Source: Candidatus Poriferisodalis sp. (GTDB taxonomy: Bacteria > Actinomycetota > Acidimicrobiia > Acidimicrobiales > Poriferisodalaceae). From it: a DNA stretch of 64,000 nt. Positions 1 through 64,000 of this stretch are shown here, one piece after another. The notes under the pieces are model-generated. The model was not told the origin of the DNA, ran no database searches, and was given only the letters and a program-made list of their open reading frames with translations. The position numbers and the translations under genes are program-made. Position 1 is the stretch's first letter; the number at the start of each line of letters is the position of its first letter. The stretch is from the NCBI GenBank assembly GCA_965221195.1, contig OZ244864.1, forward strand, positions 2,006,219-2,070,218. The letters run 5' to 3'.

Positions 1-174
1 GGATACTCTTCTCCCTTGTGGGGTTGTACGTGTCGGTCCGCCTCATCGTTGACGACAACTACAACGTGCTGAGCATCTGAGCTGCAGCACTTGCTGCGAT
101 CTGGCACGACAGGTCAGACCGGCGGGCTTGATGAACGGGTCAGATCAGTGAGTTCGATGAACAGGTCAGACCAG

Positions 175-1389
175 TCAATCCACTTTGATCAAGCGGATGC
201 CGTGAACGGCTTCCATCTTGTTGATTTCGTCGACCACTTTGTTTGAGGGTCGGCGCGACACCCAGATCGTGGCTACCGCCGCATGATGCTTAGGTCCGGC
301 CAGAATTTCGTTACGCATCTGCGCCACGTTGATGCCGCTGGCTCGCAGCGCCATGAGAATGCCAGCTAGCACACCCACTTGGTCGCGGTGGCGCACCACG
401 ATGATGCTGCGACCCGAGGGCCGTTCGGCTCTGTTCACGCAGTTGAGCACCTCGCCGTTGGCGAAGGCTTCGAGCACTTCCACGACACCTTCGGCGATGG
501 CTTCTGATGCTTGCACCGTGGAAGCGCCGATGTGATGAGTGCCGGTCACTCTGGGGTGAGACCCGAGCGGCGAACCCCACTGAGCGTCCGCTGTTGACGG
601 TTCGTCACAGAACACGTCAAGCCCTGCGCGCATGGAACGCTCGTTGAGGGCGTGCAGCAGCGCTGTTTCGTCTATGAGTTCGCCGCGTGAAGTGTTGAGC
701 AGGATTGCGCCGTCGGGCATCATCGACAAAAACTCGGCATCCACTAGGCCGCATGTCTGCGGTGTCGCCGGTAGGTGCAACGACACGATGTCGGCGTCGG
801 CCAGCAAGGTCTCCCAGTTGGGTGCTGTGTTGACACCCCATCGCTTCATAGCTGCCAGCAGATCCTCAGAGCGGTCACTTCGATGCAGCGCAACCACCTC
901 AATGCCGAACGCCGCCGCACGTTGCGCGACTTCAATGCCAATGGCTCCCATGCCCACAATCGCCATCCGGCGGCCTTTGAGCCCCGTAGCGCCCACATAG
1001 CGGGCCTTGTCCCAACGGCCCGCTCGAAGATCGGCCGATGCATCCACGATCTGACGGTCGATGGCCAACAGAAGCCCCATCGTCAGCTCGGCCACAGCAA
1101 CAGCGTTGCGGCCCGGCACATTGCATACGTACACGCCGAACTTGGAGGCGTTGTCGCAGTCGATTGTGTCGGTGCCCGCTCCGGCTCTTAGCACCATGGC
1201 AAGCTGGCCTGCGGCGGCGAATACCTTGCGCTTCACCTTGGTGCTACGCACCACCAGCACCTCAACGTCGTTCATGTGATTGGCGAGATCGTTGGCGCCC
1301 AGTTCGGGCTTCACGATGCAATCGTGACCAGCAGCGTTGAGTCGGTCCAAACGCTTTGCGTCGATCTTGTCGGCGAAGAGGATGCGCAT
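175..1389 (-). CDS. serA: D-3-phosphoglycerate dehydrogenase-type 2-hydroxyacid dehydrogenase with C-terminal ACT domain
   Basis: 404-aa ORF. It has a Rossmann motif (IVGMGAIGIEVAQRA), a catalytic His region (THHIGAST) and a C-terminal ACT-like segment (IIVVRHRDQVGVLAGILMALRASGINV). Confidence 0.8.
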   Translation of the reverse strand: MRILFADKIDAKRLDRLNAAGHDCIVKPELGANDLANHMNDVEVLVVRSTKVKRKVFAAAGQLAMVLRAGAGTDTIDCDNASKFGVYVCNVPGRNAVAVAELTMGLLLAIDRQIVDASADLRAGRWDKARYVGATGLKGRRMAIVGMGAIGIEVAQRAAAFGIEVVALHRSDRSEDLLAAMKRWGVNTAPNWETLLADADIVSLHLPATPQTCGLVDAEFLSMMPDGAILLNTSRGELIDETALLHALNERSMRAGLDVFCDEPSTADAQWGSPLGSHPRVTGTHHIGASTVQASEAIAEGVVEVLEAFANGEVLNCVNRAERPSGRSIIVVRHRDQVGVLAGILMALRASGINVAQMRNEILAGPKHHAAVATIWVSRRPSNKVVDEINKMEAVHGIRLIKVD

Positions 1390-1435
1390 CGTGCTCAGCG
1401 TCTGGTCACAGAAGGTTTGGTCACAGAAAGTTTGG

Positions 1436-2026
1436 TCACAGAAGTTCGCTCACGTCGAGAGCTAGGAGCACGACGAGCAAGACGATGATGCCGGCGTTCA
1501 AGGTGCTAATCGGCCATTTCCATCGGTGCCCGACACGCCAATGCCGTCTGATGCTGAGCGCGTTCGCCCATAGCGCAACCGCTGCGATGGGGATGCCCAC
1601 TGCTGGTCCGACACCCGGTGCTAGGCCGATGAGGGGTGCCGCGAAAGGCAGGATCACATAGGTCAGCGTGCAACGCACAGCCGAGATCAAGACAGAGAAC
1701 CGGAACGTCCGAGCCGATGCCTCTTCGAGTTCGGCAGCAGTGGGGGCAGCGGTTCCGCTCACGGTGACCCATTCTCGCAGCCGCCGCTCGCTGATGGGGG
1801 CACCGCCGCTGGTGTGTGTCAGCGGCTGGGTGGATGGGCCGCTGGTGTTTGCCAGCGGCTGTGCCTCTGGGCCGCTGGTATTTGCCATCGGCTGGGTAGA
1901 TGGGCCGCGCATCTGGGCCGCTGGGCTAAGGGGCGAGATGGGCTGTGGGGGGTTACTACGATCTCTGTTCAGCGCCGCTACCTCGGCGCGACTGTCGGCT
2001 GTGTCTGGGCGATGTCTGGACGACAT
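1436..2026 (-). CDS. membrane protein with N-terminal Pro/Thr/Ser-rich repeats and two C-terminal TM helices
   Basis: Repeats STQPMANTSGP / EAQPLANTSGP / STQPLTHTSG. The C-terminus has hydrophobic helices (YVILPFAAPLIGLAPGVGPAVGIPIAAVALWA, NAGIIVLLVVLLAL). Start codon uncertain. Confidence 0.45.
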   Translation of the reverse strand: MSSRHRPDTADSRAEVAALNRDRSNPPQPISPLSPAAQMRGPSTQPMANTSGPEAQPLANTSGPSTQPLTHTSGGAPISERRLREWVTVSGTAAPTAAELEEASARTFRFSVLISAVRCTLTYVILPFAAPLIGLAPGVGPAVGIPIAAVALWANALSIRRHWRVGHRWKWPISTLNAGIIVLLVVLLALDVSELL

Positions 2027-2099
2027 CTGGGCTATGTCTGTCGGCAGCGTTCATCGGCCCACTAAACATACCAGCCCCAAGCACACCAAGGGAGCAGCT

Positions 2100-3290
2100 A
2101 TGCCCGGCGCACTTGACGGAATACGGATTCTCGACCTGTCGACCTTGGTGCAAGGTCCCCAAGCTGGCGCAATGCTGCACGATCTAGGCGCCGAGGTTGT
2201 CAAGATTGAGCTGCCGCAGGTCGGCGATGTCGGACGTCACGTTGACGTGCTGGACGACTACGGCCATTCGGCTGTCTACATTGCGTGCAATCGAGGCAAG
2301 CGCTCAGTGACGCTCGATTTGCGGGTCCCGGCCGGACAGGAGGCGTTCCGCAAACTCGTTGAGACGGCCGATGTCGTGCTGTCGAACTTCAAGCCCGGCA
2401 CGCTCGCGCAGTGGGGTCTTGGTTATGAAGATCTTGCCGAAGTGAACCCTCGCATCATCTGGGCGGCGGGAAGTTTTCTCGGTCCCTACGGCCCCGATGC
2501 GGGCCGGGAGGGCGCAGACATCGCGGGACAGGCCTCCGGCGGCATCATCGCTTCGAGCGGTTTCGACGGCGGCCCGTTTTCGACGTACGGAGCGCTGGTC
2601 GCCGATCACTGCGGCGCGCAGAATCTTCAAACTGCCATCTTGGCTGCGCTGTTCGCCCGTGAGCGCACGGGCCGGGGCCAGCGCGTTGATGTGAGCCTGC
2701 TTGGCGGGCAGATCTGGCTGCAGGCATTTGAGTACACGCATCTGCTGATGACCGGTACCGAGGCTGGGCGCTCCAATGGGGGCCATCCGCTGGTGCATGC
2801 CCTCTACGGAGTGTTCCCGACCTCTGACGGCGCGATTGCCATGGCGGGATGCCCCGAGCATCTGTGGCCGGGCATGTGCCGGGCTGTTGAGCGCCCCGAC
2901 CTCTTGGACCATCCCACTTGGAACGCGTACTTCGTGCCGCGTGAGGTGGCGCTAGAGATGCAGGCCTACTTCCGGGAGATATTCCAGACCCGCAGCACCC
3001 AAGAGTGGTGCGAGCGGCTTGAAGCCGAGGAGCAGCGGTTCTGCAAGGTGGTTTCTCATTCGGAGGTGGTGGCCAGCGACCAGCCGTACGCCAACGGCTA
3101 CTTGGTGAGAGCCGAACACGAAGAATGGGGCCCCCAGACGTGGGTGGGCTGCCCGATCACGATGTCTGCGACACCCACCCGGGCGGGGACCATGGTGGCC
3201 GAGCTAGGCCAGCACACCGAAGAGGTGCTGCTTGAAGCCGGTGTCGAATGGGAACAGCTCGAAGTTTGGCGCGAGGCTGGCGCTTGGTAG
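2100..3290 (+). CDS. CoA-transferase family III (CaiB/BaiF type)
   Basis: In-frame ATG at 2100 preceded by AAGGGAG. MPGALDGIRILDLSTLVQGPQAGAMLHDLGAEVVKIE is the canonical family III N-terminus. The 144 upstream codons of the track ORF (from 1668) are repeat-derived and overlap the opposite-strand gene. Confidence 0.85.
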   Translation: MPGALDGIRILDLSTLVQGPQAGAMLHDLGAEVVKIELPQVGDVGRHVDVLDDYGHSAVYIACNRGKRSVTLDLRVPAGQEAFRKLVETADVVLSNFKPGTLAQWGLGYEDLAEVNPRIIWAAGSFLGPYGPDAGREGADIAGQASGGIIASSGFDGGPFSTYGALVADHCGAQNLQTAILAALFARERTGRGQRVDVSLLGGQIWLQAFEYTHLLMTGTEAGRSNGGHPLVHALYGVFPTSDGAIAMAGCPEHLWPGMCRAVERPDLLDHPTWNAYFVPREVALEMQAYFREIFQTRSTQEWCERLEAEEQRFCKVVSHSEVVASDQPYANGYLVRAEHEEWGPQTWVGCPITMSATPTRAGTMVAELGQHTEEVLLEAGVEWEQLEVWREAGAW

Positions 3291-3392
3291 TGGCCAGCGG
3301 CCCGGCAGTATCGGTTTGGCAGTAGTGGTTTGGCAGCGGCTCGGGTCGTTTAGTCTGAGACTCTGTTCAGTGTGGGATGCCGCTGACGCTGT

Positions 3393-4706
3393 TCAGTCGC
3401 TGAGTTCGCTTTCGGTGACGACTGGTCGGCCCGACAGCACCGTGTGACGCACCCGGCCGGTGAGTGTCTGGTTGGCCCACGGAGAGTTGAGGCTGCGCGA
3501 TTGCAGCGACTCAGCATGCACGGTCCAAGTCTCAGCTGGGTCGAAGACGGCGATGTTGGCCGACGAGCCTGCCGCTATCGGCTGCCCGTGGCCGTCAATA
3601 CCGGCAATGCGCGCTGGTGCTGTTGAGACCGCCTCCACAAATCGCGCTGGAGTCATCTGGCCGCTGTTCACCAGTTCGCTCCATACAACAGCGGCCATGG
3701 TTTCGACGCCGATCATGCCCGGCGCCGCTTCGGCCAAGCTGCGGTCTTTGAGGGAGGGATGGTGCGGGGCGTGATCGGTTGCGACGGCATCGAGTGAGCC
3801 GTCTGCGATGGCGCGCCGCAGCGCCGTCACGTCGCTGGCCAAGCGCAGCGGGGGGTTCATTTTGGCGGTCGTGCCGAGGCGCGCTATGTCGTTTTCGGTG
3901 AGCACTAAGTGCTGCGGGGTGACTTCTGCTGTTACTGCAACGCCGTCTTGCTTGGCTTGGGCGACGAGATGCATCGCCTCAGCGGTGGACAGATGCAGTA
4001 CGTGATAGCGGCCGCCGGTGCGTCGGGCGAGTTCGATGTCGCGTTTCACCACCGAGATTTCTGCTGCAGCTGGCCGTCCGCGCAGCCCCAAACGTTCCGA
4101 GGTTGCGCCTGCGTTGATGACACCACCCGCGACCAGTGTTGGGTCTTCGGCGTGCTGGCTGATGACCGAACCAGCCAGCGTGACGGTCGCGCCGAGCGCT
4201 GCTTCCATGAGCGCATCGTCGGCTACGCAGTCTCCGTCGTCGGTGAAGACGCGCACACCGGTGGCGTACAGCGCCGCAAGGTCAACAAGCCGCTGTCCTG
4301 CACGGTCTGCGGTGACGCACGCCGAGGTGCGGACATCGCATGGCATGTCGGTGGCTAGCGCCAGCACCTCAGCAACCATTGCGGGGGTGTCGATCGGCGG
4401 GTTTGTGTTGGGCATCATCAAGCAGGCCGTCACTCCCCCCATAGCGGCACCCGCGGCGCCTGAGGCGATGTCTTCGCTCTCGGTTCCTCCCGGGGTGCGA
4501 AAATGCACCTGAATGTCAACAAAGCCGGGCATGACCCAAGCGTTTGATGCGTCTAGGTGCCGCCGAGCGGCTGGTGCTTGGCCTGCGGGCACAACAGCGG
4601 TGATGATGCCGCCGTCGATAACCACATCAACTGGCTCGCCGTCACCGCTGGTATCAGCCAGTCGACCCGCTGAGATCACCAGTTCCGCCGCCATGCCGTC
4701 CACCAT
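3393..4706 (-). CDS. dihydroorotase-like amidohydrolase (first His of the HxH metal motif is Gln)
   Basis: 437 aa with PGFVDIQVHFRTPGG, MMPNTNPP and ATDHAPHH motifs of class I dihydroorotases. It is not next to other pyr genes. Confidence 0.8.
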   Translation of the reverse strand: MVDGMAAELVISAGRLADTSGDGEPVDVVIDGGIITAVVPAGQAPAARRHLDASNAWVMPGFVDIQVHFRTPGGTESEDIASGAAGAAMGGVTACLMMPNTNPPIDTPAMVAEVLALATDMPCDVRTSACVTADRAGQRLVDLAALYATGVRVFTDDGDCVADDALMEAALGATVTLAGSVISQHAEDPTLVAGGVINAGATSERLGLRGRPAAAEISVVKRDIELARRTGGRYHVLHLSTAEAMHLVAQAKQDGVAVTAEVTPQHLVLTENDIARLGTTAKMNPPLRLASDVTALRRAIADGSLDAVATDHAPHHPSLKDRSLAEAAPGMIGVETMAAVVWSELVNSGQMTPARFVEAVSTAPARIAGIDGHGQPIAAGSSANIAVFDPAETWTVHAESLQSRSLNSPWANQTLTGRVRHTVLSGRPVVTESELSD

Positions 4707-4846
4707 ATGAGCTAGAAAGCCTATGAGCTAGAAGGCATATGAGCTAGCACGCTGATGAGTTCGACACAGAAGTGCTCACACCGTTCGACATGTTGCGTAC
4801 CGAGAGTGCCCAATTTGTCCTCAAAGATCAGAGTAGCTAACTGACG

Positions 4847-4966
4847 ATGTCTACCCCAGTTGACCGCGCTGATGAGGCTGAGGATCGCCGCGAACTTGAG
4901 GCTGCCCGGGCTGAAGACGACTATGTGCCGTGGGAAGAGGCTAAGGCTGCACTCGGACTTGAGTGA
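4847..4966 (+). pseudogene. 39-codon fragment resembling the C-terminus of a type II antitoxin
   Basis: MSTPVDRADEAEDRRELEAARAEDDYVPWEEAKAALGLE. The ...VPWEE.KA.LGL tail is typical of RelB/Phd-class antitoxins, and it sits 25 nt upstream of a RelE/ParE remnant. Confidence 0.4.
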
Positions 4967-4991
4967 ACTAGCTCATCAGTGAGCCAGTGCA

Positions 4992-5102
4992 GTGAACCAG
5001 TACACGGTTGAGATCTCCCGCCGGGCAGTCAAGGCGCTCGCCCGACTCGTTATTCAAGTCGTCTGGGTAGGCCATCGCCGCGATGTCTACCGAAACCCTT
5101 GA
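4992..5102 (+). pseudogene. RelE/ParE-family toxin remnant with internal deletion
   Basis: VNQYTVEISRRAVKALARLVIQVVWVGHRRDVYRNP keeps the N-terminal (YTVEIS..A.K.L..L) and C-terminal (V.VGHRRDVYR) signatures. The roughly 50-aa core between them is missing. Confidence 0.5.
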
Positions 5103-5113
5103 TTCCATTGGTG

Positions 5114-6472
5114 CTAAGGGGTTTCGGTGAACGACTGCGGATGTGGAGGTTCTTCCGATGCACTTCCAGCGGCTACCTCTACCTCAGCGCGACGTTCTAG
5201 GCGCGGCGCCGTGGGTGTCACGGAGCGAAGGTTTTGAAGTACTTCGCCGTAGAAGGTTTCCACAGCGTCAAGAACTGAATCAATGAAACCGGCCTTGCGA
5301 GCCGAGCGACGGCCCTGCCCCATCTCTGAGCGGCGAACCACGCGGAACCGGACAGGTTCATTGCGGGATTCGTCGAGTCCAGCTCGAGAATCCTCGATTA
5401 GTTGGTGCAAGGCCGCCACCGTTGGTGTCTTAGAACGATGCGTGTAGGCCTCGACGATCAGATCTTCCTCTGTGTCGCGCAATTGGCGGGTCAACCAGCT
5501 AACGCGAGCACGGCCGCCCCGGTCGCGTGGCGCATCGAACGTTGCGCTAGTCGTAACGAGTCGAGCCTTGAGATCGGCGGTCACGTTGATGTCCGTGATT
5601 GTGTCTGGTACTCGGAGCGTGCCCGCAAGCGTGCCTTCGTCGCACAATGAGTCAACAAAGGTACGGTTTCGCAACCGCGCGTCGAGACGGTGTGCCCGAG
5701 GTATGACTTCTTGGACATCGTGACCGATTTTGCTGCCGAGTTTCAATGCAGCGAACCTGAGCAGTTGGTCCCATCGTTGGCAGATTTCGATCACAGCGCT
5801 GTCTCGTCGGTCGAGCGTTCCTTCGCGGGCGCCGTCGCGCACGTCCGTCCAGTTCGAGCCCATATCAGAGAATTCCAAGGCGCCTGACTTGGGGTGCTCG
5901 AGATATCGGATAAGCTCGTGGAGTATCCACGCTTGCTCGGGGTCGTCAACACCGCGATGCGCATGTTCCTTCACGGCTTCGGAAAGGATCATCGCCCATG
6001 ACAGGTGGTACACCTTGACCTTGGAATTGGACGGCACCCGTAGCTGGTCGGTCGGGTGAACATCGGGTGACGGTGCGATCTCATTAGAGATAGTGATGAC
6101 GCAGTCGTAGCCGCACTCACGGGCCAGTTTCACATACTCGCTGATTTGCTCGGCATCAAGCGCGGAGTTGCCTGTCTTGGCTTCGATGAGTGCTTCGAAT
6201 TTGCTCTTGCTGCCGAACGTGACTCGCACGAGACCGTCTGGACGCACGGTATGACCGTCGGCCATCTTGTGCGTGACTTCCGTGTAGACCTCTACTGACG
6301 CGCGCGCACTGTTCGTCGCTCCCAAGGGTGTGAGGAGCGCCTTTGAGAACGGGCGCACAATCGAGAGCACTGCCAACAGCGCAGAGACTGCTCTGGTCTC
6401 CGCCTCCTGAGGTCCTGTGCTGCCGGCTATTGGTATCAGTCGCGCCGTCTCTGCGTTGAACTCCACTGTCAC
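5114..6472 (-). CDS. hypothetical protein with N-terminal PD-(D/E)xK nuclease-like core
   Basis: 452 aa with E65...RPD79GLV...E97-A-K99 (VRPDGLVRVTFGSKSKFEALIEAKTG). The long C-terminal region has no motif I recognise. It lies in the defence island. Confidence 0.7.
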   Translation of the reverse strand: MTVEFNAETARLIPIAGSTGPQEAETRAVSALLAVLSIVRPFSKALLTPLGATNSARASVEVYTEVTHKMADGHTVRPDGLVRVTFGSKSKFEALIEAKTGNSALDAEQISEYVKLARECGYDCVITISNEIAPSPDVHPTDQLRVPSNSKVKVYHLSWAMILSEAVKEHAHRGVDDPEQAWILHELIRYLEHPKSGALEFSDMGSNWTDVRDGAREGTLDRRDSAVIEICQRWDQLLRFAALKLGSKIGHDVQEVIPRAHRLDARLRNRTFVDSLCDEGTLAGTLRVPDTITDINVTADLKARLVTTSATFDAPRDRGGRARVSWLTRQLRDTEEDLIVEAYTHRSKTPTVAALHQLIEDSRAGLDESRNEPVRFRVVRRSEMGQGRRSARKAGFIDSVLDAVETFYGEVLQNLRSVTPTAPRLERRAEVEVAAGSASEEPPHPQSFTETP

Positions 6473-6605
6473 TCCCGCTCAGATGCAAACATGGCGCACT
6501 GTAGTACCGACCGGCCATATTGACCCATCAATCGCAAATTCCAGTGGACTTGGTCCACCTTCAGCAGGGCGGAGAGAGTTTAGGCCCCAGAATCCGTTGC
6601 GACAG

Positions 6606-7037
6606 CTACGCGTCAATCGCTTGGTACTTGATACCCACGCCAGCCATTGCGGCCCGGATTCTCGGTCCGTCGTCGCCCGACCAAACGCACAAGGGAGCTC
6701 TTAGGTGTTCCGCGGCGGCTACAGCTTCAGCTCCGAGCGTGGACAGCCGGTAGGTCATGGCTAGCTCTGCCATGCGAAACGCCAGCAAACGCATAGGCAG
6801 GATGTAGCAGTCGTCGCCGAGCATTACGAGACGTCGAGCGAGCTCTCGTCTGGCTGCTGTCGGCCATGAGCCCGTCAACGCTCCGCCAGACGCTGAGACG
6901 AGACTCCGACTGAGACGCACCAGGTAGAGATTCGTGGTCGCCACTGAGTGTTCTGCTAACAGCCGATCAAGACTTGGCCTGATGTCGTCTGCAAGAAGGT
7001 CGCGTAACAAGTGGTCGTCTAGAACGACGTGGCTCAC
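6606..7037 (-). CDS. PIN-like toxin candidate (VapC-like, divergent)
   Basis: 143 aa with N-terminal VVLDDHLL. A 4-nt overlap joins it to an upstream AbrB-type antitoxin gene. Confidence 0.55.
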   Translation of the reverse strand: MSHVVLDDHLLRDLLADDIRPSLDRLLAEHSVATTNLYLVRLSRSLVSASGGALTGSWPTAARRELARRLVMLGDDCYILPMRLLAFRMAELAMTYRLSTLGAEAVAAAEHLRAPLCVWSGDDGPRIRAAMAGVGIKYQAIDA

Positions 7038-7273
7038 GTAGTTGCAAGTTCCGTGTCGTCGCCCAAAGACTCAACGAACGCAGCGTGGGCTTCGCGGCTC
7101 AAAATGTCGCCAAGAAACCGCCGCCCTTGTCCGACGGGCAAGGTGAGTACCCCGAAGCCCAGATCAACAACGTCAACTGGTCCTCCGTCGTCAAGTTCCC
7201 AACGGTGACGTGCAGCGGCCGGCAACGACATCTGCCCAGACGATGAGACCAAATACTCCCTCACTGCACTCAT
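7034..7273 (-). CDS. AbrB/MazE/SpoVT-type antitoxin
   Basis: The start at the ATG at 7273 gives 79 aa. GQMSLPAAARHRWELDDGGPVDVVDLGFGVLTLP is a swapped-hairpin AbrB-like motif. It overlaps the downstream PIN-like gene by 4 nt. Confidence 0.65.
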   Translation of the reverse strand: MSAVREYLVSSSGQMSLPAAARHRWELDDGGPVDVVDLGFGVLTLPVGQGRRFLGDILSREAHAAFVESLGDDTELATT

Positions 7274-7355
7274 GCGCACGACTCTACTTGGTAAGTGAGC
7301 CCAATCCACCAAGTTTTGATGTGTCTAGTTGCCGCTGAGCGGCGATACTGAGACA

Positions 7356-7670
7356 GTGAGTGCTCGAGTAGAGGTCAGGCCTGCGCTGTTGCGTTGGGCT
7401 CGTCGCAGGTCGGGTATCGGCGAGGAGGTGTGGTCCAAGCGCTTTCCGAATTTTGATGCTTGGGTTAGTGGCGAAGCGCAACCCACTGTGCGCCAGTTGC
7501 AGGATTTCGCCGCCAAGCTGCAAGTGAACGCCGCCAACGCTTTTGACAGCAGTTCGACAGTGACTTCGCCGCCAAGCCGCAGGCGAATCTCGTCATCGCG
7601 CATAGCGCGGATAGTACCTCAGGCATCAGGTGGCCAGCCGATCAAGGATGCGCTTGTGGCGCTCCATTGA
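7356..7670 (+). pseudogene. XRE-type HTH (ImmA/IrrE-partner-like) remnant, degenerate after about 55 codons
   Basis: VSARVEVRPALLRWARRRSGIGEEVWSKRFPNFDAWVSGEAQPTVRQLQDFAAKL matches the usual N-terminus of these regulators. The sequence then turns into low-complexity SSSTVTSPPSRRRISSS. Confidence 0.35.
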
Positions 7671-7811
7671 GACGGCAAGCCGGTGCTGGAAGTTTGAGCC
7701 TTCGCGAAAACGTGGGATTTGGGTTGCTGGGTTCGGTGGGGTCAGGTTAGTAGCAGGCCTCGGGCCTAGTAGTTGGCGTGGTTGGTGAAGCCGCGGACTT
7801 TGCGTCGGGTG

Positions 7812-7916
7812 CTAATGGTCATCTTGCATGCGGCGGACAAGCACTTCGGCTGGTTCGTGTGTCTTGTGCACCCCCTGAACGGCGCGACATGCGCTACCGG
7901 CTTCGGTAGATGACAT
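7812..7916 (-). other. 34-codon mini-ORF, copy A of a duplicated element
   Basis: MSSTEAGSACRAVQGVHKTHEPAEVLVRRMQDDH. It is a paralogue of copy B at 8732-8836, sharing the core KTHEPAEVLVRRM. Confidence 0.35.
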
Positions 7917-8105
7917 CTGAGGCTCGACCGTCATTTTGCCGCTCACCGGCAAACGAACTTCATCGTCGCTTGGTCGTAGATCGTGAAGTAGCGCTGTGAT
8001 GTGGACGACCCAGCAAGCACTTGTGCCATGGACCTGTCGTCAAGCGCAGCGATGAACTCGACGTGTGCGAATACCTGCTCTCCGAGATAGCCGTCGCTGT
8101 GTCAA

Positions 8106-8423
8106 TTACCTGCGGGCCGACAGGATTTGAGTGCCGTAGCAGGCTTGCGCGGCAGCGGCAGAGGTGCCGAGCAGTTCGCCGATGCGCTCCCATGAGGTGC
8201 CCTCGTCTCGCGCCCAGCAGACAGCTTCGACGATTTGGTTGTGGCTGACTTCGGTGGGGGCCTCTATGGTGCGTTCCGCGTTCACCACAAGGTTGAGCCA
8301 CGTCTCATGTCGAGGGCCGGGTAGGCGCCCTAGCCAGTCGATCGAGTGGAAGTACTCGCAGATCTCGTCTGCGTGCTCGCCGTTGTCGTCCTGCATCCAT
8401 GCGTCAAAGTCGGGCTTGGTCAT
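8106..8423 (-). CDS. antitoxin-like protein with C-terminal HTH
   Basis: 105 aa. The C-terminus (WARDEGTSWERIGELLGTSAAAAQ) looks like a small HTH. A 4-nt overlap joins it to the upstream 95-aa gene. Confidence 0.5.
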   Translation of the reverse strand: MTKPDFDAWMQDDNGEHADEICEYFHSIDWLGRLPGPRHETWLNLVVNAERTIEAPTEVSHNQIVEAVCWARDEGTSWERIGELLGTSAAAAQACYGTQILSARR

Positions 8424-8707
8424 GCTGGCCTCAAACTGCTCGGTCGTGCGGGCATAGCGTGCAGTATCAGGTAGGTGTTGGTGTCAGGGTCGTGTCGAAA
8501 CCCTACTTCCAGCAGACTGCCGTCGTGCTGTGCGCCGGTGCTCATGATGAATCCGTCGTCTTGGAAGTCAGTGGTCATCGCGTTTCGGTATGCGTGCAAG
8601 ATGTCCCCGTCGCTGATGCCGAGGCGAGAATGCGGATGCCGGGTGCGTGATTGACCATCGGCGGACGAACCGACGCAGTCGGATTCAAAGATTCCAATAC
8701 TTTTCAT
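8420..8707 (-). CDS. small toxin-like protein (family not identified)
   Basis: 95 aa with HPHSRLGISDGDILHAYRNA ... GSLLEVGF ... YLILHAMPAR. The pattern and two-gene overlap architecture fit a type II TA module. Confidence 0.5.
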   Translation of the reverse strand: MKSIGIFESDCVGSSADGQSRTRHPHSRLGISDGDILHAYRNAMTTDFQDDGFIMSTGAQHDGSLLEVGFRHDPDTNTYLILHAMPARPSSLRPA

Positions 8708-8731
8708 GGTATTTCGTTGGCGCGTCGTGGG

Positions 8732-8836
8732 CTATTGGCTGTCGCGCATGCGTCGGACAAGCACTTCGGCGGGTTCATGCGTCTTGAGTACTCCGCGGGC
8801 GGAGCGATATGCGCTGAGGCACCGCGTTGTCGCCAC
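8732..8836 (-). other. 34-codon mini-ORF, copy B, 24 nt upstream of the toxin-like gene
   Basis: GTG-initiated VATTRCLSAYRSARGVLKTHEPAEVLVRRMRDSQ. It has the same length as copy A and matches it in sequence. Confidence 0.35.
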
Positions 8837-8924
8837 ATCGTCAGGTGCTGTTGGCGTAGACACGAAATCAATTCGTTTGCGTGTGGCAGATCGGTGTAAG
8901 GATGCGCAGTCGAAAGGGGAGTCC

Positions 8925-10241
8925 GTGACGGCTGAGGTTGTGATCCTGAATCGTGAAGCCGTAGCTGTCGCGGCAGACAGCGCGGCCACCGTCGTCGGCC
9001 GAGGCCCCAAGATCTACAACACTGCCAACAAGCTGTTCCTCCTCTCGTCGGTGGCACCAGTGGCGGTGATGATCTACGGCGCAGGCACATTTGGCCCTGT
9101 CCCTTGGGAGACGGTTGTGAAGGAGTACCGCAGGACACGCGGTGCCCGATCCTTCGGGACGGTCGCTGAGTACGCCGCTGACTTCATCGACCATCTGGCA
9201 GACCTGACTCAGCATGTGACCCGGGCCGAGCAACTTGAGCGTGTCTTGATGACTGCGCGCTGGGAGCTTGAGGCGATCCGCGGCGTTGTGGAAGATGAAG
9301 TCACTGATGCAATGGCCGATGGCACTGCACTGGACGACTCCGCGGTCATTGGGCGCATCCTTGCCGAAATCGAGGCAGCTATCGAGCGACTCACCGGCAG
9401 CACATTCATTGAAGGACTTGGCGCCACGGTCGTTGAGCGCGAGATCGGCAGCGCTGTGCCTGATTGGCCCGGCCTTGTCGCTGCTGCCTTCTGGGGTATG
9501 CCTGTTGACGCTCGCGTTGTTCGTCGTGCAAGGGTTCTCGTGTGCACATCGTTGCGGTTGGCGGATCGGTCGCCTAGAAGCGGTGGAGTGGTCGTGACGG
9601 GGTTCGGTGAATCTGAGATATTTCCCGCGCTTTCGCACTATCTCCTTGACGGCGTGGTAGCGAACCGAGTACGAGCACGGTCGGACGGCGGCCTCAGTAT
9701 CGGTGGCGACCGGTCGGCAAGTATCTGCCCGTTTGCGCAAGAGGACATGGTTGCCGCGTTCATGGACGGCGTGCATCCCGGCTTCCGATTGGCTCTTGAT
9801 GAGTTCGTGGACAGCACCGTAGCCATGCTCATCGAGCGCCTCTGCGGCATCGTCAAAGACTCGCTTACCGCAGCGGCCTACGGGCAACTGCAAGACGAGA
9901 TGCGTGAGGCTCGGGACTGGGTCACCACGCACTTCGAGAGCGAGCTGGCGGAATATCTTGAGCGGAACAATTCAGGGCCGATCATGTCGGTTGTGGAGGT
10001 GCTGCCCAAAGAGGAGCTGGCAGCGATGGCCGAGGCGCTCGTGAACCTGACCTCGTTCAAGCGAAGAGTCACACCTGGGGTTGAGACTGTGGGCGGCCCC
10101 ATCGATGTCGCTGTGATATCAAAGGGCGACGGTCTCGTGTGGATCAAGCGCAAGCACTATTTCGACCCTGATCTGAATTATCGGTACTTTGAACGCGACC
10201 GCCGACTCAGCTATTCTCGCAGACCAGAAGGAGCATCATGA
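8925..10241 (+). CDS. proteasome-beta/HslV-like Ntn-hydrolase domain protein with large helical insertions
   Basis: GTG at 8925 with AAGGGGAG a few nt upstream, and codon 2 is Thr. TAEVVILNREAVAVAADSAATVVGRGPKIYNTANKLFLL..IYGAGTF parallels HslV [44 protein letters not shown] (recalled from memory). Later motifs are VVVTGFGESE and VGGPIDVAVISKGDGLVWI. Confidence 0.7.
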   Translation: MTAEVVILNREAVAVAADSAATVVGRGPKIYNTANKLFLLSSVAPVAVMIYGAGTFGPVPWETVVKEYRRTRGARSFGTVAEYAADFIDHLADLTQHVTRAEQLERVLMTARWELEAIRGVVEDEVTDAMADGTALDDSAVIGRILAEIEAAIERLTGSTFIEGLGATVVEREIGSAVPDWPGLVAAAFWGMPVDARVVRRARVLVCTSLRLADRSPRSGGVVVTGFGESEIFPALSHYLLDGVVANRVRARSDGGLSIGGDRSASICPFAQEDMVAAFMDGVHPGFRLALDEFVDSTVAMLIERLCGIVKDSLTAAAYGQLQDEMREARDWVTTHFESELAEYLERNNSGPIMSVVEVLPKEELAAMAEALVNLTSFKRRVTPGVETVGGPIDVAVISKGDGLVWIKRKHYFDPDLNYRYFERDRRLSYSRRPEGAS

Positions 10242-10417
10242 CACAGTCACAATATGACGACCTCCGAGAGCGGCTTGCCCGGTCGCGGGCGATCCGGCTC
10301 CTGCCAGGGCCGACAAGACCAGAGGATCCGCGTGAGTTCGGACGCCGGGCCGCCCAGAAAGTCTTCGACCGGTACGTGGAGTCACGGGAACAGCGAGAGG
10401 CCACCGAGAAAAGCTGA
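10238..10417 (+). CDS. 59-aa charged protein translationally coupled to the Ntn-hydrolase gene
   Basis: Its ATG overlaps the upstream TGA (ATGA at 10238-10241). MTQSQYDDLRERLARSRAIRLLPGPTRPEDPREFGRRAAQKVFDRYVESREQREATEKS. It is one codon below the 60-aa cutoff of the ORF track. Confidence 0.4.
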   Translation: MTQSQYDDLRERLARSRAIRLLPGPTRPEDPREFGRRAAQKVFDRYVESREQREATEKS

Positions 10418-10629
10418 CGCTGACTCCGCCGCTTGTCTATCTTCGGGGTGCCGTTGGCGAGCGGGCGGCAGGACGATGCAGTAGCGACTGATGCTTCACC
10501 GAGCCTTGGCTCGCGGCTTCGTGAGGCCGATTCGTGATGGCGCACGACTCGCTCACTATGGCCGACTACCAACACCGCTAGAGCGCTTCATGGCGCGGGC
10601 GCCGTGCCGAGGGGCGAGAATGGGTACTC

Positions 10630-12193
10630 ATGGTGACGGGTGAACTGAAACGGCAGATCGATGCGGTGTGGAACGACTTCTGGTCGGGCGGCATCTCGAA
10701 CCCACTGGAGGTGATGGAGCAGCTCACCTATCTGCTGTTTGTCAAAGCGCTCGACGAGCAGCAGACCTTGGCTCACAATAAGGCGAACCGCACGGGCCAG
10801 CCGATCCCTGCCGACGACGACATCTTCCCCGACGGCGGGCAGTTCCGGCCCGAGGGCCGTGCTGATGCCCGTCCGTACAGCGATCTGCGCTGGTCACAGT
10901 TCAAGCACCTTCCGGCTGCTGAAATGTTTGATGTCGTTGAGAACTACGTGTTCCCCTTCTTGCAGGCACGGGCCGCCAAGAGCACCCACGCGCAGCACAT
11001 GCGCGACGCCCGGCTGACGATCCCCACGGCGACGCTCCTGCAGAAGGCTGTCGATGGGCTAGATGCAGTCGAGATGGCCGACCGCGACACCAAAGGCGAC
11101 GTGTATGAGTACATGCTCTCCAAGATCGCCACCGCCGGCCAAAACGGGCAGTTCCGCACACCGCGGCACATCATTGAACTGATGGTTGAGATGACCGCCC
11201 CCCAGCCAGACGACACCATCTGCGACCCCGCCAGCGGCACCTGCGGGTTCTTGGTGGGCGCCGGGGAGTACATCCGGCGTGAGCATCCGAGCGTGCTCAC
11301 CGATCCCAAGGGGTCGATGCATTTTCACAACAAGATGTTCTCGGGCTACGACTTTGACAACACGATGCTGCGCATCGGATCGATGAATATGCAACTCCAC
11401 GGCGTGCAGAACCCGCGTATCAGCTACCGAGATTCGTTGGCCGAAAGCCACGCCGATGACGCTGAGGCCTACAGTCTGATTCTCGCCAACCCGCCGTTCG
11501 CTGGCTCGCTCGACTATGAGGGCACCGCCAAAGACCTCTTGGCGGTTGCTCGCACCAAAAAGACCGAACTGTTGTTTATTGCGCTGTTTTTGCGGCTGCT
11601 CAAGCCCGGCGGACGAGCGGCGGTGATCGTGCCCGACGGGGTGCTGTTTGGTTCAACTAAGGCGCACAAAGAACTGCGCCGTATCTTGGTAGAAGACCAC
11701 AAGCTCGACGGCATCGTTTCGTTGCCAGGTGGTGTATTTAAGCCGTACGCCGGGGTTTCCACAGCGATCTTGCTGTTTACCAAAACTAACTCTGGTGGCA
11801 CCGACCTCGTCTGGTTTTACGACCTTCAGGCTGATGGTTACAGCCTTGACGACAAGCGCACTCCCCTGCTGGACGACGACAAGCTGGGCACAAAGGTTGA
11901 GTTGATTGCGGGGGGGGGGGGGGGGGCATTCCAAGAACAACCTGCCCGATGCACTCGCTCGTTGGAAGCAGCGTGACGGATCTGAGTTAGAGCGCTCTCG
12001 CACCGATCAATCGTTCTGCGTTCCCAAGGTTGACATAGCCGCCAACGATTACGACCTCAGCATCAACCGCTACAAGGAGATCGTCTACGACGAAATCGAG
12101 TACGAACCGCCGACTGTGATCCTCGACGAGCTTGCCGATCTCGAACGGGAGATCCTGGCAGGTATCGACGATCTAAAGGCAACCTTAGGATGA
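10630..12193 (+). CDS. hsdM: type I R-M methyltransferase subunit HsdM, reading frame broken at a G17 tract
   Basis: HsdM N-terminal domain (IDAVWNDFWSGGISNPLEVMEQLTYLLFVKAL), FRTPRHI and the NPPFAG catalytic motif. The frame from 10630 stops at 11976. The conserved HsdM C-terminus (NNLPDALARWKQRD...NDYDLSINRYKE) continues in the next frame to 12193. Removing one G restores a single ORF. Confidence 0.85.
11910..11926. repeat. homopolymer G17 inside hsdM
   Basis: Counted directly: the g at 11910 plus 16 further g up to 11926. Confidence 0.95.
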
Positions 12194-13155
12194 GGGGACA
12201 ATTGAGACTCGTCATCGATCGAGCGTTCGATGAACTCTGGCAGCCACTTACGAATCACGATGACTGCCCTGCGAGTGTTTTTGGTGAGGTTTTTACTGGC
12301 TTGCGCCCATTCCTTCGTGAACCTGAACCGGAGTTCGTAAAAGAAGAAGACAACGGCCCAATTCGCAACAAAGCCACCAACTTCGACGATCAAGCCTTAT
12401 GTGCAATGAGTGACCCGAAGACCGCCGAAATTCTGCTGAAAAACTTATCAAAGGAGAGTTTCATATCGGAAAATGACACCCGCCGAGCCGCCAGTAGCAC
12501 TTGGGAGATTCTTGTCGATATCGCAACCGAAGATCTTGCGAAAGAATACGTGAGCCTTCTTAAGAATTTTATTGAACGTTATAACTTGCGCTACTATGTT
12601 GGCGAGAATGCCCAACTCTGGATTTCTTTTTCTGGACTTGCTACATCGCTGTTCGGCCAACTCCGCTTTATAGCGCAGGGTCATCCTCATCTTCTACAAC
12701 AGCTTAACGAATTCGAACAGACATTAGCTGAATGCCTGAATCAACCTTCAGAGAATCGAATCAAGACCTCGATCCAAAAACAAACGAACCTGCTGGAAGC
12801 CTTCGGTTCACAAAACGGCCTCATTTCTGGCAACACGCTCGGGGCTATGCTCGATCAGGCAAATAACTGGCCGCACACCAGTCTTTGCGATGCCGCGAAA
12901 AATTTATACAAGTTTGCGTCTGATTATCCAGGTATTCGTCACGGAGGTAACTTTGACTCATCTAATCGCGCACTGGACCTGCGTGATCTCAGCAGCGTCA
13001 CGCTTTCACTCGTCGGACTCGCCGCGTACATGGCTGACGGTTTTGAGGAGCAAGTTGCCTCCGCCATACAGGGTGACCTTCTTCCAACCGTCACTCTTAG
13101 CAGTGTTGCAACGCCTTCGCCTCCAACATGTAGAGACAAGACGAACCAACTATGA
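12190..13155 (+). CDS. hypothetical protein embedded between hsdM and hsdS (low GC)
   Basis: 321-aa ORF. ATGA overlaps occur at both ends (12190-12193 with the hsdM stop, 13152-13155 with the hsdS start). It is visibly AT-richer than its neighbours, and I recognise no family. Confidence 0.7.
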   Translation: MRGQLRLVIDRAFDELWQPLTNHDDCPASVFGEVFTGLRPFLREPEPEFVKEEDNGPIRNKATNFDDQALCAMSDPKTAEILLKNLSKESFISENDTRRAASSTWEILVDIATEDLAKEYVSLLKNFIERYNLRYYVGENAQLWISFSGLATSLFGQLRFIAQGHPHLLQQLNEFEQTLAECLNQPSENRIKTSIQKQTNLLEAFGSQNGLISGNTLGAMLDQANNWPHTSLCDAAKNLYKFASDYPGIRHGGNFDSSNRALDLRDLSSVTLSLVGLAAYMADGFEEQVASAIQGDLLPTVTLSSVATPSPPTCRDKTNQL

Positions 13156-14339
13156 CAGGATTTTCTGGGTTCGAAGAAATGACAGATGACGTGAAGTGGC
13201 CCATAGTGCCCGTTCGAGATGTAGCCACCGCAGAAAGGAATGCAGTTTCAGCGGATCAGGTCCACGGAGATGAGTTGTACGTTGGATTGGAGAATGTGAC
13301 TAGTGACGGAGTCTTCGAAAACGTGGTAGTTGCAAGCAAGGCAAACTTGAAGAGTAACAAATTCGCGTTTACGGAGGATCATGTGCTCTACGGCAAGCTA
13401 CGCCCGTACCTCGCCAAAATAGCCGCACCTGACTTCGCTGGCATCTGCAGCACCGACATACTCCCTATTAGGCCAAGTACCAGACTTGACCGCCGCTACC
13501 TGCTGTATTTTCTGCGAACACCGATGATGGTTGCCCGTGCGGCGAGCAATGCCGTGGGGATAAATCTTCCCCGACTGAACCCGAAGACATTGGAGTCATT
13601 CGAGATTCCGTTGCCGCCGATTGGGGAGCAGAGGCGGATTGCGGCGATATTGGATGCGGCTGATGCTCTCCGAGCGAAGCGTCGTCAAACTCTCGCCAAG
13701 CTCGACGATCTGACGCAATCAATCTTCCACGAACAGTTCATTCGTGCGAACGGGTGGCCGGGTTCGTTGGACACGACACTTGGTGAGATAGCGGAGATTG
13801 TATCAGGCTCGACACCCAAAACCGGTGTCGAGCGTTACTGGAACGGTGATGTCTGGTGGGCGACACCGAAGGACCTAAGTGAAATCACGAGTCCGTATAT
13901 CGATGCTACTGAGCGCACGCTGTCTGAGGCTGGCCTCCAGAGCTGCTCTGCCTCCGTCTTGCCTGCCCATTCCGTCCTCTTGAGTTCGCGGGCCCCAATC
14001 GGATACGTAGCTATCAATACTACCCCCATGGCCACCAACCAAGGATTCAAGAATTTCGTCCTTGATTCGAAGTGTGTCGATCCTAGGTTTCTCTATTCTT
14101 GGTTGCGTTTCCACCGTCCACAGCTGCAGGCAATGGGAAGTGGTGCGACCTTCAAAGAGATATCCAAGAGAACCGTCTCTTCGGTACCGATTCGCTTGCC
14201 GACAATCGAGAAACAACGTGAATTTGGCGAGGTGTTTGACAAGGCCGAGGCGCTGCGAATCACAGCGGAACATGAATTGACGATGCATGACACGTTGTTT
14301 GCTTCACTACAGCAGCGGGCGTTTCGGGGGGAACTGTGA
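13152..14339 (+). CDS. hsdS: type I R-M specificity subunit HsdS
   Basis: 395 aa with two target-recognition halves separated by a conserved helix (LPPIGEQRRIAAILDAADALRAKRRQTLAKLDDLTQSIF). The C-terminal helix is LPTIEKQREFGEVFDKAEALR. Confidence 0.85.
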   Translation: MTGFSGFEEMTDDVKWPIVPVRDVATAERNAVSADQVHGDELYVGLENVTSDGVFENVVVASKANLKSNKFAFTEDHVLYGKLRPYLAKIAAPDFAGICSTDILPIRPSTRLDRRYLLYFLRTPMMVARAASNAVGINLPRLNPKTLESFEIPLPPIGEQRRIAAILDAADALRAKRRQTLAKLDDLTQSIFHEQFIRANGWPGSLDTTLGEIAEIVSGSTPKTGVERYWNGDVWWATPKDLSEITSPYIDATERTLSEAGLQSCSASVLPAHSVLLSSRAPIGYVAINTTPMATNQGFKNFVLDSKCVDPRFLYSWLRFHRPQLQAMGSGATFKEISKRTVSSVPIRLPTIEKQREFGEVFDKAEALRITAEHELTMHDTLFASLQQRAFRGEL

Positions 14340-17300
14340 GCGGGTCGCAGTTCTCGTTTCTCGAAGCTGAGTTTCAGCCGCAGTTCGGTGCAGCGGCTCG
14401 GGCTGAGGGCTACACCCTGTCCGACCCCGGCGCAGCGGTGATCTATGCACGCAAATGCCTGGAGTCAGCCGTCACATGGATGTACCAGCACGACCCGTCG
14501 CTGCCTGCGCCGTACGATGACACGCTCGGTGCACGGCTGAACAACCCAGCTTTCCAAGCACTCGAAGATGGTCGCATTTTTGAGGCGGCACGCAAGGTTC
14601 AGCGAGCCGGCAACCGTGCAGCACACGAATCGAAAGCGCCGTCGAAGCTCGAAGCGGTCGAGGTCGTCTCGGCGCTGTTCGGGTTCTGTCTGTGGTTCGC
14701 ATTCACCTACGGGCGCGCATCGAAGCCTGATCCGTCGCAGCGGTTCAACCCGCACCTGCTGCTCGACGCGGGTGAAGCCGAGCGGGCCTCGCTGCGCCAG
14801 CGCCAAGAACTCGAGCAACGTCTTGAGCGCGAGTCTGCCGAGCTTGCCACTGCTCAGCAGCGACTGGCCGAATCGACACGCAGCGCTGAAGAACTACACA
14901 CCGAGCTGGCGAATCTGCGGGCAGAGGTGGCCGCTGCCAAGAAGCAGGCAGCCGAGACCGTCCCGCCCGACGCGTTCGACTGGTCTGAAGCCGAAACTCG
15001 CAAGTTCAAGATCGATGCGCTGCTGGCCGAAGCCGGTTGGACCGATCTCGCCGAAGGCCGCGACACCGAATACGAAGTGCATGGCATGCCGTCGGAGTCG
15101 GGCGTTGGCTACGTCGACTATGTGCTGTGGGGTGCCGATGGCAAACCGCTCGCCGTGATAGAGGCCAAGAAAGCCTTAGCCGATCCGAAGATCGGCACCC
15201 AACAAGCCAAGCTGTATGCCGATTGTTTAGAAACCGAGACCGGCCAACGGCCAGTCATCTACGCCAGCAACGGTTATGAGCATTGGCTGTGGGACGACAC
15301 CCAGTATCCACCTCGCCAAGTGCAAGGGTTCTGCACCCGCGACGAACTGGCTTTGCTCATTGCGCGGCGTACGGCTCGCATGTCGCTGGCGTCGCTGGAC
15401 GTAGACGGGCAGATCGTTGACCGTCACTATCAGCGGCGAGCGATCAGCGCCATCGCCGAGCACTTCGAGCACGCCAACCAGCGCAAGGCACTGCTGGTGA
15501 TGGCCACCGGCGCAGGCAAAACCCGCACGGTGATTGCTTTGACGGATCTCTTGATGCGAGCCGGATGGGTGAAGCGGGTGCTGTTTTTGGCGGATCGCAC
15601 AGCGCTCGTACACCAAGCCGCACACGCCTTCAAGACGCACCTACCCAATGCGGCACCGGTGAACTTGGTGACCGAACCCAACGTAGACGGACGAGTGTAT
15701 GTATCTACCTATCAGACGATGGTCGGCAAGATCGACGAGTATCGGCGCAACGGCATTCGCCGGTTCGGTGTGGGGTATTTCGACTTGGTGGTTATCGATG
15801 AAGCGCACCGGTCGGTGTATCGCAAATACCGGGGCATCTTCGACTATTTCGACTCGTTGCTGGTGGGCCTCACTGCGACCCCCAAAGACGAGGTCGACAA
15901 GAACACCTACGACTTGTTTGATCTTGAGACTGGCGTGCCCACCGACGCGTATTCACTTGAAGATGCCATTGGTGACGACTATTTGGTGCCGCCTCGGGGC
16001 GTGTCGGTTGAACTCAAGTTCGTGCGTGAAGGCATCAGATACGACGAACTCTCCGATGACGAGAAAGACACTTGGGACGAACTCGACTGGGGCGAAGATG
16101 ATGAGGGCGATCCCCTAGCGCCGCCAGAGGCCGTTGATGCCGCCGAACTCAACAAATGGTTGTTCAACCGCGACACCGTCGACCGGGTGCTCGAATACCT
16201 GATGGTCGAGGGCATTAAGGTAGCTGGTGGCGACCGGCTCGCCAAGACGATCATTTTCGCCAAAAATCAAAAGCACGCCGAGTTCATAAAAGAACGCTTC
16301 GATGCCAACTATCCAGCCCTCGATGCTGGCAATTTCGCGCGGGTTATCACCCATCAGACGAGCTACGCCCAGAGCCTGATCGACGATTTTTCCAACAAAA
16401 CCAGGTCGCCGCATATCGCTATCAGCGTTGACATGCTCGACACCGGCATAGATGTGCCCGAGGTCGCCAACTTGGTGTTTTTCAAGCCGGTGCATTCCAA
16501 GACCAAGTTCTGGCAAATGTTGGGCCGCGGCACCCGACTGTGCGCCGACTTGTTCGGCCCCGGTGAGCGCAAGACTCACTTCAACGTGCTTGACTTCTGC
16601 GGGAACCTCGAGCATTTCAACCAGCCACTGGCGCCAGCAAAGACATCGAGCGGACGTTCGCTCAGCGAGATTTTGTTCTCGACCCGTCTGGAATTGTTGA
16701 GCACACTCGACGCGCTGGCGGGCTTCGGCGATGAGCGAGTGGAGGTTGCGGCGACGCTGCAACAGGCCGTGGCGTCGATGAACCCCGACAACTTCTTAGT
16801 GCGCCCGCACTTGGAGCTAGTTGAGCGGTTCAGTGCGCCAGAAGCGTGGGAAACAGTATCGCTGGCGGACTTGGCCGAACTCAACGAGCGGGTGGCCAGC
16901 CTTGCTGACCAGCTCAACGCCGACCACGAAGACGCCAAATGCTTCGACGTGGTGATGCTGAATGCGCAGTTGGGTCTGCTGCGAAGCGAGCCCAAGCCGT
17001 TTGAGCGACAGCGGCAGCGAGTCATGCGCGTGGCATCCGCCTTGGCCGACTTGGGCACATCCATTCCCGTGGTGGCTCAGCAACAAGAACTGATCGCAGA
17101 CATACAGACCGACGAGTGGTGGACCGATGTCACCTATCCGATGCTCGAAGATGCCCGCAAGCGATTGCGGAACCTCACTCAGCTCATCGTTCGTGCCGAC
17201 AAAAAGGTTCTCTACAGCGACTTCGCCGATGAGTTCGGCGGTGCCAGTGTGATTGACCTGCCCGGCGGTGGCAAGCCGGGCGGCAGTCACGATGTTGCCG

Positions 17301-17785
17301 ATGACAGCAGTGATGAGTTCGCACAGTTCCGCCGCAAGGCGCAGCATTTCTTGAAGGAGAACCTTGCCGAAGGTGTCGTAGCCAAAGTTCGCAGCGGCGA
17401 GCCGCTCACCCAGCACGACATGGATGAACTCCAGCGAGTGCTGGTGGCCGCCGGCATCGGCGACGACTCAACGTTCGCCAAGGCATCACGGCGGGCTGGC
17501 AGCTTTGGGTTGTTTGTCCGCTCGCTGGTGGGGCTCGACCGAGCCGCTGCCAAGCGCGCCTTTGCCAAGTTCCTCAACGACAAGCGCTACAGCGTCAACC
17601 AGATCCGCTTCGTGGAGCTGGTGATCGATTACCTCACCGAACATGGCACCGTAGAGCAACACCGCGTCTACGAATCGCCGTTCATCAGCGTCGCCCCACA
17701 AGGACCCGACGCCATCTTCGTATCCGACGACCTCGAAGAGTTCTTCAAAATCGTCGACCAATTCCACAAAACCGCCGCTGTTTAG
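14336..17785 (+). CDS. hsdR: type I restriction enzyme R subunit HsdR with N-terminal DUF4145/HEPN-like domain and coiled coil
   Basis: 1149 aa. The N-terminus has AARKVQRAGNRAAHE (DUF4145-like), followed by a coiled coil. The nuclease core is GYVDYVLWGADGKPLAVIEAKK. Helicase motifs are MATGAGKT, VIDEAH and GLTATP. GTGA overlap with hsdS. Confidence 0.9.
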   Translation: MSGSQFSFLEAEFQPQFGAAARAEGYTLSDPGAAVIYARKCLESAVTWMYQHDPSLPAPYDDTLGARLNNPAFQALEDGRIFEAARKVQRAGNRAAHESKAPSKLEAVEVVSALFGFCLWFAFTYGRASKPDPSQRFNPHLLLDAGEAERASLRQRQELEQRLERESAELATAQQRLAESTRSAEELHTELANLRAEVAAAKKQAAETVPPDAFDWSEAETRKFKIDALLAEAGWTDLAEGRDTEYEVHGMPSESGVGYVDYVLWGADGKPLAVIEAKKALADPKIGTQQAKLYADCLETETGQRPVIYASNGYEHWLWDDTQYPPRQVQGFCTRDELALLIARRTARMSLASLDVDGQIVDRHYQRRAISAIAEHFEHANQRKALLVMATGAGKTRTVIALTDLLMRAGWVKRVLFLADRTALVHQAAHAFKTHLPNAAPVNLVTEPNVDGRVYVSTYQTMVGKIDEYRRNGIRRFGVGYFDLVVIDEAHRSVYRKYRGIFDYFDSLLVGLTATPKDEVDKNTYDLFDLETGVPTDAYSLEDAIGDDYLVPPRGVSVELKFVREGIRYDELSDDEKDTWDELDWGEDDEGDPLAPPEAVDAAELNKWLFNRDTVDRVLEYLMVEGIKVAGGDRLAKTIIFAKNQKHAEFIKERFDANYPALDAGNFARVITHQTSYAQSLIDDFSNKTRSPHIAISVDMLDTGIDVPEVANLVFFKPVHSKTKFWQMLGRGTRLCADLFGPGERKTHFNVLDFCGNLEHFNQPLAPAKTSSGRSLSEILFSTRLELLSTLDALAGFGDERVEVAATLQQAVASMNPDNFLVRPHLELVERFSAPEAWETVSLADLAELNERVASLADQLNADHEDAKCFDVVMLNAQLGLLRSEPKPFERQRQRVMRVASALADLGTSIPVVAQQQELIADIQTDEWWTDVTYPMLEDARKRLRNLTQLIVRADKKVLYSDFADEFGGASVIDLPGGGKPGGSHDVADDSSDEFAQFRRKAQHFLKENLAEGVVAKVRSGEPLTQHDMDELQRVLVAAGIGDDSTFAKASRRAGSFGLFVRSLVGLDRAAAKRAFAKFLNDKRYSVNQIRFVELVIDYLTEHGTVEQHRVYESPFISVAPQGPDAIFVSDDLEEFFKIVDQFHKTAAV

Positions 17786-17940
17786 GCCATCATTGAGGCA
17801 GGAAGGCCGCTGCCCATGACCACACAACGCACCGTCGAACACCCCCCAGCACCAGCTTGTCAGGCGCGTCAACCAGCACCCCCGTCACCGTTGTCTGCGG
17901 TAACCACAACCGCACCGACATAACATCACAACACACCAAG

Positions 17941-18049
17941 GCCCTCCTAGGTGTAATGTTCATTGAGGTTGTTGACGCGGCTGGCGGGTGTGTTGCAGAT
18001 GGCCGAGTAGCCTAAATGCCCCAAGTGGTCAAGCACCCACGACGATGCC
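17941..18049 (-). pseudogene. relic fragment of the PLP-enzyme gene found intact at 20158-21729
   Basis: 17988-18049 matches 20565-20626 at 59 of 62 nt (hand alignment). The fragment encodes [20 protein letters not shown] versus [20 protein letters not shown] in the intact gene. Similarity decays outside this core. Confidence 0.5.
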
Positions 18050-18267
18050 ACAAGCGCGAGGCTGTGCCAAACGGCTACCGTTGGTTCGATCAATGGAACG
18101 ACAACACGATCTTTGAGCGCAGCGACTGGCTCGCTGAGCAGATCTGCACAATCTGGAAACGCACAGACTGAACTCAGCTAGCAGCCCGCCGACATCTTGC
18201 GGCACAGCCCGAACCGGCATGTCTAATTCGGCTTCGCACTGTCACAGCCTTGCTCTACTCTTGAGGC

Positions 18268-19014
18268 ATGGCCGATAAGTCAGCCATCGAGTGGACCGAA
18301 GCGACATGGAACCCGACCACGGGCTGCGATCGCACCTCGCCGGGCTGTGACAACTGCTATGCGCTCGCTCTGTCGAAGCGGTTGAAGGCGATGGGTTCGC
18401 CCAAGTACCAGAACGACGGCGACCTAGCGACGAGCGGGCCGGGCTTCAGGCTGACCCTCCATCCTTCGTCGCTTGACGTGCCGAAGCGATGGAATGCTCC
18501 CCGCCTTGTCTTTGTGAACTCAATGAGCGACCTTTTTCACGAGGACGTGCCTGTCGAGTTCATCGCGCAGGTCTTCGCCGTGATCCGCCAGACACCTCAG
18601 CACACCTACCAAGTGCTCACCAAGCGGGCGCAGCGCTTGAGCCGAATCGCCGGCGATCTGGACTGGCCGTCGAATCTGTGGATGGGCGTGAGCGTGGAGA
18701 CTCGCCGATACGCGTTCCGCGTCAATCATTTGCGCAAAGTGCCCGCTGCTGTCAGATTCGTCAGTGCCGAGCCGTTGCTCGGCCCGCTGGGCGACCTGAA
18801 TCTCGACGGTATCCACTGGGTGATTGCGGGCGGCGAGTCCGGCATCAACGCACGGCCCATGGAACTTGACTGGGCCACAGAACTCCGCGACACCTGCACC
18901 TCCGCCGGCGTGTCGTTCTTCTTCAAACAGTGGGGCGGTAGGACACCCAAGGCCGGTGGGCGCGAACTCGAAGGTGAGTACTGGGACGAGGTGCCGCTCA
19001 GGTTGGCGAGCTAG
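18268..19014 (+). CDS. DUF5131 (phage Gp37/Gp68-like) three-Cys-motif protein
   Basis: MADKSAIEWTEATWNPTTGCDRTSPGCDNCYA is the characteristic N-terminus of this family (recalled). 248 aa. Confidence 0.8.
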   Translation: MADKSAIEWTEATWNPTTGCDRTSPGCDNCYALALSKRLKAMGSPKYQNDGDLATSGPGFRLTLHPSSLDVPKRWNAPRLVFVNSMSDLFHEDVPVEFIAQVFAVIRQTPQHTYQVLTKRAQRLSRIAGDLDWPSNLWMGVSVETRRYAFRVNHLRKVPAAVRFVSAEPLLGPLGDLNLDGIHWVIAGGESGINARPMELDWATELRDTCTSAGVSFFFKQWGGRTPKAGGRELEGEYWDEVPLRLAS

Positions 19015-19018
19015 GCCT

Positions 19019-20095
19019 GTGGCGGTTCCAACCGGAATTCTCTGGGAGCGCGATTCCCACACCGCTGCGAAGCACACACTGCTGCGCCGCTACTTGGAAG
19101 CTTGGTTTCCGATCATGGCCAAGCAGTTCATACACGAGGGAATCACCTTCCTTGACGGCTTTGCCGGGCCCGGCGAGTACACGAACGACCACGAGAGTTC
19201 GCCCACGATCGCCATGAACCAAGCGATGCGAGATGGGGTGACGCGATGGGGCACCCGAACACGGCTCGTGTTCATCGAGGCCCACGCCAAGCGCGCCGAG
19301 CATCTGCGAGAGCATCTCGATGCACGCTTTCCGCCGTCGATCAGGCCGCCCGGTCTGGTTGCCCAAGTGCATCCTGGCGAGTGCGCTGCTGTCTATGAAC
19401 GGGCCATCGCTGACATCGACGGTTGGACGGGTCCAGTGTTTGCGAACCTCGACGGCTGGGGTGCCGACACCGACTACGAGATCGTGCAGCGCATCGCGGC
19501 CCACCCGTCTTCGGAGGTGCCTGTCACCTTTCAGGATCAGTTCTTCGTCCGTTTCGCCGACGGCGACCAAGAAGCGGGCGAGCGTGTGTTCGGACATGCC
19601 GACTGGCGAAGTGTCGGCGGGTTGCCCACCGCTGAGAAAAAGCCGTTCCTGCTCAACCAGTACCGAAGCGGCCTCCATGCCGCGGGCTTCGACTATGTGC
19701 TGATCTTCGAGATGATCGATGAAGGTGGACACTCCCTGCATCAGTTCTTCGGTACCAAGAGCGATGTCGCCGTTGGCAAGTTCAAGGACGGGCTGTGGGA
19801 AGTCGACGGCATATCTGGCCAGAGCTTCCGAGATCCACGAGACCCCGATCAGATGGCTTTCGACTTTCTCGAGCCGGACTTCACAAGATTGGACGATCAG
19901 ATATTGAAGCTGCTGGACGACGGCGACCGCAGCATGGCCGATCTCTGCCGCCATTCCCTGCTTGAGACGATCTACAAGGAGACTCACGTCAAGCCGAGAG
20001 TTGACGCGCTTGTAACCAAAGGGAAGCTAGAGCAAGTCAGCGCAAGTCAGTCATACGAAAAACGCGTCTTTCGTCGAGCGCAGCAGTTGTTCTGA
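19019..20095 (+). CDS. TcmP-like partner protein of the three-Cys-motif protein
   Basis: In-frame GTG at 19019, 5 nt after the upstream stop. ILWERDSHTAAKHTLLRRYLEAWFPIM...FLDGFAGPGEY matches my memory of the three-Cys-motif partner family. The track ORF start at 18824 overlaps the upstream gene and is unlikely. Confidence 0.65.
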   Translation: MAVPTGILWERDSHTAAKHTLLRRYLEAWFPIMAKQFIHEGITFLDGFAGPGEYTNDHESSPTIAMNQAMRDGVTRWGTRTRLVFIEAHAKRAEHLREHLDARFPPSIRPPGLVAQVHPGECAAVYERAIADIDGWTGPVFANLDGWGADTDYEIVQRIAAHPSSEVPVTFQDQFFVRFADGDQEAGERVFGHADWRSVGGLPTAEKKPFLLNQYRSGLHAAGFDYVLIFEMIDEGGHSLHQFFGTKSDVAVGKFKDGLWEVDGISGQSFRDPRDPDQMAFDFLEPDFTRLDDQILKLLDDGDRSMADLCRHSLLETIYKETHVKPRVDALVTKGKLEQVSASQSYEKRVFRRAQQLF

Positions 20096-20157
20096 TCTGA
20101 TATCCACAGGCCAGTGGCAGGCAACACCGCCGTCGCGACGGGTTGCTGGCTTTGGGT

Positions 20158-21729
20158 TTAGCTGAACGTGACGTCTACTTCGTTGTTGAGTTCGTTGATC
20201 ATGTTGTCCCACAGTCGGGGTAGGCCACGCAGCGAATCCCAAAAGGCTTGATCGCGGCGGGCATCAAAATCTTCTAACGAAACTCCCTGCTGCTCAACCC
20301 AGGTGTAGTAACCGAGATTGAATATTCGGTCACGACCCCGGTCGGTGAGCACCTCAATGTGGGGTGCGTCTTTGCTGCGCGTTTCGGGTGCTAAGTAGCG
20401 TTTGATGGTGGCGCGGGCGGCGCTGGCACCGAAGTTGCCGCCATGACGTTGTGCGAGGTGCCGTTCCCGCTCAGAGAAATACATCTCAAACCCATCCGTT
20501 GCTACGGTCATCACCACATCATCGGCGCCTAGGCCTAGTTCGTTGGCTGCCCGAGCGGCCGCCAGTGTGTTGCAGATAGCCGAGTAGCCGAAATGCCCCA
20601 AGTGGTCAAGCACCCACGACGACGCCCCCAAATGCTCACGGAGTGCCTCACGTCCGGCTTCGGTGTTGAACACTAAGCCCAGCCCGTCGGTTGCCCGGTC
20701 GCTCACGCCCACAACCACATCGGTGTTCATCACGTTGTGAATGAGCGGGACGTGCTTGTCGCCGATGCCTTGAATGTTGTGCTCGCCGTAGCCGTTGTAG
20801 AGCATGGTCGGACACTCCAGCGCTTCAACGGCCACGATCTGCGCGCCATGAGCATCTTTGAGCCGATCACCGGCACCGAGCGTCCCCGCCGAGCCGCTAG
20901 CCGCCACAAACGCAGCAAGGTTCAGATCGCAGCCATCCGCCGATGCTTCTTGCAGGTGCTCAAACACCGCCAAGAGCGCAGCGCCTGTCACTTCGTAGTG
21001 GCCGATGTGATTGGAGAACTCTTTGAACTGATTCAAGATGAAGTTCGTCTGGTCGCGCTCAAGCTCAGCGCAGGCGTCGTAGATCTCTTTGACGTTGCTC
21101 TCTGAGCCGGGCGTACGGATGACATCGGCAGGGTCGGCGATCCACCGCTCCAACCACTCAAAGCGTTCACGGCTCATGTTTTCGGGCAGCACGGCGACCC
21201 CGCGGCAGCCCATGATTCGACTGATAGCCACACCACCGCGGGCGTAGTTGCCCGTCGATGGCCACACTGCCCGATGACGGACAGGATCAAACTGCCCAGA
21301 AACAACCCGCGGTGCCAAGCACGAGTAAGCAGCGAGCACCTTGTGGGCACCGATCATCGGGAACCGGTTGCCGAACAGCACCACGATCTGTGCGGGTGTG
21401 CCGGTCATCTCGCTGGGCAGCACGACATGGTGAGGGACATCTGTGCGCCCACCCGAGCCGTCATTGAACCAATGCACCCGAAACAGGTTGAGTGGATCGG
21501 CGGAATCGGGGTCGACCGTGGCCAGCGCTTTGCTGATGCTGGGCTCGATCAGCGAAGGGTCGGCCAGTTCGGCGAAGGTCGGCAGCCGGATGCCTTGCGT
21601 ACCGAAGCGTTCGACGACATGAGCGCGTCCGTTTGCATCGGTGACCTCGGTGGCGAGCTGTGCGGCGTAGCCGACGGGGAACGACCCGACCCCGTTGGGC
21701 GTCGCATGGGCGGATATGTGGTTGGTCAT
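20158..21729 (-). CDS. PLP-dependent enzyme, tryptophan-synthase-beta-like (PALP) fold
   Basis: 523 aa with a candidate PLP lysine in [15 protein letters not shown] and a Gly-rich loop ([11 protein letters not shown]). Confidence 0.75.
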
Positions 21730-21821
21730 CGTTAACTGAGGCTAGGTTCCGCGGGCAGCAACCGATGTGCGCGCAGCACAATTTGGCGAGCGACAGGAGG
21801 CCCAACAATGGCAGCACAACG

Positions 21822-22883
21822 ATGACTACACCCACTGCACCCAAGACAACAGCGGAAGCGACGGCGACACCGACGACACCTGCAACAACAGAGCGTGTCG
21901 CGCTGTACCTGCAAGATGCCCACCCCATCACCGAGGCCATGGGTTACGCGCAGTACGCCGAGGAACGCGGCTTTGAAGCTGTCTGGCAGGCCGATTCGCG
22001 GCTGGTGCGCGAGGCCAGCGTTCCCATGGCAGCGTTCGCGGCGACCACATCTCGCATCAAAGTGGGCGCTGGCGTGATCGACATTTGGTCGCGTAACGCC
22101 GCCCGGCTGGCCTCGATGTTCTCAACACTGGACGACCTAGCACCCGGCCGGATCATCTGCGGGCTGGGCGCGTGGTGGGATCCGCTCGCTGCCAAAGTGG
22201 GCATCAGCCGAGCCCGGCCACTCGGCGCGATGCGGGAAGTGACCTCCGTGGTGCGGGCGCTTTTGGCCAATGAGAACGTGACCTTCCACGGCGACCATGT
22301 CCACCTTGACGACGTCGAACTCGACTACGTGTATCAGCCGAGACGGCCCAAGGATGTGCCTATCTACATCGGCGCTACCGGCATGAAGATGATGGAACTG
22401 ACCGGCGAGATCGCCGACGGGGTCGTGCTGAACTACCTAGTGTCGCCCGACTACAACAGCCGAGCCTTAGACGCATTGGAACGGGGAGCGGCCGCAGCAG
22501 GGCGCAGCGTGGACGACGTGGACCGACCACAGCTCGTGGTTTGCTCGGTACACGAAGACCGCGCCACCGCTTTGGACATGGCCCGCAACATGGTCACCCA
22601 GTACCTCGGACAGCAGCCCCACATTATGAAAGCCTCCGGCGTGCCCGATTCTCTGCTCGAAGAGGTGGGCAAAGTGCTCACCTGGCCGGCGACCGCTGCT
22701 CAGGTTGAAGCTGCCTCACGGTTGGTGCCCGACGACATCGTGCAGATGCTCACCGCATCAGGCACCCCAGCAGAGGCCCGCGAAGCCGTCAACGGCTACC
22801 GGGCAAACGGGGCCACCTGCCCGATCTTGTACCCGCTAGGCGACGTGGAGGCCATGATCGATGCTTTCGCTGTCACCGCGTGA
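21822..22883 (+). CDS. LLM-class (luciferase-like) F420/flavin-dependent oxidoreductase
   Basis: In-frame ATG at 21822. [24 protein letters not shown] and [25 protein letters not shown] are typical LLM segments. Confidence 0.8.
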
Positions 22884-23130
22884 AGCGCCGACGGCCCACA
22901 CATCCCCCGACCCCATCGGGTGTGCAGCCCACGCAGTCAGCCCAGTTCACGCAGTCAGCCCAACCCACGCAGTCAGCCCAACCAAATCTGCTAATGATGT
23001 TGCCTAACAGCAAGTCTCAGTTAATTCAGTTGCTTTTACGTATGCTCATCTGCTGGTCTGTCCGCATGACATCACACCGACAATTTTCCCGTATAGTTCC
23101 CTATACAACACCGACGATCGGAACCAGCAG

Positions 23131-23607
23131 ATGACCCCCGCAGACGCTTCGCTGATCGCGGCAGCCATTCCGAGGCCCGTTGTCTATGGGTGGGCGGCAG
23201 TCGTCTTAGCCTTCTGCGTCGTACATGAAATCCGGACGCGACGTCGCTTTCGTCGGTTCGTCGCCCAGACCGAGGCCAAACTGCGGGACCTTGAACGTCG
23301 CACTGATGAGTCCGAAGCAAGAGTTGAAGCCGAGATAGCACGGATGCGCGCCGAGGTAGATGCCTACGGCGCGTGGAGCGACGCAAACGACCGCTTCTTT
23401 CATCACGGTCTTGTGGCTGTCTCGCATCTGCTCGGAGCGCGCGCACTGCCGGAGCGTCGTGCTTGTGCCACTGTGCGGTCAGCCACAAAGCAGCGACGCT
23501 CATCTGAGGCCCCAACATGGCGGCCTGTCGCTGGCCACGAAGAAGGCAGTTCTCCCCCGTCGGGCAGTTCTCCCCCGCCGTGGCCGCGCCGTCGTTCATG
23601 CCATTGA
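23131..23607 (+). CDS. hypothetical membrane-anchored coiled-coil protein
   Basis: One TM helix (VVYGWAAVVLAFCVV) is followed by a charged helix (AQTEAKLRDLERRTDESEARVEAEIARMRAEV), with an AT-rich promoter-like stretch upstream. The C-terminal third is low complexity, so the stop is uncertain. Confidence 0.3.
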   Translation: MTPADASLIAAAIPRPVVYGWAAVVLAFCVVHEIRTRRRFRRFVAQTEAKLRDLERRTDESEARVEAEIARMRAEVDAYGAWSDANDRFFHHGLVAVSHLLGARALPERRACATVRSATKQRRSSEAPTWRPVAGHEEGSSPPSGSSPPPWPRRRSCH

Positions 23608-23630
23608 GTACACCGACGGCTAGCACACCG

Positions 23631-23660
23631 GTGACTGGCCAGTCACCGACTGGCCAGTCG
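23631..23660. terminator. two adjacent GC-rich palindromes between convergent genes
   Basis: gtgactggccagtcac (23631-23646) and cgactggccagtcg (23647-23660) are perfect palindromes. There is no T-tract, so a terminator function is only a guess. Confidence 0.3.
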
Positions 23661-23668
23661 TTGGCCGG

Positions 23669-24352
23669 TCAGTCGGCAGCTACTGGCGGTGTGGTTTCGC
23701 TCAGGTGGTCCCACACCACTTGGTCAGGCAGGTTCATCACCGCTTCATAACGCTCGGCGGGCATCAGTTTGGGCATGCCCGTTTCTGCACCTGGCTGCGG
23801 TACCGACTCGGCTGGGCGCTCATAGACGGCAGGGCGCTTCAGACGTTCCAGTTCGGTGTCTGATATTTCGCACAGACCTTGCACTTCTGGGTCTACCCAC
23901 TGCTCTGCGGGAATGGCCGACCCGCACGCCACCTCCAGCGCAAGCCCTTCGGGTCCGGCGAAGTAGATCGACTGAACAAAACCGTGGTCTATGGGGCCAA
24001 GCACCTGCACACCTCGGTCTCGGATGCGGTCACGCATCGCCAGCAAGTCCTCAAGCGTGTCTACGTTGAAAGCCACATGCTGCATGGTTCCTGCAGTGAC
24101 CGGACCTGCGGCACCGCCTGCGTGAGTGATGCCGATCTCGATGTCTTTGGCGTTGTCGGGGTGCTGGACGAACGCCACGTAGCTGTCGGGCGCAAGTTCA
24201 ACGAAACCGTGGTACGTGCCTTCCACGCCGTGCATCCAGTACAGGGCCTTCAGCGGCAGCCCCAGCACATCGCACCAGAACTCCAGCTGACCCTTCATGT
24301 CACGCGTTGAGAGGGCGAGATGGTTCACGCCGTTGGGATGTAATGCAGTCAT
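23669..24352 (-). CDS. VOC-family (glyoxalase/bleomycin resistance/extradiol dioxygenase) protein
   Basis: Start at the ATG at 24352 with AAGGGAG upstream. MTALHPNGVNHLALSTRDMKGQLEFW and a second half (MQHVAFNVDTLEDL) show tandem VOC modules. Confidence 0.8.
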   Translation of the reverse strand: MTALHPNGVNHLALSTRDMKGQLEFWCDVLGLPLKALYWMHGVEGTYHGFVELAPDSYVAFVQHPDNAKDIEIGITHAGGAAGPVTAGTMQHVAFNVDTLEDLLAMRDRIRDRGVQVLGPIDHGFVQSIYFAGPEGLALEVACGSAIPAEQWVDPEVQGLCEISDTELERLKRPAVYERPAESVPQPGAETGMPKLMPAERYEAVMNLPDQVVWDHLSETTPPVAAD

Positions 24353-24561
24353 TGCGAGACGCTCCCTTGTTGGTGGTGGTATGTGCTGGTTCTTTGACGA
24401 CTGTACGTCTTGAGGCCACACCGCGAAGCCATATCGTGGAGCTGCATCGTGAAGCCAGTCAGAACCTGCCGCGGGTGCCTGATAGATATTGAGTCCATCT
24501 GTTCTTGGTCTGTTCTTGGTTTGCTTGCCCTTTGATGGGGGCCACGGAGGTGTTCTCAGCT

Positions 24562-25176
24562 ATGCGTTGGCACAAGCTCTCGTCCGCACTTGTTGTAGCG
24601 GCGGTTGTGGTGGCTGGCTGCGGAGATGCCGATCCCGACCTGACAGCGGCGACAGTTCCCGCTGGCGCGCCTGCTACTTCGGTTCACATTCACGAAGACG
24701 GCGAAGTTTATGTTCACACAGCCGACGAGAAGTCAGACCACGAAGACCACGAAGGCCACGACACAGATCACGACGGCCACACCGATCACGAGATGGGTGC
24801 CATGTCTGCTGGCACTCATGAGGGCCACGACCACAGCGCGACTCGCGAAGCAGCCGACGGGCTGCCGGTGCCTGCCATCTCAGTAGAGGTCCTTGCCGAT
24901 CCGATGAGCGGATGGAACCTGCGCACGGTGGTAGAGAATTTCCGTCTTGCGCCTGAGAATGTTTCCACTGACCACGTTGACGGCGAGGGGCACATGCATC
25001 TCTACATCGATGGAGTGAAGATCAGCCGTCTCTACGGAATGTGGTACCACTTGGGTCAGCTTGAACCTGGAGAGCGCGAGATCCGCGTTGAGTTGTCGGC
25101 CAACGACCACGCAGCCATGACCTACGAGGGCAACATCATCGACGACACGGTCATCGTCACCGTGCCCGCCTCTTGA
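24562..25176 (+). CDS. His-rich secreted lipoprotein, probable metal-binding
   Basis: ATG at 24562 after ACGGAGG. Signal peptide with lipobox VVAGC. His/Asp-rich stretch HEDGEVYVHTADEKSDHEDHEGHDTDHDGHTDHE. The C-terminal domain contains GEGHMHLYIDG. Confidence 0.7.
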   Translation: MRWHKLSSALVVAAVVVAGCGDADPDLTAATVPAGAPATSVHIHEDGEVYVHTADEKSDHEDHEGHDTDHDGHTDHEMGAMSAGTHEGHDHSATREAADGLPVPAISVEVLADPMSGWNLRTVVENFRLAPENVSTDHVDGEGHMHLYIDGVKISRLYGMWYHLGQLEPGEREIRVELSANDHAAMTYEGNIIDDTVIVTVPAS

Positions 25177-25208
25177 CCCAACCCGTACTAGGTGCCACAG
25201 CACCGCCG

Positions 25209-25218
25209 CCCCCCCCCC
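25209..25218. repeat. homopolymer C10 upstream of the type ISP-like gene
   Basis: Counted directly. It lies 27 nt upstream of the ATG at 25245. Confidence 0.9.
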
Positions 25219-25354
25219 ACACACCCAAAACCCAGAAATCTCAGATGAACGAAACAGCCCCACAACAGTTAGAGACCGCCGCTGGCGAGGTCACTGACGA
25301 AACCGCTGGCGGGGTCACGGTTATTGCGTCTGCGACGCGCGGCATGCGTCGTGA

Positions 25355-28300
25355 AGACATCGACTTGGCATCGTTGAATCTCCCCTTCGCCGACCCCCCA
25401 GATTTAGCCCCCCCCCCCCCCCCAGAGACTTAGCTTCTGAACCAGACGTCGAGAGCCTCGTCACGGTCGGTGAGGTCATTGAGCGCATTCGAACCACCAG
25501 CCGTGACGAACACGAAAAGGGGCGATGGTTTGAGGAACTTGTCAAGATCGTCTTCCTCAACAGCCCTACCTACGAGATTGAAGAGATTGAGCACTGGGGG
25601 CAATGGCGTGACCGCCAGCCACTAACAGGGCTCAGCCGCAAAGACACCGGCATCGATCTTGTCGCGCTCCACCGCAACGGCAGCCGTATCGCTATCCAGT
25701 GCAAGTGCTATGCGCCCACCCAGCGAATCGCCAAGCCTGACATTGATTCGTTTTTGAGCCAATCTCAGGTAACCGACGCGGCTGATCGGCCTGTCTTCGC
25801 GATGCGGTGGATCGTCACAACGTCGCCGTGGACTGATAACGCGGCGGCTCAGGTTGACAGCTTGGACGTAGGAGTTCGCCGGATCGACTTCTGTCAGCAT
25901 GAGTTTGAGAAGATCAGCGAGAAGCTGCAACGGCGGCCGGTGCGTGCGCCTTGGCCGCGTCAAAGCGAAGCCATCAACAAGGTCACCGAGGGGCTGTCGC
26001 ACCACGACCGCGGTCGGATGATCATGGCCTGCGGTACTGGTAAGACGTTCACTGCGTTGCGTATCGCGGAGAGCGTGGTGCCCGACGGCGGACGAATCGC
26101 GTTCGTGGCACCGAGCATCGCATTGGTGGCACAAGCACGCCGCGAGTGGCTGATGCATTCGCGGCGTCCGTTGGAGTGCGTCGTTGTGTGTTCTGATGAA
26201 TCCGCTGGTGGTCGCGCTGAGAGTGCCACAGCGATGCGCATCTGCGAGCTGGAATGTCCGGTGGACAGGTCGCCGGAACGGCTTGGGGCGATGCTTGACC
26301 CCGCCCGCGGCACCGACCTAACACGCGTGGTGTTTTGCACGTACCAGTCGCTACAGCATCTCCACGACGCTCAAAACTGCCATGCAGCCGGAGCGTTCGA
26401 TCTGGTGCTCTGCGACGAAGCGCACCGCACTACCGGGGCTGTGTCGGACGCAACCGGGGCTGCTCGAGAAAGCGGCTTTCAGCGTGTGCATGACAACGAC
26501 TGGCTGCGAGCCCGCAAGAGGCTGTACATGACGGCCACGCCCCGCATCTACACCACCTCTTCTAAGGCAGCGCTGGCAGGGCGCGGTATCGCAACCGTCG
26601 ACATGAGTGACATGCACATCTACGGCCCTGAGCTTGAGCGTTTGTCATTCAAGGAGGCAGTCGAGGGTGACCTGCTGGCCGATTATCGGGTGATTGTGCT
26701 GGGTGTCCATGAGGGAGCGATTCCCGCGGGTATGCGGCAGCGTCTCATTGACTTGGGCGACAAAACCGCCGAGTCGCAGGCCGCGAAGTCGCCATCCTCT
26801 CAGACGGGCTCGAAGCCGTTGGTGGTCACCATCGAAGACTTACAGCGACTGCTAGGCACCACGCTCGCTATCAACGGCATGACATCGGGTAGCGACTTGG
26901 AGGTCCCTGAGCGTTTAGATCGCATCATCGCGTTTGCTAACTCCATCGCGAGATCAAAGTTTTATGCCAAAGGTCTCACCGATTCGCAGTTGCGTGCTCT
27001 CATCACTCGCCGCCGACGCGCAGGCGGCGAAACCGAAGGCGCTACCAAAGTCGAGGCAACTCATCTAGACGGAACAGCGCCTGCCTTTGAACGCAGCGAG
27101 GAGCTACGCAAACTGGAACGAACCCGCACAGACCAGTGCTCGCGCGTGATCTGTAACGCGAAGCTGCTCACCGAAGGCGTGGATGTGCCGTCGCTGGACG
27201 CGGTGGTGTTTATGGAACCGCGTGACAGCCAAGTTGACATCGTGCAGGCCGTCGGGCGGGTTATGCGACGCGCGGAGGGCAAGAAGCTCGGCTACATCGT
27301 GATTCCGGTGCCGGTGCCGCCGGGCGCGGACTTGGCAACTGCACTCGAAACGGGCGGCAGCGGTTACGAATCGGTCGGTCAGGTGCTAAGAGCGTTGCAA
27401 GCTCACGACGGTCGCCTCGCTGAGACTCCTGCCCGTTTCGTCAAGGTTGGCGAGATCAAACCCCCCAAACCCACCCCCAACGGCGACACGGGCGGCGACA
27501 GCGACGTAGTACCCATCGACGATGGCGGGGAGGCCGCTCAGCTCAAGTTAGATCTGCACAAAGCGGGCGCTGCTATCTACGCGCATGTCGTTGCGGCGTC
27601 GGGCTTGGGGTCGGCGGGCAAGCTCGTAGCCGACGATCTCGGCATGGCTGTGGCGTTTGCTGGTGCCCGTTTCGCTGAAGGCAACCTCGCAGCGCCGCTA
27701 GCAGCAGCGCTCGGCGGCCTGACCGTTGACGACACCAACCAGAATGACATCTGCAAAGTCGCCGCGCTGGTGCTCATCAATGCCTGCCTGTTGCACCGGC
27801 GCTTGCGTGAGGTGCCTCGTTTTGGCGACATTGCCGACTTGGCCAGCGTGACTGGTGCTGGCGACCCAGCGGAGATCTTGGCTGCGGGTTGGGAACAGAT
27901 TCTTGACCATGATTATGAGCCGGTGTTTGGACCGGCGCTGTCGGTGCTGCGACAACTCCCACCGAGGCCGTTCGCTACCGAAGCGCTGCGGAGCTTGGCT
28001 GAGTGCGCTAACCGCACCGCCGACTCGCTCAGCGAGATGGGTTACGACCACGCAGGTCCGCTGTATCACCGCATTTTGCCCAACGCAGCCGCCTACGGCG
28101 CCTTTTACACCAAGAACCTGTCGGCGCTCATGCTGGCACGCCTGGCCATCAACCACGACTTCGCCGATTGGTCAGACCCAGAGGCGATTGCTGCTTTGAA
28201 GGTCATGGATCCTGCTTGCGGCACCGGCACGCTGCTGATGGCAGCGCTGCGAGTGCTCAAAGAACGCGTCCGTGAAGCCAGACACCAAACATCAGATACT

Positions 28301-29599
28301 GATAACACCAGCACGGCCTCCGACACCAGCACAGCCTCCGACTCCGGCGTCGTTGACCCTCACGAGACCGCCCTTCACAAGACAATCGTTGAGAACGTGC
28401 TGCACGGACTCGACATCAACTTGCCTGCCATTCAGTTCGCGGCCTCCAACTTCACCTTGGGTGCCCCCACTGTTGATTACCGCAAGATGAACCTGTTCAC
28501 GCTCCGTCACGGCCCACAACCCGACGGTTCGATGATGGCCGGAACGCTGGAAGTGCTCGGTTTCGCCGACACCGACGCGTCGCTTGCGAACCTGGTTCGC
28601 CACGCCAACGCTGCGTCCGTCGGCACGCAGTTGACAGATTCTGGAGCCGAGTTCCCGATCAGCGACATCGACTTGGTCATTATGAACCCTCCTTTCACCA
28701 ACAACGTGAAGAAGGGCTCACAGTTCTCACCGTCCGACAAGAAAGCCATGCAACAACACGAACTCGGGCTGCGCGACTCGCTGTTGCAAACCGATCCGAT
28801 TGCTGGCGCGACCATCGACGCAAACAGCATCCAGACCTACTTCACCCCAATAGTCGACCGCATGCTGAACACGCACAACGGGATATTGGCACTGGTATTG
28901 CCGACGACATTGTTCACCGGTTCATCAGCAACATTGCAACGTCGCTTCATCGCCAGCAAGTTCCACATCGAAACCATCATCACGTCACACGATCCCAAGC
29001 GCATCAACTTCTCTGAAAACACCGGCATTCACGAATGCCTGCTCGTCGCTCGCCGTCGTGGCAGCCAACCAAACACAGCAGCTAGCGATCCGCCTACACA
29101 GTTCGTGTCGTTAGCCAAAATGCCCTCAACGCCTGACGAAGCTCTCGCCGCAGCCGACGCAATTGCAAGTGGCGAACTCGGTGAGTGGGGCAACGTCACG
29201 CTGTGGCCATCTGAGCGTGTGCGCGACGGCGACTGGTCGCCGGTGCAGTGGTACGACGGCAGTCTCGCCGAAATCGCACTGTCGCTCGAAGCTGGCAACT
29301 TTGCGCCGTCCGCACTTGACGGCTCGCTGGCTGGGAAAACAGGCCTGAGTGGGCTGACTGGGTTGTCTAGCGGGGGGGGGGCAGATTCGGCCCTTCAGGC
29401 CAAGCAGTCCGAGGGGCCTTTGCGCTCTGCGGGCACACCACCGGATCGAACCCGACGGCCGAGCCGTACGCGGAGCATTCCAACAAATGAACGCGTAGAT
29501 GAAACCGCCAATGAACTCAAGCCAGCCCGCCAACGCCATGCCATCGGACCGGGGGGGCAACGCATTCAAGATGCCTTCGAGAAACGAATCACCCAGTGA
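25355..29599 (+). CDS. type ISP-like single-polypeptide R-M enzyme (Mrr-like nuclease + SF2 DEAH helicase + N6-adenine methyltransferase); no in-frame start before 25754
   Basis: The frame is open from 25355. Nuclease core: EKGRWFEELV...GIDLVALHRNGSRIAIQCK. Helicase motifs: ACGTGKT, LVLCDEAH, MTATPR. Methylase motifs: DPACGTGTLL and DLVIMNPPFT. The first ATG/GTG/TTG in this frame is at 25754, inside the nuclease domain. Confidence 0.8.
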   Translation, partial: RHRLGIVESPLRRPPRFSPPPPPRDLASEPDVESLVTVGEVIERIRTTSRDEHEKGRWFEELVKIVFLNSPTYEIEEIEHWGQWRDRQPLTGLSRKDTGIDLVALHRNGSRIAIQCKCYAPTQRIAKPDIDSFLSQSQVTDAADRPVFAMRWIVTTSPWTDNAAAQVDSLDVGVRRIDFCQHEFEKISEKLQRRPVRAPWPRQSEAINKVTEGLSHHDRGRMIMACGTGKTFTALRIAESVVPDGGRIAFVAPSIALVAQARREWLMHSRRPLECVVVCSDESAGGRAESATAMRICELECPVDRSPERLGAMLDPARGTDLTRVVFCTYQSLQHLHDAQNCHAAGAFDLVLCDEAHRTTGAVSDATGAARESGFQRVHDNDWLRARKRLYMTATPRIYTTSSKAALAGRGIATVDMSDMHIYGPELERLSFKEAVEGDLLADYRVIVLGVHEGAIPAGMRQRLIDLGDKTAESQAAKSPSSQTGSKPLVVTIEDLQRLLGTTLAINGMTSGSDLEVPERLDRIIAFANSIARSKFYAKGLTDSQLRALITRRRRAGGETEGATKVEATHLDGTAPAFERSEELRKLERTRTDQCSRVICNAKLLTEGVDVPSLDAVVFMEPRDSQVDIVQAVGRVMRRAEGKKLGYIVIPVPVPPGADLATALETGGSGYESVGQVLRALQAHDGRLAETPARFVKVGEIKPPKPTPNGDTGGDSDVVPIDDGGEAAQLKLDLHKAGAAIYAHVVAASGLGSAGKLVADDLGMAVAFAGARFAEGNLAAPLAAALGGLTVDDTNQNDICKVAALVLINACLLHRRLREVPRFGDIADLASVTGAGDPAEILAAGWEQILDHDYEPVFGPALSVLRQLPPRPFATEALRSLAECANRTADSLSEMGYDHAGPLYHRILPNAAAYGAFYTKNLSALMLARLAINHDFADWSDPEAIAALKVMDPACGTGTLLMAALRVLKERVREARHQTSDTDNTSTASDTSTASDSGVVDPHETALHKTIVENVLHGLDINLPAIQFAASNFTLGAPTVDYRKMNLFTLRHGPQPDGSMMAGTLEVLGFADTDASLANLVRHANAASVGTQLTDSGAEFPISDIDLVIMNPPFTNNVKKGSQFSPSDKKAMQQHELGLRDSLLQTDPIAGATIDANSIQTYFTPIVDRMLNTHNGILALVLPTTLFTGSSATLQRRFIASKFHIETIITSHDPKRINFSENTGIHECLLVARRRGSQPNTAASDPPTQFVSLAKMPSTPDEALAAADAIASGELGEWGNVTLWPSERVRDGDWSPVQWYDGSLAEIALSLEAGNFAPSALDGSLAGKTGLSGLTGLSSGGGADSALQAKQSEGPLRSAGTPPDRTRRPSRTRSIPTNERVDETANELKPARQRHAIGPGGQRIQDAFEKRITQ
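25408..25423. repeat. homopolymer C16 between the candidate start codons and the body of the type ISP-like gene
   Basis: Counted directly as 16 c. The upstream frame (ATG at 25245 or 25344) terminates at 25431-25433, and the enzyme frame is open from 25355. Confidence 0.95.
29372..29381. repeat. homopolymer G10 near the 3' end of the type ISP-like gene
   Basis: Counted directly. A G7 tract follows at 29551-29557. Confidence 0.9.
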
Positions 29600-29708
29600 G
29601 TGACTTGCCGCTATCCGCAACACATCAACTCGTACACGTCTCCGAACAGCGAGATGTAGGACCTGCCGGCCGTCGCATTCAAGACGCATTCGGGCCGGCG
29701 CTCAAACC

Positions 29709-30314
29709 ATGAACTACCACGCGTTCTGGTCGATTTCATCGAAACTGCGAAAGACGATGCGCGGCGCACCAGAACAGCGCATCGAACCGCGCCCCGGCAA
29801 AGAACGCCTAGCTGAGCGCTACTGGAACCAGCGAAGCCAACTTCTAGTGGCCAACAAGCACGACACCGTGTCAGGACGCCTCGTTGCCGTGTACAGCCGC
29901 GAACCTTCCGTCGGTTCTGGCTGGGTACCTGTATCAGTCAAAGACAGTGACGAAGCCAAGTCGCTCTGTGTCTGGTGGAATAGCACACCGGTCCGCATTT
30001 TGCTGTTGAGCCGCAGGTCCAAGAAACTCACTTATCCCTCGTGGTCGCTGGATCAACTGCGGAGCATCTCGGTGCCGTCACCCGACAATCCTGGGTGGGA
30101 TGCCCTTTTGGCAGCGTTCGAGCAGGCCTGCGACATCGAACTGCTGCCCCTAGGGGACGCAGAACACTGCCAAGGCAGACACATCATCGACACCGCCGCA
30201 GCGCGCATCTTGGGCGTGCCTGAAAGCACCATCGCTGACTGGCGCCGCCGCCTTGCCTGCGAGCCAACAATTTCCAACCGACCAGCAGAACCCGCAGCCA
30301 AACAACCACACTGA
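29709..30314 (+). CDS. 201-aa ORF, probably the displaced C-terminal part (or partner) of the type ISP-like enzyme
   Basis: Protein-like sequence (GRLVAVYSREPSVGSGWVPVSVKDSDEAKSLCVWWNSTPVRILLL...) in a different frame 110 nt after the upstream stop. No RBS is visible, and the region between is frame-scrambled. Confidence 0.55.
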   Translation: MNYHAFWSISSKLRKTMRGAPEQRIEPRPGKERLAERYWNQRSQLLVANKHDTVSGRLVAVYSREPSVGSGWVPVSVKDSDEAKSLCVWWNSTPVRILLLSRRSKKLTYPSWSLDQLRSISVPSPDNPGWDALLAAFEQACDIELLPLGDAEHCQGRHIIDTAAARILGVPESTIADWRRRLACEPTISNRPAEPAAKQPH

Positions 30315-30439
30315 GAACGCCAGCAGCCGTGCCCTCTGCGACATGTCCTCTACGTTCTCATGCCTTGCGGAACCGGTCTGCTTCTTCGCGATCTAGGCGG
30401 CGACGTGGCTTCGCTTTGGAGGGGAACCTTCAGCGGCGT

Positions 30440-31594
30440 TCAGCGTTTGAGCAAGCTCTTGGCTCGCCGGACGGCTGGCGTCCAAAACCACTCGAGCTCA
30501 GCGAAGCGGCGATAGTCCTCACCGGGTAGCTCCATCGGGTCGTAATAGCGCGTGCCGGGCTGCTTGCGGAGTTTGTTCATCCGCTTCATCACCTGTCGGG
30601 TGGCATACAGCGTCCCTTTGTGAGTCCAGCCCTGCCGGTGGTAGTTCCAGTTGTCAGGTGCGAGTTCTTGAGCCGCGGCGAAATACTTCAAGGCTTGCTT
30701 GCTGTCGTCGGTGGCCTCAAAGTGGAGCGCTAGCTTGAACGTGGCCTCGGCCAACAACAGGTTGTCATCGACCGGCTTGAGCTGCGATTTGAGTTCTGCG
30801 CTCGACCAGACATGCTCGCTGTCGGCTCCCCGTTCAATCCAGTCGCGAGTGGCCTGTGCGTACGTGTCGTTGCTTAACCGCACTTTGCCGAGACCGAACT
30901 TGAAACTCATCTCGCCCGGGTACACACCTTCGTTGCTGCGAACAATGCGCCCCTCTTCGTCGATCCAAGCCGCCGAAGGCACATTCACCCAACCGAACAG
31001 CGAGCTGATCTTGTGAGTGGTATCGACGATGCAGTGATAGGTCGGCGACGCCCGGTCAAACCACTTGGCCACGGCGCCCTCGCCGCCTGAGTCCTGTGCC
31101 ACGCTGACCAGCTTGAAACGGTCCGGGCCTATCGATTCGTAAAGCTCCTGCCAGACCGGCAGGCTGATGCGGCAACCTCACCAAGACGACCAAGTGAACA
31201 GCACCACCTTGTGGCCTCGAAGATCGGAGAGTCGCAGCGTGTTGCCGTTGCGTTCGGTCATCTCGAAATCGGGAGCGATTCCCGAATCCAGTCCAAGGCG
31301 GCGAACCTCGGGCACTGAACTCAAACTCCACACATCGCCGTCACGTACGGTCTGTTGACCGATCATGTCGGCAAAGGACGAATAATCGAGCCACACCCAA
31401 CCGTCTACGTCAGCGATCCAGTCCTCTCGCTTGGCCTCTGGAAGCGGCACACACATCTCGCCAAGGCACGCTCCTTCGGGTTTCATCTGCCAGCCCGTGG
31501 CCTGAGGCAGTTCGTCTACCCGCACCCACAAGCCGCTCGGATCGTCGGTGCGTCGCGCAATTTCTGTCTTGTGGTCGTTAGCGAGAATGATCAT
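30440..31594 (-). CDS. thioredoxin-fold (ResA/TlpA-like) protein with in-frame TGA at the redox motif, a candidate selenoprotein, plus TPR-like C-terminus
   Basis: Track ORFs 31178-31594 and 30440-31102 are in the same frame. Read-through of the TGA at 31178-31180 gives ...RLSDLRGHKVVLFTWSSW-U-GCRISLPVWQELYESIGPDRFKLVSVAQDSGG... A SECIS-like hairpin lies 14 nt downstream. Confidence 0.6.
31147..31163 (-). promoter_or_regulatory. SECIS-like hairpin
   Basis: On the coding strand: CCUGCC-GGUCU-GGCAGG, a perfect 6-bp stem whose GGUCU loop starts 20 nt after the UGA. This is similar in placement and loop sequence to my memory of E. coli fdhF (GCA-GGUC-UGC). Confidence 0.45.
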
Positions 31595-31630
31595 GCTTGC
31601 CTTACGAAGGCAGGTCTCTAGGTGGGAGTG

Positions 31631-32062
31631 CTAGGCGGGTGTGTCAGCGCGGACCAGACGAAAGACCGGGATCTCACGTCCGTGTTCGGTGGCGCTCTTC
31701 TCGTACTCGACGAACTGCGGCATCAGCGCTGCTTGAGCATCGAACAGCCGCTTACGTTCGTCACCTTCAGTGAGCACTGCCGTGGCTTCCCAGGTGTCGG
31801 TGCCGACTTCGACCGTGACGGTCGGGTTGGCTACGAGGTTGTGATACCACTGCGGGTTTTCTGGGGCCCCGCCCTTGGAAGCGATTACCACTACGTCTTC
31901 GCCTTCGGTGGAATACACCAGCGGCGAGCACAGTTCCCGGCCGGTCTTAGCACCGGTCATGGTCACAAGGACCACCGGTGCTCCTTCAAGCCAGCCGCCG
32001 CAAGTGCCTCCGTTCTCACGGAATTCCTTGATCACACCTGCGTTGATCTCCAAAAAATCCAT
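31631..32062 (-). CDS. deazaflavin (F420H2)-dependent nitroreductase family protein (DDN/DUF385)
   Basis: 143 aa with NAGVIKEFRENGG, VLVTMTGAKTGRE and ENPQWYHNLVANP signatures. Confidence 0.85.
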   Translation of the reverse strand: MDFLEINAGVIKEFRENGGTCGGWLEGAPVVLVTMTGAKTGRELCSPLVYSTEGEDVVVIASKGGAPENPQWYHNLVANPTVTVEVGTDTWEATAVLTEGDERKRLFDAQAALMPQFVEYEKSATEHGREIPVFRLVRADTPA

Positions 32063-32266
32063 CAGTAACTCCTGTGTGCCGTGCTAACCCAGTGTCGCGC
32101 CAACCCAGAAGTGTGAGCTTCTGGCCGTCGCTTCCTCGCCAGCCCAAACGAAGCTAGCGCGCTGAGTCGCTGGCACGCTGAGTCGCTGGCACGCTGAGTC
32201 AACAGCCGCTCAGCAAGAACCAGCACCACCATTTTCGTATCTATTGAGTTCGGACAGCCGAGACAG

Positions 32267-33157
32267 CTACTTGGACGCTTCCGCTCGGCGCTTACGTACC
32301 TCGGGGTACGCATCCGCTGGCATGTGGGCCAAGGCCTTTTCGACGAGTCGCCGAAAGAATTCGCCCGCCGAGAGATCCTCCGGTGTCCTGTCGTGTACTA
32401 CCGCGACACTGCCGGTTGATTTAGATGGTTGTTCGTTGGCAAGGTCCGGTCCGTTTGTAGGAGCCGTTGTTGTTGTCAACTCTTCGAACAGCAGCAAGCA
32501 GGTGCAGTCGTAGACATCTGGCTCCGACCTGAGCTTGCTAAGCATGTCGATTGCGAAATCGATTTCTGCATCCGAAATATCGTTGCCTGCGACGAAAAGG
32601 AATCCCAGCGCCGACAAAGGGTGGCGACCCCGCAGGTTCTTGGCGTCGCCATAGCCCTCTTCAAATCGGTTGCGTAGATTCTTCGCATAACTGGACAGCA
32701 TTGTCTTGGTACTGATGAGCACTTCAACACCAGCCGCCCAAGAAGCAATAACAACATCACCCTGCTTGAGATAGGCGCTGCCCATGACACGGGCTTCAGC
32801 TGGAAGTGCGCTTCGGGCTCCCGGCGCGTGATAGCGGCTCTCCACCTCCGAGCGAAGTCCGCGAGTAAGTGCTTTCTCGACGAAGTGGCGGATGTCTCGT
32901 GGAAGGATCCGCGGACTCTGGCGGCGTGGCCACACATCGTCTGCGTTGAAGCCGGCTCGGCGCAGTTCCTCTGCGGCCCACACATCTGCAGCCCCTGCGA
33001 CGATGCCTGAAGCCTGCGTCGCACCGGCAGCGACACGCAGCAGCTGCTCAAGCAGGTCGAAATCGGGCATGAATTGGCCGTTAGGGTGCCATGGATTGAC
33101 GAACGGTTCCTTGGGAACGAAATCGTCGAAGCGGTCGAGCTTTTGGGGTTGTGCCAT
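32267..33157 (-). CDS. putative type II restriction endonuclease
   Basis: 296 aa, 37 nt downstream of and co-directional with an N6-adenine methylase. Possible D...E-x-K-like core (GDVVIASWAAGVEVLISTK). Family not recognised. Confidence 0.5.
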   Translation of the reverse strand: MAQPQKLDRFDDFVPKEPFVNPWHPNGQFMPDFDLLEQLLRVAAGATQASGIVAGAADVWAAEELRRAGFNADDVWPRRQSPRILPRDIRHFVEKALTRGLRSEVESRYHAPGARSALPAEARVMGSAYLKQGDVVIASWAAGVEVLISTKTMLSSYAKNLRNRFEEGYGDAKNLRGRHPLSALGFLFVAGNDISDAEIDFAIDMLSKLRSEPDVYDCTCLLLFEELTTTTAPTNGPDLANEQPSKSTGSVAVVHDRTPEDLSAGEFFRRLVEKALAHMPADAYPEVRKRRAEASK

Positions 33158-33194
33158 CTTGACCCTTATTCGTCTGCGGACTAGGTGCTTGGGA

Positions 33195-34922
33195 CTAGGT
33201 GCTTGGGAATGAGTTCTTGCGGGCTGAAGCAGTGCTTGAGTGTTCAGGAAGCGTCACACCGTAGATTCGTTCCGCTGCACATGTCGCCATGGAGCGGTCT
33301 CTCATTTGGAAGGCATGCCGCAGGTCGGCTTCGTCTCGCATGCTGAGTGAAGACGGGAGAGGAACCCGGATCTTGCGCAGGTATTGAGCTTGGAAGCGAT
33401 AGGTACCGCCTCGCATTTTGACGCAGTAGGCCCCGACGAGCAGGTTCGCAATGTCCGACAGCAGAAGACCCCCGAGGATTTCGAGGTCCCAAGCGTCGGA
33501 GACGATGTAATAAAGGTTGTGGTGAGGGTAATAACGTCCAACGTCGAGTACCGGATGCGCCGCAGCCTTGATGTCGGGGAGTAACAGTTTCGGCCTCTCA
33601 AGTAACCCGGGTGTCACGCGGTCAATCGTCCGGTACCAAGCGGTCGGTTTCCGGCGAGCAACATGGCGACTCCTCACACGCAATTCGTGGGTACGTAGAT
33701 GCGCAGCCAGACCAGGAAAATCTGCGAGTTCCACCAACCGTCCGTCTTGCCATGGGTTGATGAGATACTTGCCTGACCACCTCACTACTCCGCCTGCGGT
33801 GTCGCTTGCGATCAGTAGCGGCAGCAGTCGGTCGTTTTCGATGCCGGTCGGGTTGTCGGACACGTAGATGTCGTCGCATCCGGTGGCAACGCCGATGCCC
33901 ACTCGCGTCCCCGTACACGAATCTTCAAGTGGGCGAAAACGCGACTCAAGATCGGCTAGTACCTCGAGTGTGCTCGGCGCACCAGTAGGCCAGTGGGCGC
34001 TTCCTCTAGGCCAATCTCGAAGCTCAGCCGTCTCGAAGGACTCACCCGCAGGCACCTCTTGCGCATCGGAACGAAACCAAGCCTCAAGGCTGCGGCTTGC
34101 TGATTCGTCAAAAGAGTTGTCGGTTGCCACAAACCGGACGCTTCCTTGGGGGGCATTTTGAATCACGGTGATGGCTGGATACGCAGACACATCTTTCTCA
34201 AAAGCATCGGCATCATGCATCTCAATGAGTGTTTCCAGTGCATAACGCGCGCCGACGAGTTGTCGAAGACGAGTGCCGTACTGGTTGTGCATCCAACGGT
34301 CAGCGCAAATGAAACCGAGGCGGCCACCCGGCCGCAGGAGCGCAAGGCCCTTCTCGAAGAATCCAACGAACAGGTCTGCTCGTCCTCGCATCGTCGAACA
34401 TGCCTCCCTGTATGCATAGGCGACTTCATCCGGTATGTGCTCCAGCCGGACATAGGGAGGATTGCCGACGACGAAATCCACAACGAGATTGCCGCCATGG
34501 TCGGCGAGCAGGAAGTCATCCGCCGTGATCCATTGTGCAGCCAGATGTTCGGCGACATCGACTGGCTCGCCGAGTTCTAGGAGCTTGGTCACGACGGCTC
34601 TGCGTGTGTGCTCAGCATTGTGTGGCAACAGATCAAATCCCTTGACTGCGTCGCCGAGGTCGGTGAGTGTGCGACCGTGTTGTCGGCAAGATGCCGACAG
34701 TCGCTCAATGATCGGGATGAGGAACGCCCCATAGCCGCAGGAAGGTTCCACGATGGTAGCCATACCAAGGTCTTTATCGGATCGGTACCCGACCAAGTCC
34801 AGTATGAGATCGACCACCCACCGGCGCGTAAAAACCTGGCCGTGCTCGCCCTCGGGGTCAGGCATCCAAGCAAGGGTCGGCGCGGTGGTCGTCGGCGACA
34901 ACTGGGCACTTCTCATCGCCAA
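33195..34922 (-). CDS. N6-adenine DNA methyltransferase (gamma class, Eco57I/TaqI-like)
   Basis: 575 aa. SAM motif VEPSCGYGAFL, catalytic FVVGNPPYV, and a long C-terminal specificity region. Confidence 0.85.
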   Translation of the reverse strand: MAMRSAQLSPTTTAPTLAWMPDPEGEHGQVFTRRWVVDLILDLVGYRSDKDLGMATIVEPSCGYGAFLIPIIERLSASCRQHGRTLTDLGDAVKGFDLLPHNAEHTRRAVVTKLLELGEPVDVAEHLAAQWITADDFLLADHGGNLVVDFVVGNPPYVRLEHIPDEVAYAYREACSTMRGRADLFVGFFEKGLALLRPGGRLGFICADRWMHNQYGTRLRQLVGARYALETLIEMHDADAFEKDVSAYPAITVIQNAPQGSVRFVATDNSFDESASRSLEAWFRSDAQEVPAGESFETAELRDWPRGSAHWPTGAPSTLEVLADLESRFRPLEDSCTGTRVGIGVATGCDDIYVSDNPTGIENDRLLPLLIASDTAGGVVRWSGKYLINPWQDGRLVELADFPGLAAHLRTHELRVRSRHVARRKPTAWYRTIDRVTPGLLERPKLLLPDIKAAAHPVLDVGRYYPHHNLYYIVSDAWDLEILGGLLLSDIANLLVGAYCVKMRGGTYRFQAQYLRKIRVPLPSSLSMRDEADLRHAFQMRDRSMATCAAERIYGVTLPEHSSTASARKNSFPST

Positions 34923-35082
34923 GCCTCCAAGGTAGAACCCAAACTACAGGTATGTGACTTCATGCGCTGTGAAGCTACGCAACCCCTGTCACAACCAAGG
35001 CGCTTGGTTCTCTGAATTACACTGGCTTCGACTGGGGGGTGTGCCAAGAACTGACAGCCCATCTGGAAGGGAGGGCGACTCG

Positions 35083-36339
35083 ATGACCGACACAGCACCC
35101 GTTGAAGACTGGGGCACCGACTACGACATCTTTGACTCCGGCTACGTGCGAGACCCAGCCCCGGTATGGGATGCGCTGCGGCAACGCTGCCCGATCGCCC
35201 ACACCGAACGTTGGGGCGGTTCGTTCTTGCCCACCCGCTACGACGATGTGCAGGCCATGGCGAAGATGGTCCCTGAGCTTTCCAGCCACGATGTGCTCGT
35301 CACTTCCGAGCCACTTGAGCCGATTGAGGCGGTTGCGCCGGACACAGAGCTAGCCGCAGACCCGATCATCGAGCCATACCGCAGCGATGCCGCACCGATC
35401 TCTGAGGACCCGCCTGTTCACAGCTGGACTCGGCGTCTGCTGCTGCCGCACTTTGCGCCTCGCGCAGTGGAATCTCACCGCCAGTACACCGAAGATCTGG
35501 CTCATCGTCTCATCGACGGGTTCATCGACAAAGGCCAAGTAGACGGCGCTGAGCACTACGCCCAGCAGATCCCGCCTCGGGTGATTGCCCACCTGCTGGG
35601 CATAGACGAAAACCGAGTGGACGAATTCACCTACTGGGTGCGCTGTGTGTTGGAGTTGGGTCTCACTCAACCGGAGCTGCGCCGCAAATACCGACGCGTG
35701 ATCCGGGAGTTCTTCTTTGAGGTCGTAGAAGAGAAACAAGCCAATCCCGACGACGGGTTCGTCTCGGCGCTGCTGGCAGGAACCGACGACGAGGGCAACC
35801 TCATCGACCCGGTCTTAGCGGTGGGCATGCTCAATCTGCAGCTCATCGCCGGAATCGACACCACCTGGAGCTCCATCGGCTCGGCACTGTGGCACTTTGG
35901 CACCCACCCCGCTGACCGCCACCGGATGGCGGCCGAGCCGGAACTGTGGCCCTCCGCCATCGAAGAGCTGCTGCGCTTCTACTCACCGGTGACCATGGGA
36001 CGCGTCGCTGTGCAGGATGTGAAAGTTCGCGACGTGACCATCCCCAAAGGCAGCAAGGTGTTGATGAACTTCCCCGGCGCCAACCGCGACCCAGAGGTCT
36101 TTGAGCGCCCCGACGAGGTCATATTGGATCGCCCGCACAACCGCCATGTTGCATTCGGTTCGGGCATCCACCGCTGCGCTGGCTCAAATCTGGCCCGACT
36201 GGAGATGGACGTTGCACTGCGCACATGGTTTGAGCGCATCGAAGACTTCGAGGTTGCCGAACCCGACAAAGTCACCTGGGCCGGAGGGCAAGTGCGCGGC
36301 CCACGGCACCTGCCGATCCGTTTCTCACTGGCACATTGA
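35083..36339 (+). CDS. cytochrome P450
   Basis: ATG at 35083 after GGAAGGGAGGG. EELLRF (ExxR) and the heme loop FGSGIHRCAGSNLA are present. Confidence 0.9.
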   Translation: MTDTAPVEDWGTDYDIFDSGYVRDPAPVWDALRQRCPIAHTERWGGSFLPTRYDDVQAMAKMVPELSSHDVLVTSEPLEPIEAVAPDTELAADPIIEPYRSDAAPISEDPPVHSWTRRLLLPHFAPRAVESHRQYTEDLAHRLIDGFIDKGQVDGAEHYAQQIPPRVIAHLLGIDENRVDEFTYWVRCVLELGLTQPELRRKYRRVIREFFFEVVEEKQANPDDGFVSALLAGTDDEGNLIDPVLAVGMLNLQLIAGIDTTWSSIGSALWHFGTHPADRHRMAAEPELWPSAIEELLRFYSPVTMGRVAVQDVKVRDVTIPKGSKVLMNFPGANRDPEVFERPDEVILDRPHNRHVAFGSGIHRCAGSNLARLEMDVALRTWFERIEDFEVAEPDKVTWAGGQVRGPRHLPIRFSLAH

Positions 36340-36499
36340 CCTGGCACATTGACCTGCCACCCTGAGTCTGCACCTTGAATTTGCACGTTGAGTCTGCGCT
36401 TTGAACAGGCAGGCGATGGCACCCGGCCTACGATTCGCTCATCACAGCAAGCAGCAATCAACCAAGCAATAGCGAGGTTCAAATAATGAGGTTCAAATC

Positions 36500-37243
36500 A
36501 TGAGATTCAGCGGCAAACGTGTGATTGTGACCGGCGGAGCTTCGGGCTTCGGCAAAGCGATCAGCCAGGGGTTCGCCGAGCACGGTGCCCAAGTGATGGT
36601 GACCGACATCAACATCGAAGGCGCCGAAGCGGTTGCTGCCGAACTCGACGGAGCTTTGAGCTTTCAGCTTGACGTCACCCAAGAAGAGCCCCATATCGAA
36701 CTGGCCCAGTTGATGGTGGACACCTGGGGTGGGATTGACATCGTGGCTGCGAATGCGGGGTTCGCTCACCGGACGGGTTACACGCTGCGTATCCCCACCG
36801 AAGAATTTGACCTCATGTGGGCGGTCAACACCCGCAGCGTCTACTTCGCCGCGAAGCACTTCACTCCCCACATGCCGCCCGGCAGTTCCATCGTGAGCAC
36901 GGCATCGATTGGCGGCAAACGGCCCCGGCTGGGTCTGACCCCCTACAACACATCGAAAGCAGCGACGATCATGTTGACGCGAGGTCTAGCTGAAGAGTTC
37001 GCGCCCGACATTCGTTTTAACTGTGTCGCTCCGGTGGCCTCAGAGACCCAGTTTTTTGTAAGAGCAACCGGCTCAGACAAGCTGTCTGATGAAATGAGGC
37101 AAACCGTCATCGGAGGCATTCCGATGGGTCGACTGACAGAACCCACCGATGTAGCCAGCGCGGTGATGTACTTGGCCTCAGATGAGGCCGGCTTTCTTAC
37201 CGGCGTCTGCCTTGACGTTGACGGGGGACGCAGCATCAGCTGA
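36500..37243 (+). CDS. SDR-family oxidoreductase
   Basis: VIVTGGASGFGKAI (TGxxxGxG), NAG, and the Y..SK catalytic pattern (YNTSKAA). Confidence 0.9.
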   Translation: MRFSGKRVIVTGGASGFGKAISQGFAEHGAQVMVTDINIEGAEAVAAELDGALSFQLDVTQEEPHIELAQLMVDTWGGIDIVAANAGFAHRTGYTLRIPTEEFDLMWAVNTRSVYFAAKHFTPHMPPGSSIVSTASIGGKRPRLGLTPYNTSKAATIMLTRGLAEEFAPDIRFNCVAPVASETQFFVRATGSDKLSDEMRQTVIGGIPMGRLTEPTDVASAVMYLASDEAGFLTGVCLDVDGGRSIS

Positions 37244-37313
37244 CCCCGCCCTAGGACACAGGCACCACAGACACAGGAAACACAGACACAGGCATCACAA
37301 ACAAAGGGTAATC

Positions 37314-38534
37314 GTGAAATTTGCTGCATTTCTTGCGCCGCACCACCTGCCGGGCGAGAGTCCTGCGTTGCAGTTGCAGCGCGATCTCGACTTGACCACG
37401 CACCTCGACCGTCTCGGTTACGACGAGTTCTGGTGCGGCGAGCATCACTCGACCGGCTGGGAGACCATCGGTTCGCCTGAGATGTTCCTAGCGGCCGCAG
37501 CCATGCGCACCGGCCGCATCAAGCTCGGCACAGGCGTCACTTCCATCCCCTATCACCATCCGTTCCATGTCGCTCAGCGCATTGTGCAGCTCGACCAGAT
37601 GAGCATGGGGCGAGCGATATTGGGAACTGGCCCTGGGGCGCTGCCGTCGGATGCCCACACTTTGGGCATCGATCCGATGCTGCTGCGTGACCGCCAAGAC
37701 GAGGCCATTCCGGTCATCCAACGGCTGTTGGCCGGTGCTGAGCGGTTCACCTATGAGTGCGACTGGTTTTCGCTGTACGACGCCAAGCTGCAGATTTTGC
37801 CTTACCAACACAAGCTCCCGATGGCGACGGCGTCGATGATCAGCCCGTCGGGTATGACGCTCGCCGGCAAGCACGGGATTGGGGTGCTGTCGATCGGATC
37901 GATGTCAACCGAAGGCTTGGCCTCGCTGCCGCTGCAGTGGAGCTTCGCCGAGGAGGCCGCAGCCAAGCATGACCAGTTCATCAGCCGCGACGACTGGCGA
38001 GTGATGTTCAACTTCCATGTGGCGCTCACTCGCGATCAGGCTCGGCGCGATGTCACCCATGGCCTGCTGCGCTGGCACAACGAATACAACGTCGGCACCC
38101 TGCAGCGACCCGGTCTTGAACGTCTCACTTCGACGGCCGACGCGATTGACTTCTACGCAAACCCCGACACCTCTGCCGGTGTTATTGGCACCCCCGACGA
38201 CCTCATCGAGAACATTTTGCGGATGGCAGAGATCACTGGCGGGTTTGGCGCGGTGATGGGCTTCGTCAACGACTGGGCCGAACCCGAAGCCATGTTCCGC
38301 AGCTGGGACTTGGTCGCCCGCCACGTCATCCCAGCAGTCAACGGCCAGCTTGCCTCCATGCGGGAATCGAACGAGTTTGTGATCCGCAACCGCGAATACT
38401 TTGACCGGGCAGGCGAGGCGATTATGACGAAAATCTTCGAGAACAAACGCGCCACGGCAGCGCTCAAAGACGGCGGCGCCGGCAGAACCGGTTTCACACC
38501 GCCACATGTAGGCGAAACCGCCGAGGCAAACTAA
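37314..38534 (+). CDS. LLM-class flavin-dependent oxidoreductase
   Basis: In-frame GTG at 37314. VKFAAFLAPHHLPGE...LGYDEFWCGEHHS is a typical LLM N-terminus. The upstream part of the track ORF overlaps the SDR gene. Confidence 0.8.
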   Translation: MKFAAFLAPHHLPGESPALQLQRDLDLTTHLDRLGYDEFWCGEHHSTGWETIGSPEMFLAAAAMRTGRIKLGTGVTSIPYHHPFHVAQRIVQLDQMSMGRAILGTGPGALPSDAHTLGIDPMLLRDRQDEAIPVIQRLLAGAERFTYECDWFSLYDAKLQILPYQHKLPMATASMISPSGMTLAGKHGIGVLSIGSMSTEGLASLPLQWSFAEEAAAKHDQFISRDDWRVMFNFHVALTRDQARRDVTHGLLRWHNEYNVGTLQRPGLERLTSTADAIDFYANPDTSAGVIGTPDDLIENILRMAEITGGFGAVMGFVNDWAEPEAMFRSWDLVARHVIPAVNGQLASMRESNEFVIRNREYFDRAGEAIMTKIFENKRATAALKDGGAGRTGFTPPHVGETAEAN

Positions 38535-38627
38535 CGCGCCCCGGCTGCTGCCACCTAGCTATGGCATGTGGCCTGCGGCTAAGGCATTTGGCGAGGCGAT
38601 CGCGAGCTGGCGCTCAACCGTTTCCGC

Positions 38628-40934
<2,307 letters not shown>

Positions 40935-41366
40935 TCACACAGTCGTGAAGCCTTTTGCCGCTGCGAAAGAGTTCTGCACCTGCCGCTACCATCAAGACGA
41001 TGGCATTGAACGACGCAGCAAGTAACGCGACACGTGACGCGGCAGGTGCTTTGCCGGAGCCAGATGCCAAGCCGCTAGATGTGCTGACAGATGTGTGGCA
41101 AGGGCAGAGAGCTAGAGAGGACGGTGCTTCCGACGCAGACACTCTCGACGTTGCATCTGGCAACGCCAAAATTTGCCGCAACGCTCGCCACTTCACGTTC
41201 GACGGCTTCGCTGAAGGCAGTGCTGAGGGAAGTAAAGACATCGCCGCGTCATGGCGGAAGCTGCTCGAACGCGAAGGAAAGCTCTCTGGTGATGGTTCCT
41301 CACTGCGCGATCTCCTCCTAGGTCCAAACACAGGCGACTGAGGATGAGGACGCCGACGGCCCGCAG

Positions 41367-42266
41367 GTGACGGTGAGCGAACAGTCCTCCAGCGAGACGC
41401 CGCGAGACGTAGCTGATTTGCAAGAGCAGCTGCGTTCGGCCGGATACCTCGCGGGCCGCGGGCTGGCCACCGCAACGCTCATCGGAATGCGGCTGGGTCG
41501 GCCGATACTGCTTGAAGGTGAAGTCGGTGTAGGCAAGACCGAACTGGCTAAATGTCTCGCCCGCATCGGTGCCAAACAGCTCATCCGCCTCCAGTGCTAC
41601 GAAGGCATTGACACCCACCAAGCACTGTATGAGTGGGATTACGCCCGCCAGATGCTCCAAGTCAGGGCGCTGTCTGAGAGCGAGTTGACAAGCGATGCCG
41701 CTATCAGCGGGCTCTACGGCCCAGATTTTCTCATTGAGCGTCCGCTGCTGGCTGCCTTACGAGCCGGTAGCGACGCGGTGCTGCTCATCGACGAGGTTGA
41801 CCGAGCTGATGACGAGTTTGAAGCGTTCTTGCTGGAGTTGCTGTCGGACTTCCAGATCACCATCCCCGAGATCGGTACCTTTGCTGCGGCTAGCCGACCG
41901 ATGGTGCTGTTGACCTCAAATCGCACACGGGAACTGCACGACGCTCTAAAGCGGCGATGTCTCTACCACTGGATCGGATATCCCAGTTTCGAGGAAGAGA
42001 TGCAGATCGTGCGTTTGCGCGCGCCGGATGTGGTTGAGACTCTCGCTCAGCGGGTGGTCGCCGCGGTTCAGCGCTTGCGCAGCATCGACCTCGCCAAGCC
42101 GCCGGGTGTCGCTGAGACACTGGACTGGGTGGATGCGCTGGGTGTGGTAGGTGCCAACGACCTCGATGTGGCTGCGGCGGCTGACACGATCGGTGCGGTC
42201 ATCAAAGATCGAGACGACCTTGAAGCCGTTGAAGGCGAACTCCATCGTGTTGTCGCCGATGCGTGA
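41367..42266 (+). CDS. MoxR-type AAA+ ATPase (CoxD-like)
   Basis: ILLEGEVGVGKT (Walker A) and LLIDEVDRA (Walker B). 299 aa. Confidence 0.9.
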   Translation: MTVSEQSSSETPRDVADLQEQLRSAGYLAGRGLATATLIGMRLGRPILLEGEVGVGKTELAKCLARIGAKQLIRLQCYEGIDTHQALYEWDYARQMLQVRALSESELTSDAAISGLYGPDFLIERPLLAALRAGSDAVLLIDEVDRADDEFEAFLLELLSDFQITIPEIGTFAAASRPMVLLTSNRTRELHDALKRRCLYHWIGYPSFEEEMQIVRLRAPDVVETLAQRVVAAVQRLRSIDLAKPPGVAETLDWVDALGVVGANDLDVAAAADTIGAVIKDRDDLEAVEGELHRVVADA

Positions 42267-43486
42267 CACAAACCCCAGAGGGGACCTCGACCAGACTGCT
42301 GGCTGTGGTTGAGAGCGAACCCGTTGAGCCAGTTGAGCCTGTTGAGCCAGTTGAGCCTGTCGAGCTAGTTGAGCCTGTCGAACGACTCATCGGTTTTGGG
42401 CGCGCACTGCGAGAGGGAGGCTTGCCCGTAGGAGCCGACGATGTGGTCGCCTTCTGCTCCGCGGTCTCGCAGTTCACCAGCAGCGATCTCCAAGACACCT
42501 ACTGGAGTGGACGCACAACGATGATTCATCGCCGTGAGCACCTTCCGCTCTACGACGAAGTGTTCCGTCAATATTTTCTCGGACACCCGCCGGCGGTCCG
42601 CGCCGTTCCTGCTTCGTTCGTGTCGGCTGCCCAAGGCTTTGCCAGCACGCTGAATGTGCCCGATGGTGAGCCCGGGTCTCAAACCGGTGACGATCGGCCC
42701 ATGGTGCTCGGACGGCAAGCATCAGGTGTTGACATTGCTCGCAACAAAAAATTCGCCGCATGCACTTCCGCCGAACTGGCTGCGCTGCGACGCATCATGT
42801 CCCGAGTCCGACTCGAACCTCCTCTACGGCGCACCCGCCGACGTCGGCCCGACCCCCACGGAGCGCGCTTGGACATCCGGCGGATGGCACGCGAGGCTAT
42901 GAAGCTCAGCCACACCGCCCCGGTGCTGCATCGCATGAGACGCACGCAGCAGGCCCGCCCGTTGGTGTTGATCCTCGACGTGTCGGGATCGATGGCCGAT
43001 TACTCCAGGAATCTGCTGCAGTTCGCCTACTCGATGCGTCGGGCAGCTCAAAAAGTGGAAGTGTTCTGTTTCGGCACTCGGCTGACACGTATCACATCGG
43101 CGCTGGACCGTCGCAATCCCGACGACGCCATGAAGCTCGCAGCCGCTCGGGTGCTGGACTGGGACGGCGGAACCCAGATAGGCAAATCGTTGGACACGTT
43201 TATTCGTCGCTGGGGACGCAAAGGACTCAGCCGCGGCGCAGCGGTTGTTATTTGCTCTGACGGGTTGGACCGGGGAGAACCTGCCACACTCGCAGACGCA
43301 ATGGAACGCCTCAGTCGACTGTGCCACCGCATCATTTGGATGAACCCACTGGTTGGGCACGCCACCGACACGCTCCCGAGCACGCTAGCCATGATGGCCG
43401 CCGGCCCGTTCATTGACAGTCTCGAATCGGGCCACGACTTGGCGAGTCTGGAGTCCTTCGCCGCCGAACTGGCCCAGCTTCGGTGA
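42263..43486 (+). CDS. vWA-domain protein (CoxE-like) with N-terminal EPV repeats
   Basis: 4-nt overlap with moxR. The MIDAS-like motif is LVLILDVSGSM. A 9-nt x7 repeat at about 42317-42379 encodes EPVEPVEPVEPVEPVELVEPV. Confidence 0.85.
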   Translation: MTQTPEGTSTRLLAVVESEPVEPVEPVEPVEPVELVEPVERLIGFGRALREGGLPVGADDVVAFCSAVSQFTSSDLQDTYWSGRTTMIHRREHLPLYDEVFRQYFLGHPPAVRAVPASFVSAAQGFASTLNVPDGEPGSQTGDDRPMVLGRQASGVDIARNKKFAACTSAELAALRRIMSRVRLEPPLRRTRRRRPDPHGARLDIRRMAREAMKLSHTAPVLHRMRRTQQARPLVLILDVSGSMADYSRNLLQFAYSMRRAAQKVEVFCFGTRLTRITSALDRRNPDDAMKLAAARVLDWDGGTQIGKSLDTFIRRWGRKGLSRGAAVVICSDGLDRGEPATLADAMERLSRLCHRIIWMNPLVGHATDTLPSTLAMMAAGPFIDSLESGHDLASLESFAAELAQLR

Positions 43487-43526
43487 ATCCGCCTCACCGA
43501 GCCCGAGCCGTGATGGGACCGAGACC

Positions 43527-43811
43527 GTGAACCGGTGGAGCGTCTCTATCGAGGCCGAAGGCGATCGCCTCATCGAACTCGATGAAGTAGTGGCTCTCGC
43601 CGATGCCGTTGCACCACTTGAAGGCATTGCGTCTGGTGTTGGCGCAATGACCTACGGTGTCCAGATTGTTGTGGAAGCTCACAACCCCGACCAAGCCGTA
43701 GAGGCAGCCATGACGGCGTTCGCTGCTGCCGTCGAGACAGCAGGCCTTCCTGCTTGGCCGATGACGCGTGCCGAAGTGATCGGTGAAGATGAGTGGGAGT
43801 TCGACGAATGA
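43527..43811 (+). CDS. small hypothetical protein
   Basis: In-frame GTG at 43527. 94 aa: VNRWSVSIEAEGDRLIELDEVVALADAV... Start uncertain. Confidence 0.4.
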   Translation: MNRWSVSIEAEGDRLIELDEVVALADAVAPLEGIASGVGAMTYGVQIVVEAHNPDQAVEAAMTAFAAAVETAGLPAWPMTRAEVIGEDEWEFDE

Positions 43812-43821
43812 TGCAGCGCCC

Positions 43822-44313
43822 ATGATTCGACTCGGTTCGCTTGCCGGTTATCCCTTTGAAGGACCGCGGGTGCTTGGCGGATGGACACCTCCAGCAGCCG
43901 CTGGCGTCTTTGCGATCCTGTTCCGAGCCGATCCTGAGCATCGAAAACACGACTACGCCGTCATTGACGTAGACCATGCTGATGACCTGCGGGAGATAGG
44001 TCTGCCGTTCGGTCATCCGCGCGCGAAATGTTGGGAACGACGTGCCGGCAACAAGTGGAACCTGCACATCTGCACGTATCAGGTGCCGGGCGGTCTCCGC
44101 TCGCACCGCGCCCAGATCGCTCGGGAACTCATCGCTGTGTACCGCCCCGGCTGCGCGCCCGACCAGTACGACCAAGTCTGGGAAGACGAATGGATCGGTA
44201 GCTACCGAGCCCCTACCGCCGGTCCGCTTACCACCACGCGCAACCCAAACGGCCCAACAGACGGCCCAGCAGACGGCCCAACAGACAGCGCCCCCAATCA
44301 GGACCCGAGCTGA
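43822..44313 (+). CDS. hypothetical protein
   Basis: 163 aa from the internal ATG at 43822. GVFAILFRADPEHRKHDYAVIDVDHADDL is followed by a Pro/Thr/Gly-rich tail. Confidence 0.45.
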   Translation: MIRLGSLAGYPFEGPRVLGGWTPPAAAGVFAILFRADPEHRKHDYAVIDVDHADDLREIGLPFGHPRAKCWERRAGNKWNLHICTYQVPGGLRSHRAQIARELIAVYRPGCAPDQYDQVWEDEWIGSYRAPTAGPLTTTRNPNGPTDGPADGPTDSAPNQDPS

Positions 44314-44410
44314 AGCCCAGTAGTTGGGACCCGTTTGCTATTGGGGCCTAGTAGCTGAGGCCCAGTCGTTGAGGCCCAGTCGTTGAGGCCCAGTCGCTGG
44401 GACCCGTTTG

Positions 44411-44773
44411 CTACTGGGGTTGGTAGCCGACAGCTTCGTGCAAGCGGGTGCGACGCGTACCCATAGCCGGGCGAGCTGGTGACGGCTCTTGCGGCTGTGT
44501 GTCGGGCTCGTACGTGGCACCGGTCACAATGCCTTCAGCCATGCCGTACAGCAACGGCAATGCCCCAGCGACGACACCGGCGGTGCTGTTGATGCGTTCG
44601 ACGCCTGGTTCCACCGCCTCGGCATCGGCTTTGATCTTCCACACGATCTGCGAGCACTCCTCAAGTAGCCCGGCGATCCGAGTGAGCTGACTGCCTACAA
44701 CGAAGAGGTAGAAGGCCAGCCCGGCGATGAACAGCCCGATGAGGACTACGGAAAGGACTACGAGCGTGGTCAT
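44411..44773 (-). CDS. small single-TM protein, paralogue 5 of a tandem array
   Basis: 120 aa: N-terminal TM helix (LVVLSVVLIGLFIAGLAFYLFVV), then an amphipathic helix. Confidence 0.6.
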   Translation of the reverse strand: MTTLVVLSVVLIGLFIAGLAFYLFVVGSQLTRIAGLLEECSQIVWKIKADAEAVEPGVERINSTAGVVAGALPLLYGMAEGIVTGATYEPDTQPQEPSPARPAMGTRRTRLHEAVGYQPQ

Positions 44774-45060
44774 GAGCGCACCTTGTCGAGAACGCGACCC
44801 AAGAACAGATGGTGTTCGAGGCCTTCGGACAGCACTGCATCTACTTGGTCGGCGGTTTGTGCAATCAAGGCAGTGTCAGAAGTGTTGGCGGCAGCCCGTT
44901 CGAGCGTGTCCTTGATGGTTTCCACACGACGCTCGATAGTGCGCACCAGCAGCACCAACATGGTGAGCAGCACCACCACAGCCACGATCACGACAAAGCC
45001 GCCGATGATGACCCCCCACCACAGGTTCTCTTGAGTGTCAGTGAGAGCCAGCAAACTCAT
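44770..45060 (-). CDS. small single-TM protein, paralogue 4
   Basis: 96 aa. TM helix VIIGGFVVIVAVVVLLTMLVLLV, then RTIERRVETIKDTLERAAANT. 4-nt overlap with the next gene. Confidence 0.6.
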   Translation of the reverse strand: MSLLALTDTQENLWWGVIIGGFVVIVAVVVLLTMLVLLVRTIERRVETIKDTLERAAANTSDTALIAQTADQVDAVLSEGLEHHLFLGRVLDKVRS

Positions 45061-45061
45061 C

Positions 45062-45328
45062 TCAGCCTCCTAACCGGTTCCGGCCGCGTTCAAGCCCGGC
45101 GACAATCACCGACGCCGCTGCAATCGTCGTGTTCAGCTCTCCGAGCGCTGCGGTGTGGGTGACGGCATCTTCTAGCCCGTCGTTGATTTCAGTGGCCCGT
45201 TCCCCAATCGAGCGGGCCAGCACCAAGATGGGCACCACCAGCGCGACGACCGCGACTACAACGACGATGCCGATGACATATCCGATCACCCATCCGGTGG
45301 TGGATTCTTGAGCGAGCAAAGCCAACAC
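45062..45328 (-). CDS. small single-TM protein, paralogue 3
   Basis: 88 aa. TM helix VIGYVIGIVVVVAVVALVVPILVL, then ARSIGERATEINDGLEDAVTHT. Confidence 0.6.
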   Translation of the reverse strand: MLALLAQESTTGWVIGYVIGIVVVVAVVALVVPILVLARSIGERATEINDGLEDAVTHTAALGELNTTIAAASVIVAGLERGRNRLGG

Positions 45329-45341
45329 GTCGTGCCTTCCT

Positions 45342-45569
45342 TCAGATCGATTCGCAGAAATCGTGGACCGGCTTGAGCGTCGAGTTCACCGACGGCAGCA
45401 CAGTCGGCACCGTGGAAGTCTTCTCGGCGATGACGCGCACGCCCCCAGTCAGCTGGGTGAGCGTGCGATGCACCGCCACCAAATGCAGCACCACCCGCAG
45501 CAAACCAACAGCCGCAGCCAAGATGATGAGCCCGGCGATTATCACCGTGAACCAAGCAACAACAGGCAT
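45342..45569 (-). CDS. small single-TM protein, paralogue 2
   Basis: 75 aa. TM helix VVAWFTVIIAGLIILAAAVGLL, then RVVLHLVAVHRTLTQLTGGV. Confidence 0.55.
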   Translation of the reverse strand: MPVVAWFTVIIAGLIILAAAVGLLRVVLHLVAVHRTLTQLTGGVRVIAEKTSTVPTVLPSVNSTLKPVHDFCESI

Positions 45570-45581
45570 TGCGTTCTCCTC

Positions 45582-45833
45582 TCAGCCCAGAAGCTTCCCG
45601 ACCGAACCGGCGTAACGAACTGCGCCGTCCGCTACTTCGGTGATCGTCTCGTCGGTGGTCGCGAGCAAGTCTGGGGTGGCGTCAAGTTCGCCAATGATCC
45701 CCACTCCCCCAGCCAAGATGTCGTCACTGGCCTTACGGATTCGCTCCAAGGCAGCGAGCACCCGGTTCAGCAGCACGAGCGCCACGGGTACGACAACCAA
45801 CAGCAATATGAGATTTCCTATCCACCAGAGCAC
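45582..45833 (-). CDS. small single-TM protein, paralogue 1
   Basis: GTG at 45833 after GAGGAGG, 10 nt past the coxG stop. 83 aa: LWWIGNLILLLVVVPVALVLL, then NRVLAALERIRKASDDIL. The longer track ORF overlaps coxG. Confidence 0.55.
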   Translation of the reverse strand: MLWWIGNLILLLVVVPVALVLLNRVLAALERIRKASDDILAGGVGIIGELDATPDLLATTDETITEVADGAVRYAGSVGKLLG

Positions 45834-45843
45834 AAGCGCCTCC

Positions 45844-46431
45844 TCAGACGGCCTCAGGACGGTACGGCAGAACAAATCGACGCAGCATGCGAGCGACGGC
45901 CAACCTCGCAGCGCGCAGACCAATGGCGAAGCCGCTAGCGGCGAGCACTCGCTCAACTTCATCGGGATTTTCACCGGCCGCTACTGCTGCGAGTCGGTTC
46001 TGCATGTTGGCGGCAAAATCGCCCAGCAAAACGGCCGTGATGTCGCCCACCAGTCCTCGACCGTACTGTGCGGCCGGGCCGGAGAGCTGCAGATCCATGG
46101 CGACATCCACAGCAGTGCCACCCGTTGTTGGGGCAAGGTGTGCGTTGAGCACGACTGTCGCTTGGCCGCGTCCCTTGCGATCTGTACCACTGGCGCTGAC
46201 TGAGATCGTGCGGGCCGCCGCATCGCGTTGGGTGATCTCGGCGTTGCCGTCGAAGTCCAGTTTGATCGGGCCAAGCCCGATAGACACAGTGCCGCTGTAG
46301 CGGTCGTCACCGAGATCGTTGCTGAGTTCTGTGCCGGGTAGGCAAGCTGCTACTTGGGGCACATTGCCGAAGAATTCCCACACAGCCTCCGTCGGCTGCG
46401 CTACTTCAAACTGGTTGGTGATCTGCATCAA
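45844..46431 (-). CDS. coxG: SRPBCC/CoxG-family protein
   Basis: MQITNQFEVAQPTEAVWEFFGNVPQVAACLPG is the CoxG-type N-terminus. 4-nt overlap with xdhC. Confidence 0.8.
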   Translation of the reverse strand: MMQITNQFEVAQPTEAVWEFFGNVPQVAACLPGTELSNDLGDDRYSGTVSIGLGPIKLDFDGNAEITQRDAAARTISVSASGTDRKGRGQATVVLNAHLAPTTGGTAVDVAMDLQLSGPAAQYGRGLVGDITAVLLGDFAANMQNRLAAVAAGENPDEVERVLAASGFAIGLRAARLAVARMLRRFVLPYRPEAV

Positions 46432-47186
46432 GCGTCTCCCTGTGCGCGCACTTGCACCAACTCGGCCAAGATCGACACAGCTACCTCCCTGTGGGAAGTA
46501 CTGCCGAGATCTAGCCCTGCGGGATATCGCAACGAGTTGAGGACAGATTCGTCGATTCCTTCGTCTGCTAACGCAGCCCGGGTGGCATCGCCGCGCCGAG
46601 TTGAAGCAACGAAACCCACATAGGCAGGGGTGGCCTTCAGCGCAGCTTTCAGCACTTCGCGGTCGCCGTTGCCTTGAGTGCCGACTAACACCATCGACTG
46701 TGACGTGAGTAGTCCTCCGCTGAACTCAGAGCCGCTGACGTGCTCAACGCGCCAGTCAAGTTCCTGGGCCAAAGCGGCCAACGTCTCCGTCATCGGTGAG
46801 CTTCCGACAATCACCAAGTGGGGTGCAGTCACGACGGGCTCCAAGTAAATCTGCAGGGCGCCTTCGCTCTGGCACGACATAGGGACAACTGCGGTGCCTA
46901 GGGGCAGGTCGTTGAAATGGTCGCTGGCTCCCAGCGCCAGCAGCCGCGGTGTTCCTGTTTGCAATACAGCCATCGCCTCGCGGATGAATGTTGGCTTCGC
47001 GCAGGCACCGCCGATCCAGCCATGCATCTCACCTGCCGCTGTACAGATAGCGCGTGAGCCTTGCTGGCCCGAACTCGGTCCTGCGCGCCAAACCACCGTC
47101 CCCAGCACGAATGGCTCGCCGCTGCGGGCAAGCTCAACAGCGCGTTCCAGCACACCCCAGCCCTCGGTGGCACGGCTCTGGCTCAT
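46428..47186 (-). CDS. XdhC/CoxI-family molybdenum cofactor insertion accessory protein
   Basis: 252 aa. N-terminal XdhC domain (EPFVLGTVVWRAGPSSG) and a Rossmann-like half (HLVIVGSSPMTETLA). Confidence 0.8.
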   Translation of the reverse strand: MSQSRATEGWGVLERAVELARSGEPFVLGTVVWRAGPSSGQQGSRAICTAAGEMHGWIGGACAKPTFIREAMAVLQTGTPRLLALGASDHFNDLPLGTAVVPMSCQSEGALQIYLEPVVTAPHLVIVGSSPMTETLAALAQELDWRVEHVSGSEFSGGLLTSQSMVLVGTQGNGDREVLKAALKATPAYVGFVASTRRGDATRAALADEGIDESVLNSLRYPAGLDLGSTSHREVAVSILAELVQVRAQGDA

Positions 47187-49564
47187 GGCGTGTTTCTCAC
47201 CGGAGGTGCGCCGGAGACGTCATGGCCTTCAGTTATGGCCTCATGCACTCGATCTGGCAGCAGTGGCATGTCTATGTTGCGCACACCGTCGGAGCCAACG
47301 GCGTCAATGACGGCGTTAACAAATGCAGCCGGTCCGCCCACTGTGGCGCACTCGCCGATTCCTTTCGCTCCGATGGGATGGTGCGGGCAAGGAGTCACCA
47401 CTTCGTGCAACTCAAAACCTGGTGTCTCCCAAGCGGTCGGTAGCAGATAGTCCATGTAGTTGGAACCGATGCAGTTGCCGTCGGAATCGAAAGTGATGAA
47501 CTGCATGTTCGCCATGGCATACGCCTCGGTGAGCCCGCCCATGATCTGTCCTTCGACGATCATCGGGTTGATGCGAACACCACAGTCGTCCACTGCCACC
47601 ACCCGCAGCACGTCCCACACTCCGGTCTGGGGATCCACCTCAACTGTGGCGATGTAACAAGCGAACGGCCAGGTGAGGTTTGGCGGGTCGTAGTAGGCGT
47701 TGTTTTCAAGACCTGGCTCCATGCCGTCCGGCATGTTGCTGTAGGCGGCAACCGCGCAGTCTTGGATGGTCACGCCCCGGTCTGGGGCGCCCCGCACCGA
47801 GAACCGTCCTAGCTCCCATTCGATGTCTTCTTCTGACACTTCCAGCAGATGGGCTGCGATCTTGCGAGCCTTAGCGCGGATCTTGCGCGACACCATAGAC
47901 ACTGCCGCGCCGGCCACCGGAGTGCTGCGCGAGGCGTAGGTGCCCATGCCGAACGGTGCTGTGTCGGTGTCGCCCTCCTCCACAAGAACGTCTTCGGCGG
48001 GAATGCCCAATTCGTGGGCCACGATCTGTGCCCATGTGGTCTCATGGCCTTGACCTTGGGTTTTGGCACCGGTGCGCAGCAGCGCCTTGCCGGTCATATG
48101 CACCTTGAGTTCGGCTGAGTCGAACATTTTGATGCCCAAAATGTCGTATTCGCGGCTGTTGCCTGCGCCCAAAGGCTCAGTCATCGTTGAGATGCCGATG
48201 CCCAGCAGTCGTCCACGTTGGCGCGCTTGTTCCTTCTGGTGCAAAAAATCTTCGTAGCCGATGGCTTCAAGTCCCAACTCAAGGCACTTGCCGTACTGAC
48301 CTGAATCGGTCAGAAACCCCCACGGGGTGCGGTGCGGAAAGTCGTCGTCGCGCACCAAGTTGATGCGACGGAACTCGGCTTGGTCCATCCCGAGGTCGGA
48401 AGCAGCGGCTTGCACCATGCGCTCTTGGAAGTACATGGCTTCGGTGACCCGAAATGAGCAGCGGTACGCAACCCCGCCCGGCGCTTTGTTGGTGTAGACA
48501 CCTCGGGCGGTGAGATGGGCGACCTTGATGTCGTAACAGCTGAACGCCGAGTGCATCAGGCCGACCTTGAACTTGCTCGGCTGAGCGTCTGAGAAGAAGG
48601 CGCCGTGGTCGGAATCGGTGTGCATCCTCACGCCCAAAATCCGGCCGTCGTTGCGCAGCGCCAACTCGCCCTTGAGGTAAATGTCGCGACCGAAGCCGGT
48701 TGAGATGAGATTGCCGGTCTTGTCCTCGATCCACTTGACAGGACGTTCAAGCAGGATTGACGCCAAAATCGACACCACATAGCCGGGATAGACCGGCACC
48801 TTGTTGCCGAAACCGCCACCGAGGTCAGGCGACACGATGCGAATCATGTGCTCGGGCAACTCGGCCACTAGCGCCACGGCAGCTCGGATGATGTGCGGCG
48901 CCTGAGTGGTCATATAGACGGTGAGCTTCGAGGTTGCCCGGTCGAAGTCGGCTATTGAGCCGCAGGTCTCTATAGGCGACGGATGCGATCTGGGGTAGTG
49001 CATCTCAATCTTTGACACCACATCGGCTTGAGCGAAGGCCCGGTCGGTGCCCTCACGGTCGCCGACTTCCCAGTCGAACACGACGTTGTCTTGCTGACCT
49101 GTTTTGTCGTCGCGGATCAATGGCGCGTCGGCAGCGAGAGCCTGAGCCGGGTTGACTATCGGCGGCAGCGGCTCGTAGTCCACCACGATTGCTTCGCATC
49201 CATCCTTGGCTATGTAGGGATCATCGGCAACGACGCAGGCCACTTCTTGGCCTTGGAACCTGACCTTGTCGGTAGCGAGGACGGCTTGGGTGTCGTAAGA
49301 AAGCGTCGGCATCCACGCCAGATTCCGCGAGGCCAACATGTCGCCCGTGAGCACCATGCGAACGCCGGGAATTGCCCATGCGGCGCTGGCGTCAATGGAG
49401 CGGATGCGGGCATGGGCCAGTGGGCTGCGCAGTATCTCCATGTGCAGCATTCCGGGCAGGGTGATGTCGTCTACGTAGTTGCCTTTGCCGCGGATGAAGC
49501 GGTTGTCTTCCACCCGGCGTCGGCTGGCACCGAGACCGCCGATCTTGATCTCATCAAGTGACAT
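47183..49564 (-). CDS. coxL: aerobic CO dehydrogenase large (molybdopterin) subunit, form I signature
   Basis: ATG at 49564, 1 nt after the coxS stop. The active-site loop GGVAYRCSFR matches the form I AYxCSFR motif. 793 aa. Confidence 0.9.
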   Translation of the reverse strand: MSLDEIKIGGLGASRRRVEDNRFIRGKGNYVDDITLPGMLHMEILRSPLAHARIRSIDASAAWAIPGVRMVLTGDMLASRNLAWMPTLSYDTQAVLATDKVRFQGQEVACVVADDPYIAKDGCEAIVVDYEPLPPIVNPAQALAADAPLIRDDKTGQQDNVVFDWEVGDREGTDRAFAQADVVSKIEMHYPRSHPSPIETCGSIADFDRATSKLTVYMTTQAPHIIRAAVALVAELPEHMIRIVSPDLGGGFGNKVPVYPGYVVSILASILLERPVKWIEDKTGNLISTGFGRDIYLKGELALRNDGRILGVRMHTDSDHGAFFSDAQPSKFKVGLMHSAFSCYDIKVAHLTARGVYTNKAPGGVAYRCSFRVTEAMYFQERMVQAAASDLGMDQAEFRRINLVRDDDFPHRTPWGFLTDSGQYGKCLELGLEAIGYEDFLHQKEQARQRGRLLGIGISTMTEPLGAGNSREYDILGIKMFDSAELKVHMTGKALLRTGAKTQGQGHETTWAQIVAHELGIPAEDVLVEEGDTDTAPFGMGTYASRSTPVAGAAVSMVSRKIRAKARKIAAHLLEVSEEDIEWELGRFSVRGAPDRGVTIQDCAVAAYSNMPDGMEPGLENNAYYDPPNLTWPFACYIATVEVDPQTGVWDVLRVVAVDDCGVRINPMIVEGQIMGGLTEAYAMANMQFITFDSDGNCIGSNYMDYLLPTAWETPGFELHEVVTPCPHHPIGAKGIGECATVGGPAAFVNAVIDAVGSDGVRNIDMPLLPDRVHEAITEGHDVSGAPPVRNTP

Positions 49565-49565
49565 C

Positions 49566-50153
49566 TCAGCTTGTCTCCTCGTCTGGGTTGGCTTCATCTG
49601 GGCTGGCTTCATCTGGGTTGGCACTGTCTGGGTCGGCGTTGCGCAGCTTGGAGGCGGCCCACATCACTGCCTTGACGATGTTCTGGTAGCCGGTGCAGCG
49701 ACACAGATTGCCCGACAGCGCCCAGCGGATCTCGTCTTCGCTGGGATTGGGGTTCTCATCCAACAAGGCCTTGGCGCTCAGCATCATTCCTGGAGTGCAG
49801 AAACCGCACTGCAGGCCGTGCTCATCTTTGAAGCCTTCTTGAATCGGGTGTAGTTCACTGGCAGTTGCCAAACCTTCAACGGTAAGAATCTCGTGACCAT
49901 CGGCTTGGACAGCGAACATCGTGCAACTCTTAACCGGCATGCCGTCGTACAGCACGGTGCATGCGCCGCAATTGGTGGTGTCACAGCCAGTGTGAGTACC
50001 GGTCAGACGAAAGCCGTTGCGCAGCAGATGCGCAAGCAGCAGCCGCGGCTCAACATCGGCAGCACGCCGGTCGCCGTTGACGGTCACCGTCACCCGTCGC
50101 ACCGGAATGTCGTCGCTAATGGTCGCTGGTACTTCCTCGAACAATGTGCTCAT
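49566..50153 (-). CDS. coxS: CO dehydrogenase small [2Fe-2S] subunit with repeat-extended C-terminal tail
   Basis: ATG at 50153, 1 nt after the coxM stop. Cluster motifs [11 protein letters not shown] and CGFCTPG. The tail [24 protein letters not shown] is encoded by 15-nt repeats. Confidence 0.9.
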
Positions 50154-50154
50154 A

Positions 50155-51027
50155 TCAAGCCGCCTTGTGCTCAGATCGCTGGATTTGCGCCCCGAGTCGT
50201 CGAACGAAAGTGGCAACGACATGGCGCTTGTAGTCGGCGCTCCCACGATGATCTGAACGTGGCTGAGCCGCCTCCGCGGCAAGCTGAGCTGCGGCATCGA
50301 GAGCATCGGCGTCTAGCGATGTTCCGACGAGTGCGTCGGCCGCCCCTGAAGCGTTGATGGTTGCGGGACCGACACCGGTGAGCCCGATGCCCGCGCGTTC
50401 CACGGTTCCGCCCGACATCTCCACGGAGACCGCGACGGCTGCTGTAGCGAAGTCGCCGACACGCCTCTCAAGTTTGAGGTAACCACCGGCGCGCGTGCCG
50501 ATCGCCGCCGGCACCGTAGCTTCAATGGCGATCTCATCGCGTGCCAGCACGGTCTGGAAAGGGCCGTCAATGAGTTCGTCAACAGCGATGGAACGACGCC
50601 CGTTTGAGCCTTGGGCGACGATTGAGCCGCCCAACGAAACCATCACTGAGGCCCAGTCGCCTTGGGGATCGGCGTGACACAACGACCCGACGAACGTGCC
50701 TCTAACACGCACGAGCGGGTCGGCCACGACATGCGCCGCGGCTGCCATTGTGGGTTGATGCTCAGCCAGCGTCGCTGACTTCTCAAGATCAGCATGACGG
50801 CACAGGGCCCCGATTCGATAGCAACCGTCGGCATCTGGGCGGTGGTAGTTGAGGCCAGCGATCCCGTTGATGTCCACCAGCATCGCCGGCGAAGCAAACC
50901 GCAGCTTCATCATGGGGATGAGGCTCTGCCCTCCTGCGAGAATCTTTGCGTCATCGTTGGCTGCGAGGAGATCCACAGCTTCCGCAACGGTAGATGGCGC
51001 CTCGTAGCGGAATCGGGTGGGGTACAT
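50155..51027 (-). CDS. coxM: CO dehydrogenase medium FAD-binding subunit
   Basis: 290 aa. [16 protein letters not shown] is the FAD-binding motif. GAGGAG RBS upstream. Confidence 0.9.
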
Positions 51028-51042
51028 GCGCCTGCTCCTCGC

Positions 51043-51276
51043 CTAGCTCTCGCCGGGGTCGGGTACTGCTGTGGGCATTCCCTCGGCGTCGGGATCGGGG
51101 CGGCGCTCTTGGTGCGGAGGCCACGGCCCCTGCACTGGTTGACCGGCCACCTTGAGGTAGTCAACGATCTGCGGCCAAGCCCAGATTGTAGGACTGGGCC
51201 CCTCGGTGGGCGTGCCCTCAATCACTTCGTACAGCCTTGGGTTACCGGCGCTGTGGCCCGACGACTCAATCGCCAT
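51043..51276 (-). CDS. small hypothetical protein upstream of coxM
   Basis: 77-aa ORF, co-directional, 15 nt from coxM. Pro-rich, and I recognise no family. Confidence 0.3.
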   Translation of the reverse strand: MAIESSGHSAGNPRLYEVIEGTPTEGPSPTIWAWPQIVDYLKVAGQPVQGPWPPHQERRPDPDAEGMPTAVPDPGES

Positions 51277-51407
51277 GGCTCCCCTTCCCCCTCAGAAATT
51301 TCGCAGCGCAACGCTCTTGCGCTGCGCCCTTGCTACAGCGGCGACTGTACCACGGCGTATCTTTGAATGTCAGTCATGTACCAGTCGTGGAGCCCGCGAG
51401 CGCCACT

Positions 51408-52226
51408 TCAGGAATGCAACAGGCGGCGGGCAGCTTCTACTACAACGACAACTGTCTGCTTTTCGGTGGCAGTGATGCGGGCTTCATCAACGACAGCCTC
51501 TGAGTGGATTCGGTGGGCTATCACCCCGGCGACACATCCGGCGCGCCAGCCGTTGGCCGCGCACATCGTGAGCAACGTGGCCGACTCCATCTCGTAATTG
51601 AGTACCCCGATGCGGCGCCATTCGGCCAGACTGCCGCGCAGCCACGGAACAACGGCACCGGCCACCGTGTCGTAGCGCTCTTGGCCGGGATAGAATGTGT
51701 CGCTTGACGCTGTAATGCCGACTTGATGGGAAACGCCAAGAGCGACCGCGGCATCCACTAGGGCGCGGGTGCATTCGAACGAGGAGGCGGCCGGGTACTC
51801 AATCGGAGCGAAGTGTCGGCTCGCCCCGTCGAGGCGGACTGCTGCTTGGGTGATGACCAAGTCGCCGACTGCCAGATCGGGCTGTATCGACCCGGTAGTG
51901 CCGACCCGCAGGAACGTCCGCACACCGAGCTGGCCCAGCTCTTCGACAGCCACTGAGGTTGACGGCCCGCCCACCCCAGTCGAGCAGATCACCACCGGCT
52001 GGCTGTCGGACGAGGTCCGTGAGGTCGAGGCCCGTGAGGTCGAGGTCCGTGAGGTCGAGGCTCGATAGACAGTGAACTCACGGTTCGTGGCCAGATGGAC
52101 AGGCTCGGCTAATGCCTCAGCGATTCTCGCAACCCGAGCTGGGTCCCCCGGCAAGATGGCCAACGATGCTCCACCCAAGTCGGTAGCACTCACACCGAGA
52201 TGCATCACTTTGTCGAAGGTGTTCAT
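51408..52226 (-). CDS. uridine/purine nucleoside phosphorylase family (Udp-like) with repeat insertion
   Basis: ATG at 52226. ILPGDPARV, CSTGVGGPSTSVAVEEL and RVGTTGS motifs. A 15-nt tandem repeat (52011-52064) inserts TSRTSTSRASTSRTS before the CSTG motif. Confidence 0.8.
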   Translation of the reverse strand: MNTFDKVMHLGVSATDLGGASLAILPGDPARVARIAEALAEPVHLATNREFTVYRASTSRTSTSRASTSRTSSDSQPVVICSTGVGGPSTSVAVEELGQLGVRTFLRVGTTGSIQPDLAVGDLVITQAAVRLDGASRHFAPIEYPAASSFECTRALVDAAVALGVSHQVGITASSDTFYPGQERYDTVAGAVVPWLRGSLAEWRRIGVLNYEMESATLLTMCAANGWRAGCVAGVIAHRIHSEAVVDEARITATEKQTVVVVVEAARRLLHS

Positions 52227-52259
52227 TCGCAAGTCAAAGGCCCAAATCAAAGGCGCAAG

Positions 52260-52703
52260 TCAAAGGCATTGGGGACAAGTGCCGAACACGTCGAGCCGGT
52301 GGGTGTTGGGCTGGAATCCGCTGGCGCCCAACGCTCCGCTGAGCGACGTCTCGATGCTGCGTTCGGTCGTAGCAGGCATGAAGAAGTCGGCCACCGTGCC
52401 GCACACGGTGCAGATGGCGTGGTGGTGACGGCCGATGATGTCCTCTGAGAATTCGTAACGAGTTGGATCATCGACCCCGACGACCCGACGCACGATGCCC
52501 ACGCTCTCAAGATCGGCCATGTTGCGGTAGAGCGAACTCTGGGTGAGGCGAGGACGGAGTTCAAGCATTTCGGGGATAGTCGCCGGACGGGCAGCACGAA
52601 TGAGAAGCTCCACCAGTTCTTGGCGACCCTTGGTGTAAATCTGGCCTGCTTCGTGAAGGCGGGCCGACACTAACTCGTGGGTCTCGGCGAGACGCTCGCC
52701 CAT
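52260..52703 (-). CDS. Fur-family transcriptional regulator
   Basis: 147 aa. Winged HTH (TIPEMLELRPRLTQSSLYRNMADLESVGIV), HHHAICTVCG and a C-terminal CPQC. Confidence 0.85.
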   Translation of the reverse strand: MGERLAETHELVSARLHEAGQIYTKGRQELVELLIRAARPATIPEMLELRPRLTQSSLYRNMADLESVGIVRRVVGVDDPTRYEFSEDIIGRHHHAICTVCGTVADFFMPATTERSIETSLSGALGASGFQPNTHRLDVFGTCPQCL

Positions 52704-52783
52704 GGGCGCATACTACCGAGGTCGTCAACCGCCAAAGTCAGCAAGCGCGCCAGGCTGGTGCGTCAGGCTGCTGCAGCAGACTT

Positions 52784-53584
52784 TTAGGGAGCAACCCGAA
52801 CAACGAACGCGGCGATTTCGTCGATCACCTCGTCTCGGTTGGTCTCATTCACGAGTTCATGGCGGGCGCCTTCGTAGAGCCGGATCGTCTTGTCTTGGGC
52901 GGGCATCGCCTGCGCTGCCGCCAACGAAGTGCGGTAGTCCACGAAGGGATCGTCGGTGCCATGACAAAAAAGCACCGGCATGACTAGCTGATCTATATCG
53001 GCGCCGAAGCTGTCCAACGCAGCCATCTCAGCTTCGAGCAACGGTCGCTTGTACTGTCCCCGATAGATGAGCGGATCGGTGGCATAGGCCTCTACTGCGG
53101 CTTCGTCACGAGACATGCCAGAAAAATCGGTAGTGGCAGGCGGCAGATCCGGTGCCGCCAAGGCTTCCCGAGCCCAGTTCCAATCGCCAATCACCGCTCC
53201 TAGCAACACGATGCCCGCAACGCTGTCGGGGTACTCTTGAGCGAACCGTGATGTGAGCAGGCCGCCCATTGAGTGTCCGATCATCACCACCGGAAGACGC
53301 TGATGCTCGGTCAAGGCCGTATCGACCAGCGTCTTCAGGTCGGTGACCACATGAGAGAAATCGGTGAGGAGCGCCCGCTCGCCGTCGCTGTGGCCGTGCC
53401 CTATGTGGTCAGGTCCGTAAACGACTGCCCCGTCGGTAGTGAGCCGTCTTGCGACATGGCGGTACCGAGCCGCATACTCGGCGTAGCCATGCACGACAAC
53501 AACGATGCGCCTCGGCGGGCCGTTGGGAGCCCACCGCTCGTAATGGATCGACCCTTTTGTTCCTGCGAATGTTGGCACGAGCAT
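52784..53584 (-). CDS. alpha/beta hydrolase (lysophospholipase/monoglyceride lipase-like)
   Basis: ATG at 53584. VVVHGYAEY, the nucleophile elbow GHSMGG, and C-terminal HE. Confidence 0.8.
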   Translation of the reverse strand: MLVPTFAGTKGSIHYERWAPNGPPRRIVVVVHGYAEYAARYRHVARRLTTDGAVVYGPDHIGHGHSDGERALLTDFSHVVTDLKTLVDTALTEHQRLPVVMIGHSMGGLLTSRFAQEYPDSVAGIVLLGAVIGDWNWAREALAAPDLPPATTDFSGMSRDEAAVEAYATDPLIYRGQYKRPLLEAEMAALDSFGADIDQLVMPVLFCHGTDDPFVDYRTSLAAAQAMPAQDKTIRLYEGARHELVNETNRDEVIDEIAAFVVRVAP

Positions 53585-53642
53585 GGTTTTAGCAGTTACC
53601 GTCAAGCGCTTAGCGCTGAACCTGTGAGGAGGAGCCAAAGAG

Positions 53643-54845
53643 ATGAACACCTACACGCTTGAACCCATGCCCACAACGGCCGTAGGCGAAGGCAGTGTCG
53701 CTGAGATTGCCCAGCATGTGAAGGCCCACGGCAGCCGCGCTTTCGTGGTGAGCGACCCGGGCGTGCGTGCTGCGGGCGTCTTGGACTCCGTCACCGATGC
53801 GCTTACCAAGGACGGCCTCGACTGGATCACTTTCGACGATGTAGACCCGAACCCGACAGACACCAACGTCGCCGCAGGGGTGGAGTCGCTGCGAGGGTTT
53901 GGCACCGAGCACACCGTGATGGTGCTCGTCGGCGGCGGTTCCGTGATGGACTGCGGCAAGTACATAGCTATGGCTGCGCCGTCGGGCGTTAACGACTCCT
54001 CGCTTGCCTTCTCACCCGAGCTTGATGACGCCGACCGGATCGATTTCGCCACGCTGGCACCCCCGGCGCGAGTTAGCGCTCCCTGCGTGCCAACGGTCGC
54101 CGTTCCCACAACCTCCGGCACGGCATCTGAGACCAACGGCGGCGGCCTGATTACCCGCAGCGAAGACCACCGCAAGCTGACATTCAGCAATCCAGACGTC
54201 GCTCCGCGCGCCGTCGTGCTCGATCCATCGCTCACTGTCGGGCTTCCGCCGGGTGCCACTGCTGTGTGCGGCATGGATGTCCTCACTCACGCCATTGAGG
54301 CCTACACATCCACCGCTGCGAACCCTTACGCCGACGGCCTCGCGCTGCATGCCATCCGGCTCACTGGTCGATGGCTCCCTCAAGCAGTCGCCGATGGCAG
54401 CGACATTGAGGCACGGGCAGCGATGCAGATCGCGTCCCACCTTGCGGGCCGCGCGTTCTCATCTGGTCCCCTGCTGGGCCTCGTGCATGCCACTGGCCAC
54501 CCTGTGTCGGGCACTTTCGGTGCAGCTCACGGACAGACGCTTGCCACCATGCTCCCTTACGTCATGCGTTTCAACATCGAAGCCGTCTCTGACCGATACG
54601 CAGATGTGGGCCAAGCGCTCGGTGTCGCCCGTGACCCATTGGCAGCTATTGAGGCCGTCGAGACGCTGTCGGCGACGGTCGGCACAAATCGCAGCTTGAG
54701 CGATCTTGGTGCCACATCTGCCGACCTTGACGCGCTTACCACCGACGCGTTGCGCGACCTCATCATTTTGAATACGCCGCGCTACCCGAGCCGTGCAGAG
54801 GTGCGCGCACTGTACGAACAAGCACTGTACGAACAGGCAATGTGA
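53643..54845 (+). CDS. iron-containing (group III) alcohol dehydrogenase
   Basis: 400 aa. GGGSVMDCGK, the TSGTASE loop, and His-rich metal sites (HAIEAY, HATGH). Confidence 0.85.
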   Translation: MNTYTLEPMPTTAVGEGSVAEIAQHVKAHGSRAFVVSDPGVRAAGVLDSVTDALTKDGLDWITFDDVDPNPTDTNVAAGVESLRGFGTEHTVMVLVGGGSVMDCGKYIAMAAPSGVNDSSLAFSPELDDADRIDFATLAPPARVSAPCVPTVAVPTTSGTASETNGGGLITRSEDHRKLTFSNPDVAPRAVVLDPSLTVGLPPGATAVCGMDVLTHAIEAYTSTAANPYADGLALHAIRLTGRWLPQAVADGSDIEARAAMQIASHLAGRAFSSGPLLGLVHATGHPVSGTFGAAHGQTLATMLPYVMRFNIEAVSDRYADVGQALGVARDPLAAIEAVETLSATVGTNRSLSDLGATSADLDALTTDALRDLIILNTPRYPSRAEVRALYEQALYEQAM

Positions 54846-54870
54846 GCAAACAGATGGAATCGCCCACATC

Positions 54871-55902
54871 GTGACCGTTCTGCGTATTGGTGTTCTCCCG
54901 GCTGGCCTCGATACAGACGGTTTCGATTACATCCGCAGCGCCGAGCGGCTCGGTGTTGACTCGGTATGGATGCCCGAAGCGTGGATGTACGACGCGCTGA
55001 CTCCGCTCGCTTATCTCGCCTCGATCACCGACCACGTCCGCCTAGCTACCGGGGCCGTTCAACTTGGTGCCCGCTCCCCAGCCATGCTGGCGATGTCTGC
55101 CCTCGCGTTGCAGAAAATGTCGGAGGGCCGCTTCGTGCTAGGGCTGGGCACTAGCGGACCTCAGGTCATGGAGGGCTGGCACGGTGTTCGTTTCGACCGG
55201 CCTATCACCCGCACTAGCGAGACCATCGACATCGTCCGCAAGGTTTTCTCCGGAGACCGACTCACTTACGAAGGCAAGGTGTACAAGCTTCCGCTACCCG
55301 ACAGTCAAGGTCGATCTCTTCGCTCACCGGTCGCCAACGCGCCCATCCCGATCTACCTAGCGTCCATGGGGCCAGCCAACCTGCGGCTCACAGGTGCCAA
55401 AGCCGATGGTTGGATCGGCACAGCGTTCTTGCCCGAGTCGGCCAGTGTGTTCACCGACCCCATCCGTGAAGGTGCCATCTCAACGGGGCGGTCCCTCAAC
55501 GACATCGAATTGACAGCCGCGGTGACCCTCGAATTCTCCGACGACCCCGAGGCAGCGGCACGGCGTCATGCCGACGGCTACGCGTTCACCATCGGTGCCA
55601 TGGGGTCTGCGTCAACAAATTTCTACAACCAAGCGTTTGCACGGCAAGGTTTCGCTGACGCAGTCGAAGAGGTGCAGCGGCTCTGGCAGTCAGGCGACCG
55701 GGATGCTGCCGCCGCCGCAGTGCCCATTGAGATCGGGCTCCGTACGAATCTGTTAGGCGGAGATGCGGAGGTCAGCGAGCGACTCCGCGCTTACCGCTTC
55801 ACGGGGATCCAGACGCTGCGGGTTCAGATTGACATCGAAGACCCGACCGCCCGGCTCGACTCGCTCGCACGATTGATGGACTTAGTGCGTGCTGTCAACT
55901 AG
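54871..55902 (+). CDS. LLM-class F420-dependent oxidoreductase
   Basis: In-frame GTG at 54871. AERLGVDSVWMPEAW and PIYLASMGPANLRLTGAKADGWIG. Confidence 0.85.
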   Translation: MTVLRIGVLPAGLDTDGFDYIRSAERLGVDSVWMPEAWMYDALTPLAYLASITDHVRLATGAVQLGARSPAMLAMSALALQKMSEGRFVLGLGTSGPQVMEGWHGVRFDRPITRTSETIDIVRKVFSGDRLTYEGKVYKLPLPDSQGRSLRSPVANAPIPIYLASMGPANLRLTGAKADGWIGTAFLPESASVFTDPIREGAISTGRSLNDIELTAAVTLEFSDDPEAAARRHADGYAFTIGAMGSASTNFYNQAFARQGFADAVEEVQRLWQSGDRDAAAAAVPIEIGLRTNLLGGDAEVSERLRAYRFTGIQTLRVQIDIEDPTARLDSLARLMDLVRAVN

Positions 55903-56149
55903 GAATGAGGCATTGCAAAGACACCCCAAGCGCAGGGATTGCCTAACTCGCACAGGTTCGTACGGCACTGCGGGTGTGGCACTGACCTGAACGGGCTTCT
56001 TCGTCGAACATCTACCGCATGAGGTCGTGCCGCCAGCGCGGGCGAGCCGCAGGCGCCACTTGTGTTTGCATGGGCAATATTCTCGGCCTCGGTGCTGCAA
56101 TCGAAATGGCGGCTTCGTAGAGCGGGCCTATTGCGTCAGCAGGTGGGCA

Positions 56150-56857
56150 TCACACCGAGTCGGCTGCTGTGGGCACGGCGGGCGGCTGCAGTGCATCGAC
56201 CCTTTCGACAAGGGCGCGGAGGTCTCCACGCAGCTCGTCGATACGGCGGTCTACGCCGTCAACGCGTTTTTCCACGGCATCGATCTTGGTGTCGACGATT
56301 TCGAAGCGGGAATCCATCGCATCGAAGCGCGCATCCACTGCATCAAAGCGCGCATCGATTCGGCCGTTCTGCTCTTCGAAGCGCGCATCCATCGCATCGA
56401 AGCGCGCATCCACTGCATCAAAGCGCGCATCGATTCGGCCGTTCTGTTCCTCAAAGCGCGCATCCATCGCATCGAAGCGCGCATCCACTGCATCAAAGCG
56501 CGCATCGATTCGGCCGTTCTGTTCCTCAAAGCGCGTATCAATCGCCTCGAAGCGCGTATCAATCGCCTCGAAGCGCGTATCAATCGCCTCGAAGCGCGTA
56601 TCAATCGCCTCGAAGCGCGCATCCACTGCATCGAAGCGCGCATCCACTGCATCGAAGCGTGCATCGATTCGGCCGTTCTGTTCCTCAAAGCGCGCATCCA
56701 CTGCATCGAAGCGCGCATCGATTCGGCCGTTCTGTTCCTCGAATCGGACGTTGACGCTTCCGAAGCCCCATTTGATGATGGCCCACGCGCCGCCAGCGAA
56801 CGCCACGGCGATCGTGACGATCACCGTAAGCAGCGGTGGCACGGTCGACCAGTCCAT
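56150..56857 (-). CDS. membrane-anchored repeat protein built from 7- and 11-aa (DARFDAV / DARFEEQNGRI) units
   Basis: The N-terminal TM helix (LLTVIVTIAVAFAGGAWAII), a non-repeat C-terminal tail and a sensible start make the minus frame the most protein-like of the frames left open by the repeat. Confidence 0.6.
   Translation of the reverse strand: MDWSTVPPLLTVIVTIAVAFAGGAWAIIKWGFGSVNVRFEEQNGRIDARFDAVDARFEEQNGRIDARFDAVDARFDAVDARFEAIDTRFEAIDTRFEAIDTRFEAIDTRFEEQNGRIDARFDAVDARFDAMDARFEEQNGRIDARFDAVDARFDAMDARFEEQNGRIDARFDAVDARFDAMDSRFEIVDTKIDAVEKRVDGVDRRIDELRGDLRALVERVDALQPPAVPTAADSV
56283..56745. repeat. 21-nt-based tandem repeat array with 75-nt higher-order units
   Basis: gcgcgcatccatcgcatcgaa / gcgcgcatccactgcatcaaa / gcgcgcatcgattcggccgttctgttcctcaaa is repeated three times. 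Then come four perfect copies of gcgcgtatcaatcgcctcgaa, then further units. Confidence 0.9.
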
Positions 56858-56923
56858 GGGTTGATCTTAGACGACACTGCAGCCAACACAAGCCTATTTT
56901 CCATGTGCCTCCCACAGCAGCGG

Positions 56924-57112
56924 TTACAGCATCTGATCTTCGACGGGTGCTGCGGCGCGGGCGGCGGCTGCGAGGGCACCTTCGCGCAGGCTGGGCCAGG
57001 CTGCGATGAGGCTGTTGTAGGCGTTGGCCTCAGCGGCCCAGCCGTTGTTGTCGGCTTTCTGGTACAGCAGGTAAGCGAGCTGGCGGGCCCGGTTGCGTAG
57101 TCCATCAGCCCA
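56924..57112 (-). pseudogene. 3'-terminal remnant resembling the C-terminus of DUF1156-type defence methyltransferases
   Basis: A 62-codon open frame without a start: WADGLRNRARQLAYLLYQKADNNGWAAEANAYNSLIAAWPSLREG... It resembles the LAYrLY...W..EA.aYN.L...WPe tail I recall for DUF1156 proteins. The upstream part appears frame-shifted. Confidence 0.3.
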
Positions 57113-57249
57113 TCACGGTCGATCGCTCGACGTGCTTGCTTGTCGGCAGTCAACGCCCTCAGATAGGCCCCGGCTCGCCTTGGCAATTCGCGCATCGCTG
57201 CACGCTGCACGAGAGGCTGGCTGTAACACCCCTCTTCTACGTTGGCGGC

Positions 57250-57765
57250 ATGTCACAAGAAAACGTGAGTCTGTTCGTCAGAGCCCTGTGGGGACCAGAG
57301 GGTCCACCGGAAGATGCGGCCACACGACATTCTTGGCACGATGTCGCGCCGATCCGGAAGCCAGCAGCGATCCCGGTACCGAACATGGTGCTGTCGCGAG
57401 CTGAGATGCAACAGATCTCTCGCGGCTATGTGCCGATGGACATGAGCGACAGATGGTTTGCCTTCATGGAGAACGACTGCCTGTACCTTCACCGAAGCTG
57501 GACCGGTTACGGCATCTACGAAGTCACCTTCGCCGCCAAAGTCCTCGACTACGCGCCCGAGACCGGGTTCACGATTACTTCGGCCAGAGTCGAAGAAGAC
57601 ATAGATGTCTACAAGCGGGATTCAGACATGGGCGAGCGTGAACGGCTGCAAAACCTCATCACTCACGTTTCTGGCGAGCCGATGCCGCTAATCCTGCCGA
57701 CCGTGATCCGGAGCAAGCCGCAGCAAGATGGAAGCACCGACGGGCAGCCGTCGTCGAAGTTGTAA
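57250..57765 (+). CDS. hypothetical protein
   Basis: ATG at 57250, 171 aa. MSDRWFAFMENDCLYLHRSWTGYGIYEVTF. No family recognised. Confidence 0.5.
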   Translation: MSQENVSLFVRALWGPEGPPEDAATRHSWHDVAPIRKPAAIPVPNMVLSRAEMQQISRGYVPMDMSDRWFAFMENDCLYLHRSWTGYGIYEVTFAAKVLDYAPETGFTITSARVEEDIDVYKRDSDMGERERLQNLITHVSGEPMPLILPTVIRSKPQQDGSTDGQPSSKL

Positions 57766-57845
57766 GCGCCTTCGTCGAAAATAAACAGCCAACAGCCAGA
57801 CGAACAGTTCACCAAAGACTACGGCAACTGCTGGCAGCAGCGGGT

Positions 57846-58229
57846 CTAGCTGGGTGGGGTGGCGTCGGCGAGGAGCTTGGCGACGTTGAGCGGAACGTTG
57901 GTCTGGGCCATGTGCATTGTTATGTCAACGACTGGTTCGACCAGGTAGCGGACTTGGGGCTCGGCGGATGGGTTGTCGGGCACCGAGATCACTGCGAGGC
58001 GCCACCGCTCAGGGTCGTTCTGGGCTTGGCGCACCTCGTCGTTCGCTCCGGCATCGGACAGGTCGGCCACTGTGATCAGCCGCTCGCCGAGCTCTCCATC
58101 TGCAGTGCGGTAGGTCAGCGTCGCGGATGTTTGGCTGTGCATCTGGACGGCCACGACGATGGCTTCGTTGTTGGCTACGACACCCGACAACCTCATCCCT
58201 GCCGTCAGGTCATCAAGATTCGCCGTCAT
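57846..58229 (-). CDS. hypothetical protein (possibly a fused remnant of a larger defence gene)
   Basis: ATG at 58229, 127 aa. The N-terminal half (LTAGMRLSGVVANNEAIVVAVQMHSQTSATLTYRTADGELGERL) resembles the small beta-barrel that opens many SNF2/defence helicases. Confidence 0.4.
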   Translation of the reverse strand: MTANLDDLTAGMRLSGVVANNEAIVVAVQMHSQTSATLTYRTADGELGERLITVADLSDAGANDEVRQAQNDPERWRLAVISVPDNPSAEPQVRYLVEPVVDITMHMAQTNVPLNVAKLLADATPPS

Positions 58230-58408
58230 GCGAATGCCCCAGTGCCGACCCGCCGCATGCGCGCCGCTAATGCAAACAGGCCGCTCTTTCCTGCAGGCGG
58301 GTGGCTCACGGCGGGCCATTTAACACTGCGACGAGGTGGCGAAGTTGGCCCAGTCAGACATGACTTAGCGATGCCCGAGGTCAACAGAAAAGACACCGAC
58401 GGGTTATG

Positions 58409-58494
58409 GGTGTCGGAGGGGGGACTTGAACCCCCACACCCTTACGGGCACTAGATCCTTAGTCTAGCGCGTCTGCCAATTCCGCCACTCCGAC
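58409..58494 (-). tRNA. tRNA-Leu, anticodon AAG (class II, long variable arm)
   Basis: Hand fold: acceptor GTCGGAG/CTCCGAC; D arm GCG-GAATTGGCAGA-CGC; anticodon stem CTAGA/TCTAG with loop CTAAGGA; variable arm GCCC-GTAA-GGGT; T arm GGGGG-TTCAAGT-CCCCC; discriminator A. The genomic 3' tail is CCC, so CCA is not fully encoded. Confidence 0.85.
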
Positions 58495-58688
58495 TACATC
58501 TTGCGAAATCGCTGCCTAGGCAGGCGTTTCGGGGGCATCAGCATAGCGTCGAGTGGCTACTTGTCTGGTGAGGCTCAGGCCGCGTCGATCGCTTTTGCCA
58601 GAACATCAAGACGGCTCGGGTTGAGTTCACCCCGCCATGACTACACGACGATGCCAACTAGACGGTCGTAGGGAACGAAAGCGTGCGG

Positions 58689-58916
58689 TCAGGCGAGCAG
58701 AAGGCCCAGTATCAGCGTGGTGAAGCCGAACGAAACGGCCACTACCACGGTGATACGGCTCAGGTTCTTCTCTGCCACTGTTGATCCCGCGGCAGTGGAA
58801 CCCACTGTGCCGCCGAACATGTCGGATACCCCGCCGCCGCGGCCGCTGTGCAGCAGCACCAAACCGATCAAGCCAAAGGCTGACAGCAGGTGTACTGCGC
58901 CGATGATCCATACCAT
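58689..58916 (-). CDS. secG: preprotein translocase subunit SecG
   Basis: ATG at 58916, 75 aa. MVWIIGAVHLLSAFGLIGLVLLHSGRGGGVSDMFGG... is a classic SecG. The 353-aa track ORF is an upstream run-on. Confidence 0.85.
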   Translation of the reverse strand: MVWIIGAVHLLSAFGLIGLVLLHSGRGGGVSDMFGGTVGSTAAGSTVAEKNLSRITVVVAVSFGFTTLILGLLLA

Positions 58917-58961
58917 CACGGTCGCTGAGGATACTGGCGCCTTGTGCAGGACCCAAGCAAT

Positions 58962-59056
58962 CCAAGCCATACAGCGCACGCCAAGCCATACAGCGCACGC
59001 CAAGCCATACAGCGCACGCCAAGCCATACAGCGCACGCCAAGCCATACAATGCACG
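58962..59056. repeat. 19-nt tandem repeat x5 in the divergent secG / MMPL intergenic region
   Basis: ccaagccatacagcgcacg occurs at 58962, 58981, 59000 and 59019, and the fifth copy (59038) has 2 changes. The period is not a multiple of 3. Confidence 0.95.
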
Positions 59057-59193
59057 CTCTGTGCGCGCTTGTGTGCGCGCGTCCGTCGGATAGCCGTGCC
59101 AGTAGCTGCCAGCACCTAAAGTAAGCAACATGAGCGACAACCTTGGCAGCCACACAAGCTGCGTAACCCAAACCAGAGCCTGACAGGAAAGCT

Positions 59194-61644
59194 ATGGAAC
59201 GCGCACTGATGCGACTTAGCGAATCGGTCATCTCTCGGCCCAAGACGGTTATCGCCGTCATTATCGCTATTACGTTGATGTTGGGTAGCGGTGCTGCGCT
59301 CCGGGCCCCCATAGACGAGACAGACGGCTTCCTGCCTCCTGGCAGCCCTATTGTTGAGACGCTGGACCAGATTGACACGCTCTTCAGTGAGGCAGGCGCT
59401 GTCACCGTTGTCACTGTGCTGTTTCGCGGTGATGTGCTGACACCACAAGGGTTGGTGCAGATGCACAGCTTTGTCGGTGATGTAGTGGCCGCGCCCGGCA
59501 TCAGCAACATGCTGAGTGGTGTCCAACCGGTGGTGTCGCCGGCTGGGATCATCGCGGCCGTTCTTGAAGTGAACAATTTAGATTTGATCACGCAAGCAGA
59601 AATAGATGCCGTTGCTGCAGCCCCGGGTGTCGGCGATGCACTTGAAGCTCTCACAGGAATTGACGCTGATGGTACACCGGTCGCTATTGCCACTTTCTTA
59701 CTGAGCGAAACAGACGAAGACCGGCTACGTGACACCGAGCGACTCATCAACGAGATGGCCTATGAAGACGACGGTGTGTTGTCGGTCAGTAGTGTATCGC
59801 CCACCATCATTGAGGATGAGTACCAGGAGGCATCTCGCACGGGCATGCTGCCGTACTACGTGGCGACACTGCTGCTGATTGCCGCATTGATCTTTCTTTT
59901 CCTGCGCAGCAGGTCGGATCTGCTGCTCACACTCGGTGGACTGTTTGTATCGATTATCTGGGTGGTAGGCGCTGAGGGCTGGCTTGGGCCTAACGGACTC
60001 GGATTACTAGGGCGGCCGAGCGGTATCTCAGTCATGATCCCTATCATCATCATCAGTTTGACCGTCGACTATGCGATCCAGATCATCTCGCATTACCGCG
60101 AAGAACAGCTTGAAGATCGGTCGGCCTCAGAGGCCTTACGAACTGGAATGGCGCGTGTGATCGTGCCTCTAGCTCTGGCGGCAGTCACGACCATCGCGAG
60201 TCTTCTCGTGGGACTTTTCTCCCCCATACCTGCCATCGGCGACTTTGGCGTTGTGGCCGGTTTAGGTGTCGGCATGAGTTTGATAGTCATGCTGACGCTG
60301 ATACCTGCTGGACGCATTATTCTTGACCGACGTCGTGAGCGGCGCGGTGTGTACTCTCAGGCTCCGCCAGTTGCTCAAGCACTACCGGGAGTCGAACGTC
60401 TCGCGAAAGCACTCGGCAAGTCGTTGACACGCAACCCGGTGCCGTATGTGGCGGTGTTGGTGGTCGTAACTGTAGGACTAGGTTTCGCCGCAACGGGACT
60501 TGAATCGCGCTTCAGCATACGAGATGTACTGCCTCGGGGAGGGAACGTCCTCGCCGATCTGGATTCCCTCAATACCGCCATCGGTGGCTCTACAGAAATG
60601 GCCAGCGTACTCGCATTGACTGAGGCCACGGACGCTCGTACGTTGCTCAACTTGCAAGCGCTCAGTGACACTTTGGACGACCAACAAAGGCGCCCACCCT
60701 CAATCGCAGCACCCTTGGAACCGTCATATCTTTCGCTAGTGCAAGATTGGATTGATGACAGCGGCCAACCGGGCGACAAATACGATCCAGAATTGGCTTC
60801 GCTCTTTGAAGAGGCATCGCAAGGTGTGGGGTTGGATGCTGCGCTCATGCAAGAATTCCTTGACCTCTTGGAAACCAGAGACCCTGCTTTCGGACGCCTC
60901 GTAGTCAACAGACCCGACGGCATTGACTCTATCTTGGTCCAGTTTCCTGTATATACCGATGACCCTAGTGCGTTGAGTGAGCTCCAAGGCGACCTTGAAG
61001 CAATTTGGCCCACGAATGCTCGTGAGCTGACTGCTACTTCAGGAGGTATTATCTCCGTCAACGTCACGGAGGAAATAACTGAAAGGCAGTCAGAATCAAT
61101 CTTTACAACCATCGCGGTAGCATTGGCCGTTCTGGGACTATTCTACTGGGCCACTCTGCGACAGCCTGCACTTTGTCTTATCGCCATAGGACCGATAGCG
61201 ATAGCACTTGTCTGGGTGCTAGGAACGATGGCATTACTCAATATACCGTACACACTGATCACTTCTATCATCACGGCACTATCCATCGGTATTGGTGTGG
61301 ATTACTCCATCCATGTGATCCATCGCTATCGAATAGAATTTTATTCCGAACGAGAACCCGAGGCCGCCGCTGTGCTCACTCTCGGTACCGTCGGGTCGGC
61401 ATTGATGGGTTCCGCACTTACTACCGCGCTAGGACTCGGAGTGTTGATCTTCTCGCCGGTATTGGCGCTGCAACAATTCGGCATCACAGTAGCTATTACG
61501 ATTGCATATGCACTGATTGCCTCAACATTGCTCGTTCCACTGCTGATGACCTTGTGGGGTGCGTATCGGAATATGCGGTTGCGCTCTTTGGGCCAACGCA
61601 TGGCAGAGGAACTTGATGCAAGGATTGATCACATGCAGTCGTAA
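59194..61644 (+). CDS. MMPL/RND-family membrane transporter
   Basis: 816 aa with two 6-TM bundles (for example LLLIAALIFLFLRS..., TIAVALAVLGLFYWATL...) separated by large soluble loops. Confidence 0.9.
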   Translation: MERALMRLSESVISRPKTVIAVIIAITLMLGSGAALRAPIDETDGFLPPGSPIVETLDQIDTLFSEAGAVTVVTVLFRGDVLTPQGLVQMHSFVGDVVAAPGISNMLSGVQPVVSPAGIIAAVLEVNNLDLITQAEIDAVAAAPGVGDALEALTGIDADGTPVAIATFLLSETDEDRLRDTERLINEMAYEDDGVLSVSSVSPTIIEDEYQEASRTGMLPYYVATLLLIAALIFLFLRSRSDLLLTLGGLFVSIIWVVGAEGWLGPNGLGLLGRPSGISVMIPIIIISLTVDYAIQIISHYREEQLEDRSASEALRTGMARVIVPLALAAVTTIASLLVGLFSPIPAIGDFGVVAGLGVGMSLIVMLTLIPAGRIILDRRRERRGVYSQAPPVAQALPGVERLAKALGKSLTRNPVPYVAVLVVVTVGLGFAATGLESRFSIRDVLPRGGNVLADLDSLNTAIGGSTEMASVLALTEATDARTLLNLQALSDTLDDQQRRPPSIAAPLEPSYLSLVQDWIDDSGQPGDKYDPELASLFEEASQGVGLDAALMQEFLDLLETRDPAFGRLVVNRPDGIDSILVQFPVYTDDPSALSELQGDLEAIWPTNARELTATSGGIISVNVTEEITERQSESIFTTIAVALAVLGLFYWATLRQPALCLIAIGPIAIALVWVLGTMALLNIPYTLITSIITALSIGIGVDYSIHVIHRYRIEFYSEREPEAAAVLTLGTVGSALMGSALTTALGLGVLIFSPVLALQQFGITVAITIAYALIASTLLVPLLMTLWGAYRNMRLRSLGQRMAEELDARIDHMQS

Positions 61645-61743
61645 CAATAGCGACTGTTTACTGTCAAAAGTATTCAACCAACAGCGAACGCAGTTCCCGA
61701 AAGCAGCCCAGTTACAGGGCAGCTCAGTTATAGGGCAGCCCAG

Positions 61744-62511
61744 TTACAGGGCAGCTTGGACGATACGGGCGAATTGCACTGCCTCAAGTGAAGCGCCGCC
61801 AACGAGGGCGCCGTCGATGTCGGGCTGCACGAGAAGCGCAGGCGCGCTGGCCGGTTTGACGGAACCGCCGTACTGGACGCGGACATGCTGGCCGGCTCCC
61901 CGGCGCATGTCTTCAACAACGCCACGGATGGCTGCACACATTTTCTGCGCATCTTGGGGTGTTGCGTTGCGGCCGGTGCCTATGGCCCACACGGGTTCAT
62001 ACGCCAGCACCAAATTTTCGAAATGAGCTTTGGTGAGCTTGGCGAGACTGCCTCGCACTTGCGTATGTACCGCCTGTAGGGCCTGCCCAGATTCGCGTTC
62101 TTCAAGCGTCTCACCGACACAGACGATCGGTGTCATGCCGGCTTTGGAAACGGCAGCGGCCTTGGCAGCGACGAACGCGTCGGTCTCGCCGAAGAGGACT
62201 CGCCGTTCGCTGTGCCCGAGGATGACATAGCTCACATTGAGCTTGGCCAGCATGGAAGGTGAAATCTCGCCAGTGAAGGCACCTCGGCTTTGATCGTGGC
62301 AGTTCTGCGCGCCTAGCTTGAACTCAAGACGGTCGGCGTCAATGACGGTTTGGCAGCTGCGCAGGTCCACAAACGGTGGGTGCAGACTTACCTCAACTTG
62401 GTCGTAGCGGTGATGAGCCAGCTCATAGCTCAGCTTCTGACAGAGCTGGATTGCCTCCAGATGATTGAGGTGCATCTTCCAGTTGGCTGATATCAGTGGC
62501 GTTCGGCTCAA
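61744..62511 (-). CDS. tpiA: triosephosphate isomerase
   Basis: PLISANWKMH, ILGHSERR and AYEPVWAIGTG. The likely start is the TTG at 62511, 13 nt after the pgk stop with AAGGGG upstream. The ATG at 62553 would overlap pgk by 29 nt. Confidence 0.9.
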   Translation of the reverse strand: MSRTPLISANWKMHLNHLEAIQLCQKLSYELAHHRYDQVEVSLHPPFVDLRSCQTVIDADRLEFKLGAQNCHDQSRGAFTGEISPSMLAKLNVSYVILGHSERRVLFGETDAFVAAKAAAVSKAGMTPIVCVGETLEERESGQALQAVHTQVRGSLAKLTKAHFENLVLAYEPVWAIGTGRNATPQDAQKMCAAIRGVVEDMRRGAGQHVRVQYGGSVKPASAPALLVQPDIDGALVGGASLEAVQFARIVQAAL

Positions 62512-62524
62512 CTTTTTCCCCTTG

Positions 62525-63715
62525 CTAACGACGTGAGTCTCGCAGGGCGGCAAGACCTAGCAGATCCCCATGCTCAATGAGTTCAAGACCCGCCCCTCCC
62601 CCGGTTGAGAGGTGGTCCACGTAGGGCGCCAGACCGAACTGGGCAATAGCCGCTGCGCTGTCGCCGCCACCGACCACAGTGAACGCCCGCGAGTCGGCCA
62701 CCGATTGAGCAACGGCTGAGGTTCCCGCCGCAAACCGTTCGTCTTCGAACATGCCCATGGGGCCGTTCCAGAACACGGTCCGAGCTGACGCAATCACATC
62801 ATCAAACTCAGCCGCAGAGCCCGGGCCGATATCAAGACCACGGTAGCCATCGGCCAGGTTTCGACCCATCTGGCGTACCGTGCCAGCGGCGTCGAGAACC
62901 GTAAAATCGGTAGGCAGCACAATTTTGGCCCTGTCTTGGCTGGTCCTGTCTTGCAATAGGCGTTTGCAGGTCTCAATGAGGTCAGGTTCGCAAAGCGAAT
63001 CGCCAATGGGGTGCCCCAGCGCAGCCAAGAAGGTGAAGCACATGCCGCCGCCGATCACCAGCGTGTCAACCACAGATGCGAGTGCTTCAACTACACCGAG
63101 CTTGTCGCTGACTTTGGCACCTCCGACCAGCGCCACGAAGGGTCGCTGGACGTCAGCGCGGAGACTGCCCAGAACTTCAACCTCACTTGCTAAGAGCCGC
63201 CCAGCAGCGCTGGGCAGGTGACAGGGAGGGCCGACGATCGACGCATGGGCACGGTGGCTAGCACCAAAGGCGTCATTTACGTAGCCGTCGAAAGACCCAG
63301 CGCTCACACCGTTGCTGAAACGGACCATCAGTTCTCCGCCGACGAGAGCGTCGACGAACGCTGGGTCGTTCGACGTCTCTCCTTCCCAAAAACGGAGATT
63401 CTCCATAAGCGATACCTCGGGCGCGTACGCCGCGAGTCGCTCAGCAACTGGAGCGAGCGAGAAGCGCTCGTCGGGGACCCCCGCAGGTCGGCCAAGGTGA
63501 GAACAGATTGTGACAGCAGCGCCCCGGGTGGTCAGCCATGACAGCGTGGGCAAAGCGGCGCGTATACGCAAGTCGTCGCTGATCTCGCGTCGGCCGTTAG
63601 GGGTGTCGTGCAGCGGGACATTGAAGTCGCAGCGCACGAGAATGCGCCGACCACCAAGACCCCCGAGCCGCTGTCCGAGGTCGTCAAGCGTCGGCAGGAT
63701 GCCGTCGTCGATCAT
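62525..63715 (-). CDS. pgk: phosphoglycerate kinase
   Basis: [15 protein letters not shown] and STGGGA motifs. The ATG at 63715 overlaps the gap stop (ATGA). Confidence 0.95.
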
Positions 63716-64000
63716 CTGTGGCAAGTAATGCCTACTAGGTCAACGAGGCGGTTGGAGTATCCCCACTCGTTGTCGTACCAGCCGAGAACCTTGACCATGG
63801 AACCCATTGCCATCGTCAACCCGGCGTCGAATACGCAGCTTGCTGGGTTGCCGACGATGTCAGAGCTGACCAGCGGATCGGTGGAATAGTCGAGAACGCC
63901 TGCCAGCGGACCGTCCGCAGCGGCTCTCGCGAAAGCAGCGTTCACTTCTTCAACGCTGGGACTTGCGTTCAGCACCGCAGTGAAGTCGGTGATGGATCCG
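63712..64000 (-). CDS. gap: glyceraldehyde-3-phosphate dehydrogenase, C-terminal part (gene continues beyond the window)
   Basis: ...[19 protein letters not shown] is the canonical GAPDH C-terminus. The frame is open to the window edge. Confidence 0.9.

Follow-up and report, generated by a model that had tools for sequence, protein, structure and literature searches.

What does a relative of the proteasome do when its fold carries large helical insertions and a second, much smaller gene is translated right behind it? The question is raised by a gene pair in a stretch of 64,000 nt from Candidatus Poriferisodalis sp. (GCA_965221195.1, contig OZ244864.1, 2,006,219-2,070,218 of the forward strand). 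We call this whole stretch the window, and positions are counted within it. The original prediction, made from its letters and reading frames, proposed a proteasome-beta/HslV-like enzyme with a coupled partner in a defence island. We argue that the enzyme and its partner are real, that the family has been catalogued before, and that it is not confined to defence islands. The features are collected in Table 1.

The start codon is the first point at issue. Public annotation (P0001) begins at the ATG at 8706 and gives a protein of 511 aa. The original prediction instead took the GTG at 8925, backed by a ribosome-binding site, which makes codon 2 a Thr. The GTG is the right choice. The protein read from it begins Met-Thr, and a Shine-Dalgarno-like stretch lies directly ahead. 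An MTAE(V/I) N-terminus is common to 29 close and 126 distant homologues, almost all of the distant ones begin with MT rather than further upstream, and nearly every member of both sets is 420-445 aa long. Longer annotations are rare; they read ...V-TAEV and have simply read through a GTG start. The ATG at 8706 is rejected because homologues begin at MT and the Shine-Dalgarno sequence precedes the GTG. MetAP removes Met before Thr, an established specificity, and loss of Met1 would expose the Thr of the large protein. The corrected start codon stands whatever the function, and the same correction probably applies to several homologues. Scans for promoters and terminators around the gene pair found nothing.

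Table 1. Features of the two-gene locus, in window coordinates.
Feature	Position	Strand	Basis
Shine-Dalgarno-like GAAAGGGGAG, purine-rich, 3 nt ahead of GTG	8912..8921	+	direct reading of sequence
Large gene, 438 aa; modelled proteasome-beta-fold N-terminal-Thr hydrolase (most probably PMI-type; phrog_5990)	8925..10241	+	GTG start, TGA stop
Thr2 codon, predicted N-terminal nucleophile once Met is gone	8928..8930	+	homologue conservation, alignment to Thermoplasma beta Thr1
Core part 1, residues 1-96: S1-S4 with Asp18 and Lys36, H1, H2	8925..9212	+	model, hhalign
Insertion 1, residues ~97-213 (~117 aa): five helices after H2, at the 'pore-loop' site	9213..9563	+	model
Core part 2, residues 214-284: S5-S8, H3; invariant G226, P234, Q272, G282	9564..9776	+	
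Insertion 2, residues ~285-359 (~75 aa): long helical hairpin between H3 and H4	9777..10001	+	model
Core part 3, residues 360-438: H4, terminal beta hairpin ETVGGPIDVAVISKGDGLVWIKRKHYF, C-terminal helix, stop	10002..10241	+	
Shine-Dalgarno AGAAGGAG of the small ORF, within the large-gene 3' end, 4 nt before ATG	10226..10233	+	
Partner gene, 59 aa	10238..10417	+	ATG overlaps large-gene TGA (ATGA)
Partner motif EDPREFGRRAAQKVF = family [ED]-D-P-x-x-[LF]-G-x-x-L-A	10322..10366	+	alignment, jackhmmer column counts

Is the large protein a relative of the proteasome at all? Direct sequence searches are silent. Pfam returned no family at E up to 10, PF00227 (Proteasome) included, and a PDB sequence profile search returned no proteasome match at E up to 10. 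Direct searches with both proteins of the pair against Pfam, NCBIfam, PADLOC and PDB sequences found no family. Full-length hhalign comparisons with single HslV or PsmB sequences, or with a low-diversity PsmB profile, gave short local matches only. The structural evidence consists of an AF2 model built on 126 diverse sequences (pLDDT 94.3, pTM 0.90). It replaced a model from 29 close homologues with a pLDDT of 72, in which the N- and C-terminal strands were below 50. The top-50 Foldseek matches in the PDB are all 20S beta subunits or Anbu (best E 1.6e-4, probability 1.0), and the top match in BFVD is a phage proteasome-beta-type protein (TMt 0.71). With the helical insertions alone, which were confident in the pLDDT-72 model, a fold search produced no match reaching E 0.001. 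The core could be aligned to the beta subunit end to end because both insertions were cut out, and hhalign of this insertion-free core against an archaeal beta profile gave a Prob of 88-89% with E of 2.9e-6 and 2.4e-7. Going by the model, the large protein is a proteasome-beta-fold Ntn hydrolase, with the alpha-beta-beta-alpha sandwich of these subunits, and a real relative of the proteasome catalytic subunit.

The active site supports the same relationship. Thr2, Asp18 and Lys36 pair in hhalign with Thr1, Glu17 and Lys33 of the archaeal (Thermoplasma) beta subunit. Across 126 diverse homologues of 33-47% identity, T2 (126/126), D18 and S19 never vary, and at least 90% of the sequences keep K29 and K36. 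The original prediction had reached a similar picture by comparing the N-terminus, numbered from Thr=1, with that of E. coli HslV. The HslV N-terminus was given correctly, and in this numbering D17 is the invariant Asp and K28 and K35 are the two conserved Lys residues. The late strands also resemble 20S beta subunits as claimed: in a local hhalign match at beta-subunit residues 168-187 (E 2.7e-5), VGGPIDVAVISKGDGLVWI pairs with the Thermoplasma stretch SGGMIDVAVITRKDGYVQL, and D394, V395 and G403 are invariant in the 126 homologues. One proposed motif fails. VVVTGFGESE was read as the GSGG loop, and hhalign places it on core strand S5. Once Met1 is gone, Thr2 would make up the classical Thr1/Asp17/Lys33 Ntn active site with Asp18 and Lys36, and catalytic activity is predicted.

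Not every part of that site is classical. G52, conserved in at least 90%, lies within the S4 segment equivalent to that of the Gly47 oxyanion position, but hhalign puts a gap there. Ser129, Asp166 and Ser169 of the proteasome are not conserved in the hhalign alignment. Val389 sits at the Ser169 position, the GSGS loop pairs with I-x-P-F-A-Q, and the Arg-Asp-Ser segment pairs with R-R-V-S plus a 4-residue insertion. The roles of Ser129, Asp166 and Ser169 may instead be filled by the invariant Q272 and by E387 and T388, which are nearly invariant. Because these three residues are not conserved, the activity could differ from classical proteolysis. One can also imagine that the protein is a catalytically dead scaffold, or that the start was mis-called so that the Thr is internal and not a nucleophile. 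The three unconserved residues, the longer public annotation and the silence of PF00227 fit such a view. It would have to explain an invariant Thr2 and Asp18 and a nearly invariant Lys36, homologues that almost all begin with MT, longer annotations that are mere read-through of the GTG, and a Shine-Dalgarno sequence ahead of that codon. We find it scarcely credible.

The insertions are the next question. About 250 additional, mostly helical residues had been predicted. Large helical insertions are real, and the model and hhalign put their total at about 190 aa, in two blocks. The first has model helices at 100-131, 138-157, 167-177, 181-188 and 196-210, and its sequence is poorly conserved among homologues. 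The second is made of helices 285-313 and 316-359. The helices of the core are H1 (61-72), H2 (80-93), H3 (273-281) and H4 (362-382). Insertions at these two sites, after H1/H2 and between H3 and H4, have been argued to prevent assembly into rings and double rings (PMC8665760). They would cover the surfaces that proteasome subunits use for both. Ring assembly is therefore doubtful, and with the insertions on ring-building surfaces the enzyme is probably not a degradation chamber.

What is it then, among the known branches of this fold? The best structural matches are 20S beta (Thermoplasma acidophilum PsmB, 1PMA/3C91) and Anbu. The large protein shares with 20S beta the N-terminal Thr, an acidic residue 17, the Lys33 equivalent, a core that aligns end to end once the insertions are removed, and the terminal hairpin GGxIDVAVIxxxDG (55-60% identity). 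It differs in having the extra residues and in lacking a propeptide, a nearby alpha subunit and an AAA+ partner. HslV offers an MT...D17...K28...K33 pattern, no propeptide beyond the Met and a bacterial home. It is 176 aa long, and its pore loop is very short. Membership in HslV is rejected, since hhalign covers the first 24 residues only (E 0.12) and no hslU or other AAA+ unfoldase gene neighbours the family.

The original prediction held that this protein has no match among the known prokaryotic proteasome-fold families. This does not hold up. A survey by Fuchs, Alva & Lupas (Bioinformatics 2021; PMC8665760) had listed a further 22 families of proteasome homologues. Their PMI stands for 'proteasome homolog with multiple insertions', PMI-4 is the largest PMI group, and PMI proteins fall into 'group II' on the WPH/Anbu side, away from the HslV/BPH group (PMC8665760). 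PMI-4 has the Thr1/Asp17/Lys33 triad, insertions after H1/H2 and between H3 and H4, and no propeptide; it is found in Proteobacteria, Firmicutes, Actinobacteria, Bacteroidetes, PVC, Cyanobacteria, other bacteria, Euryarchaeota and phages (PMC8665760). Our model has insertions after H1/H2 and between H3 and H4, no S3/S4 insertion and no propeptide, and every group listed for PMI-4 is also seen for the present family. By architecture and distribution only, the large protein is most probably PMI-4. The PMI-4 representative HDY66466.1 was absent among the ten most consensus-like family members in a cluster look-up; these carry different accession numbers (for example WP_089970569.1 and WP_072284070.1). 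The family equals phrog_5990 of PHROGs v4, an entry of unknown function, whose HMM matches residues 1-424 against positions 1-426/427 at E 6e-102.

The gene behind the enzyme comes next. The coupled 59-aa ORF with its ATGA overlap, noted in the original prediction, is a real and conserved partner gene. At all 84 testable loci a same-strand ORF of 40-100 aa starts between -30 and +60 nt relative to the stop, with the 4-nt overlap of stop and start in 27 of them. An ORF of this kind lies behind 37% of 621 long control ORFs. A recognisable partner family is present at 51 of 91 loci. A jackhmmer profile collected 52 small ORFs, all of them directly downstream of the large gene, with 0 off-target among 11,726. 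Homologues of the window partner itself stand directly downstream of the large gene at loci L001, L003, L007, L008 (two copies) and L009. It joins the wider partner profile weakly (E 0.02). The most conserved motif of the partner family is [FY][FL]P, an almost invariant Pro (46/47) after two hydrophobic residues; the window partner has no clear copy of it. A second position, the Asp-Pro before [LF]G, is half conserved.

The two genes are co-inherited. In pairwise comparisons, identity between large proteins tracks identity between small ones with a Spearman coefficient of 0.24, a value reached by 0 of 500 permutations. An ANME-1 archaeon and a Nitrospiraceae bacterium have the pair in common at 67% and 60% identity, and the pair has moved between domains. 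The gene linkage suggests that the partner physically binds the enzyme. Searches of Pfam and PHROG with ten partner proteins gave no match, the small protein matched no known antitoxin family or fold, and no fusion of the small protein to the large one came up when these were looked for.

A conserved partner and an enzyme that probably forms no ring bring connectase to mind. In connectase, H1/H2 are missing and two helices are inserted between S3 and S4 (PMC8665760). The enzyme is monomeric, belongs to the same superfamily and cuts MtrA between KD and PGA, with the Pro at P1'. This methanogen MtrA ligase (6ZVZ) is a proteasome fold outside ring architecture; its helical insertions let it recognise a single partner protein in a sequence-specific way, and it cleaves before Pro. 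It offers the best functional analogy for a possible mode of action of the large protein. It is not the same family. The large protein keeps H1/H2, has no S3/S4 insertion and carries its insertions elsewhere; connectase is restricted to methanogens, where its substrate gene is not adjacent, and the present family spans many phyla. Membership in connectase is rejected on the helices, the insertion and the phyla.

The analogy does suggest a ligase. A connectase-like transpeptidase would not hydrolyse; it would cut one specific X-Pro bond in the partner or in another protein, hold the N-terminal fragment on Thr1 as an ester or amide, and then transfer it to another protein or keep it as a reversible cap. 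The monomeric precedent that cuts before Pro, the nearly invariant Pro of the partner family with its half-conserved Asp-Pro, and insertions big enough to argue for high specificity all favour it. The hallmarks of connectase are absent from the large protein, though, and the Asp-Pro occurs in only about half of the partners. Asp-Pro at a helix start is a common capping motif. A clear [FY][FL]P is missing from the window partner, and no conserved acceptor protein is encoded nearby. We regard a ligase as an unlikely explanation.

We argue instead for a site-specific Thr protease that is not compartmentalised. The large and small genes would form a self-contained two-gene cassette. The large protein, a divergent member of the proteasome-beta/HslV/Anbu superfamily (MEROPS T1), would be free or differently assembled, and a sequence-specific protease with connectase as its precedent. 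The 59-aa protein, which has both basic and acidic residues, would be made from the same mRNA through translational coupling and would be the cognate partner of the enzyme. It might dock on the enzyme as a check, or serve as its first substrate. Once a phage or mobile element infects the cell, the check would be lifted, and the freed protease would cleave specific host or phage proteins, with exclusion or abortive infection as the result. A partner-controlled or partner-acting protease in a conflict or abortive-infection role is our best guess, and as a full explanation it falls somewhat short of an even chance. Defence and ligation are both put forward here as hypotheses.

The arrangement resembles reverse-order type II TA systems and protease Abi systems. 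There are two coupled genes with the small one second, and the pair is mobile and patchy, occurs in prophage immunity or moron regions and adjoins R-M systems. The small protein matches no antitoxin family, and the likeness is one of gene arrangement. We know of no TA or Abi system that uses a proteasome-fold enzyme.

Does the genomic context agree with a conflict role? The window pair occupies a variable island adjoining a type I R-M operon. It had been placed between TA modules and this operon, and half of that stands: hsdM, hsdS and hsdR lie downstream, with a DUF5131/TcmP pair beyond them. The TA modules come down to a single weak MazE/AbrB-like match upstream (7034-7312, E 8e-4). Other loci have similar company. 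L001 neighbours HEPN_Swt1, DUF5343 and a type III R-M system, and L006 a Gp49/HI1420 TA pair and a methylase. A strict association with defence islands does not hold up, and confinement of the family to them is rejected. The nearest neighbours at 77 loci are mostly housekeeping genes (ABC transporters, GNAT, PEP-utilising enzymes, ThiC, citrate synthase). PADLOC found 159 models near the gene and 92 in a control set at 6.5-10 kb, a modest excess that is not a per-gene statistic. Neither protein matches any family in PADLOC-DB v2 at E up to 10, and clustering of 1,002 neighbouring ORFs found no conserved third gene beyond 6 of 85 loci.

These neighbours invite another view, in which the enzyme is a housekeeping or stress regulatory protease, the small protein is its adaptor or chaperone, and the presence of the enzyme on mobile elements is incidental. 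Metabolic and transport genes are indeed the most common nearest neighbours. Two Bacillota genomes have the same upstream synteny (DUF5351, YuiB, Peripla_BP_2, DUF212), which suggests vertical inheritance there, and Fuchs et al. found the gene context of PMI-4 uninformative and reported no functional context (PMC8665760). The distribution argues against it. The family amounts to 5,021 representative clusters (~5,000 at 50% identity), drawn from bacteria, archaea and phages, with loci in Actinomycetota, Bacillota, Pseudomonadota, Bacteroidota, Planctomycetota, Cyanobacteria, Nitrospirota, Chloroflexota, ANME-1 and Methanosarcinales. This range is sparse and patchy: there are at least 430 loci among 185,579 species genomes, and the family is found in 22 of 5,426 E. 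coli genomes. The transfer between domains, the recurrence at prophage accessory sites, on satellites and on plasmids, and the lack of a conserved housekeeping neighbour count against it as well. We consider a housekeeping role improbable.

The mobile elements deserve a closer look. The pair is located on phages, satellites and plasmids as well as in defence islands. Thirteen phage or satellite records contain the family. The gene lies between Q/dam and the holin in a Providencia lambdoid phage, adjoins lysis genes in Stenotrophomonas phages, and stands at the element end in seven streptococcal satellite phages, where the copies follow terS. Both inspected E. coli loci belong to prophages: in one the gene lies between Q and the lysis genes, in the other it comes directly after a repressor-like HTH gene. 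The pair's place in prophage moron and immunity regions, streptococcal satellites and plasmids appears to be unreported so far, as do the small ORF downstream at all 84 testable loci and its recognisable family at 51 of 91. These observations add to the 2021 description of PMI-4 (PMC8665760).

Could the pair then serve the phage rather than the host? It might act in counter-defence, host takeover or interference with competitors, and chromosomal copies would be remnants of elements. A PHROG of its own, the phage and satellite records, the Stenotrophomonas copies at lysis genes and the satellite copies after terS speak for this. Most of the roughly 5,000 clusters are cellular, however, and around many loci phage genes are missing over 8-10 kb. 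The island in the window has no phage structural genes either, though it does hold R-M and TA-like genes. The prophage immunity region and the Q-lysis moron site are typical places for lysogen-expressed genes that protect the host. A phage-serving function is very unlikely in our view.

The protective reading can be put in its strongest form. The cassette would be an immune or exclusion module of bacteria, archaea, prophages and satellites, with a proteasome-fold Thr protease or transpeptidase as effector and a partner of about 60 aa as the switch, whether inhibitor, bait or substrate. We hold this general form tentatively and rate it as doubtful. If true, it would be the first proteasome-fold defence system and the first function for any of the 22 orphan families of proteasome homologues. 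In the literature on characterised PMI proteins and proteasome-fold defence systems, only the 2021 catalogue was found.

The proteasome fold is among the best-studied protease architectures, and the present family accounts for about 5,000 clusters of it across both prokaryotic domains and their viruses. The conserved partner gene and the mobile lifestyle turn this orphan family into a testable two-component system, for which an E. coli prophage version offers direct genetics. This version is WP_000123148.1 of the strain 120899 prophage, with an unannotated ORF of 49 aa downstream (L093, 7957-9413). A specific protease or connectase-like ligase would show the proteasome fold repurposed beyond the degradation chamber, and might become a tool for protein engineering. 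A defence or exclusion effector would be a new enzymatic class in prokaryotic immunity. Whatever the function, there is an unannotated small gene in many genomes. Plasmids have the family as well, in ten records, and an E. faecium plasmid among them also has the small ORF.

The original prediction had placed a GTG start at 8925, a threonine codon in second position and a 59-aa ORF whose ATG overlaps the stop. All of this stands on re-reading of the sequence. GAAAGGGGAG immediately precedes the GTG, and the small ORF has its own AGAAGGAG 4 bases 5' of its ATG. The longest ORF in this frame opens at ATG 8706 (511 aa), and this is the start used by the public annotation (P0001). We reject it. MTAE(V/I) opens every homologue compared, 29 close (40-80% identity) and 126 distant (33-47%), and almost all of them measure 420-445 aa. 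A few longer database entries show '...V-TAEV', which is a GTG start read through. Upstream-extended public gene calls occur at 8706-8924 in the window and in the homologues P0086, P0136, P0142 and E. coli WP_231531568.1 (7786-9189 of locus L094). Three of these, the window entry (511 vs 438 aa), P0086 and P0142, treat a GTG start as a Val codon inside the frame; in the other two, P0136 and WP_231531568.1, the conserved Met lies within the protein. A reader relying on such calls would miss the N-terminal Thr.

Features of the variable island around the gene pair (window coordinates)
Feature	Position	Strand	Remarks
452-aa ORF	5114-6472	-	no family match
92-aa MazE/AbrB-like ORF and 143-aa family-less ORF	6606-7312	-	4-nt overlap, VapBC-like layout
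large gene	8925-10241	+	GTG start, 438 codons, codon 2 = Thr; read from sequence
small partner ORF	10238-10417	+	59 codons; ATG overlaps large-gene TGA (ATGA)
hsdM	10630-11976		downstream of gene pair, type I R-M operon
321-aa ORF	12190-13155	+	between hsdM and hsdS; no Pfam/NCBIfam match
hsdS			after 321-aa ORF, then hsdR
hsdR	14336-17785	+	1149 aa; DUF4145 N-terminal, then HSDR_N/ResIII/helicase/EcoEI_R_C modules
DUF5131 protein	18268-19014	+	Pfam E 5e-100; directly after type I R-M operon
'three-Cys-motif partner protein TcmP'	18824-20095	+	NCBIfam E 6e-41; overlaps DUF5131 gene

The large protein has no match in Pfam, NCBIfam, PADLOC or PDB sequences, profile search included. An AlphaFold2 model was made from an alignment of 126 diverse homologues (pLDDT 94.3, pTM 0.90). 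Its top 50 Foldseek matches in the PDB are 20S proteasome subunits and Anbu only, the best being 8u7u_K (E 1.6e-4, probability 1.0, target-normalised TM ~0.5). Among viral models, a phage 'proteasome beta type-2 subunit' ranks first (TMt 0.71). A full-length profile-profile comparison aligns the terminal hairpin only (TVGGPIDVAVISKGDGLVWI with Thermoplasma PsmB ASGGMIDVAVITRKDGYVQL, E 2.7e-5). Once residues 97-213 and 285-359 are excised, the core aligns end-to-end with the Thermoplasmata beta-subunit profile over 176-186 columns (26% identity, Prob 88-89%, E 2.9e-6 local and 2.4e-7 global). The alignment pairs Thr2 with Thr1, Asp18 with Glu17 and Lys36 (NKLF) with Lys33 (KKLF). The predicted proteasome-like structure was largely right. 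VVVTGFGESE, likened there to the GSGG loop, is core strand S5.

Conservation in the diverse 126-sequence alignment fits the proposed active site: every sequence has Thr2 and Asp18, and at least 90% have Lys29 and Lys36. The supporting proteasome residues Ser129, Asp166 and Ser169 are absent, with Val389 at the Ser169 position. Nearby are invariant Q272 and D394 and nearly invariant E387 and T388. The large protein has a proteasome fold with a conserved N-terminal Thr/Asp/Lys triad and no propeptide. MetAP removes Met before Thr, which would expose this Thr. We consider an inactive scaffold or a mis-called start very improbable. The additional length lies in two helical insertions. In the model the first consists of five helices and follows H2, where proteasomes have the 'pore-loop'; the second, between H3 and H4, is a long hairpin of helices. 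Both sit on ring-forming surfaces. No structural match was found for either helical insertion on its own.

The fold family was originally claimed to be new to science. That claim is outdated. A catalogue of 22 proteasome-like families, new at the time, was published by Fuchs, Alva and Lupas (Bioinformatics 2021, PMC8665760). Among their PMI groups, PMI-4 is the most abundant (501 sequences at nr90; representative HDY66466.1). It lacks a propeptide, and long insertions follow H1/H2 and separate H3 from H4. Its recorded range covers Proteobacteria, Firmicutes, Actinobacteria, Bacteroidetes, PVC, Cyanobacteria, other bacteria, Euryarchaeota and phages. The large-protein family agrees with PMI-4 in insertion sites, missing propeptide, abundance and taxonomic range. 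It comprises 5,021 representative clusters, occurs at no fewer than 430 loci in species-representative genomes (the PMI-4 phyla plus ANME-1, Methanosarcinales and a Woesearchaeote) and in 13 phage or satellite records, and matches PHROGs family phrog_5990 ('unknown function', E 6e-102). By insertion architecture and taxonomic spread the large protein is probably PMI-4, and the window protein adds a new member to a family that is catalogued but functionally orphan. No genomic context or co-occurrence pattern indicated a function in the catalogue (PMC8665760), and we found no later paper characterising the family. By the catalogue's reasoning on insertion sites, the protein would be active yet not a self-compartmentalising chamber.

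What is new here is the corrected start, a conserved partner gene and a mobile-element and prophage-immunity context, and these open the family to experiment. Among the 84 loci with enough downstream sequence, every one has a same-strand ORF of 40-100 aa starting -30 to +60 nt from the large-gene stop; of 621 further long ORFs from these loci, 37% pass the same test. The stop overlaps the small ORF by 4 nt in 27 of the 84. Seeding jackhmmer with the ANME-1 partner gave a profile that recovered 52 small ORFs from 11,726 six-frame ORFs of up to 130 aa, all directly downstream of the large gene. The one 'extra' match comes from L008, an Aldehydirespiratoraceae genome in which two partner genes follow the large gene in tandem (11311-11708). 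Divergence of the two proteins is correlated (Spearman 0.24, reached in 0/500 permutations). An ANME-1 archaeon (L038 9260-10748) and a Nitrospiraceae bacterium (L013 10001-11477) share 67% identity in the large protein and 60% in the small, which implies a recent inter-domain transfer of the pair. The small ORF is a real, conserved, obligatory, co-inherited and translationally coupled partner. It is annotated or called in L001, L003, L006, L095, L096, Providencia and Porphyromonas phages, a streptococcal satellite and an E. faecium plasmid, and is missing from the annotation of Stenotrophomonas phage BUCT708 and E. coli 120899. No large-small fusions were found, and Pfam and PHROG contain no family for the partner.

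Members of the partner family share a basic N-terminus, the motif [YF]-x-S-h-x-E-[FYW]-x-[KR]-x-[FY]-[FL]-P, a charged linker and then [ED]-D-P-x-x-[LF]-G-x-x-L-A-x-E-x-L. The window partner and its Acidimicrobiia relatives retain the second motif only (EDPREFGRRAAQKVF); they fit the wide profile weakly (E 0.02), yet are clearly related to each other. The Pro ending the first motif is present in 46 of 47 sequences. Connectase cuts KD|PGA on the N-terminal side of Pro, and the enzyme could be a transpeptidase of that type acting on the partner just ahead of this Pro. However, the defining architecture of connectase is missing from the large protein, and we regard this main rival as unlikely. 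We tentatively prefer a site-specific Thr protease that the partner restrains, or whose primary substrate the partner is, acting in host/phage/mobile-element conflict as exclusion or abortive infection. The partner would bind the enzyme, and the helical insertions may give specificity by analogy with the connectase helical lid.

The type I R-M operon beside the pair had been correctly noted, but the 'TA modules' come down to the 92-aa MazE/AbrB-like ORF, a weak match (E 8e-4) among family-less short ORFs upstream. The 321-aa ORF, possibly an accessory or Abi-like insertion, lies in DNA of clearly lower G+C (0.49 vs about 0.60). DUF5131/TcmP is a mobile-element-type pair that stretches the island to about 20.1 kb. 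Since the R-M operon and family-less ORFs at 4.7-20.1 kb are bounded by metabolic genes, this is a variable island with a restriction system.

Elsewhere, defence-type neighbours occur in some loci: L001 has HEPN_Swt1, DUF5343 and a type III R-M system, L006 has Gp49/HI1420 together with a methylase, L003 has HNH and HipA, and five loci have Fic/DUF4172. The two nearest ORFs per side in 77 loci, however, are for the most part housekeeping. Near the large gene 159 PADLOC models matched, vs 92 at 6.5-10 kb from it, a modest excess. No conserved third gene was found around the pair. The defence reading is plausible, and a housekeeping regulatory protease, which the neighbourhood data would allow, has a low probability in our view. 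The mobile-element signal is stronger than the defence-neighbour signal. The pair lies between Q/dam and holin in a Providencia lambdoid phage and at the element end, after terS, in seven streptococcal satellite phages; ten plasmids carry the family. The distribution is patchy and horizontally mobile, favouring accessory sites of prophages and satellites. A role in serving the phage is less probable still than a housekeeping one.

The family is present in 22 of 5,426 complete E. coli genomes, and both loci inspected are prophages. In E. coli 120899 (L093 7957-9413) the gene sits in opposite orientation between the Q antiterminator and dam/tRNA/lysis genes, a Q-lysis moron site, with an unannotated 49-aa ORF 24 nt 3' of it. 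In E. coli Res13-Sevr-PER07-33 (L094 7357-9189) it is directly downstream of a prophage repressor-like HTH gene, where lambda has rexAB. These copies are convenient material for genetics. Two different Bacillota genomes (L004 and L096) have an identical order of DUF5351, YuiB, Peripla_BP_2 and DUF212 upstream of the gene pair, pointing to either vertical descent or a common site of insertion in this lineage.

Follow-up and report, generated by a model that had tools for sequence, protein, structure and literature searches.

An uncharacterised protein family encoded beside hsdS in type I restriction-modification operons, and its possible roles

The window (the whole 64,000-nucleotide stretch of Candidatus Poriferisodalis sp. 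DNA analysed here) carries a type I restriction-modification (R-M) operon in which hsdM, hsdS and hsdR are joined by a further gene, hereafter X. The features are:

10630..11976, + strand: hsdM N-terminal frame, 448 codons as assembled (Pfam HsdM_N and N6_Mtase, E 1e-54)
11910..11926, + strand: run of 17 G within hsdM, located in the linker ahead of the C-terminal helices; disrupts the reading frame as assembled
11927..12193, + strand: C-terminal part of hsdM in another frame (tblastn), its TGA overlapping the ATG of X
12190..13155, + strand: X, a 321-aa open reading frame (ORF); product acidic and mostly helical, from an uncharacterised family embedded in R-M operons; long form, found in Acidimicrobiia
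12922..12948, + strand: codons within X for the signature loop D245-Y-P-G-I-R-H-G-G253
13152..14339, + strand: hsdS, 395 aa (Pfam Methylase_S in two stretches, E 3e-38)
14336..17785, + strand: hsdR, 1149 aa (Pfam ResIII, SWI2_SNF2, Helicase_C, EcoEI_R_C, DUF4145, HSDR_N)

The hsdR product is of the EcoEI-like kind, with its DUF4145 domain at the N-terminus (Pfam). Successive genes overlap by four nucleotides: the hsdM stop and X start share an ATGA (12190-12193), as do the X stop and hsdS start (13152-13155), and hsdS runs into hsdR through a GTGA (14336-14339). The coordinates thereby bear out the original prediction that X is chained into a type I operon with hsdM, hsdS and hsdR. Pattern matches for an internal promoter or terminator in the operon were no commoner than in shuffled sequence.

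What kind of protein is X? A single-sequence search returned homologues in 51 protein clusters, and a profile search (E<=1e-3) extended the family to 818 representatives of clusters formed at 50% identity, more than 500 of them weak matches; a second, word-indexed profile search for distant relatives added few new members. Full-length homologues range from 72% down to 25% identity and from 274 to 381 aa in length, and they occur in at least 153 species genomes from many bacterial phyla as well as in the archaeon Methanosarcina. X had been described as an orphan gene, a label that a family of this size and spread does not support. The statement that it belongs to no recognised family, on the other hand, stands: Pfam, NCBIfam and PHROGs scans gave nothing meaningful for the X of the window or for 26 family members, and comparison of the X profile with PDB sequences gave chance matches only (E>=0.4). 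Library scans revealed neither toxin, nuclease or NTPase domains nor any membrane domain, and Pfam found no helix-turn-helix or other regulator signature in the 26 members. X of the window has a pI of 4.8 and a net charge of -14, against a family median pI of 5.0 with values up to 7.8. An AF2 model of it reached a pLDDT of 82.8 and a second model a pLDDT of 94.1 (pTM 0.82), depicting a compact helical protein. Foldseek searches of the PDB with both models, and of viral predicted structures with the first, found nothing at E<=0.001 (best E 0.26).

Conservation centres on the signature loop. Y246, P247, G248, R250 and H251 are invariant in our alignment A1 of X proteins, and across 165 diverse members H251 is conserved in 95% and R250 in 88%; E203, H229, R260, D266, Y135 and R134 are further conserved residues. 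Comparison with orthologues yields dN/dS values of 0.14-0.20. X is a genuine protein, maintained by purifying selection.

The sole library family that matches X is the PADLOC model PDC-S32, the other PADLOC defence models giving no match. X of the window aligns to it at E 3.9e-6 over residues 188-256, and 25 of the 26 aligned members match it collinearly and weakly (E 1e-5 to 1e-11, best 1.3e-11), always within the C-terminal 70-110 residues around the YPGIRH loop. PDC-S32 is close in model length (280-285) to the short form of X. Because the window protein covers only 67 of 285 model positions, about a quarter, X would at best be a distant sister family of PDC-S32, to which it is probably distantly homologous. 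PDC families are candidates nominated by 'guilt-by-embedding' in BREX, DISARM or type I R-M loci (Payne et al., bioRxiv 10.1101/2024.01.29.577857). No function has been described for PDC-S32; it went unmentioned in the literature searched and has no entry in the supplementary files of that preprint. X had been proposed as undescribed, and this holds insofar as it has neither a curated family nor a described function, but has to be tempered by the weak C-terminal matches of 25 of 26 members to a candidate defence family.

Genomic context was examined for about 105 X loci. A survey of whether homologues recur in hsd operons had been called for, with homologues mostly outside R-M loci counting against the idea. 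All loci examined had X within a type I R-M operon; not one lay elsewhere. This includes a Ruegeria megaplasmid, a phage-labelled contig and two IMG/VR contigs; the only matches to X found in phage collections sit inside R-M operons as well. Since it was seeded on X, the survey speaks to the need of X for an R-M operon and says nothing on its activity. A first set of 95 loci comprised 72 with the order M-S-X-R, 12 with the order M-X-S-R seen in the window, and 11 whose contigs are truncated at an end; the most divergent members lie in the orders R-M-S-X (locus L102) and S-X (L105), and hsdR is present wherever a locus is long enough to show one. X thus usually adjoins hsdS directly. Most of the junctions measured leave 0-3 nt between the hsdS stop and the X start that follows, or overlap by 4 nt, and in M-X-S-R loci the junctions are ATGA overlaps. 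The stop/start overlaps and near-zero spacing at X junctions are consistent with translational coupling. Beyond X, the operons contain a variable slot with genes for GmrSD, GmrSD_N only, AlbA_2/HATPase_c_4, Fic, Uma2 or Ymh, and several lie near mobile-element genes (an integrase in L009 and L096; TrwC or VirB4 in L102 and L103).

X is dispensable for R-M. Cryobacterium operons whose HsdR is 46-50% identical to that of the window lack an insert and retain a complete M-S-R set, while other operons with similarly related HsdR have other genes inserted, either XRE plus DUF4411 or XisH/XisI/PIN. Because sister operons with equally similar HsdR lack X and keep M-S-R, X is not part of the core enzyme; Pfam detects no Hsd domain in it either, and we rejected the possibility that X is a core subunit of the HsdM, HsdS or HsdR type. 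X is rather an accessory, optional fourth gene of one type I R-M operon lineage.

The base composition of X had been taken to suggest a foreign cassette. The hand counts behind that suggestion were exact (G+C of 24/60 at 12421-12480 versus 44/60 at 11221-11280 in hsdM), and the whole gene is indeed AT-richer than its surroundings, with a G+C content of 0.488 compared with 0.60 for hsdM, 0.535 for hsdS, 0.598 for hsdR and 0.602 for the window. Across family loci, G+C falls below that of hsdM and hsdR in 77% of cases for X and in 96% for hsdS; a low G+C content characterises the X family as a whole and is shared by hsdS, over dozens of hosts. Pairwise identities of X correlate with those of HsdR (r 0.80) and HsdM (r 0.74), almost as HsdM and HsdR do with each other (r 0.91), and hardly with those of HsdS (r 0.19). 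Because X co-diverges with hsdM and hsdR and the same G+C dip recurs in many hosts, we reject the foreign-cassette reading and rule out a recent foreign insertion. X is instead co-inherited with hsdM and hsdR across long evolutionary distances.

What might X do for the R-M complex? Time and again, accessory genes lodged in restriction operons have proved to provide second-line immunity, as with PrrC, RonA and TgvAB. The gene prrC is located between hsdS and hsdR, the position that X takes in most loci of its family. PrrC is reported to be almost exclusively embedded in type I R-M systems (bioRxiv 10.1101/2024.01.29.577857). PrrC/RloC and X are alike in being accessory, near-exclusive to type I R-M operons and optional for restriction. 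By analogy, X could be an optional fourth gene coupled to the R-M complex that acts as a PrrC-like second-line effector or modulator, a reading we prefer tentatively and at somewhat less than an even chance. X would bind either the methyltransferase core (HsdM2-HsdS) or the complete R2M2S complex and act, coupled to it, as a second-line factor. Most likely it would be a latent effector or sensor, kept quiet by the intact complex and released once a phage knocks out restriction, for instance by means of a DNA-mimic or Stp-like inhibitor. The invariant polar cluster of the D-Y-P-G-I-R-H-x-G loop together with E203, H229, R260, D266 and R134/Y135 may be its active or ligand-binding site.

Such caging would have its model in two established cases, PrrC with EcoprrI and RonA paired with a decoy HsdMS. 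On its own, RonA is lethal; HsdMS silences it, and in Ronin its caging by decoy HsdM/HsdS and its release by anti-restriction proteins have been proposed. Like X, Ronin has a partner gene of hsdM and hsdS that is always linked to them. Its effector differs from X, RonA being a 61-aa membrane peptide in a system usually without hsdR, whereas X has about 300 aa, looks soluble and is accompanied by hsdR; X as a form of RonA was rejected given the lengths (274-381 aa against a transmembrane peptide of about 60 aa) and the presence of hsdR in every sufficiently long locus. X also departs from PrrC/RloC, which combine an N-terminal ABC-type NTPase with C-terminal nuclease domains. Pfam, NCBIfam and PADLOC detect no AAA, ABC or P-loop family in X, an acidic, helical protein of about 280-320 aa with a different constellation of conserved residues. 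Several of these features count against an effector: X is acidic, which is not typical of effectors that cleave nucleic acids; it has neither a detectable toxin, nuclease, NTPase or membrane domain nor a significant structural neighbour in the PDB; and it does not contain the ATPase sensor module used by PrrC.

Co-inheritance and translational coupling would be equally expected if X served this R-M lineage in regulation or assembly, as a subunit that binds, for instance, the methyltransferase core or HsdR and is no killer. Possible variants are that X delays or tempers restriction in a new host (restriction alleviation), tunes methylation or stabilises HsdS. The tight chaining of X to the hsdS it usually adjoins would be in keeping with production of both proteins in matching amounts, and the divergence of X follows that of HsdM and HsdR nearly as closely as those two follow each other. 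An acidic protein would suit binding to DNA-binding surfaces, X operons often lie on mobile elements, where control of establishment matters, and a recognisable catalytic domain is missing. Against this, the sister operons are plain M-S-R sets that function without X, the invariant E, H, H, R, D, R, Y set resembles a catalytic or ligand site more than a simple binding surface, no helix-turn-helix or regulator signature is present, and the moderately acidic pI, up to 7.8 in the family, is unlike that of true DNA mimics. We consider a regulatory role a real possibility, if a rather doubtful one. An outright DNA-mimic anti-restriction protein of the Ocr or ArdA type was rejected on the pI values (4.8 for the window protein, a family median of 5.0 and up to 7.8 in the family), the lack of a significant PHROG match and the placement of the only phage-collection matches within R-M operons.

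Could X be a divergent HEPN-type RNase with a degenerate active site in a C-terminal helical bundle? Two motifs had been put forward as candidates for the HEPN Rx4-6H signature. RFIAQGH varies freely among homologues, R160 and H166 both being less than 80% conserved, and can be set aside. YPGIRHGGN did prove to be the signature of the family, but it is not an Rx4-6H motif because R250 and H251 are adjacent; nowhere in the X family does a conserved His follow a conserved Arg by 4-6 residues. Pfam HEPN, Abi and DUF4145 models match none of the 26 members even at E<=1. What speaks for the idea is that two Foldseek runs pointed to three different HEPN structures, from a superfamily with a four-helix up-down bundle fold, all below threshold: 5yep_C and 1wol (target-normalised TM 0.38, probability 0.15-0.20) and the sacsin HEPN domain 3o10_A (TM 0.50, probability 0.20). 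Furthermore, hhalign sets the I-R-H-x-G-N loop of X and the helix after it opposite the R-x-G-N-x3-H region of the HsdR DUF4145 domain, and X operons also harbour HEPN genes, Hypoth_Ymh among them. All of these structure and profile matches are insignificant (Foldseek E>=2.8; hhalign probability of 0.8% for the X family against the N-terminal DUF4145 domain of HsdR), and a HEPN identity for X seems improbable to us.

More improbable still is that X is an autonomous defence gene hitch-hiking in a cargo slot of the operon, in the way of GmrSD, Fic and Schlafen-like genes, and functionally independent of the R-M enzyme. The variable slot of X operons does hold GmrSD, Fic, Uma2, Ymh and other genes, TgvAB shows that embedded genes are able to act independently, and X and hsdS are both lower in G+C than hsdM and hsdR. 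Yet TgvAB/GmrSD, Fic and the Hypoth_Ymh HEPN genes, which often sit right beside X, are widespread outside R-M and vary from locus to locus, whereas X is constant and was never seen outside type I operons in the examined loci. X is fixed beside hsdS with the cargo varying beyond it, and its divergence mirrors that of hsdM and hsdR, the opposite of a shuffled cassette. Finally, that the ORF is a spurious frame or decaying remnant in an AT-rich spacer, for which only the local drop in G+C speaks, is practically negligible in view of the full-length homologues, the 818 profile matches, the low dN/dS and the confident models.

X is an uncharacterised member of the recognised phenomenon of second-line genes nested in restriction operons, with a function that we can only infer. 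It makes for a clean case: it is linked to R-M in all examined loci, occurs in at least 153 species and has no relative found in Pfam, NCBIfam, PHROGs or the PDB despite a model with a pLDDT of 94, and it poses the question of why the R-M complex should need a fourth protein. Should X turn out to be a guard effector, the PrrC paradigm would extend to a new fold; should it be a regulator, X would represent a new mode of type I enzyme control. In its boldest form, the preferred reading would have X found a novel class of effectors or sensors caged by the restriction complex. With a helical fold not seen before, X would dock on HsdM2S and turn inhibition by phage anti-restriction proteins into a second defence through a YPGIRH-centred site, with a chemistry undescribed in defence systems, in one widespread bacterial and archaeal type I lineage. 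This full combination we regard as unlikely.

The upstream partner of X deserves a comment of its own. That X overlaps the hsdM stop is true of the letters, but this stop belongs only to the C-terminal hsdM fragment (11906..12193 as an ORF), hsdM being frameshifted as assembled: the N-terminal frame ends at 11976, 50 nt past the poly-G run. The segment 11927..12193 is 53-64% identical to the HsdM C-termini of other loci (tblastn), and a tract of 16 or 19 G would restore a single hsdM ORF of 520/521 aa, whose stop is the TGA that overlaps with the start of X. Loci L003 and L005 have no G run at the corresponding position. The orthologous locus L001 carries a 14-G run at the equivalent position of hsdM, likewise out of frame, and the 17-G tract looks like a candidate phase-variation switch of hsdM.

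The gene under study, hereafter X, lies in a type I R-M operon with the following features:

10630-17785, + strand: type I R-M operon, with hsdM, X, hsdS and hsdR in that order
From 10630, + strand: hsdM (Pfam HsdM_N and N6_Mtase)
12190..13155, + strand: X, 321 codons, between hsdM and hsdS
Start overlapping the X stop and stop overlapping the hsdR start, + strand: hsdS (Pfam Methylase_S)
14336 to 17785, + strand: hsdR, 1149 aa (ResIII, SWI2_SNF2, EcoEI_R_C and an N-terminal DUF4145)

As an observation, the original prediction is confirmed as a whole: the overlapping junctions are present (ATGA at 12190 and 13152, GTGA at 14336), and its hand-counted G+C values for single lines of X (24/60) and hsdM (44/60) are exact. 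Of its interpretation, an R-M-linked accessory gene remains, while the labels 'orphan', 'foreign cassette' and 'HEPN motif' fall away. Shuffled sequence contained promoter- and terminator-like patterns at least as often as the operon did.

X is a real gene under selection and has a large family. A single-sequence search returned 51 homologous protein clusters, nearly all full length and ranging from 72% down to 26% identity, and an exhaustive profile search (50% clustering) found 818 representatives at E<=1e-3 and 177 at E<=1e-30. Scanning one genome per species placed a relative in 153 species, so X is no orphan; the bearers include Acidimicrobiia, Alpha-, Beta-, Gamma- and Deltaproteobacteria, Acidobacteriota, Planctomycetota, Nitrospirota, Chloroflexota, Gemmatimonadota, Verrucomicrobiota and Methanosarcina. 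With dN/dS against orthologues at 0.14-0.20, a spurious reading frame is excluded. Wherever a source names a member, the name is 'hypothetical protein'. On the chromosome of the archaeon Methanosarcina hadiensis (locus L026), the order is M-S-X-GmrSD-R, with X 34% and HsdR 53% identical to those of the window, an arrangement suggesting that the whole module was transferred between domains.

Where do X relatives reside? When the window's HsdM, HsdS and HsdR were mapped onto 95 loci carrying one, the order was M-S-X-R in 72 and M-X-S-R in 12, the latter being an Acidimicrobiia clade that includes the window; the remaining 11 show the same arrangements interrupted by contig ends. In none of the 95 was X found outside a type I operon. 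The check proposed with the original prediction, whether homologues recur in hsd operons, thus comes out positive at every locus examined, and the R-M-linked accessory reading survives its own refuting condition. M-S-X-R also occurs on a phage-labelled faecal contig and two IMG/VR contigs, and the annotation of a Ruegeria megaplasmid reads methyltransferase, S subunit, hypothetical protein, DUF262/DUF1524 protein, helicase. The most constant feature of this context is a neighbouring hsdS: in most measured loci 0-3 nt separate its stop from the X start downstream, or the two share 4 nt, and in loci ordered M-X-S-R it is the X stop and the hsdS start that overlap. Among the most divergent members found are those of L105, where an HsdS gene lies immediately 5' of X, and L102 (JGI 3300085322, 902..7947), where hsdR-hsdM-hsdS-X-Fic lies on a conjugative element (ArdC, VirB3, VirB4). 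In L102, X is a divergent member (27-28% identity), the R-M proteins are 30-36% identical to the window's, and the 803-aa HsdR is devoid of EcoEI_R_C and DUF4145; X is therefore not confined to one HsdR type, and the hsdS link is what stays constant. X itself is fixed, and the slot between it and hsdR is variable (L009-L011, L026, L045, L096 and others), holding GmrSD (~700 aa), GmrSD_N alone (~575 aa), AlbA_2 plus HATPase_c_4 (~545 aa), Fic (L028) or Uma2 (L015).

Is X a foreign cassette or a core subunit? Pairwise identities of X, computed over 58 complete non-redundant loci, correlate with those of HsdR (r 0.80) and HsdM (0.74), with 0.91 between HsdM and HsdR, so X has long travelled with the operon; the correlation with HsdS, the recombining subunit, is 0.19 (mean pairwise identities: HsdM 0.71, HsdR 0.61, X 0.51, HsdS 0.28). 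In the window, G+C is 48.8% in X and 53.5% in hsdS, compared with 60% in hsdM, hsdR and the entire window. This reduction is not peculiar to the window: compared with the hsdM/hsdR mean, G+C is lower for X in 77% of loci (average deficit 3.6 points, 12 at third codon positions) and for hsdS in 96% (5.9 and 18 points). Co-divergence and a dip shared with hsdS argue against the proposed foreign cassette. A core R-M subunit is ruled out, since operons without X have HsdR 46-50% identical to the window's, as close as that of most X-bearing loci; X is thus accessory, and dispensable for the core enzyme. Some, on plasmids (Cryobacterium), are overlapping, insert-free M-S-R operons, and others carry unrelated inserts: XRE plus DUF4411 in Acinetobacter, XisH/XisI/PIN in Leptolyngbya, and a 169-aa hypothetical protein in Thioclava.

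The protein is acidic (pI 4.8, net charge -14; family median pI 5.0, 5-95% range 4.6-7.8). AlphaFold2 modelled the window's X with pLDDT 82.8 and pTM 0.73, its C-terminal 23 residues disordered and the 241-260 loop less certain, and P0047, a 280-aa short form, with pLDDT 94.1 and pTM 0.82 from a 42-sequence alignment; both are predicted to be compact and nearly all-helical, apart from a pair of short hairpins. Compared with the common short form, the Acidimicrobiia form has a small insertion around residues 51-60 and a C-terminal tail (297-321). Conservation is mostly in the C-terminal half: among 165 diverse members, it reaches 90% or more at H251, R260, D266, E203, P228-H229, F242, Y135 and G149, and 80-90% at R250, R134, W227, Y246, G253, Y280, E94 and W17. 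None of 26 members matched a Pfam family even at E<=1, NCBIfam and PHROG families likewise gave no match, a profile search of PDB sequences returned nothing, and Foldseek at E<=0.001 gave no PDB match with either model and no viral predicted-structure match with the first. The sole library link is PADLOC PDC-S32, which 25 of the 26 members match collinearly, weakly (E 1e-5 to 1e-11) and over the C-terminal 70-110 residues only. The PDC families are computationally derived candidates whose defining property is that they are embedded in BREX, DISARM or type I R-M systems, and we found no mention of PDC-S32 in the literature searched or in the supplementary files of the preprint describing them (bioRxiv 10.1101/2024.01.29.577857). 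X is thus best seen as a distant sister of an uncharacterised candidate family.

What might X do? The PrrC gene is located between hsdS and hsdR. PrrC has been reported to occur almost only within type I operons (bioRxiv 10.1101/2024.01.29.577857), and RonA is always linked to hsdMS, lethal alone and silenced by HsdMS. X is shown here to need its operon, to have a start tightly linked to hsdS and to diverge together with hsdM and hsdR. In its obligate linkage it resembles both PrrC and RonA, and it differs from autonomous cargo of the GmrSD or TgvAB kind, which occurs in many other contexts. By this analogy we tentatively favour, at somewhat short of even confidence, a factor that would dock on the Hsd complex and act once that complex is perturbed, with its invariant polar cluster as the putative active or ligand site. 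The reading that competes most closely, in which X has a regulatory or assembly role and is not lethal, is possible if on the unlikely side; the same linkage data fit it equally well, and the acidity of X fits it somewhat better than it fits a docking factor.

That X is a divergent HEPN RNase is improbable. Sub-threshold, domain-sized Foldseek hits include three HEPN structures (5yep_C, 1wol and 3o10_A; TM up to 0.50 normalised to target, prob <=0.2), a lead rather than evidence, as is an hhalign pairing of the signature loop with the HsdR DUF4145 motif region (probability 0.8%). Of the two stretches proposed as HEPN-like, RFIAQGH is not conserved in the family; YPGIRHGGN is a true family signature, within a D245-Y-P-G-I-R-H-x-G253 loop invariant in the family alignment A1, and is not an Rx4-6H motif, as its R and H are adjacent. 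A genuine HEPN match in the same operons is exemplified by Hypoth_Ymh, whose gene sits between hsdS and X in a few Rhodobacterales-type loci. In L045, the one locus inspected directly, it encodes 267 aa (5198..6001) with a canonical RNPLAH (Rx4H) motif and has overlapping stop and start codons at both ends; gaps of similar size (800 nt) occur in L053, L055, L057, L064, L069 and L074. An autonomous hitch-hiker is quite improbable. Genes embedded in R-M operons are a recognised phenomenon, of which this family is an uncharacterised case, and a fold devoid of solved relatives together with unusually clean linkage makes it a worthwhile, not extraordinary, experimental target.

Several neighbouring features deserve mention. 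The HsdR DUF4145 (window 14336..14700, residues 23-110) contains QRAGNRAAHE; this N-terminal region does not co-vary with X, as X-less relatives also have it (their HsdR aligns from residue 4-5). Directly upstream of hsdM, on the same strand, a 511-aa ORF (8706..10241) has no Pfam, NCBIfam or PADLOC match; in the other loci viewed, different genes take this position (helicases in L001, an SMC_N-like protein in L005). Immediately downstream of hsdR, a DUF5131 protein (18268..19014; PADLOC PDC-M41B/M30B, E 1e-100 or better) precedes TcmP, a 'three-Cys-motif partner' (18824..20095; NCBIfam TIGR04474, PADLOC PDC-M30A); together they form another candidate defence pair. For TcmP, the listed TTG start, which overlaps the DUF5131 ORF by 190 nt, is probably too far upstream, as the family match starts at about residue 75.

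Finally, a 17-G run at 11910-11926 splits hsdM as assembled, the N-terminal frame ending at 11976. The predicted overlap of the X start with the hsdM stop holds, but that stop belongs to the C-terminal fragment, in a different frame; 16 or 19 G would yield a single 520/521-aa ORF ending at the TGA that overlaps X. In L001, an orthologous operon of another genome whose X is 61% identical, the same point of the linker (5721-5734) holds 14 G and hsdM is likewise out of frame, though 12 or 15 G would put it back in frame; two further orthologues have no G run there. The tract looks like a conserved phase-variation switch controlling the entire chained operon; alternatively, the exact run lengths may be homopolymer errors of long-read assembly. 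The only other homopolymers of at least 8 bases in the 64 kb window, C10 (25209-25218), C16 (25408-25423) and G10 (29372-29381), cluster at a 1281-aa helicase-methyltransferase fusion (25754..29599; ResIII, Helicase_C, N6_Mtase, Eco57I), two just upstream and one within its 3' end. An ORF beginning near 25246 may be joined to it across the C16 run, and the fusion could be a second phase-variable restriction-like gene.

Follow-up and report, generated by a model that had tools for sequence, protein, structure and literature searches.

A 17-G homopolymer within hsdM of a Candidatus Poriferisodalis genome: a candidate phase-variable restriction-modification locus

The hsdM operon and its G17 tract

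The hsdM, hsdS and hsdR genes of a type I restriction-modification (R-M) system are found together in one locus of the window, the 64,000-nt stretch of Candidatus Poriferisodalis DNA that was analysed as a whole in the current study. The three genes 3' of hsdM each overlap their upstream neighbour by 4 nt. The features of this operon are:

nt 10630–11976, + strand: hsdM frame as assembled (448 aa), with HsdM_N and the N6-adenine methylase catalytic domain
nt 11910–11926, + strand: G17 tract, putative site of slippage; the frame is continuous with 13, 16 or 19 G
nt 11927–12193, + strand: post-tract part of hsdM in the +1-shifted frame, with conserved NNLPDALARW and YDLSINRYK motifs and the C-terminal helix
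nt 12190–13155, + strand: ORF of 321 aa between hsdM and hsdS, the ATG of which overlaps the hsdM stop (ATGA)
nt 13152–14339, + strand: hsdS, specificity subunit, with two Methylase_S stretches
nt 14336–17785, + strand: hsdR, restriction subunit (1149 aa), with DUF4145, HSDR_N, ResIII, Helicase_C and EcoEI_R_C

The initial annotation had described hsdM as two frames meeting in a run of 17 G, the first of them stopping at nt 11976, and had calculated that 16 G would give a protein of 520 aa; tract editing and translation showed all of this to be correct. The 17 consecutive G residues at nt 11910–11926 were read directly from the window sequence. As assembled, the 448-aa product ends ...LIAGGGGGAFQEQPARCTRSLEAA*, with its stop 16 codons past the tract, and the C-terminal 87 residues of HsdM are out of frame with the catalytic domain. 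The +1-shifted frame is open from the tract to nt 12193 (GGGGGHSKNNLPDALARW...YDLSINRYK...LKATLG*). When the tract is edited in silico to G16 an uninterrupted HsdM of 520 aa results (521 aa with G19), and with G15 or G18 the product ends at 452 or 453 aa, respectively.

The repaired protein matches Pfam HsdM_N (1.3e-12) and N6_Mtase (3.7e-57), and the translation carries the AdoMet-binding and NPPF motifs (DPASGTCGF, LANPPFAG). Its best solved relative is the type I methylase 5ybb chain A (6.7e-43, residues 84–515), in alignment with which the G17 region forms a low-confidence loop, followed by a post-tract segment that aligns with the C-terminal region of 5ybb chain A. By descent, hsdM is a member of the type I HsdM family, but it is not intact in the assembled sequence. 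An AlphaFold2 model of the repaired protein (30-sequence alignment) had a mean pLDDT of only 42 and was confident just at the C-terminal helix (residues 494–519), and it was therefore unsuitable for locating the loop in the structure.

Chance falls far short of explaining the tract: in a 64-kb window of 60% G+C, 5.5e-5 runs of 17 or more G are expected under an order 0 model and 1.2e-6 under an order 1 model. Nor is it explained by a need for poly-glycine, because GGG makes up only 107 of the 837 glycine codons (12.8%) in the genes of the window, and five of them would have to follow one another. The tract is located at 82% of the hsdM ORF and, as a mononucleotide repeat of at least 9 units, with a unit not divisible by 3 and within an ORF, it qualifies as a simple sequence repeat (SSR) by the definition used in PMC7383803.

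The remainder of the operon shows no such damage. Both hsdS and hsdR are intact with complete domain sets, and the best NCBIfam matches of hsdR are to PRK11448 (type I R-M endonuclease) and then EcoAI/FtnUII, both under the curated cut-off. The 321-aa ORF (nt 12190–13155) has no match in Pfam or NCBIfam and only a weak match to PADLOC PDC-S32. Scans for promoters and terminators around hsdM gave nothing over shuffled expectation.

A second, fused R-M gene and its relatives

Besides G17, the only homopolymers of at least 7 nt in the window are C10, C16, G10 and G7, and all of these occur in one gene region. The four tracts of at least 10 nt are situated within or just upstream of R-M genes, and about 50 kb of metabolic genes are without any. 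A search of the window with TRF found no frameshifting SSR inside genes apart from the tracts described here. The second R-M gene (nt 25245–30314) comprises:

nt 25209–25218, + strand: C10 tract; its end is 27 nt before the start codon
nt 25245–25433, + strand: ATG-led 5' segment, which stops just past the C16 tract
nt 25408–25423, + strand: C16 tract; the 5' segment and the main frame would be continuous at C14 or C17
nt 25424–29599, + strand: main frame, a fused Mrr nuclease, SF2 helicase and N6-methylase (type IIG / ISP-like)
nt 29372–29381, + strand: G10 tract in the linker that follows the methylase domain, with G7 next at nt 29551–29557
nt 29709–30314, + strand: separate ORF corresponding to a C-terminal domain (about 200 aa) that forms part of the main protein in P0121-type relatives

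The domains detected in the main frame are Mrr_cat_2 (3.5e-21), ResIII (7e-21), Helicase_C and N6_Mtase/Eco57I, and the best PADLOC models are REase_MTase_IIG (1e-129) and REase_MTase_I (8e-78); no domain for target recognition was identified. As assembled, the start codon of the gene is out of frame with the nuclease domain, and the earliest in-frame start codon of the main frame (nt 25754) is already past the nuclease motif. With C14 or C17 a single ORF of 1450 or 1451 aa is obtained. In the homologues P0121 and P0123 the N-terminal peptide encoded by nt 25245–25433 continues in frame into the remainder of the protein, and the joined ORF is therefore the native one. The promoter and terminator scan upstream of this gene gave nothing over shuffled expectation.

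Ten related loci were fetched from ten other assemblies, with varied naming styles and from varied sources. All ten, and the window, have a poly-C tract at the same 5' site (11 loci), ranging in length from C7 to C16. The lengths and their frame relative to the N-terminal peptide include:

window: C16, out of frame
L081: C15, out of frame
L082: C14, out of frame
L083: C14, in frame, 1557-aa product
L084: C12, out of frame
L085: C15, out of frame
L086: C10, out of frame
L089: C7, out of frame
L090: C10, frame not scored
L091: C10, frame not scored

The gene is in frame in one of the eight scorable loci, window included; with seven of eight out of frame, there is no significant departure from random phase (P ~0.2), and some of the loci are close relatives and so are not independent. 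The sign of the correction needed at the 5' tract differs between loci. The linker after the methylase domain is similarly changeable, with G10 in the window and G11, G17, G23, (TC)6, (TC)11 or 21-nt repeats in relatives, or it is missing entirely, and among near-identical relatives all three frames are used by the called proteins past this linker SSR. L086 and L089 share 93% DNA identity, yet they have C10 and C7 at the 5' site and (TC)6 and (TC)11 in the linker, and the proteins called from them finish in different frames past the SSR. In one genome (4,441,744-bp contig) hsdM is without a tract and the second gene carries C15 and G11. Different lengths and frame states at one site are, in a comparison of loci, the signature of SSR switching, and this applies to the second gene and not to hsdM. 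On the strength of the same comparison, the long tracts of this clade are gene-specific, heritable and length-variable, and not the product of random assembly noise.

Origin and possible function of the hsdM tract

The closest HsdM proteins come from metagenome-assembled genomes of Acidimicrobiaceae and Candidatus Poriferisodalis. None of the 29 closest homologues (79–86% identity) has poly-glycine at the position of the tract, which falls in the sole indel-rich, unconserved stretch of the HsdM alignment, a stretch that separates the catalytic domain from the conserved C-terminal part. The consensus of this variable stretch is LGALAxxxLTxxEHEKNNLPDALARW, and at the DNA level the relatives have an ordinary LT..DEH-coding sequence (CTGACnGnnGAnGAGCAC) where the window has pure G17. 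The placement of the tract in a linker ahead of the C-terminal region, as first proposed, is upheld by the homologue and DNA alignments, which make it a variable loop, and by the alignment to 5ybb. G17 is therefore not ancestral; it is a derived feature, specific to this lineage, that has taken the place of the most variable loop in HsdM.

Homopolymers of at least 9 nt were absent from hsdM in all 80 related loci. When flanking sequences were included (1.31 Mb), such runs were encountered at a single intergenic spot in one locus, and long tracts are therefore neither a general artefact of assembly nor a general trait of related genomes. The runs at that spot (C14, C17 and C10 in L033) were rejected as R-M tracts, as they are in G+C-rich intergenic sequence beside a glycine-dehydrogenase-like gene, 8.5 kb from hsdM. 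A sister genome sharing the hsdM tract was not found by protein search (nearest protein 86% identical), among the 80 GTDB loci, or by exact-protein look-up, which came back empty. Matches in JGI metagenomes to the hsdM flank plus G9 were on two contigs full of poly-G and poly-A that are unrelated to hsdM, and were discarded.

The 88 codons of hsdM that follow the tract contain no stop, and their mean pN/pS relative to eight relatives is 0.27 (range 0.16–0.38), compared with 0.37 for the same segment among intact homologues. These values indicate that the post-tract codons remain under purifying selection. Because the post-tract frame is undecayed and both hsdS and hsdR are intact, the frameshift is recent, reversible or artefactual.

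The reading favoured here, at a probability of roughly 60%, is that G17 is a real, derived SSR that makes hsdM a slippage-prone contingency gene. Slipped-strand mispairing at replication would add or remove G residues, and tracts of G13, G16 or G19 would then leave HsdM at full length, its tolerant loop holding 4 to 6 glycines. Other lengths would give proteins ending at 448 or 452/453 aa, without the approximately 87 C-terminal residues that include the terminal helix. Structures of type I methylases show this helix packed against the coiled coil of HsdS, and HsdR acts only inside the R2M2S1 complex. Cells in the OFF state would lack the M2S core and should neither methylate nor restrict. The initial annotation had expected the OFF state to uncouple methylation from restriction; type I biology predicts instead that both are lost, since HsdR has no activity outside the complex. 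The premature stop, 214 nt ahead of the next start codon, would probably also lower translation of the coupled downstream genes. A population might consist of cells with and cells without the R-M barrier, a form of bet-hedging against phage on the one hand and the cost of restriction on the other, and such a mixture could possibly act as an epigenetic switch as well. For mononucleotide tracts of 9, switching rates of about 1e-3 to 1e-2 per division are given for the organisms tested (PMC7383803), and the NucS-type mismatch repair of mycobacteria leaves indels of 1–2 nt uncorrected (PMC11551767).

The original suggestion of phase variation gains from the derived nature of the tract, the selection on the codons behind it, the intact operon and the variable tract of the second gene; it falls short in that variation in length was seen at the second gene and not at hsdM. 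Some observations count against a contingency gene. The tract is at 82% of the ORF, and the SSRs of other hsdM genes are mostly in the 5' region (PMC7383803). The out-of-frame state of most second-gene loci is also compatible with gradual decay, and in Cutibacterium acnes the variable G/C tracts followed phylogenetic clades, which was read by the authors as slow accumulation and not as active switching (PMC4746626).

It is also conceivable, although rather unlikely, that the consensus miscalled the tract, which would truly or predominantly have an in-frame length (16 or 19 G), with hsdM active and carrying a poly-glycine loop and the frameshift an artefact of assembly. Only a single base separates 17 from 16 G, the window derives from a 2.69-Mb contig and the contig names of related genomes are typical of long-read metagenome assemblers, and the length that a long-read consensus gives for a 17-nt homopolymer is unreliable, as PacBio CCS recovers the original length of a homopolymer less often as the repeat number rises (PMC11878640). 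An undecayed frame behind the tract would fit as well. However, the nearest in-frame correction is opposite in the two broken genes of the window (-1 in hsdM, +1 in the C16 gene), and related second-gene loci need +1, -1, -1, +1 and +1; as these differ in sign, no single directional bias can repair all loci. Moreover, in one relative the second gene has an in-frame C14, and its poly-C tract is present as well in scaffold-type assemblies that come from other projects. A miscall would in any case touch the assembled state only; a G16 tract would still be slippage-prone, and this explanation is compatible with true switching. An Illumina poly-G artefact was considered and rejected, given the contiguous homologous coding sequence on both sides of G17 and the recurrence of the analogous second-gene tract in assemblies from several projects.

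That hsdM is a plain pseudogene, its tract expanded by mutation pressure and fixed out of frame in a system that is being lost, with no adaptive switching, is improbable. It would account for the out-of-frame G17 of the assembly and for the preponderance of out-of-frame second-gene loci, and there are precedents in the repeated inactivation of R-M systems in C. acnes (PMC4746626) and in the closest GTDB relative (L001), the hsdM of which has an in-frame nonsense codon, so that loss of the type I system does occur in this clade. On the other hand, hsdM, hsdS and hsdR have no further lesion, and the 88 post-tract codons are open with a pN/pS not above that of intact genes; the intactness of the downstream frame and of the operon makes a fixed pseudogene less likely. 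In addition, G17 would revert at high frequency, and for this reason could not keep the gene permanently off, barring further mutations. Very improbable indeed is a third possibility, in which RNA polymerase slippage on G17/C17, or ribosomal frameshifting, would yield some full-length HsdM from a gene fixed out of frame, and the tract would set the level of expression instead of being a heritable switch. Both frames of hsdM are open and conserved around the tract, and long homopolymers are known sites of transcriptional slippage according to Atkins et al. 2016, as cited in PMC9187656; the G-tract switch of Bifidobacterium breve, however, studied by maximum-depth sequencing, was attributed to replication slippage (PMC9187656).

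The ON or OFF state of hsdM in the assembly is not to be trusted, because CCS homopolymer calls worsen with length and a population carrying G17 is expected to be mixed anyway. A wider interpretation may be put forward tentatively, with less than even expectation: sponge-associated Acidimicrobiia could have a multi-switch defence and epigenetic system, in which long G/C or dinucleotide tracts would control several R-M genes of one genome; hsdM would be switched through G17, and the fused nuclease-helicase-methylase through its 5' poly-C and the hypervariable SSR of its 3' linker. Should this be true, the symbiont population in one host would be a mosaic of restriction and methylation states, and biology of the phasevarion type, hitherto a matter of mucosal pathogens, would extend to uncultured marine mutualists within the Actinomycetota. 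If the hsdM tract does switch, the type I R-M barrier of an uncultured symbiont would be stochastic and not constitutive, with consequences for the interpretation of phage, plasmids and methylation patterns in the metagenome-assembled genomes of the clade. Annotation pipelines will label such genes as pseudogenes or N-truncated proteins, as is already the case for several relatives of the second gene, so that working defence systems could escape notice. The poly-C site conserved in the 11 fused R-M loci provides a comparative system for SSR evolution outside the classical pathogens.

Comparison with known systems

A literature search found no mention of Poriferisodalis, nor any report tying sponge symbionts to phase-variable R-M systems. 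SSRs that fit the criteria for phase variation occur in 416 of 20,849 hsdM genes in REBASE (2%), mostly in the 5' region (PMC7383803). As in the CGAGA(n) and ACAGC(n) hsdM genes of Haemophilus influenzae and Mannheimia haemolytica, a complete type I operon has here a non-triplet repeat within its hsdM ORF, and a change in the length of the repeat would toggle the product between a full-length and a truncated methylase (Atack et al., FASEB J 2019/2020, PMC7383803). Unlike those two examples, the repeat is a homopolymer and not a pentanucleotide, and it sits at 82% of the ORF in a loop ahead of the C-terminal helix. The host of this putative switch also differs, being an uncultured and probably sponge-associated member of the Acidimicrobiia and not a host-adapted pathogen. 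A G homopolymer is known as well from hsdS, likewise a type I R-M gene, of M. haemolytica and Salmonella (G12), where it too occupies a linker between folded modules (PMC7383803). There, a frameshift alters specificity by producing a half-size or a full HsdS, whereas in the present case the HsdS-binding end of HsdM would be lost, with the whole system predicted to be OFF.

The initial annotation regarded poly-G/C switches as unfamiliar in GC-rich actinobacteria, but they are in fact documented in B. breve, C. acnes and Mycobacterium tuberculosis (PMC9187656, PMC4746626, PMC10334774), and homopolymer-based switching has been described in Gardnerella too (PMC11287997). The sortase-dependent pilus genes of B. 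breve (Penno et al. 2022, PMC9187656) offer a close parallel, in that a GC-rich actinobacterium has an intragenic G-tract (G11 in bbr_0113) which was annotated as frameshifted, and replication slippage was there measured directly to yield in-frame subpopulations. They differ from hsdM in having a surface adhesin as the target and a shorter tract, compared with an R-M gene and a predicted switch here. Homopolymer tracts in M. tuberculosis are short. The M. tuberculosis complex and C. acnes resemble the present case as Actinobacteria in which indels in G/C homopolymers recurrently silence and restore genes (PMC10334774, PMC4746626), with 54 variable tracts, nearly all of them G/C, in C. acnes (PMC4746626); for M. 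tuberculosis, however, R-M genes do not figure among the targets described.

The second gene, in its joined form, would resemble fused type ISP / type IIG enzymes in having an Mrr-family nuclease, an SF2 helicase and a gamma-class N6-adenine methylase in one polypeptide, but departs from them in its conserved 5' poly-C and hypervariable SSR linker, and in having the C-terminal domain split off as an ORF of its own in some genomes. SSR-bearing hsdM genes and actinobacterial G/C-tract switching are both known already; what is somewhat unusual at this locus is the 3'-proximal position of the hsdM tract and its co-occurrence with a clade-conserved, multi-SSR fused R-M gene.

Surroundings of the hsdM operon

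Several reading frames besides the type I R-M genes lie in this part of the window:

12190-13155, + strand: translationally coupled 321-aa ORF, between hsdM and hsdS
18268-20095, + strand: DUF5131 protein followed by the three-Cys-motif partner protein TcmP, immediately 3' of hsdR
33195-34922, - strand: type II methylase

The 321-aa ORF was assigned to no family in Pfam or NCBIfam, and a weak match was obtained to the PADLOC candidate PDC-S32 (3.9e-6). TcmP matches PADLOC PDC-M30A (2.6e-32), and the DUF5131 protein matches radical-SAM mobile pair protein A weakly, below the threshold. Counting the DUF5131/TcmP pair and the type II methylase, the stretch between 10.6 and 35 kb of the window resembles a defence island.

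In GTDB, the nearest relative of the window hsdM (85% identity) is found in the Acidimicrobiaceae MAG COS4_bin_1 (locus L001, 10001-11554), and carries an in-frame stop codon (…LDEQ*TLAEN…). This is either a plain nonsense pseudogene or an error of sequencing. Two JGI metagenome contigs (Ga0179593; L087 and L088), returned by a scan with the hsdM flank and a G9 pattern, were rejected as relatives of the hsdM tract, being chance matches to the search pattern. They are 8-11 kb in length and consist mostly of long stretches of G and of A, the G run of one extending to 104, and look like sequencing or assembly artefacts within the public metagenome.

Tandem repeats elsewhere in the window

A near-perfect 19-nt tandem repeat, CCAAGCCATACAGCGCACG (58962-59057; 5.1 copies, 97% matches), lies upstream of an MMPL transporter gene (start 59194), and its unit length is indivisible by three. 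A 75-nt repeat (56301-56743; 5.5 copies, 84% matches), with a nested 21-nt periodicity, lies within a coding ORF (56027..57100, + strand). Short tandem repeats, with units 11-18 nt long in 2.5-4 copies and with TRF scores between 60 and 100, occur at many sites, for example 1403-1444, 4704-4747, 22928-22983, 32160-32200, 36328-36397, 44341-44396, 52011-52061 and 61703-61755, and many of them are near ORF starts or ends.

Tracts and C-terminal domain of the second R-M gene

25209-30314, + strand: second R-M gene (Mrr nuclease, SF2 helicase, N6-methylase) with its tracts, frame broken at C16
29372-30314: region of the split-off C-terminal domain, in which related loci L083 and L085 were compared with L081 and the window

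In L083 and L085 a C-terminal domain of about 200 aa is joined to the main protein in a single frame, with 174 nt from WSPVQW to FWSIS, whereas in the window and L081 it forms an ORF of its own behind a 250-316 nt insert bearing an SSR. A motif coding for GPxGxRIQDAF occurs twice in the window, at about 29540-29580 and about 29660-29700, and the frame differs between the copies. Further tracts of the gene are C10 (upstream), G10 and G7 (window). Among related loci, the 5' poly-C occupies a shared site in ten, ranging from C7 to C16, and the SSRs of the 3' linker vary, being G11, G17, G23, (TC)6, (TC)11 or 21-nt repeats.

Follow-up and report, generated by a model that had tools for sequence, protein, structure and literature searches.

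Among known systems, the nearest precedent for the locus described here lies in the Helicobacter pylori Type IIG enzymes that carry two switches. In JHP1272 (Hpy99XIV) and HP1353-HP1354, a first homopolymer acts as an on/off switch, and a second one, close to the 3' end, controls the addition of a C-terminal recognition domain (TRD), which alters specificity (Krebes et al. 2014, PMC3936762). Frameshifts also occur in Type ISP genes of H. pylori, but repeats are not their cause (PMC3936762). In phasevarions (Type III mod, Type I hsdM/hsdS, and Type IIG cj0031), an intragenic repeat whose length varies among strains turns a gene ON or OFF by frameshifting (PMC5909438, PMC7383803, PMC4889913). 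In Helicobacter canadensis, a late repeat alters the C-terminus while the protein is kept; the alternative tails are short, and selection on them is undemonstrated (Snyder et al. 2010, PMC2823697).

We analyzed a candidate switch of this kind in a 64,000-nucleotide stretch of a Candidatus Poriferisodalis genome (the window). To our knowledge, nearly all described cases of phase-variable restriction-modification (R-M) come from cultured, host-adapted pathogens; phasevarion genes belong to cultured mucosal pathogens, whereas the window locus comes from uncultivated sponge-associated Acidimicrobiia. There the same switching logic appears to be conserved across species and to act on a Type ISP-like enzyme. 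In the literature that we searched, repeat-driven phase variation was described neither for a Type ISP enzyme nor for sponge symbionts, and no paper mentioned Poriferisodalis. We think it probable that the window encodes a Type ISP-like enzyme that is read through two hypermutable repeat switches.

Homopolymers and domains of the window locus

Only four homopolymers of at least 8 bases occur in the window (G17, C10, C16, and G10), and all lie within or adjoining R-M genes. A first-order Markov model of the window predicts 0.07 C or G runs of at least 10 bases per 64 kb and 1.3e-5 of at least 16, and we therefore rejected chance as the source of the tracts. As had been predicted, G17 (11910-11926) in hsdM is a frame break too, and a 520-aa HsdM is restored by G16 or G19. 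The fourth tract, G10, lies inside the same gene as C16 and had been overlooked earlier. We refer to C16 as SSR1 and to G10 as SSR2 (Table 1). In nine orthologous loci of 13 to 16 kb, SSR1 and SSR2 were the only homopolymers of at least 9 bases.

Table 1. Features of the locus in window coordinates
Feature	Coordinates	Strand	Details
C10 tract	25209..25218	+	Intergenic leader/promoter region, 26 nt upstream of ATG 25245
Leader coding segment	25245..25433	+	ATG 25245 (alternative ATG 25344); stop TAG 25431-25433 in assembled phase
Enzyme body	25355..29599	+	Stop TGA 29597-29599
SSR1, C16 homopolymer (poly-Pro codons)	25408..25423	+	Sets phase of leader versus enzyme body
Mrr nuclease	~25574-25891	+	Pfam Mrr_cat_2, 3.5e-21
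ResIII	~25955-26545	+	Pfam, 7.2e-21
Helicase_C	~27035-27271	+	Pfam, 3.2e-9
N6-adenine methyltransferase	~28088-28987	+	Pfam N6_Mtase, 1.3e-6, 28.4 bits versus cut-off of 20.4
SSR2, G10 homopolymer	29372..29381	+	Between methyltransferase domain and TRD region; picks one of three downstream frames
Junction-motif copy A (FGPSGQAVRGAF)	29386..29421	+	Phase 1; read at G tract +1 or -2
Junction-motif copy B (EPDGRAVRGAF)	29448..29480	+	Phase 0; read at G tract -1
Junction-motif copy C (IGPGGQRIQDAF)	29543..29578	+	Phase 2, the frame read at G10
Mini-ORF, 38 codons (VSDLPL...VGPAGRRIQDAFGPALKP)	29596..29712	+	Carries motif copy D
Junction-motif copy D	29656-29691	+	Within the mini-ORF; codon-position differences 36/16/212
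TRD ORF, 201 aa	29709..30314	+	Homologous to the C-terminal domain fused in long-form relatives

The catalytic motifs of the nuclease, helicase, and methyltransferase are all intact in the window body. The GID...QCK residues of the nuclease are invariant in the family alignment, the SF2 part contains Walker A, DEAH, and motif VI, and the methyltransferase, which belongs to the gamma class, contains DPACGTG and NPPF. A single-sequence search matched LlaBIII (4xqk) at residues 74-740 (4.6e-89) and 5ffj (3.5e-71), and a profile search against LlaGI/LlaBIII gave 4.3e-134 over residues ~12-740. Like those Type ISP enzymes, the protein has a homologous Mrr nuclease, SF2 ATPase, and coupler, in the same domain order, with the methyltransferase and then the TRD following. 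The methyltransferase-TRD half, however, shows no detectable sequence relationship to that of LlaGI/LlaBIII, and its fold is nearest to CamA, BpuSI, and BrxX. Sequence and profile searches did not link this half to LlaGI/LlaBIII and gave only weak BrxX/PglX matches; the modelled methyltransferase and C-terminal half of a long-form relative, P0001, superposes on CamA (TMt 0.66), BpuSI, BrxX, and DrdV. A further difference is that Type ISP enzymes are single polypeptides, TRD included, whereas the window TRD lies outside the main polypeptide as a separate ORF. By its domain content the gene encodes a Type ISP-like enzyme, which combines an Mrr nuclease with an SF2 translocase, an N6-adenine methyltransferase, and a TRD. 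The MmeI_Mtase score was 16 bits, below the cut-off of 27, and the N-terminal half is Type ISP-like; the locus, although it would work like the two-switch Type IIG enzymes, is not a member of the MmeI-like family.

With JHP1272 and HP1353-HP1354 the window locus shares its layout, in which one gene encodes an R-M enzyme and contains two homopolymers. The window enzyme has a helicase/translocase module that those of H. pylori lack, and there is no whole-protein homology between them.

The poly-C tract between leader and enzyme body

The original prediction placed C16 between the only available start codons and the enzyme frame, and we found that everything it said of the C16 and C10 sequences holds. 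C16 starts 163 nt past ATG 25245, and the leader frame closes 8 nt beyond the tract. Both candidate ATGs do lie in another frame than the enzyme, with the predicted stop, within ORF 25173..25433. The enzyme frame is open from 25355, and its first ATG, GTG, or TTG is TTG 25754 (ORF 25754..29599), which leaves ~400 nt free of starts. The predicted product is 62 aa at C16. At C17 the two frames fuse, as had been proposed, into one ORF of 1,451 aa with the junction ...PDLAPPPPPRDLASEPDVESLVTVGEV..., and C14 also works, giving 1,450 aa.

We considered TTG 25754 as a normal start and rejected it, because it has no Shine-Dalgarno sequence and lies past the D...QCK motif of the nuclease. Gene callers annotate the loci as helicase-methylases with truncated N-termini, each accompanied by a hypothetical protein of 200 aa (P0004-P0013, P0121-P0134); in the relatives, the truncated calls result from internal starts akin to this TTG. 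Assemblies break at the SSR1 and SSR2 sites. Given the truncated calls, the defence repertoire of such MAGs is mis-scored.

The leader encodes MNETAPQQ...ATRGMRREDIDLASLNLPFADPPDLAPPPP and is homologous to the orthologue leaders (MSET.PPQ...TRGMRREDIDLASLSLPFA). Pairwise differences in the leader fall mostly at third codon positions (174/60/489 by position), a start homologous to ATG 25245 is kept in the orthologues, and the leader is conserved at the protein level. No Shine-Dalgarno sequence precedes ATG 25245 in the window; the orthologues have aGGaGG. The genomic context of the window locus is also unlike that of the orthologues. The C10 tract, which had been assigned to a presumptive promoter or leader, is present, but a promoter role is unsupported: we scanned 24900-25500 for promoters and terminators without a match, sigma-70-like promoters included, and the tract is missing from the orthologues, in which aGGaGGcatcgATG occupies the equivalent place.

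Comparison of tract length and frame among orthologues had been set beforehand as a test. We found poly-C at the SSR1 site in ~16 orthologous loci from MAGs of sponge-symbiont Acidimicrobiia, with lengths from C7 to C19. In orthologues 70 to 82% identical, the lengths were 7, 8, 9, 9, 10, 11, 12, 13, 14, 14, 15, 18, and 19. Three of the ~16 alleles are in frame (C13 in L001, C14 in L035, and C8 in L134) and the others are out of frame, a share compatible with random phase, under which one third would be expected, but also with frequent inactivation. All eight modelled out-of-frame alleles (the window and seven orthologues) are one base away from being in frame. Short out-of-frame tracts were found in L008 (C7), in L004, L007, and L126 (C9), in L006, L125, and L127 (C10), and in L036 (C11). 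As for tractless orthologues with a conserved ATG, which the original prediction named as counterevidence, we found only distant homologues (~55% identity), and these lack the whole leader.

Near-identical strains differ almost solely at the repeats. L006, L125, and L126 are 99.6 to 99.8% identical over 6.3 kb, with 1 to 3 mismatches; their SSR2 sites carry 4, 7, and 5 units of CAACCGAA, respectively, and their SSR1 tracts are C10, C10, and C9. A 97.7% identical relative has 21 octamer units at SSR2. Illumina contigs from conspecific populations break or turn chimeric precisely at SSR1 and SSR2; we excluded Illumina scaffolds L115-L118, L120-L121, and L130-L133 as tract-length data because at the tracts they are gapped, chimerically joined, or filled with junk poly-C/G.

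Taken together, the same-site tracts, the three in-frame alleles, and the conserved leader make a translational ON/OFF contingency locus a well-supported reading of these sequences. We propose that SSR1 is a first switch, between a clade-specific leader of ~60 codons that holds the sole starts and a body that no longer has a start of its own. Whenever strand slippage added or removed one C, the locus would toggle between the full-length enzyme (C14 or C17) and the 62-aa leader peptide without enzyme (C16). Since C16 was assembled, the window would be in the OFF phase as assembled, one insertion short of ON. Such switching would be heritable and reversible, and the OFF phase would lose both restriction and methylation; because nuclease, motor, and methylase are in one protein, restriction (immunity) and modification (self-marking) would switch together. 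The design resembles phasevarions in its intragenic repeat, its ON/OFF frameshift, and its strain-variable length. Unlike in phasevarions, the window tract sits in an added leader that would have replaced the ancestral start.

The second repeat and the detached recognition domain

The frame break on which the original prediction rested stood, and the layout is more elaborate than it described: a second repeat precedes a detached recognition domain. At the position of SSR2, relatives carry G7 to G26, (TC)11-15, or (CAACCGAA)4-21. Natural alleles include each of the three frames after SSR2. We considered the TEQPNNR peptide repeat in relatives as a frame-preserving 21-nt repeat and rejected this, as the DNA unit is the 8-nt CAACCGAA, which shifts the frame.

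Behind SSR2 lie copies of a junction motif with the consensus GPxGxx(I/V)(R/Q)xxF. Pairwise differences by codon position were 43/28/199 for copy A in nine loci, 19/12/167 for copy B, and 4/4/75 for copy C, and the divergence of all four copies, A to D, is biased to the third position, each in its own frame. Each post-SSR2 frame has its own junction-motif copy, under purifying selection. Copy C itself holds a G7 run (29551-29557), which is G6 or G7 in relatives.

The TRD ORF is 61% identical to the C-terminus of P0001 (2.7e-80, tblastn). Its AF2 model has a pLDDT of 90.5, and its best PDB fold matches were BpuSI, M.BseCI, and HsdS, all weak (best E, 1.8e-3); it is the recognition parts of these proteins that the modelled fold resembles. 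We found no PADLOC match for this ORF, and in Pfam only sub-threshold HTH_23/MerR_1. The TRD is part of the main polypeptide in the long-form P0001, L004, L009, and L012, and frame A also includes it in L001, L003, and L017. In the window, no SSR2 frame reads into the TRD, as all three terminate over 100 nt short of its start; coupling would therefore require the 38-codon mini-ORF as a relay. The GTG start of the mini-ORF overlaps the TGA of the big ORF (GTGA, 29596-29599), and its own TGA overlaps the ATG of the TRD ORF (ATGA, 29709-29712). These (A/G)TGA stop-start overlaps are preserved in all aligned relatives, and in L125 a matching 39-aa ORF is called, with 4-nt overlaps.

We propose that SSR2 is a second switch, at the methyltransferase-TRD junction, which would choose among three frames that each re-supply the junction motif. 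The frames would differ in the route by which translation passes to the TRD, and in whether it does so at all. One frame fuses straight into the TRD in some relatives; the other route would use the stop-start overlaps, in the window through the relay ORF. Translation of the TRD ORF would then be coupled to that of the large subunit, and the two products would assemble non-covalently. In H. pylori, in contrast, the second frame change lengthens the same polypeptide. The window family also differs from H. pylori in having the junction motif in all three frames and a repeat type that varies among species. As in H. canadensis, a late repeat would alter the C-terminus of a protein that is kept; the window frames differ from those short tails in their conserved motif and a defined hand-over to a domain ORF.

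SSR2 is the more unusual feature of the locus, with a peptide motif supplied once per reading frame behind a hypermutable repeat, and the region offers a natural case of coding sequence that tolerates or exploits frameshifts. One tentative reading, which we hold to be possible but rather less than even in its favor, is that SSR2 and the three frame-specific motif copies form a selected three-state switch, not an on/off switch, in which any repeat length leaves a TRD-docking motif. If so, the TRD would be fused (as in a single-chain Type ISP enzyme), separate through termination and reinitiation at (A/G)TGA (as in a two-subunit RM+S enzyme), or uncoupled, and stoichiometry, the balance of restriction and modification, or specificity could change. 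Together with SSR1, this could give a symbiont population as many as six heritable states for a single defence enzyme.

Alternative explanations for the frame breaks

An assembly or consensus error could have hidden a true tract that is in frame (C17 or C14), in which case the gene is simply ON. The phase does hang on a single base, Illumina assemblies visibly fail at the SSR1 and SSR2 tracts, and the long-read-derived relatives L002 (C15), L003 (C19), and L010 (C18) are likewise out of frame by one base. However, alleles with short tracts that can be called reliably (C7-C11) are out of frame too; several come from Illumina assemblies, and a homopolymer miscall is hard to invoke for them. Even a true C17 tract would remain hypermutable and leave the switch design in place, so this explanation, which we consider unlikely, touches the current state of the locus and not the mechanism. 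If transcription slipped or ribosomes shifted frame on the poly-C/poly-Pro tract, any tract length in the DNA would give some in-frame product, as mRNA or as protein, and SSR1 would instead be a constitutive attenuator of a toxic enzyme and not a heritable switch. Long homopolymers cause RNA polymerases to slip, and such slippage is known to rescue symbiont genes interrupted at poly(A) tracts; on a 16-C template it could make ON and OFF less distinct, and it would account for alleles that are mostly out of frame with intact bodies. Slippage should be rare, however, at short out-of-frame tracts (C7-C9), and the enzyme bodies of those alleles are still intact. Near-identical strains also vary in tract length, as switching at the DNA level predicts. 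We rate this reading slightly less likely again than an assembly error. Slippage and DNA-level switching are not mutually exclusive.

The remaining alternative is a decaying pseudogene, with a fixed inactivating frameshift and homopolymers that are mutational debris. Most alleles are out of frame, and the TRD is split off from the body in the window. L017 has an extra frameshift in the body (686-aa ORF after repair), and the leader of the L006 lineage is degraded and contains a stop; some copies are thus decaying. Against general decay, the body is free of stops for ~1,390 codons in the window and in most out-of-frame orthologues (L002, L003, L004, L009, and L010), with catalytic motifs intact in the window, and coding-type conservation is found in the leader, the body, and all four junction-motif copies. 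In-frame alleles persist in L001, L035, and L134. The position of the second repeat is retained while its type turns over among G, TC, and octamer, which argues for selection on mutability. We consider decay very improbable as an account of the locus and favor a Type ISP-like enzyme with two repeat switches.

A metagenome scan gained only L035 and L036 as close orthologues; the remaining 78 loci were distant. Among distant family members, in other symbiont phyla, homopolymers were found elsewhere in the gene (G18 in L014 and C21 in L018).

Frame break between leader and enzyme body

The original prediction described a C16 tract that splits the available start codons from an Mrr nuclease-helicase-methyltransferase gene in the manner of a contingency locus, and our analysis supports that interpretation. 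We found the C16 tract (here SSR1) and an upstream C10 tract as described. Open from 25355, the enzyme frame offers no ATG, GTG or TTG before the TTG at 25754; ATGs at 25245 and 25344 lie in another frame, which stops 8 nt past C16. As predicted, one more C (C17) fuses the frames into one 1,451-aa ORF, and two fewer (C14) give a 1,450-aa ORF. Only four homopolymers of at least 8 bases (G17, C10, C16 and G10) occur in the 64-kb window (60% G+C). A first-order Markov model predicts 0.07 C/G runs of at least 10 bases and 1.3e-5 of at least 16, and because this expectation is so low, we regard the tracts as nonrandom.

We carried out the orthologue comparison proposed with the prediction (loci and their proteins carry L and P numbers, respectively) and found that every close orthologue has poly-C at this codon position and that its length varies. 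SSR1 is in frame in L001 (C13), L035 (C14, encoding P0001) and L134 (C8, encoding P0003). It is out of frame in the window (C16), L002 (C15), L003 (C19), L010 (C18), L009 (C14) and L017 (C12), as well as in L004, L007 and L126 (C9), L036 (C11), L006, L125 and L127 (C10) and L008 (C7). When eight out-of-frame alleles were modelled, the window included, a one-base change restored a frame of ~1,400 to 1,540 codons in all except L017, which has an additional break further downstream. Faced with the frame break, gene callers choose internal methionines, and "helicase-methylases" without the nuclease result (P0004 to P0006, P0012 and P0013).

The ~60-codon leader contains a block, TRGMRREDIDLASLSLPFA, conserved among orthologues, and its pairwise differences fall 174/60/489 at codon positions 1/2/3. 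This block and pattern argue that the leader is genuine coding sequence. The orthologue start matching ATG 25245 (M[SN]ET.P.Q) has aGGaGGcatcg just upstream. Tract-less orthologues had been named as evidence against the prediction; we found such genes only among distant homologues (~55% identity), not close ones. These begin at M..TVGE.L.RIR and lack both features, so leader and tract are a clade-specific addition that supplanted the ancestral start. The gene upstream in L003 to L010 and L017 ends ...NKPTADK[SP]* (annotated DUF5367 in L115, L116, L128 and L129). The genomic context in the window differs: at 25100-25245 it lacks both this upstream gene and the GGAGG Shine-Dalgarno sequence that those orthologues share, and carries its own C10 tract in their place.

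Over residues 74 to 740, the fused protein shows homology to two Type ISP enzymes, LlaBIII (4xqk, 4.6e-89) and LlaGI (5ffj), a match that a family-profile search strengthened to 4.3e-134. In the methyltransferase half, a profile search detected no LlaGI likeness by sequence and gave weak BrxX/PglX matches. An AlphaFold model of this half from the close relative P0001 (pLDDT 75; last 360 residues, >88) superposed on CamA (TMt 0.66), BpuSI, BrxX/PglX and DrdV. The family is large, with members typically of ~1,470 aa. The nearest relatives (70 to 82% identity) are encoded by MAGs with the names Candidatus Poriferisodalis, Ca. Aldehydirespirator, Acidimicrobiales and Acidimicrobiia, whose names and sample labels point to sponge symbionts. 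Distant members (~50 to 55% identity) come from MAGs belonging to other lineages (an alphaproteobacterium, Ca. Azotimanducus and another Acidimicrobiia). Long homopolymers lie elsewhere in the gene in distant members, out of frame in L014 (G18 at 9484) and L018 (C21 at 8741) and in frame in L019 (C11 at 9549). This suggests that the family has repeatedly been brought under repeat-type control.

Features of the window and of the fused protein
Feature	Position	Strand	Details
hsdM	10630-11976		448 aa as assembled; broken by G17 at 11910-11926
ORF of unknown kind, Type I operon	12190-13155
hsdS	13152-14339
hsdR	14336-17785
DUF5131 protein	18268-19014		5.4e-100; also a weak phage GP88 match
ORF with leader starts	25173-25433		stop at 25431-25433
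C10 tract	25209-25218
SSR1 (C16)	25408-25423
Enzyme ORF as assembled	25754-29599
SSR2 (G10)	29372-29381		follows ...WSPVQWYDGSLAEIALSLE
Motif copy A	29386		FGPSGQAVRGAF; phase 1; differences by codon position 43/28/199
Motif copy B	29448		EPDGRAVRGAF; phase 0; 19/12/167
Motif copy C	29543		IGPGGQRIQDAF; phase 2 (frame read at G10); 4/4/75
G7 run	29551-29557		inside copy C
GTG overlap	29596		overlaps enzyme ORF TGA (29597-29599); opens 38-codon ORF with copy D
Motif copy D	29656		VGPAGRRIQDAF; phase 1; 36/16/212
ATG overlap	29709-29712		TGA of 38-codon ORF overlaps ATG of putative TRD
Putative TRD ORF	29709-30314	+	separate ORF; 61% identity to P0001 C terminus (tblastn 2.7e-80)
296-aa ORF	32267-33157	-	no Pfam hit
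Eco57I-type methyltransferase	33195-34922	-	Eco57I 7.6e-20; N6_Mtase
Mrr_cat_2	residues 111-216
ResIII	residues 238-434
Helicase_C	residues 598-676
N6-adenine methyltransferase	from residue 949		motifs DPACGTG, NPPF

A second repeat and the three frames behind it

The original account of the locus held for the 5' switch but missed a second repeat and putative switch, SSR2, located past the methyltransferase domain and ahead of a ~200-aa C-terminal domain. In long-form relatives (P0001, L004, L009 and L012), this domain is fused and the repeat is absent. In short-form relatives and the window, the repeat is inserted at the domain junction. Short forms carry G7 to G26, (TC)11-15 or (CAACCGAA)4-21, and no unit length is divisible by three. 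A model of the detached ORF (pLDDT 90.5) most resembled the recognition portions of BpuSI, M.BseCI and Type I HsdS, in fold matches that are weak though consistent (E, 1.8e-3 to 0.2). We label the ORF a putative target-recognition domain (TRD).

We compared the junction in a DNA alignment of nine loci. Long forms carry the motif (F/V)GPAG(Q/R)RI(R/Q)(E/D)(A/T)(Y/F), and the window holds four copies, A to D. In each copy, differences between species fall overwhelmingly at third positions of that copy's own frame. All three frames have thus been under selection at the protein level, which is intelligible only if each of them is read. Natural alleles occur in frame C (window, L001, L002, L006, L125 and L017), frame B (L003, L005, L126, L010, L115 and L119) and frame A (L127 and L008). 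In one species, frames C, B and A give the near-identical proteins P0007, P0008 and P0009, respectively.

In simple loci, the frame C TGA overlaps the TRD start as (A/G)TGA, and the frame B stop lies at most ~10 nt from it. Frame A continues straight into the TRD (L001, L003 and L017) or ends 84 nt upstream. The window, L002, L006, L010 and L017 carry a ~113-nt duplication (D1) of the motif-plus-overlap module. In the window, stop-start overlaps join the enzyme ORF, a 38-codon ORF with copy D and the TRD ORF in series, and an independent gene finder called the same arrangement in L125, with ORFs of 1,325, 39 and 199 aa and 4-nt overlaps. The P0001 model shows a well-ordered motif (pLDDT ~88 to 92) that ends in a short strand immediately ahead of the TRD's first strand, which fits a candidate docking element. 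The G7 run inside copy C has equivalents in L006, L125 and L126 (G6) and in L127 (G7, with changed frame relations) and may act as a minor third site of slippage.

Repeat variability and proposed mechanism

L006, L125 and L126, from different samples, are 99.6 to 99.8% identical across 6.3 kb, with 1 to 3 mismatches. We found that they differ at both repeats, with 4, 7 and 5 octamer units at the 3' repeat and C10, C10 and C9 at the 5' tract, respectively; a relative with 97.7% identity has 21 units. Illumina assemblies made independently for two further species stop, gap or turn chimeric precisely at both tracts. These near-identical loci and assembly breaks point to rapid mutation of the repeats in natural populations. 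Across nine orthologous loci of 13 to 16 kb, the only homopolymers of at least 9 bases are these two tracts. SSR1 and SSR2 are systematic assembly breakpoints: Illumina contigs L115 to L124 and L130 to L133, from conspecific populations, show ends, N-gaps, junk poly-C/poly-G or unrelated joins there.

SSR1 most likely acts on the whole enzyme as a classical translational ON/OFF contingency switch. As assembled, the window would be OFF, one insertion short of ON; a miscalled homopolymer in this one assembly is a plausible account of that state, not of the design. Transcriptional slippage, which would give constitutive but low expression, could operate alongside switching at the DNA level. Pseudogene decay, which would make the frame breaks marks of a dying gene, is unlikely because the enzyme bodies are intact, the leader and motifs are under selection, in-frame alleles exist, and the repeat type turns over while its position stays fixed.

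Under the contingency model, switching at SSR1 would be reversible and heritable, and the OFF state would lose both restriction and methylation. SSR2 would determine which of three C-terminal arrangements the enzyme takes with respect to the TRD. The stop-start overlaps may mediate termination-reinitiation, and the junction motif may dock a TRD made separately. This proposed second switch and the three-frame junction are new relative to the original prediction and make the locus richer than first described.

Known systems and the restriction-modification island

The closest functional precedent is the H. pylori Type IIG pair JHP1272 and HP1353-54, in which one homopolymer turns the gene on or off and another alters specificity by way of a C-terminal TRD (PMC3936762). 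The window enzyme would work like this pair but is not a member of that family; its N-terminal half is Type ISP. Nor is it a textbook Type ISP enzyme: its methyltransferase-TRD module belongs to another lineage, and its TRD sits outside the enzyme polypeptide. C-terminal phase variation was proposed as a concept for H. canadensis (PMC2823697), and pathogens are well known to carry phase-variable systems of Type I, Type III and Type IIG (PMC5909438, PMC7383803, PMC4889913). A limited literature search, which cannot establish absence, turned up no description of a Type ISP enzyme switched by repeats, of loci like these in sponge symbionts or of a motif preserved in each of the three frames downstream of a repeat.

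The window is a restriction-modification island, since a third methyltransferase joins the Type I operon and the gene described here. The G17 in hsdM proved to be a frame break, as predicted; G16 or G19 yields a 520-aa HsdM with a normal C terminus (...NLPDALARWKQRD...NDYDLSINRYKE). The 296-aa ORF is possibly the endonuclease of the Eco57I-type system. G+C is 0.52 at 12001-14000 versus ~0.60 elsewhere, a dip that spans the ORF of unknown kind and hsdS and would fit a specificity region exchanged recently. The DUF5131 gene lies between two of the systems.
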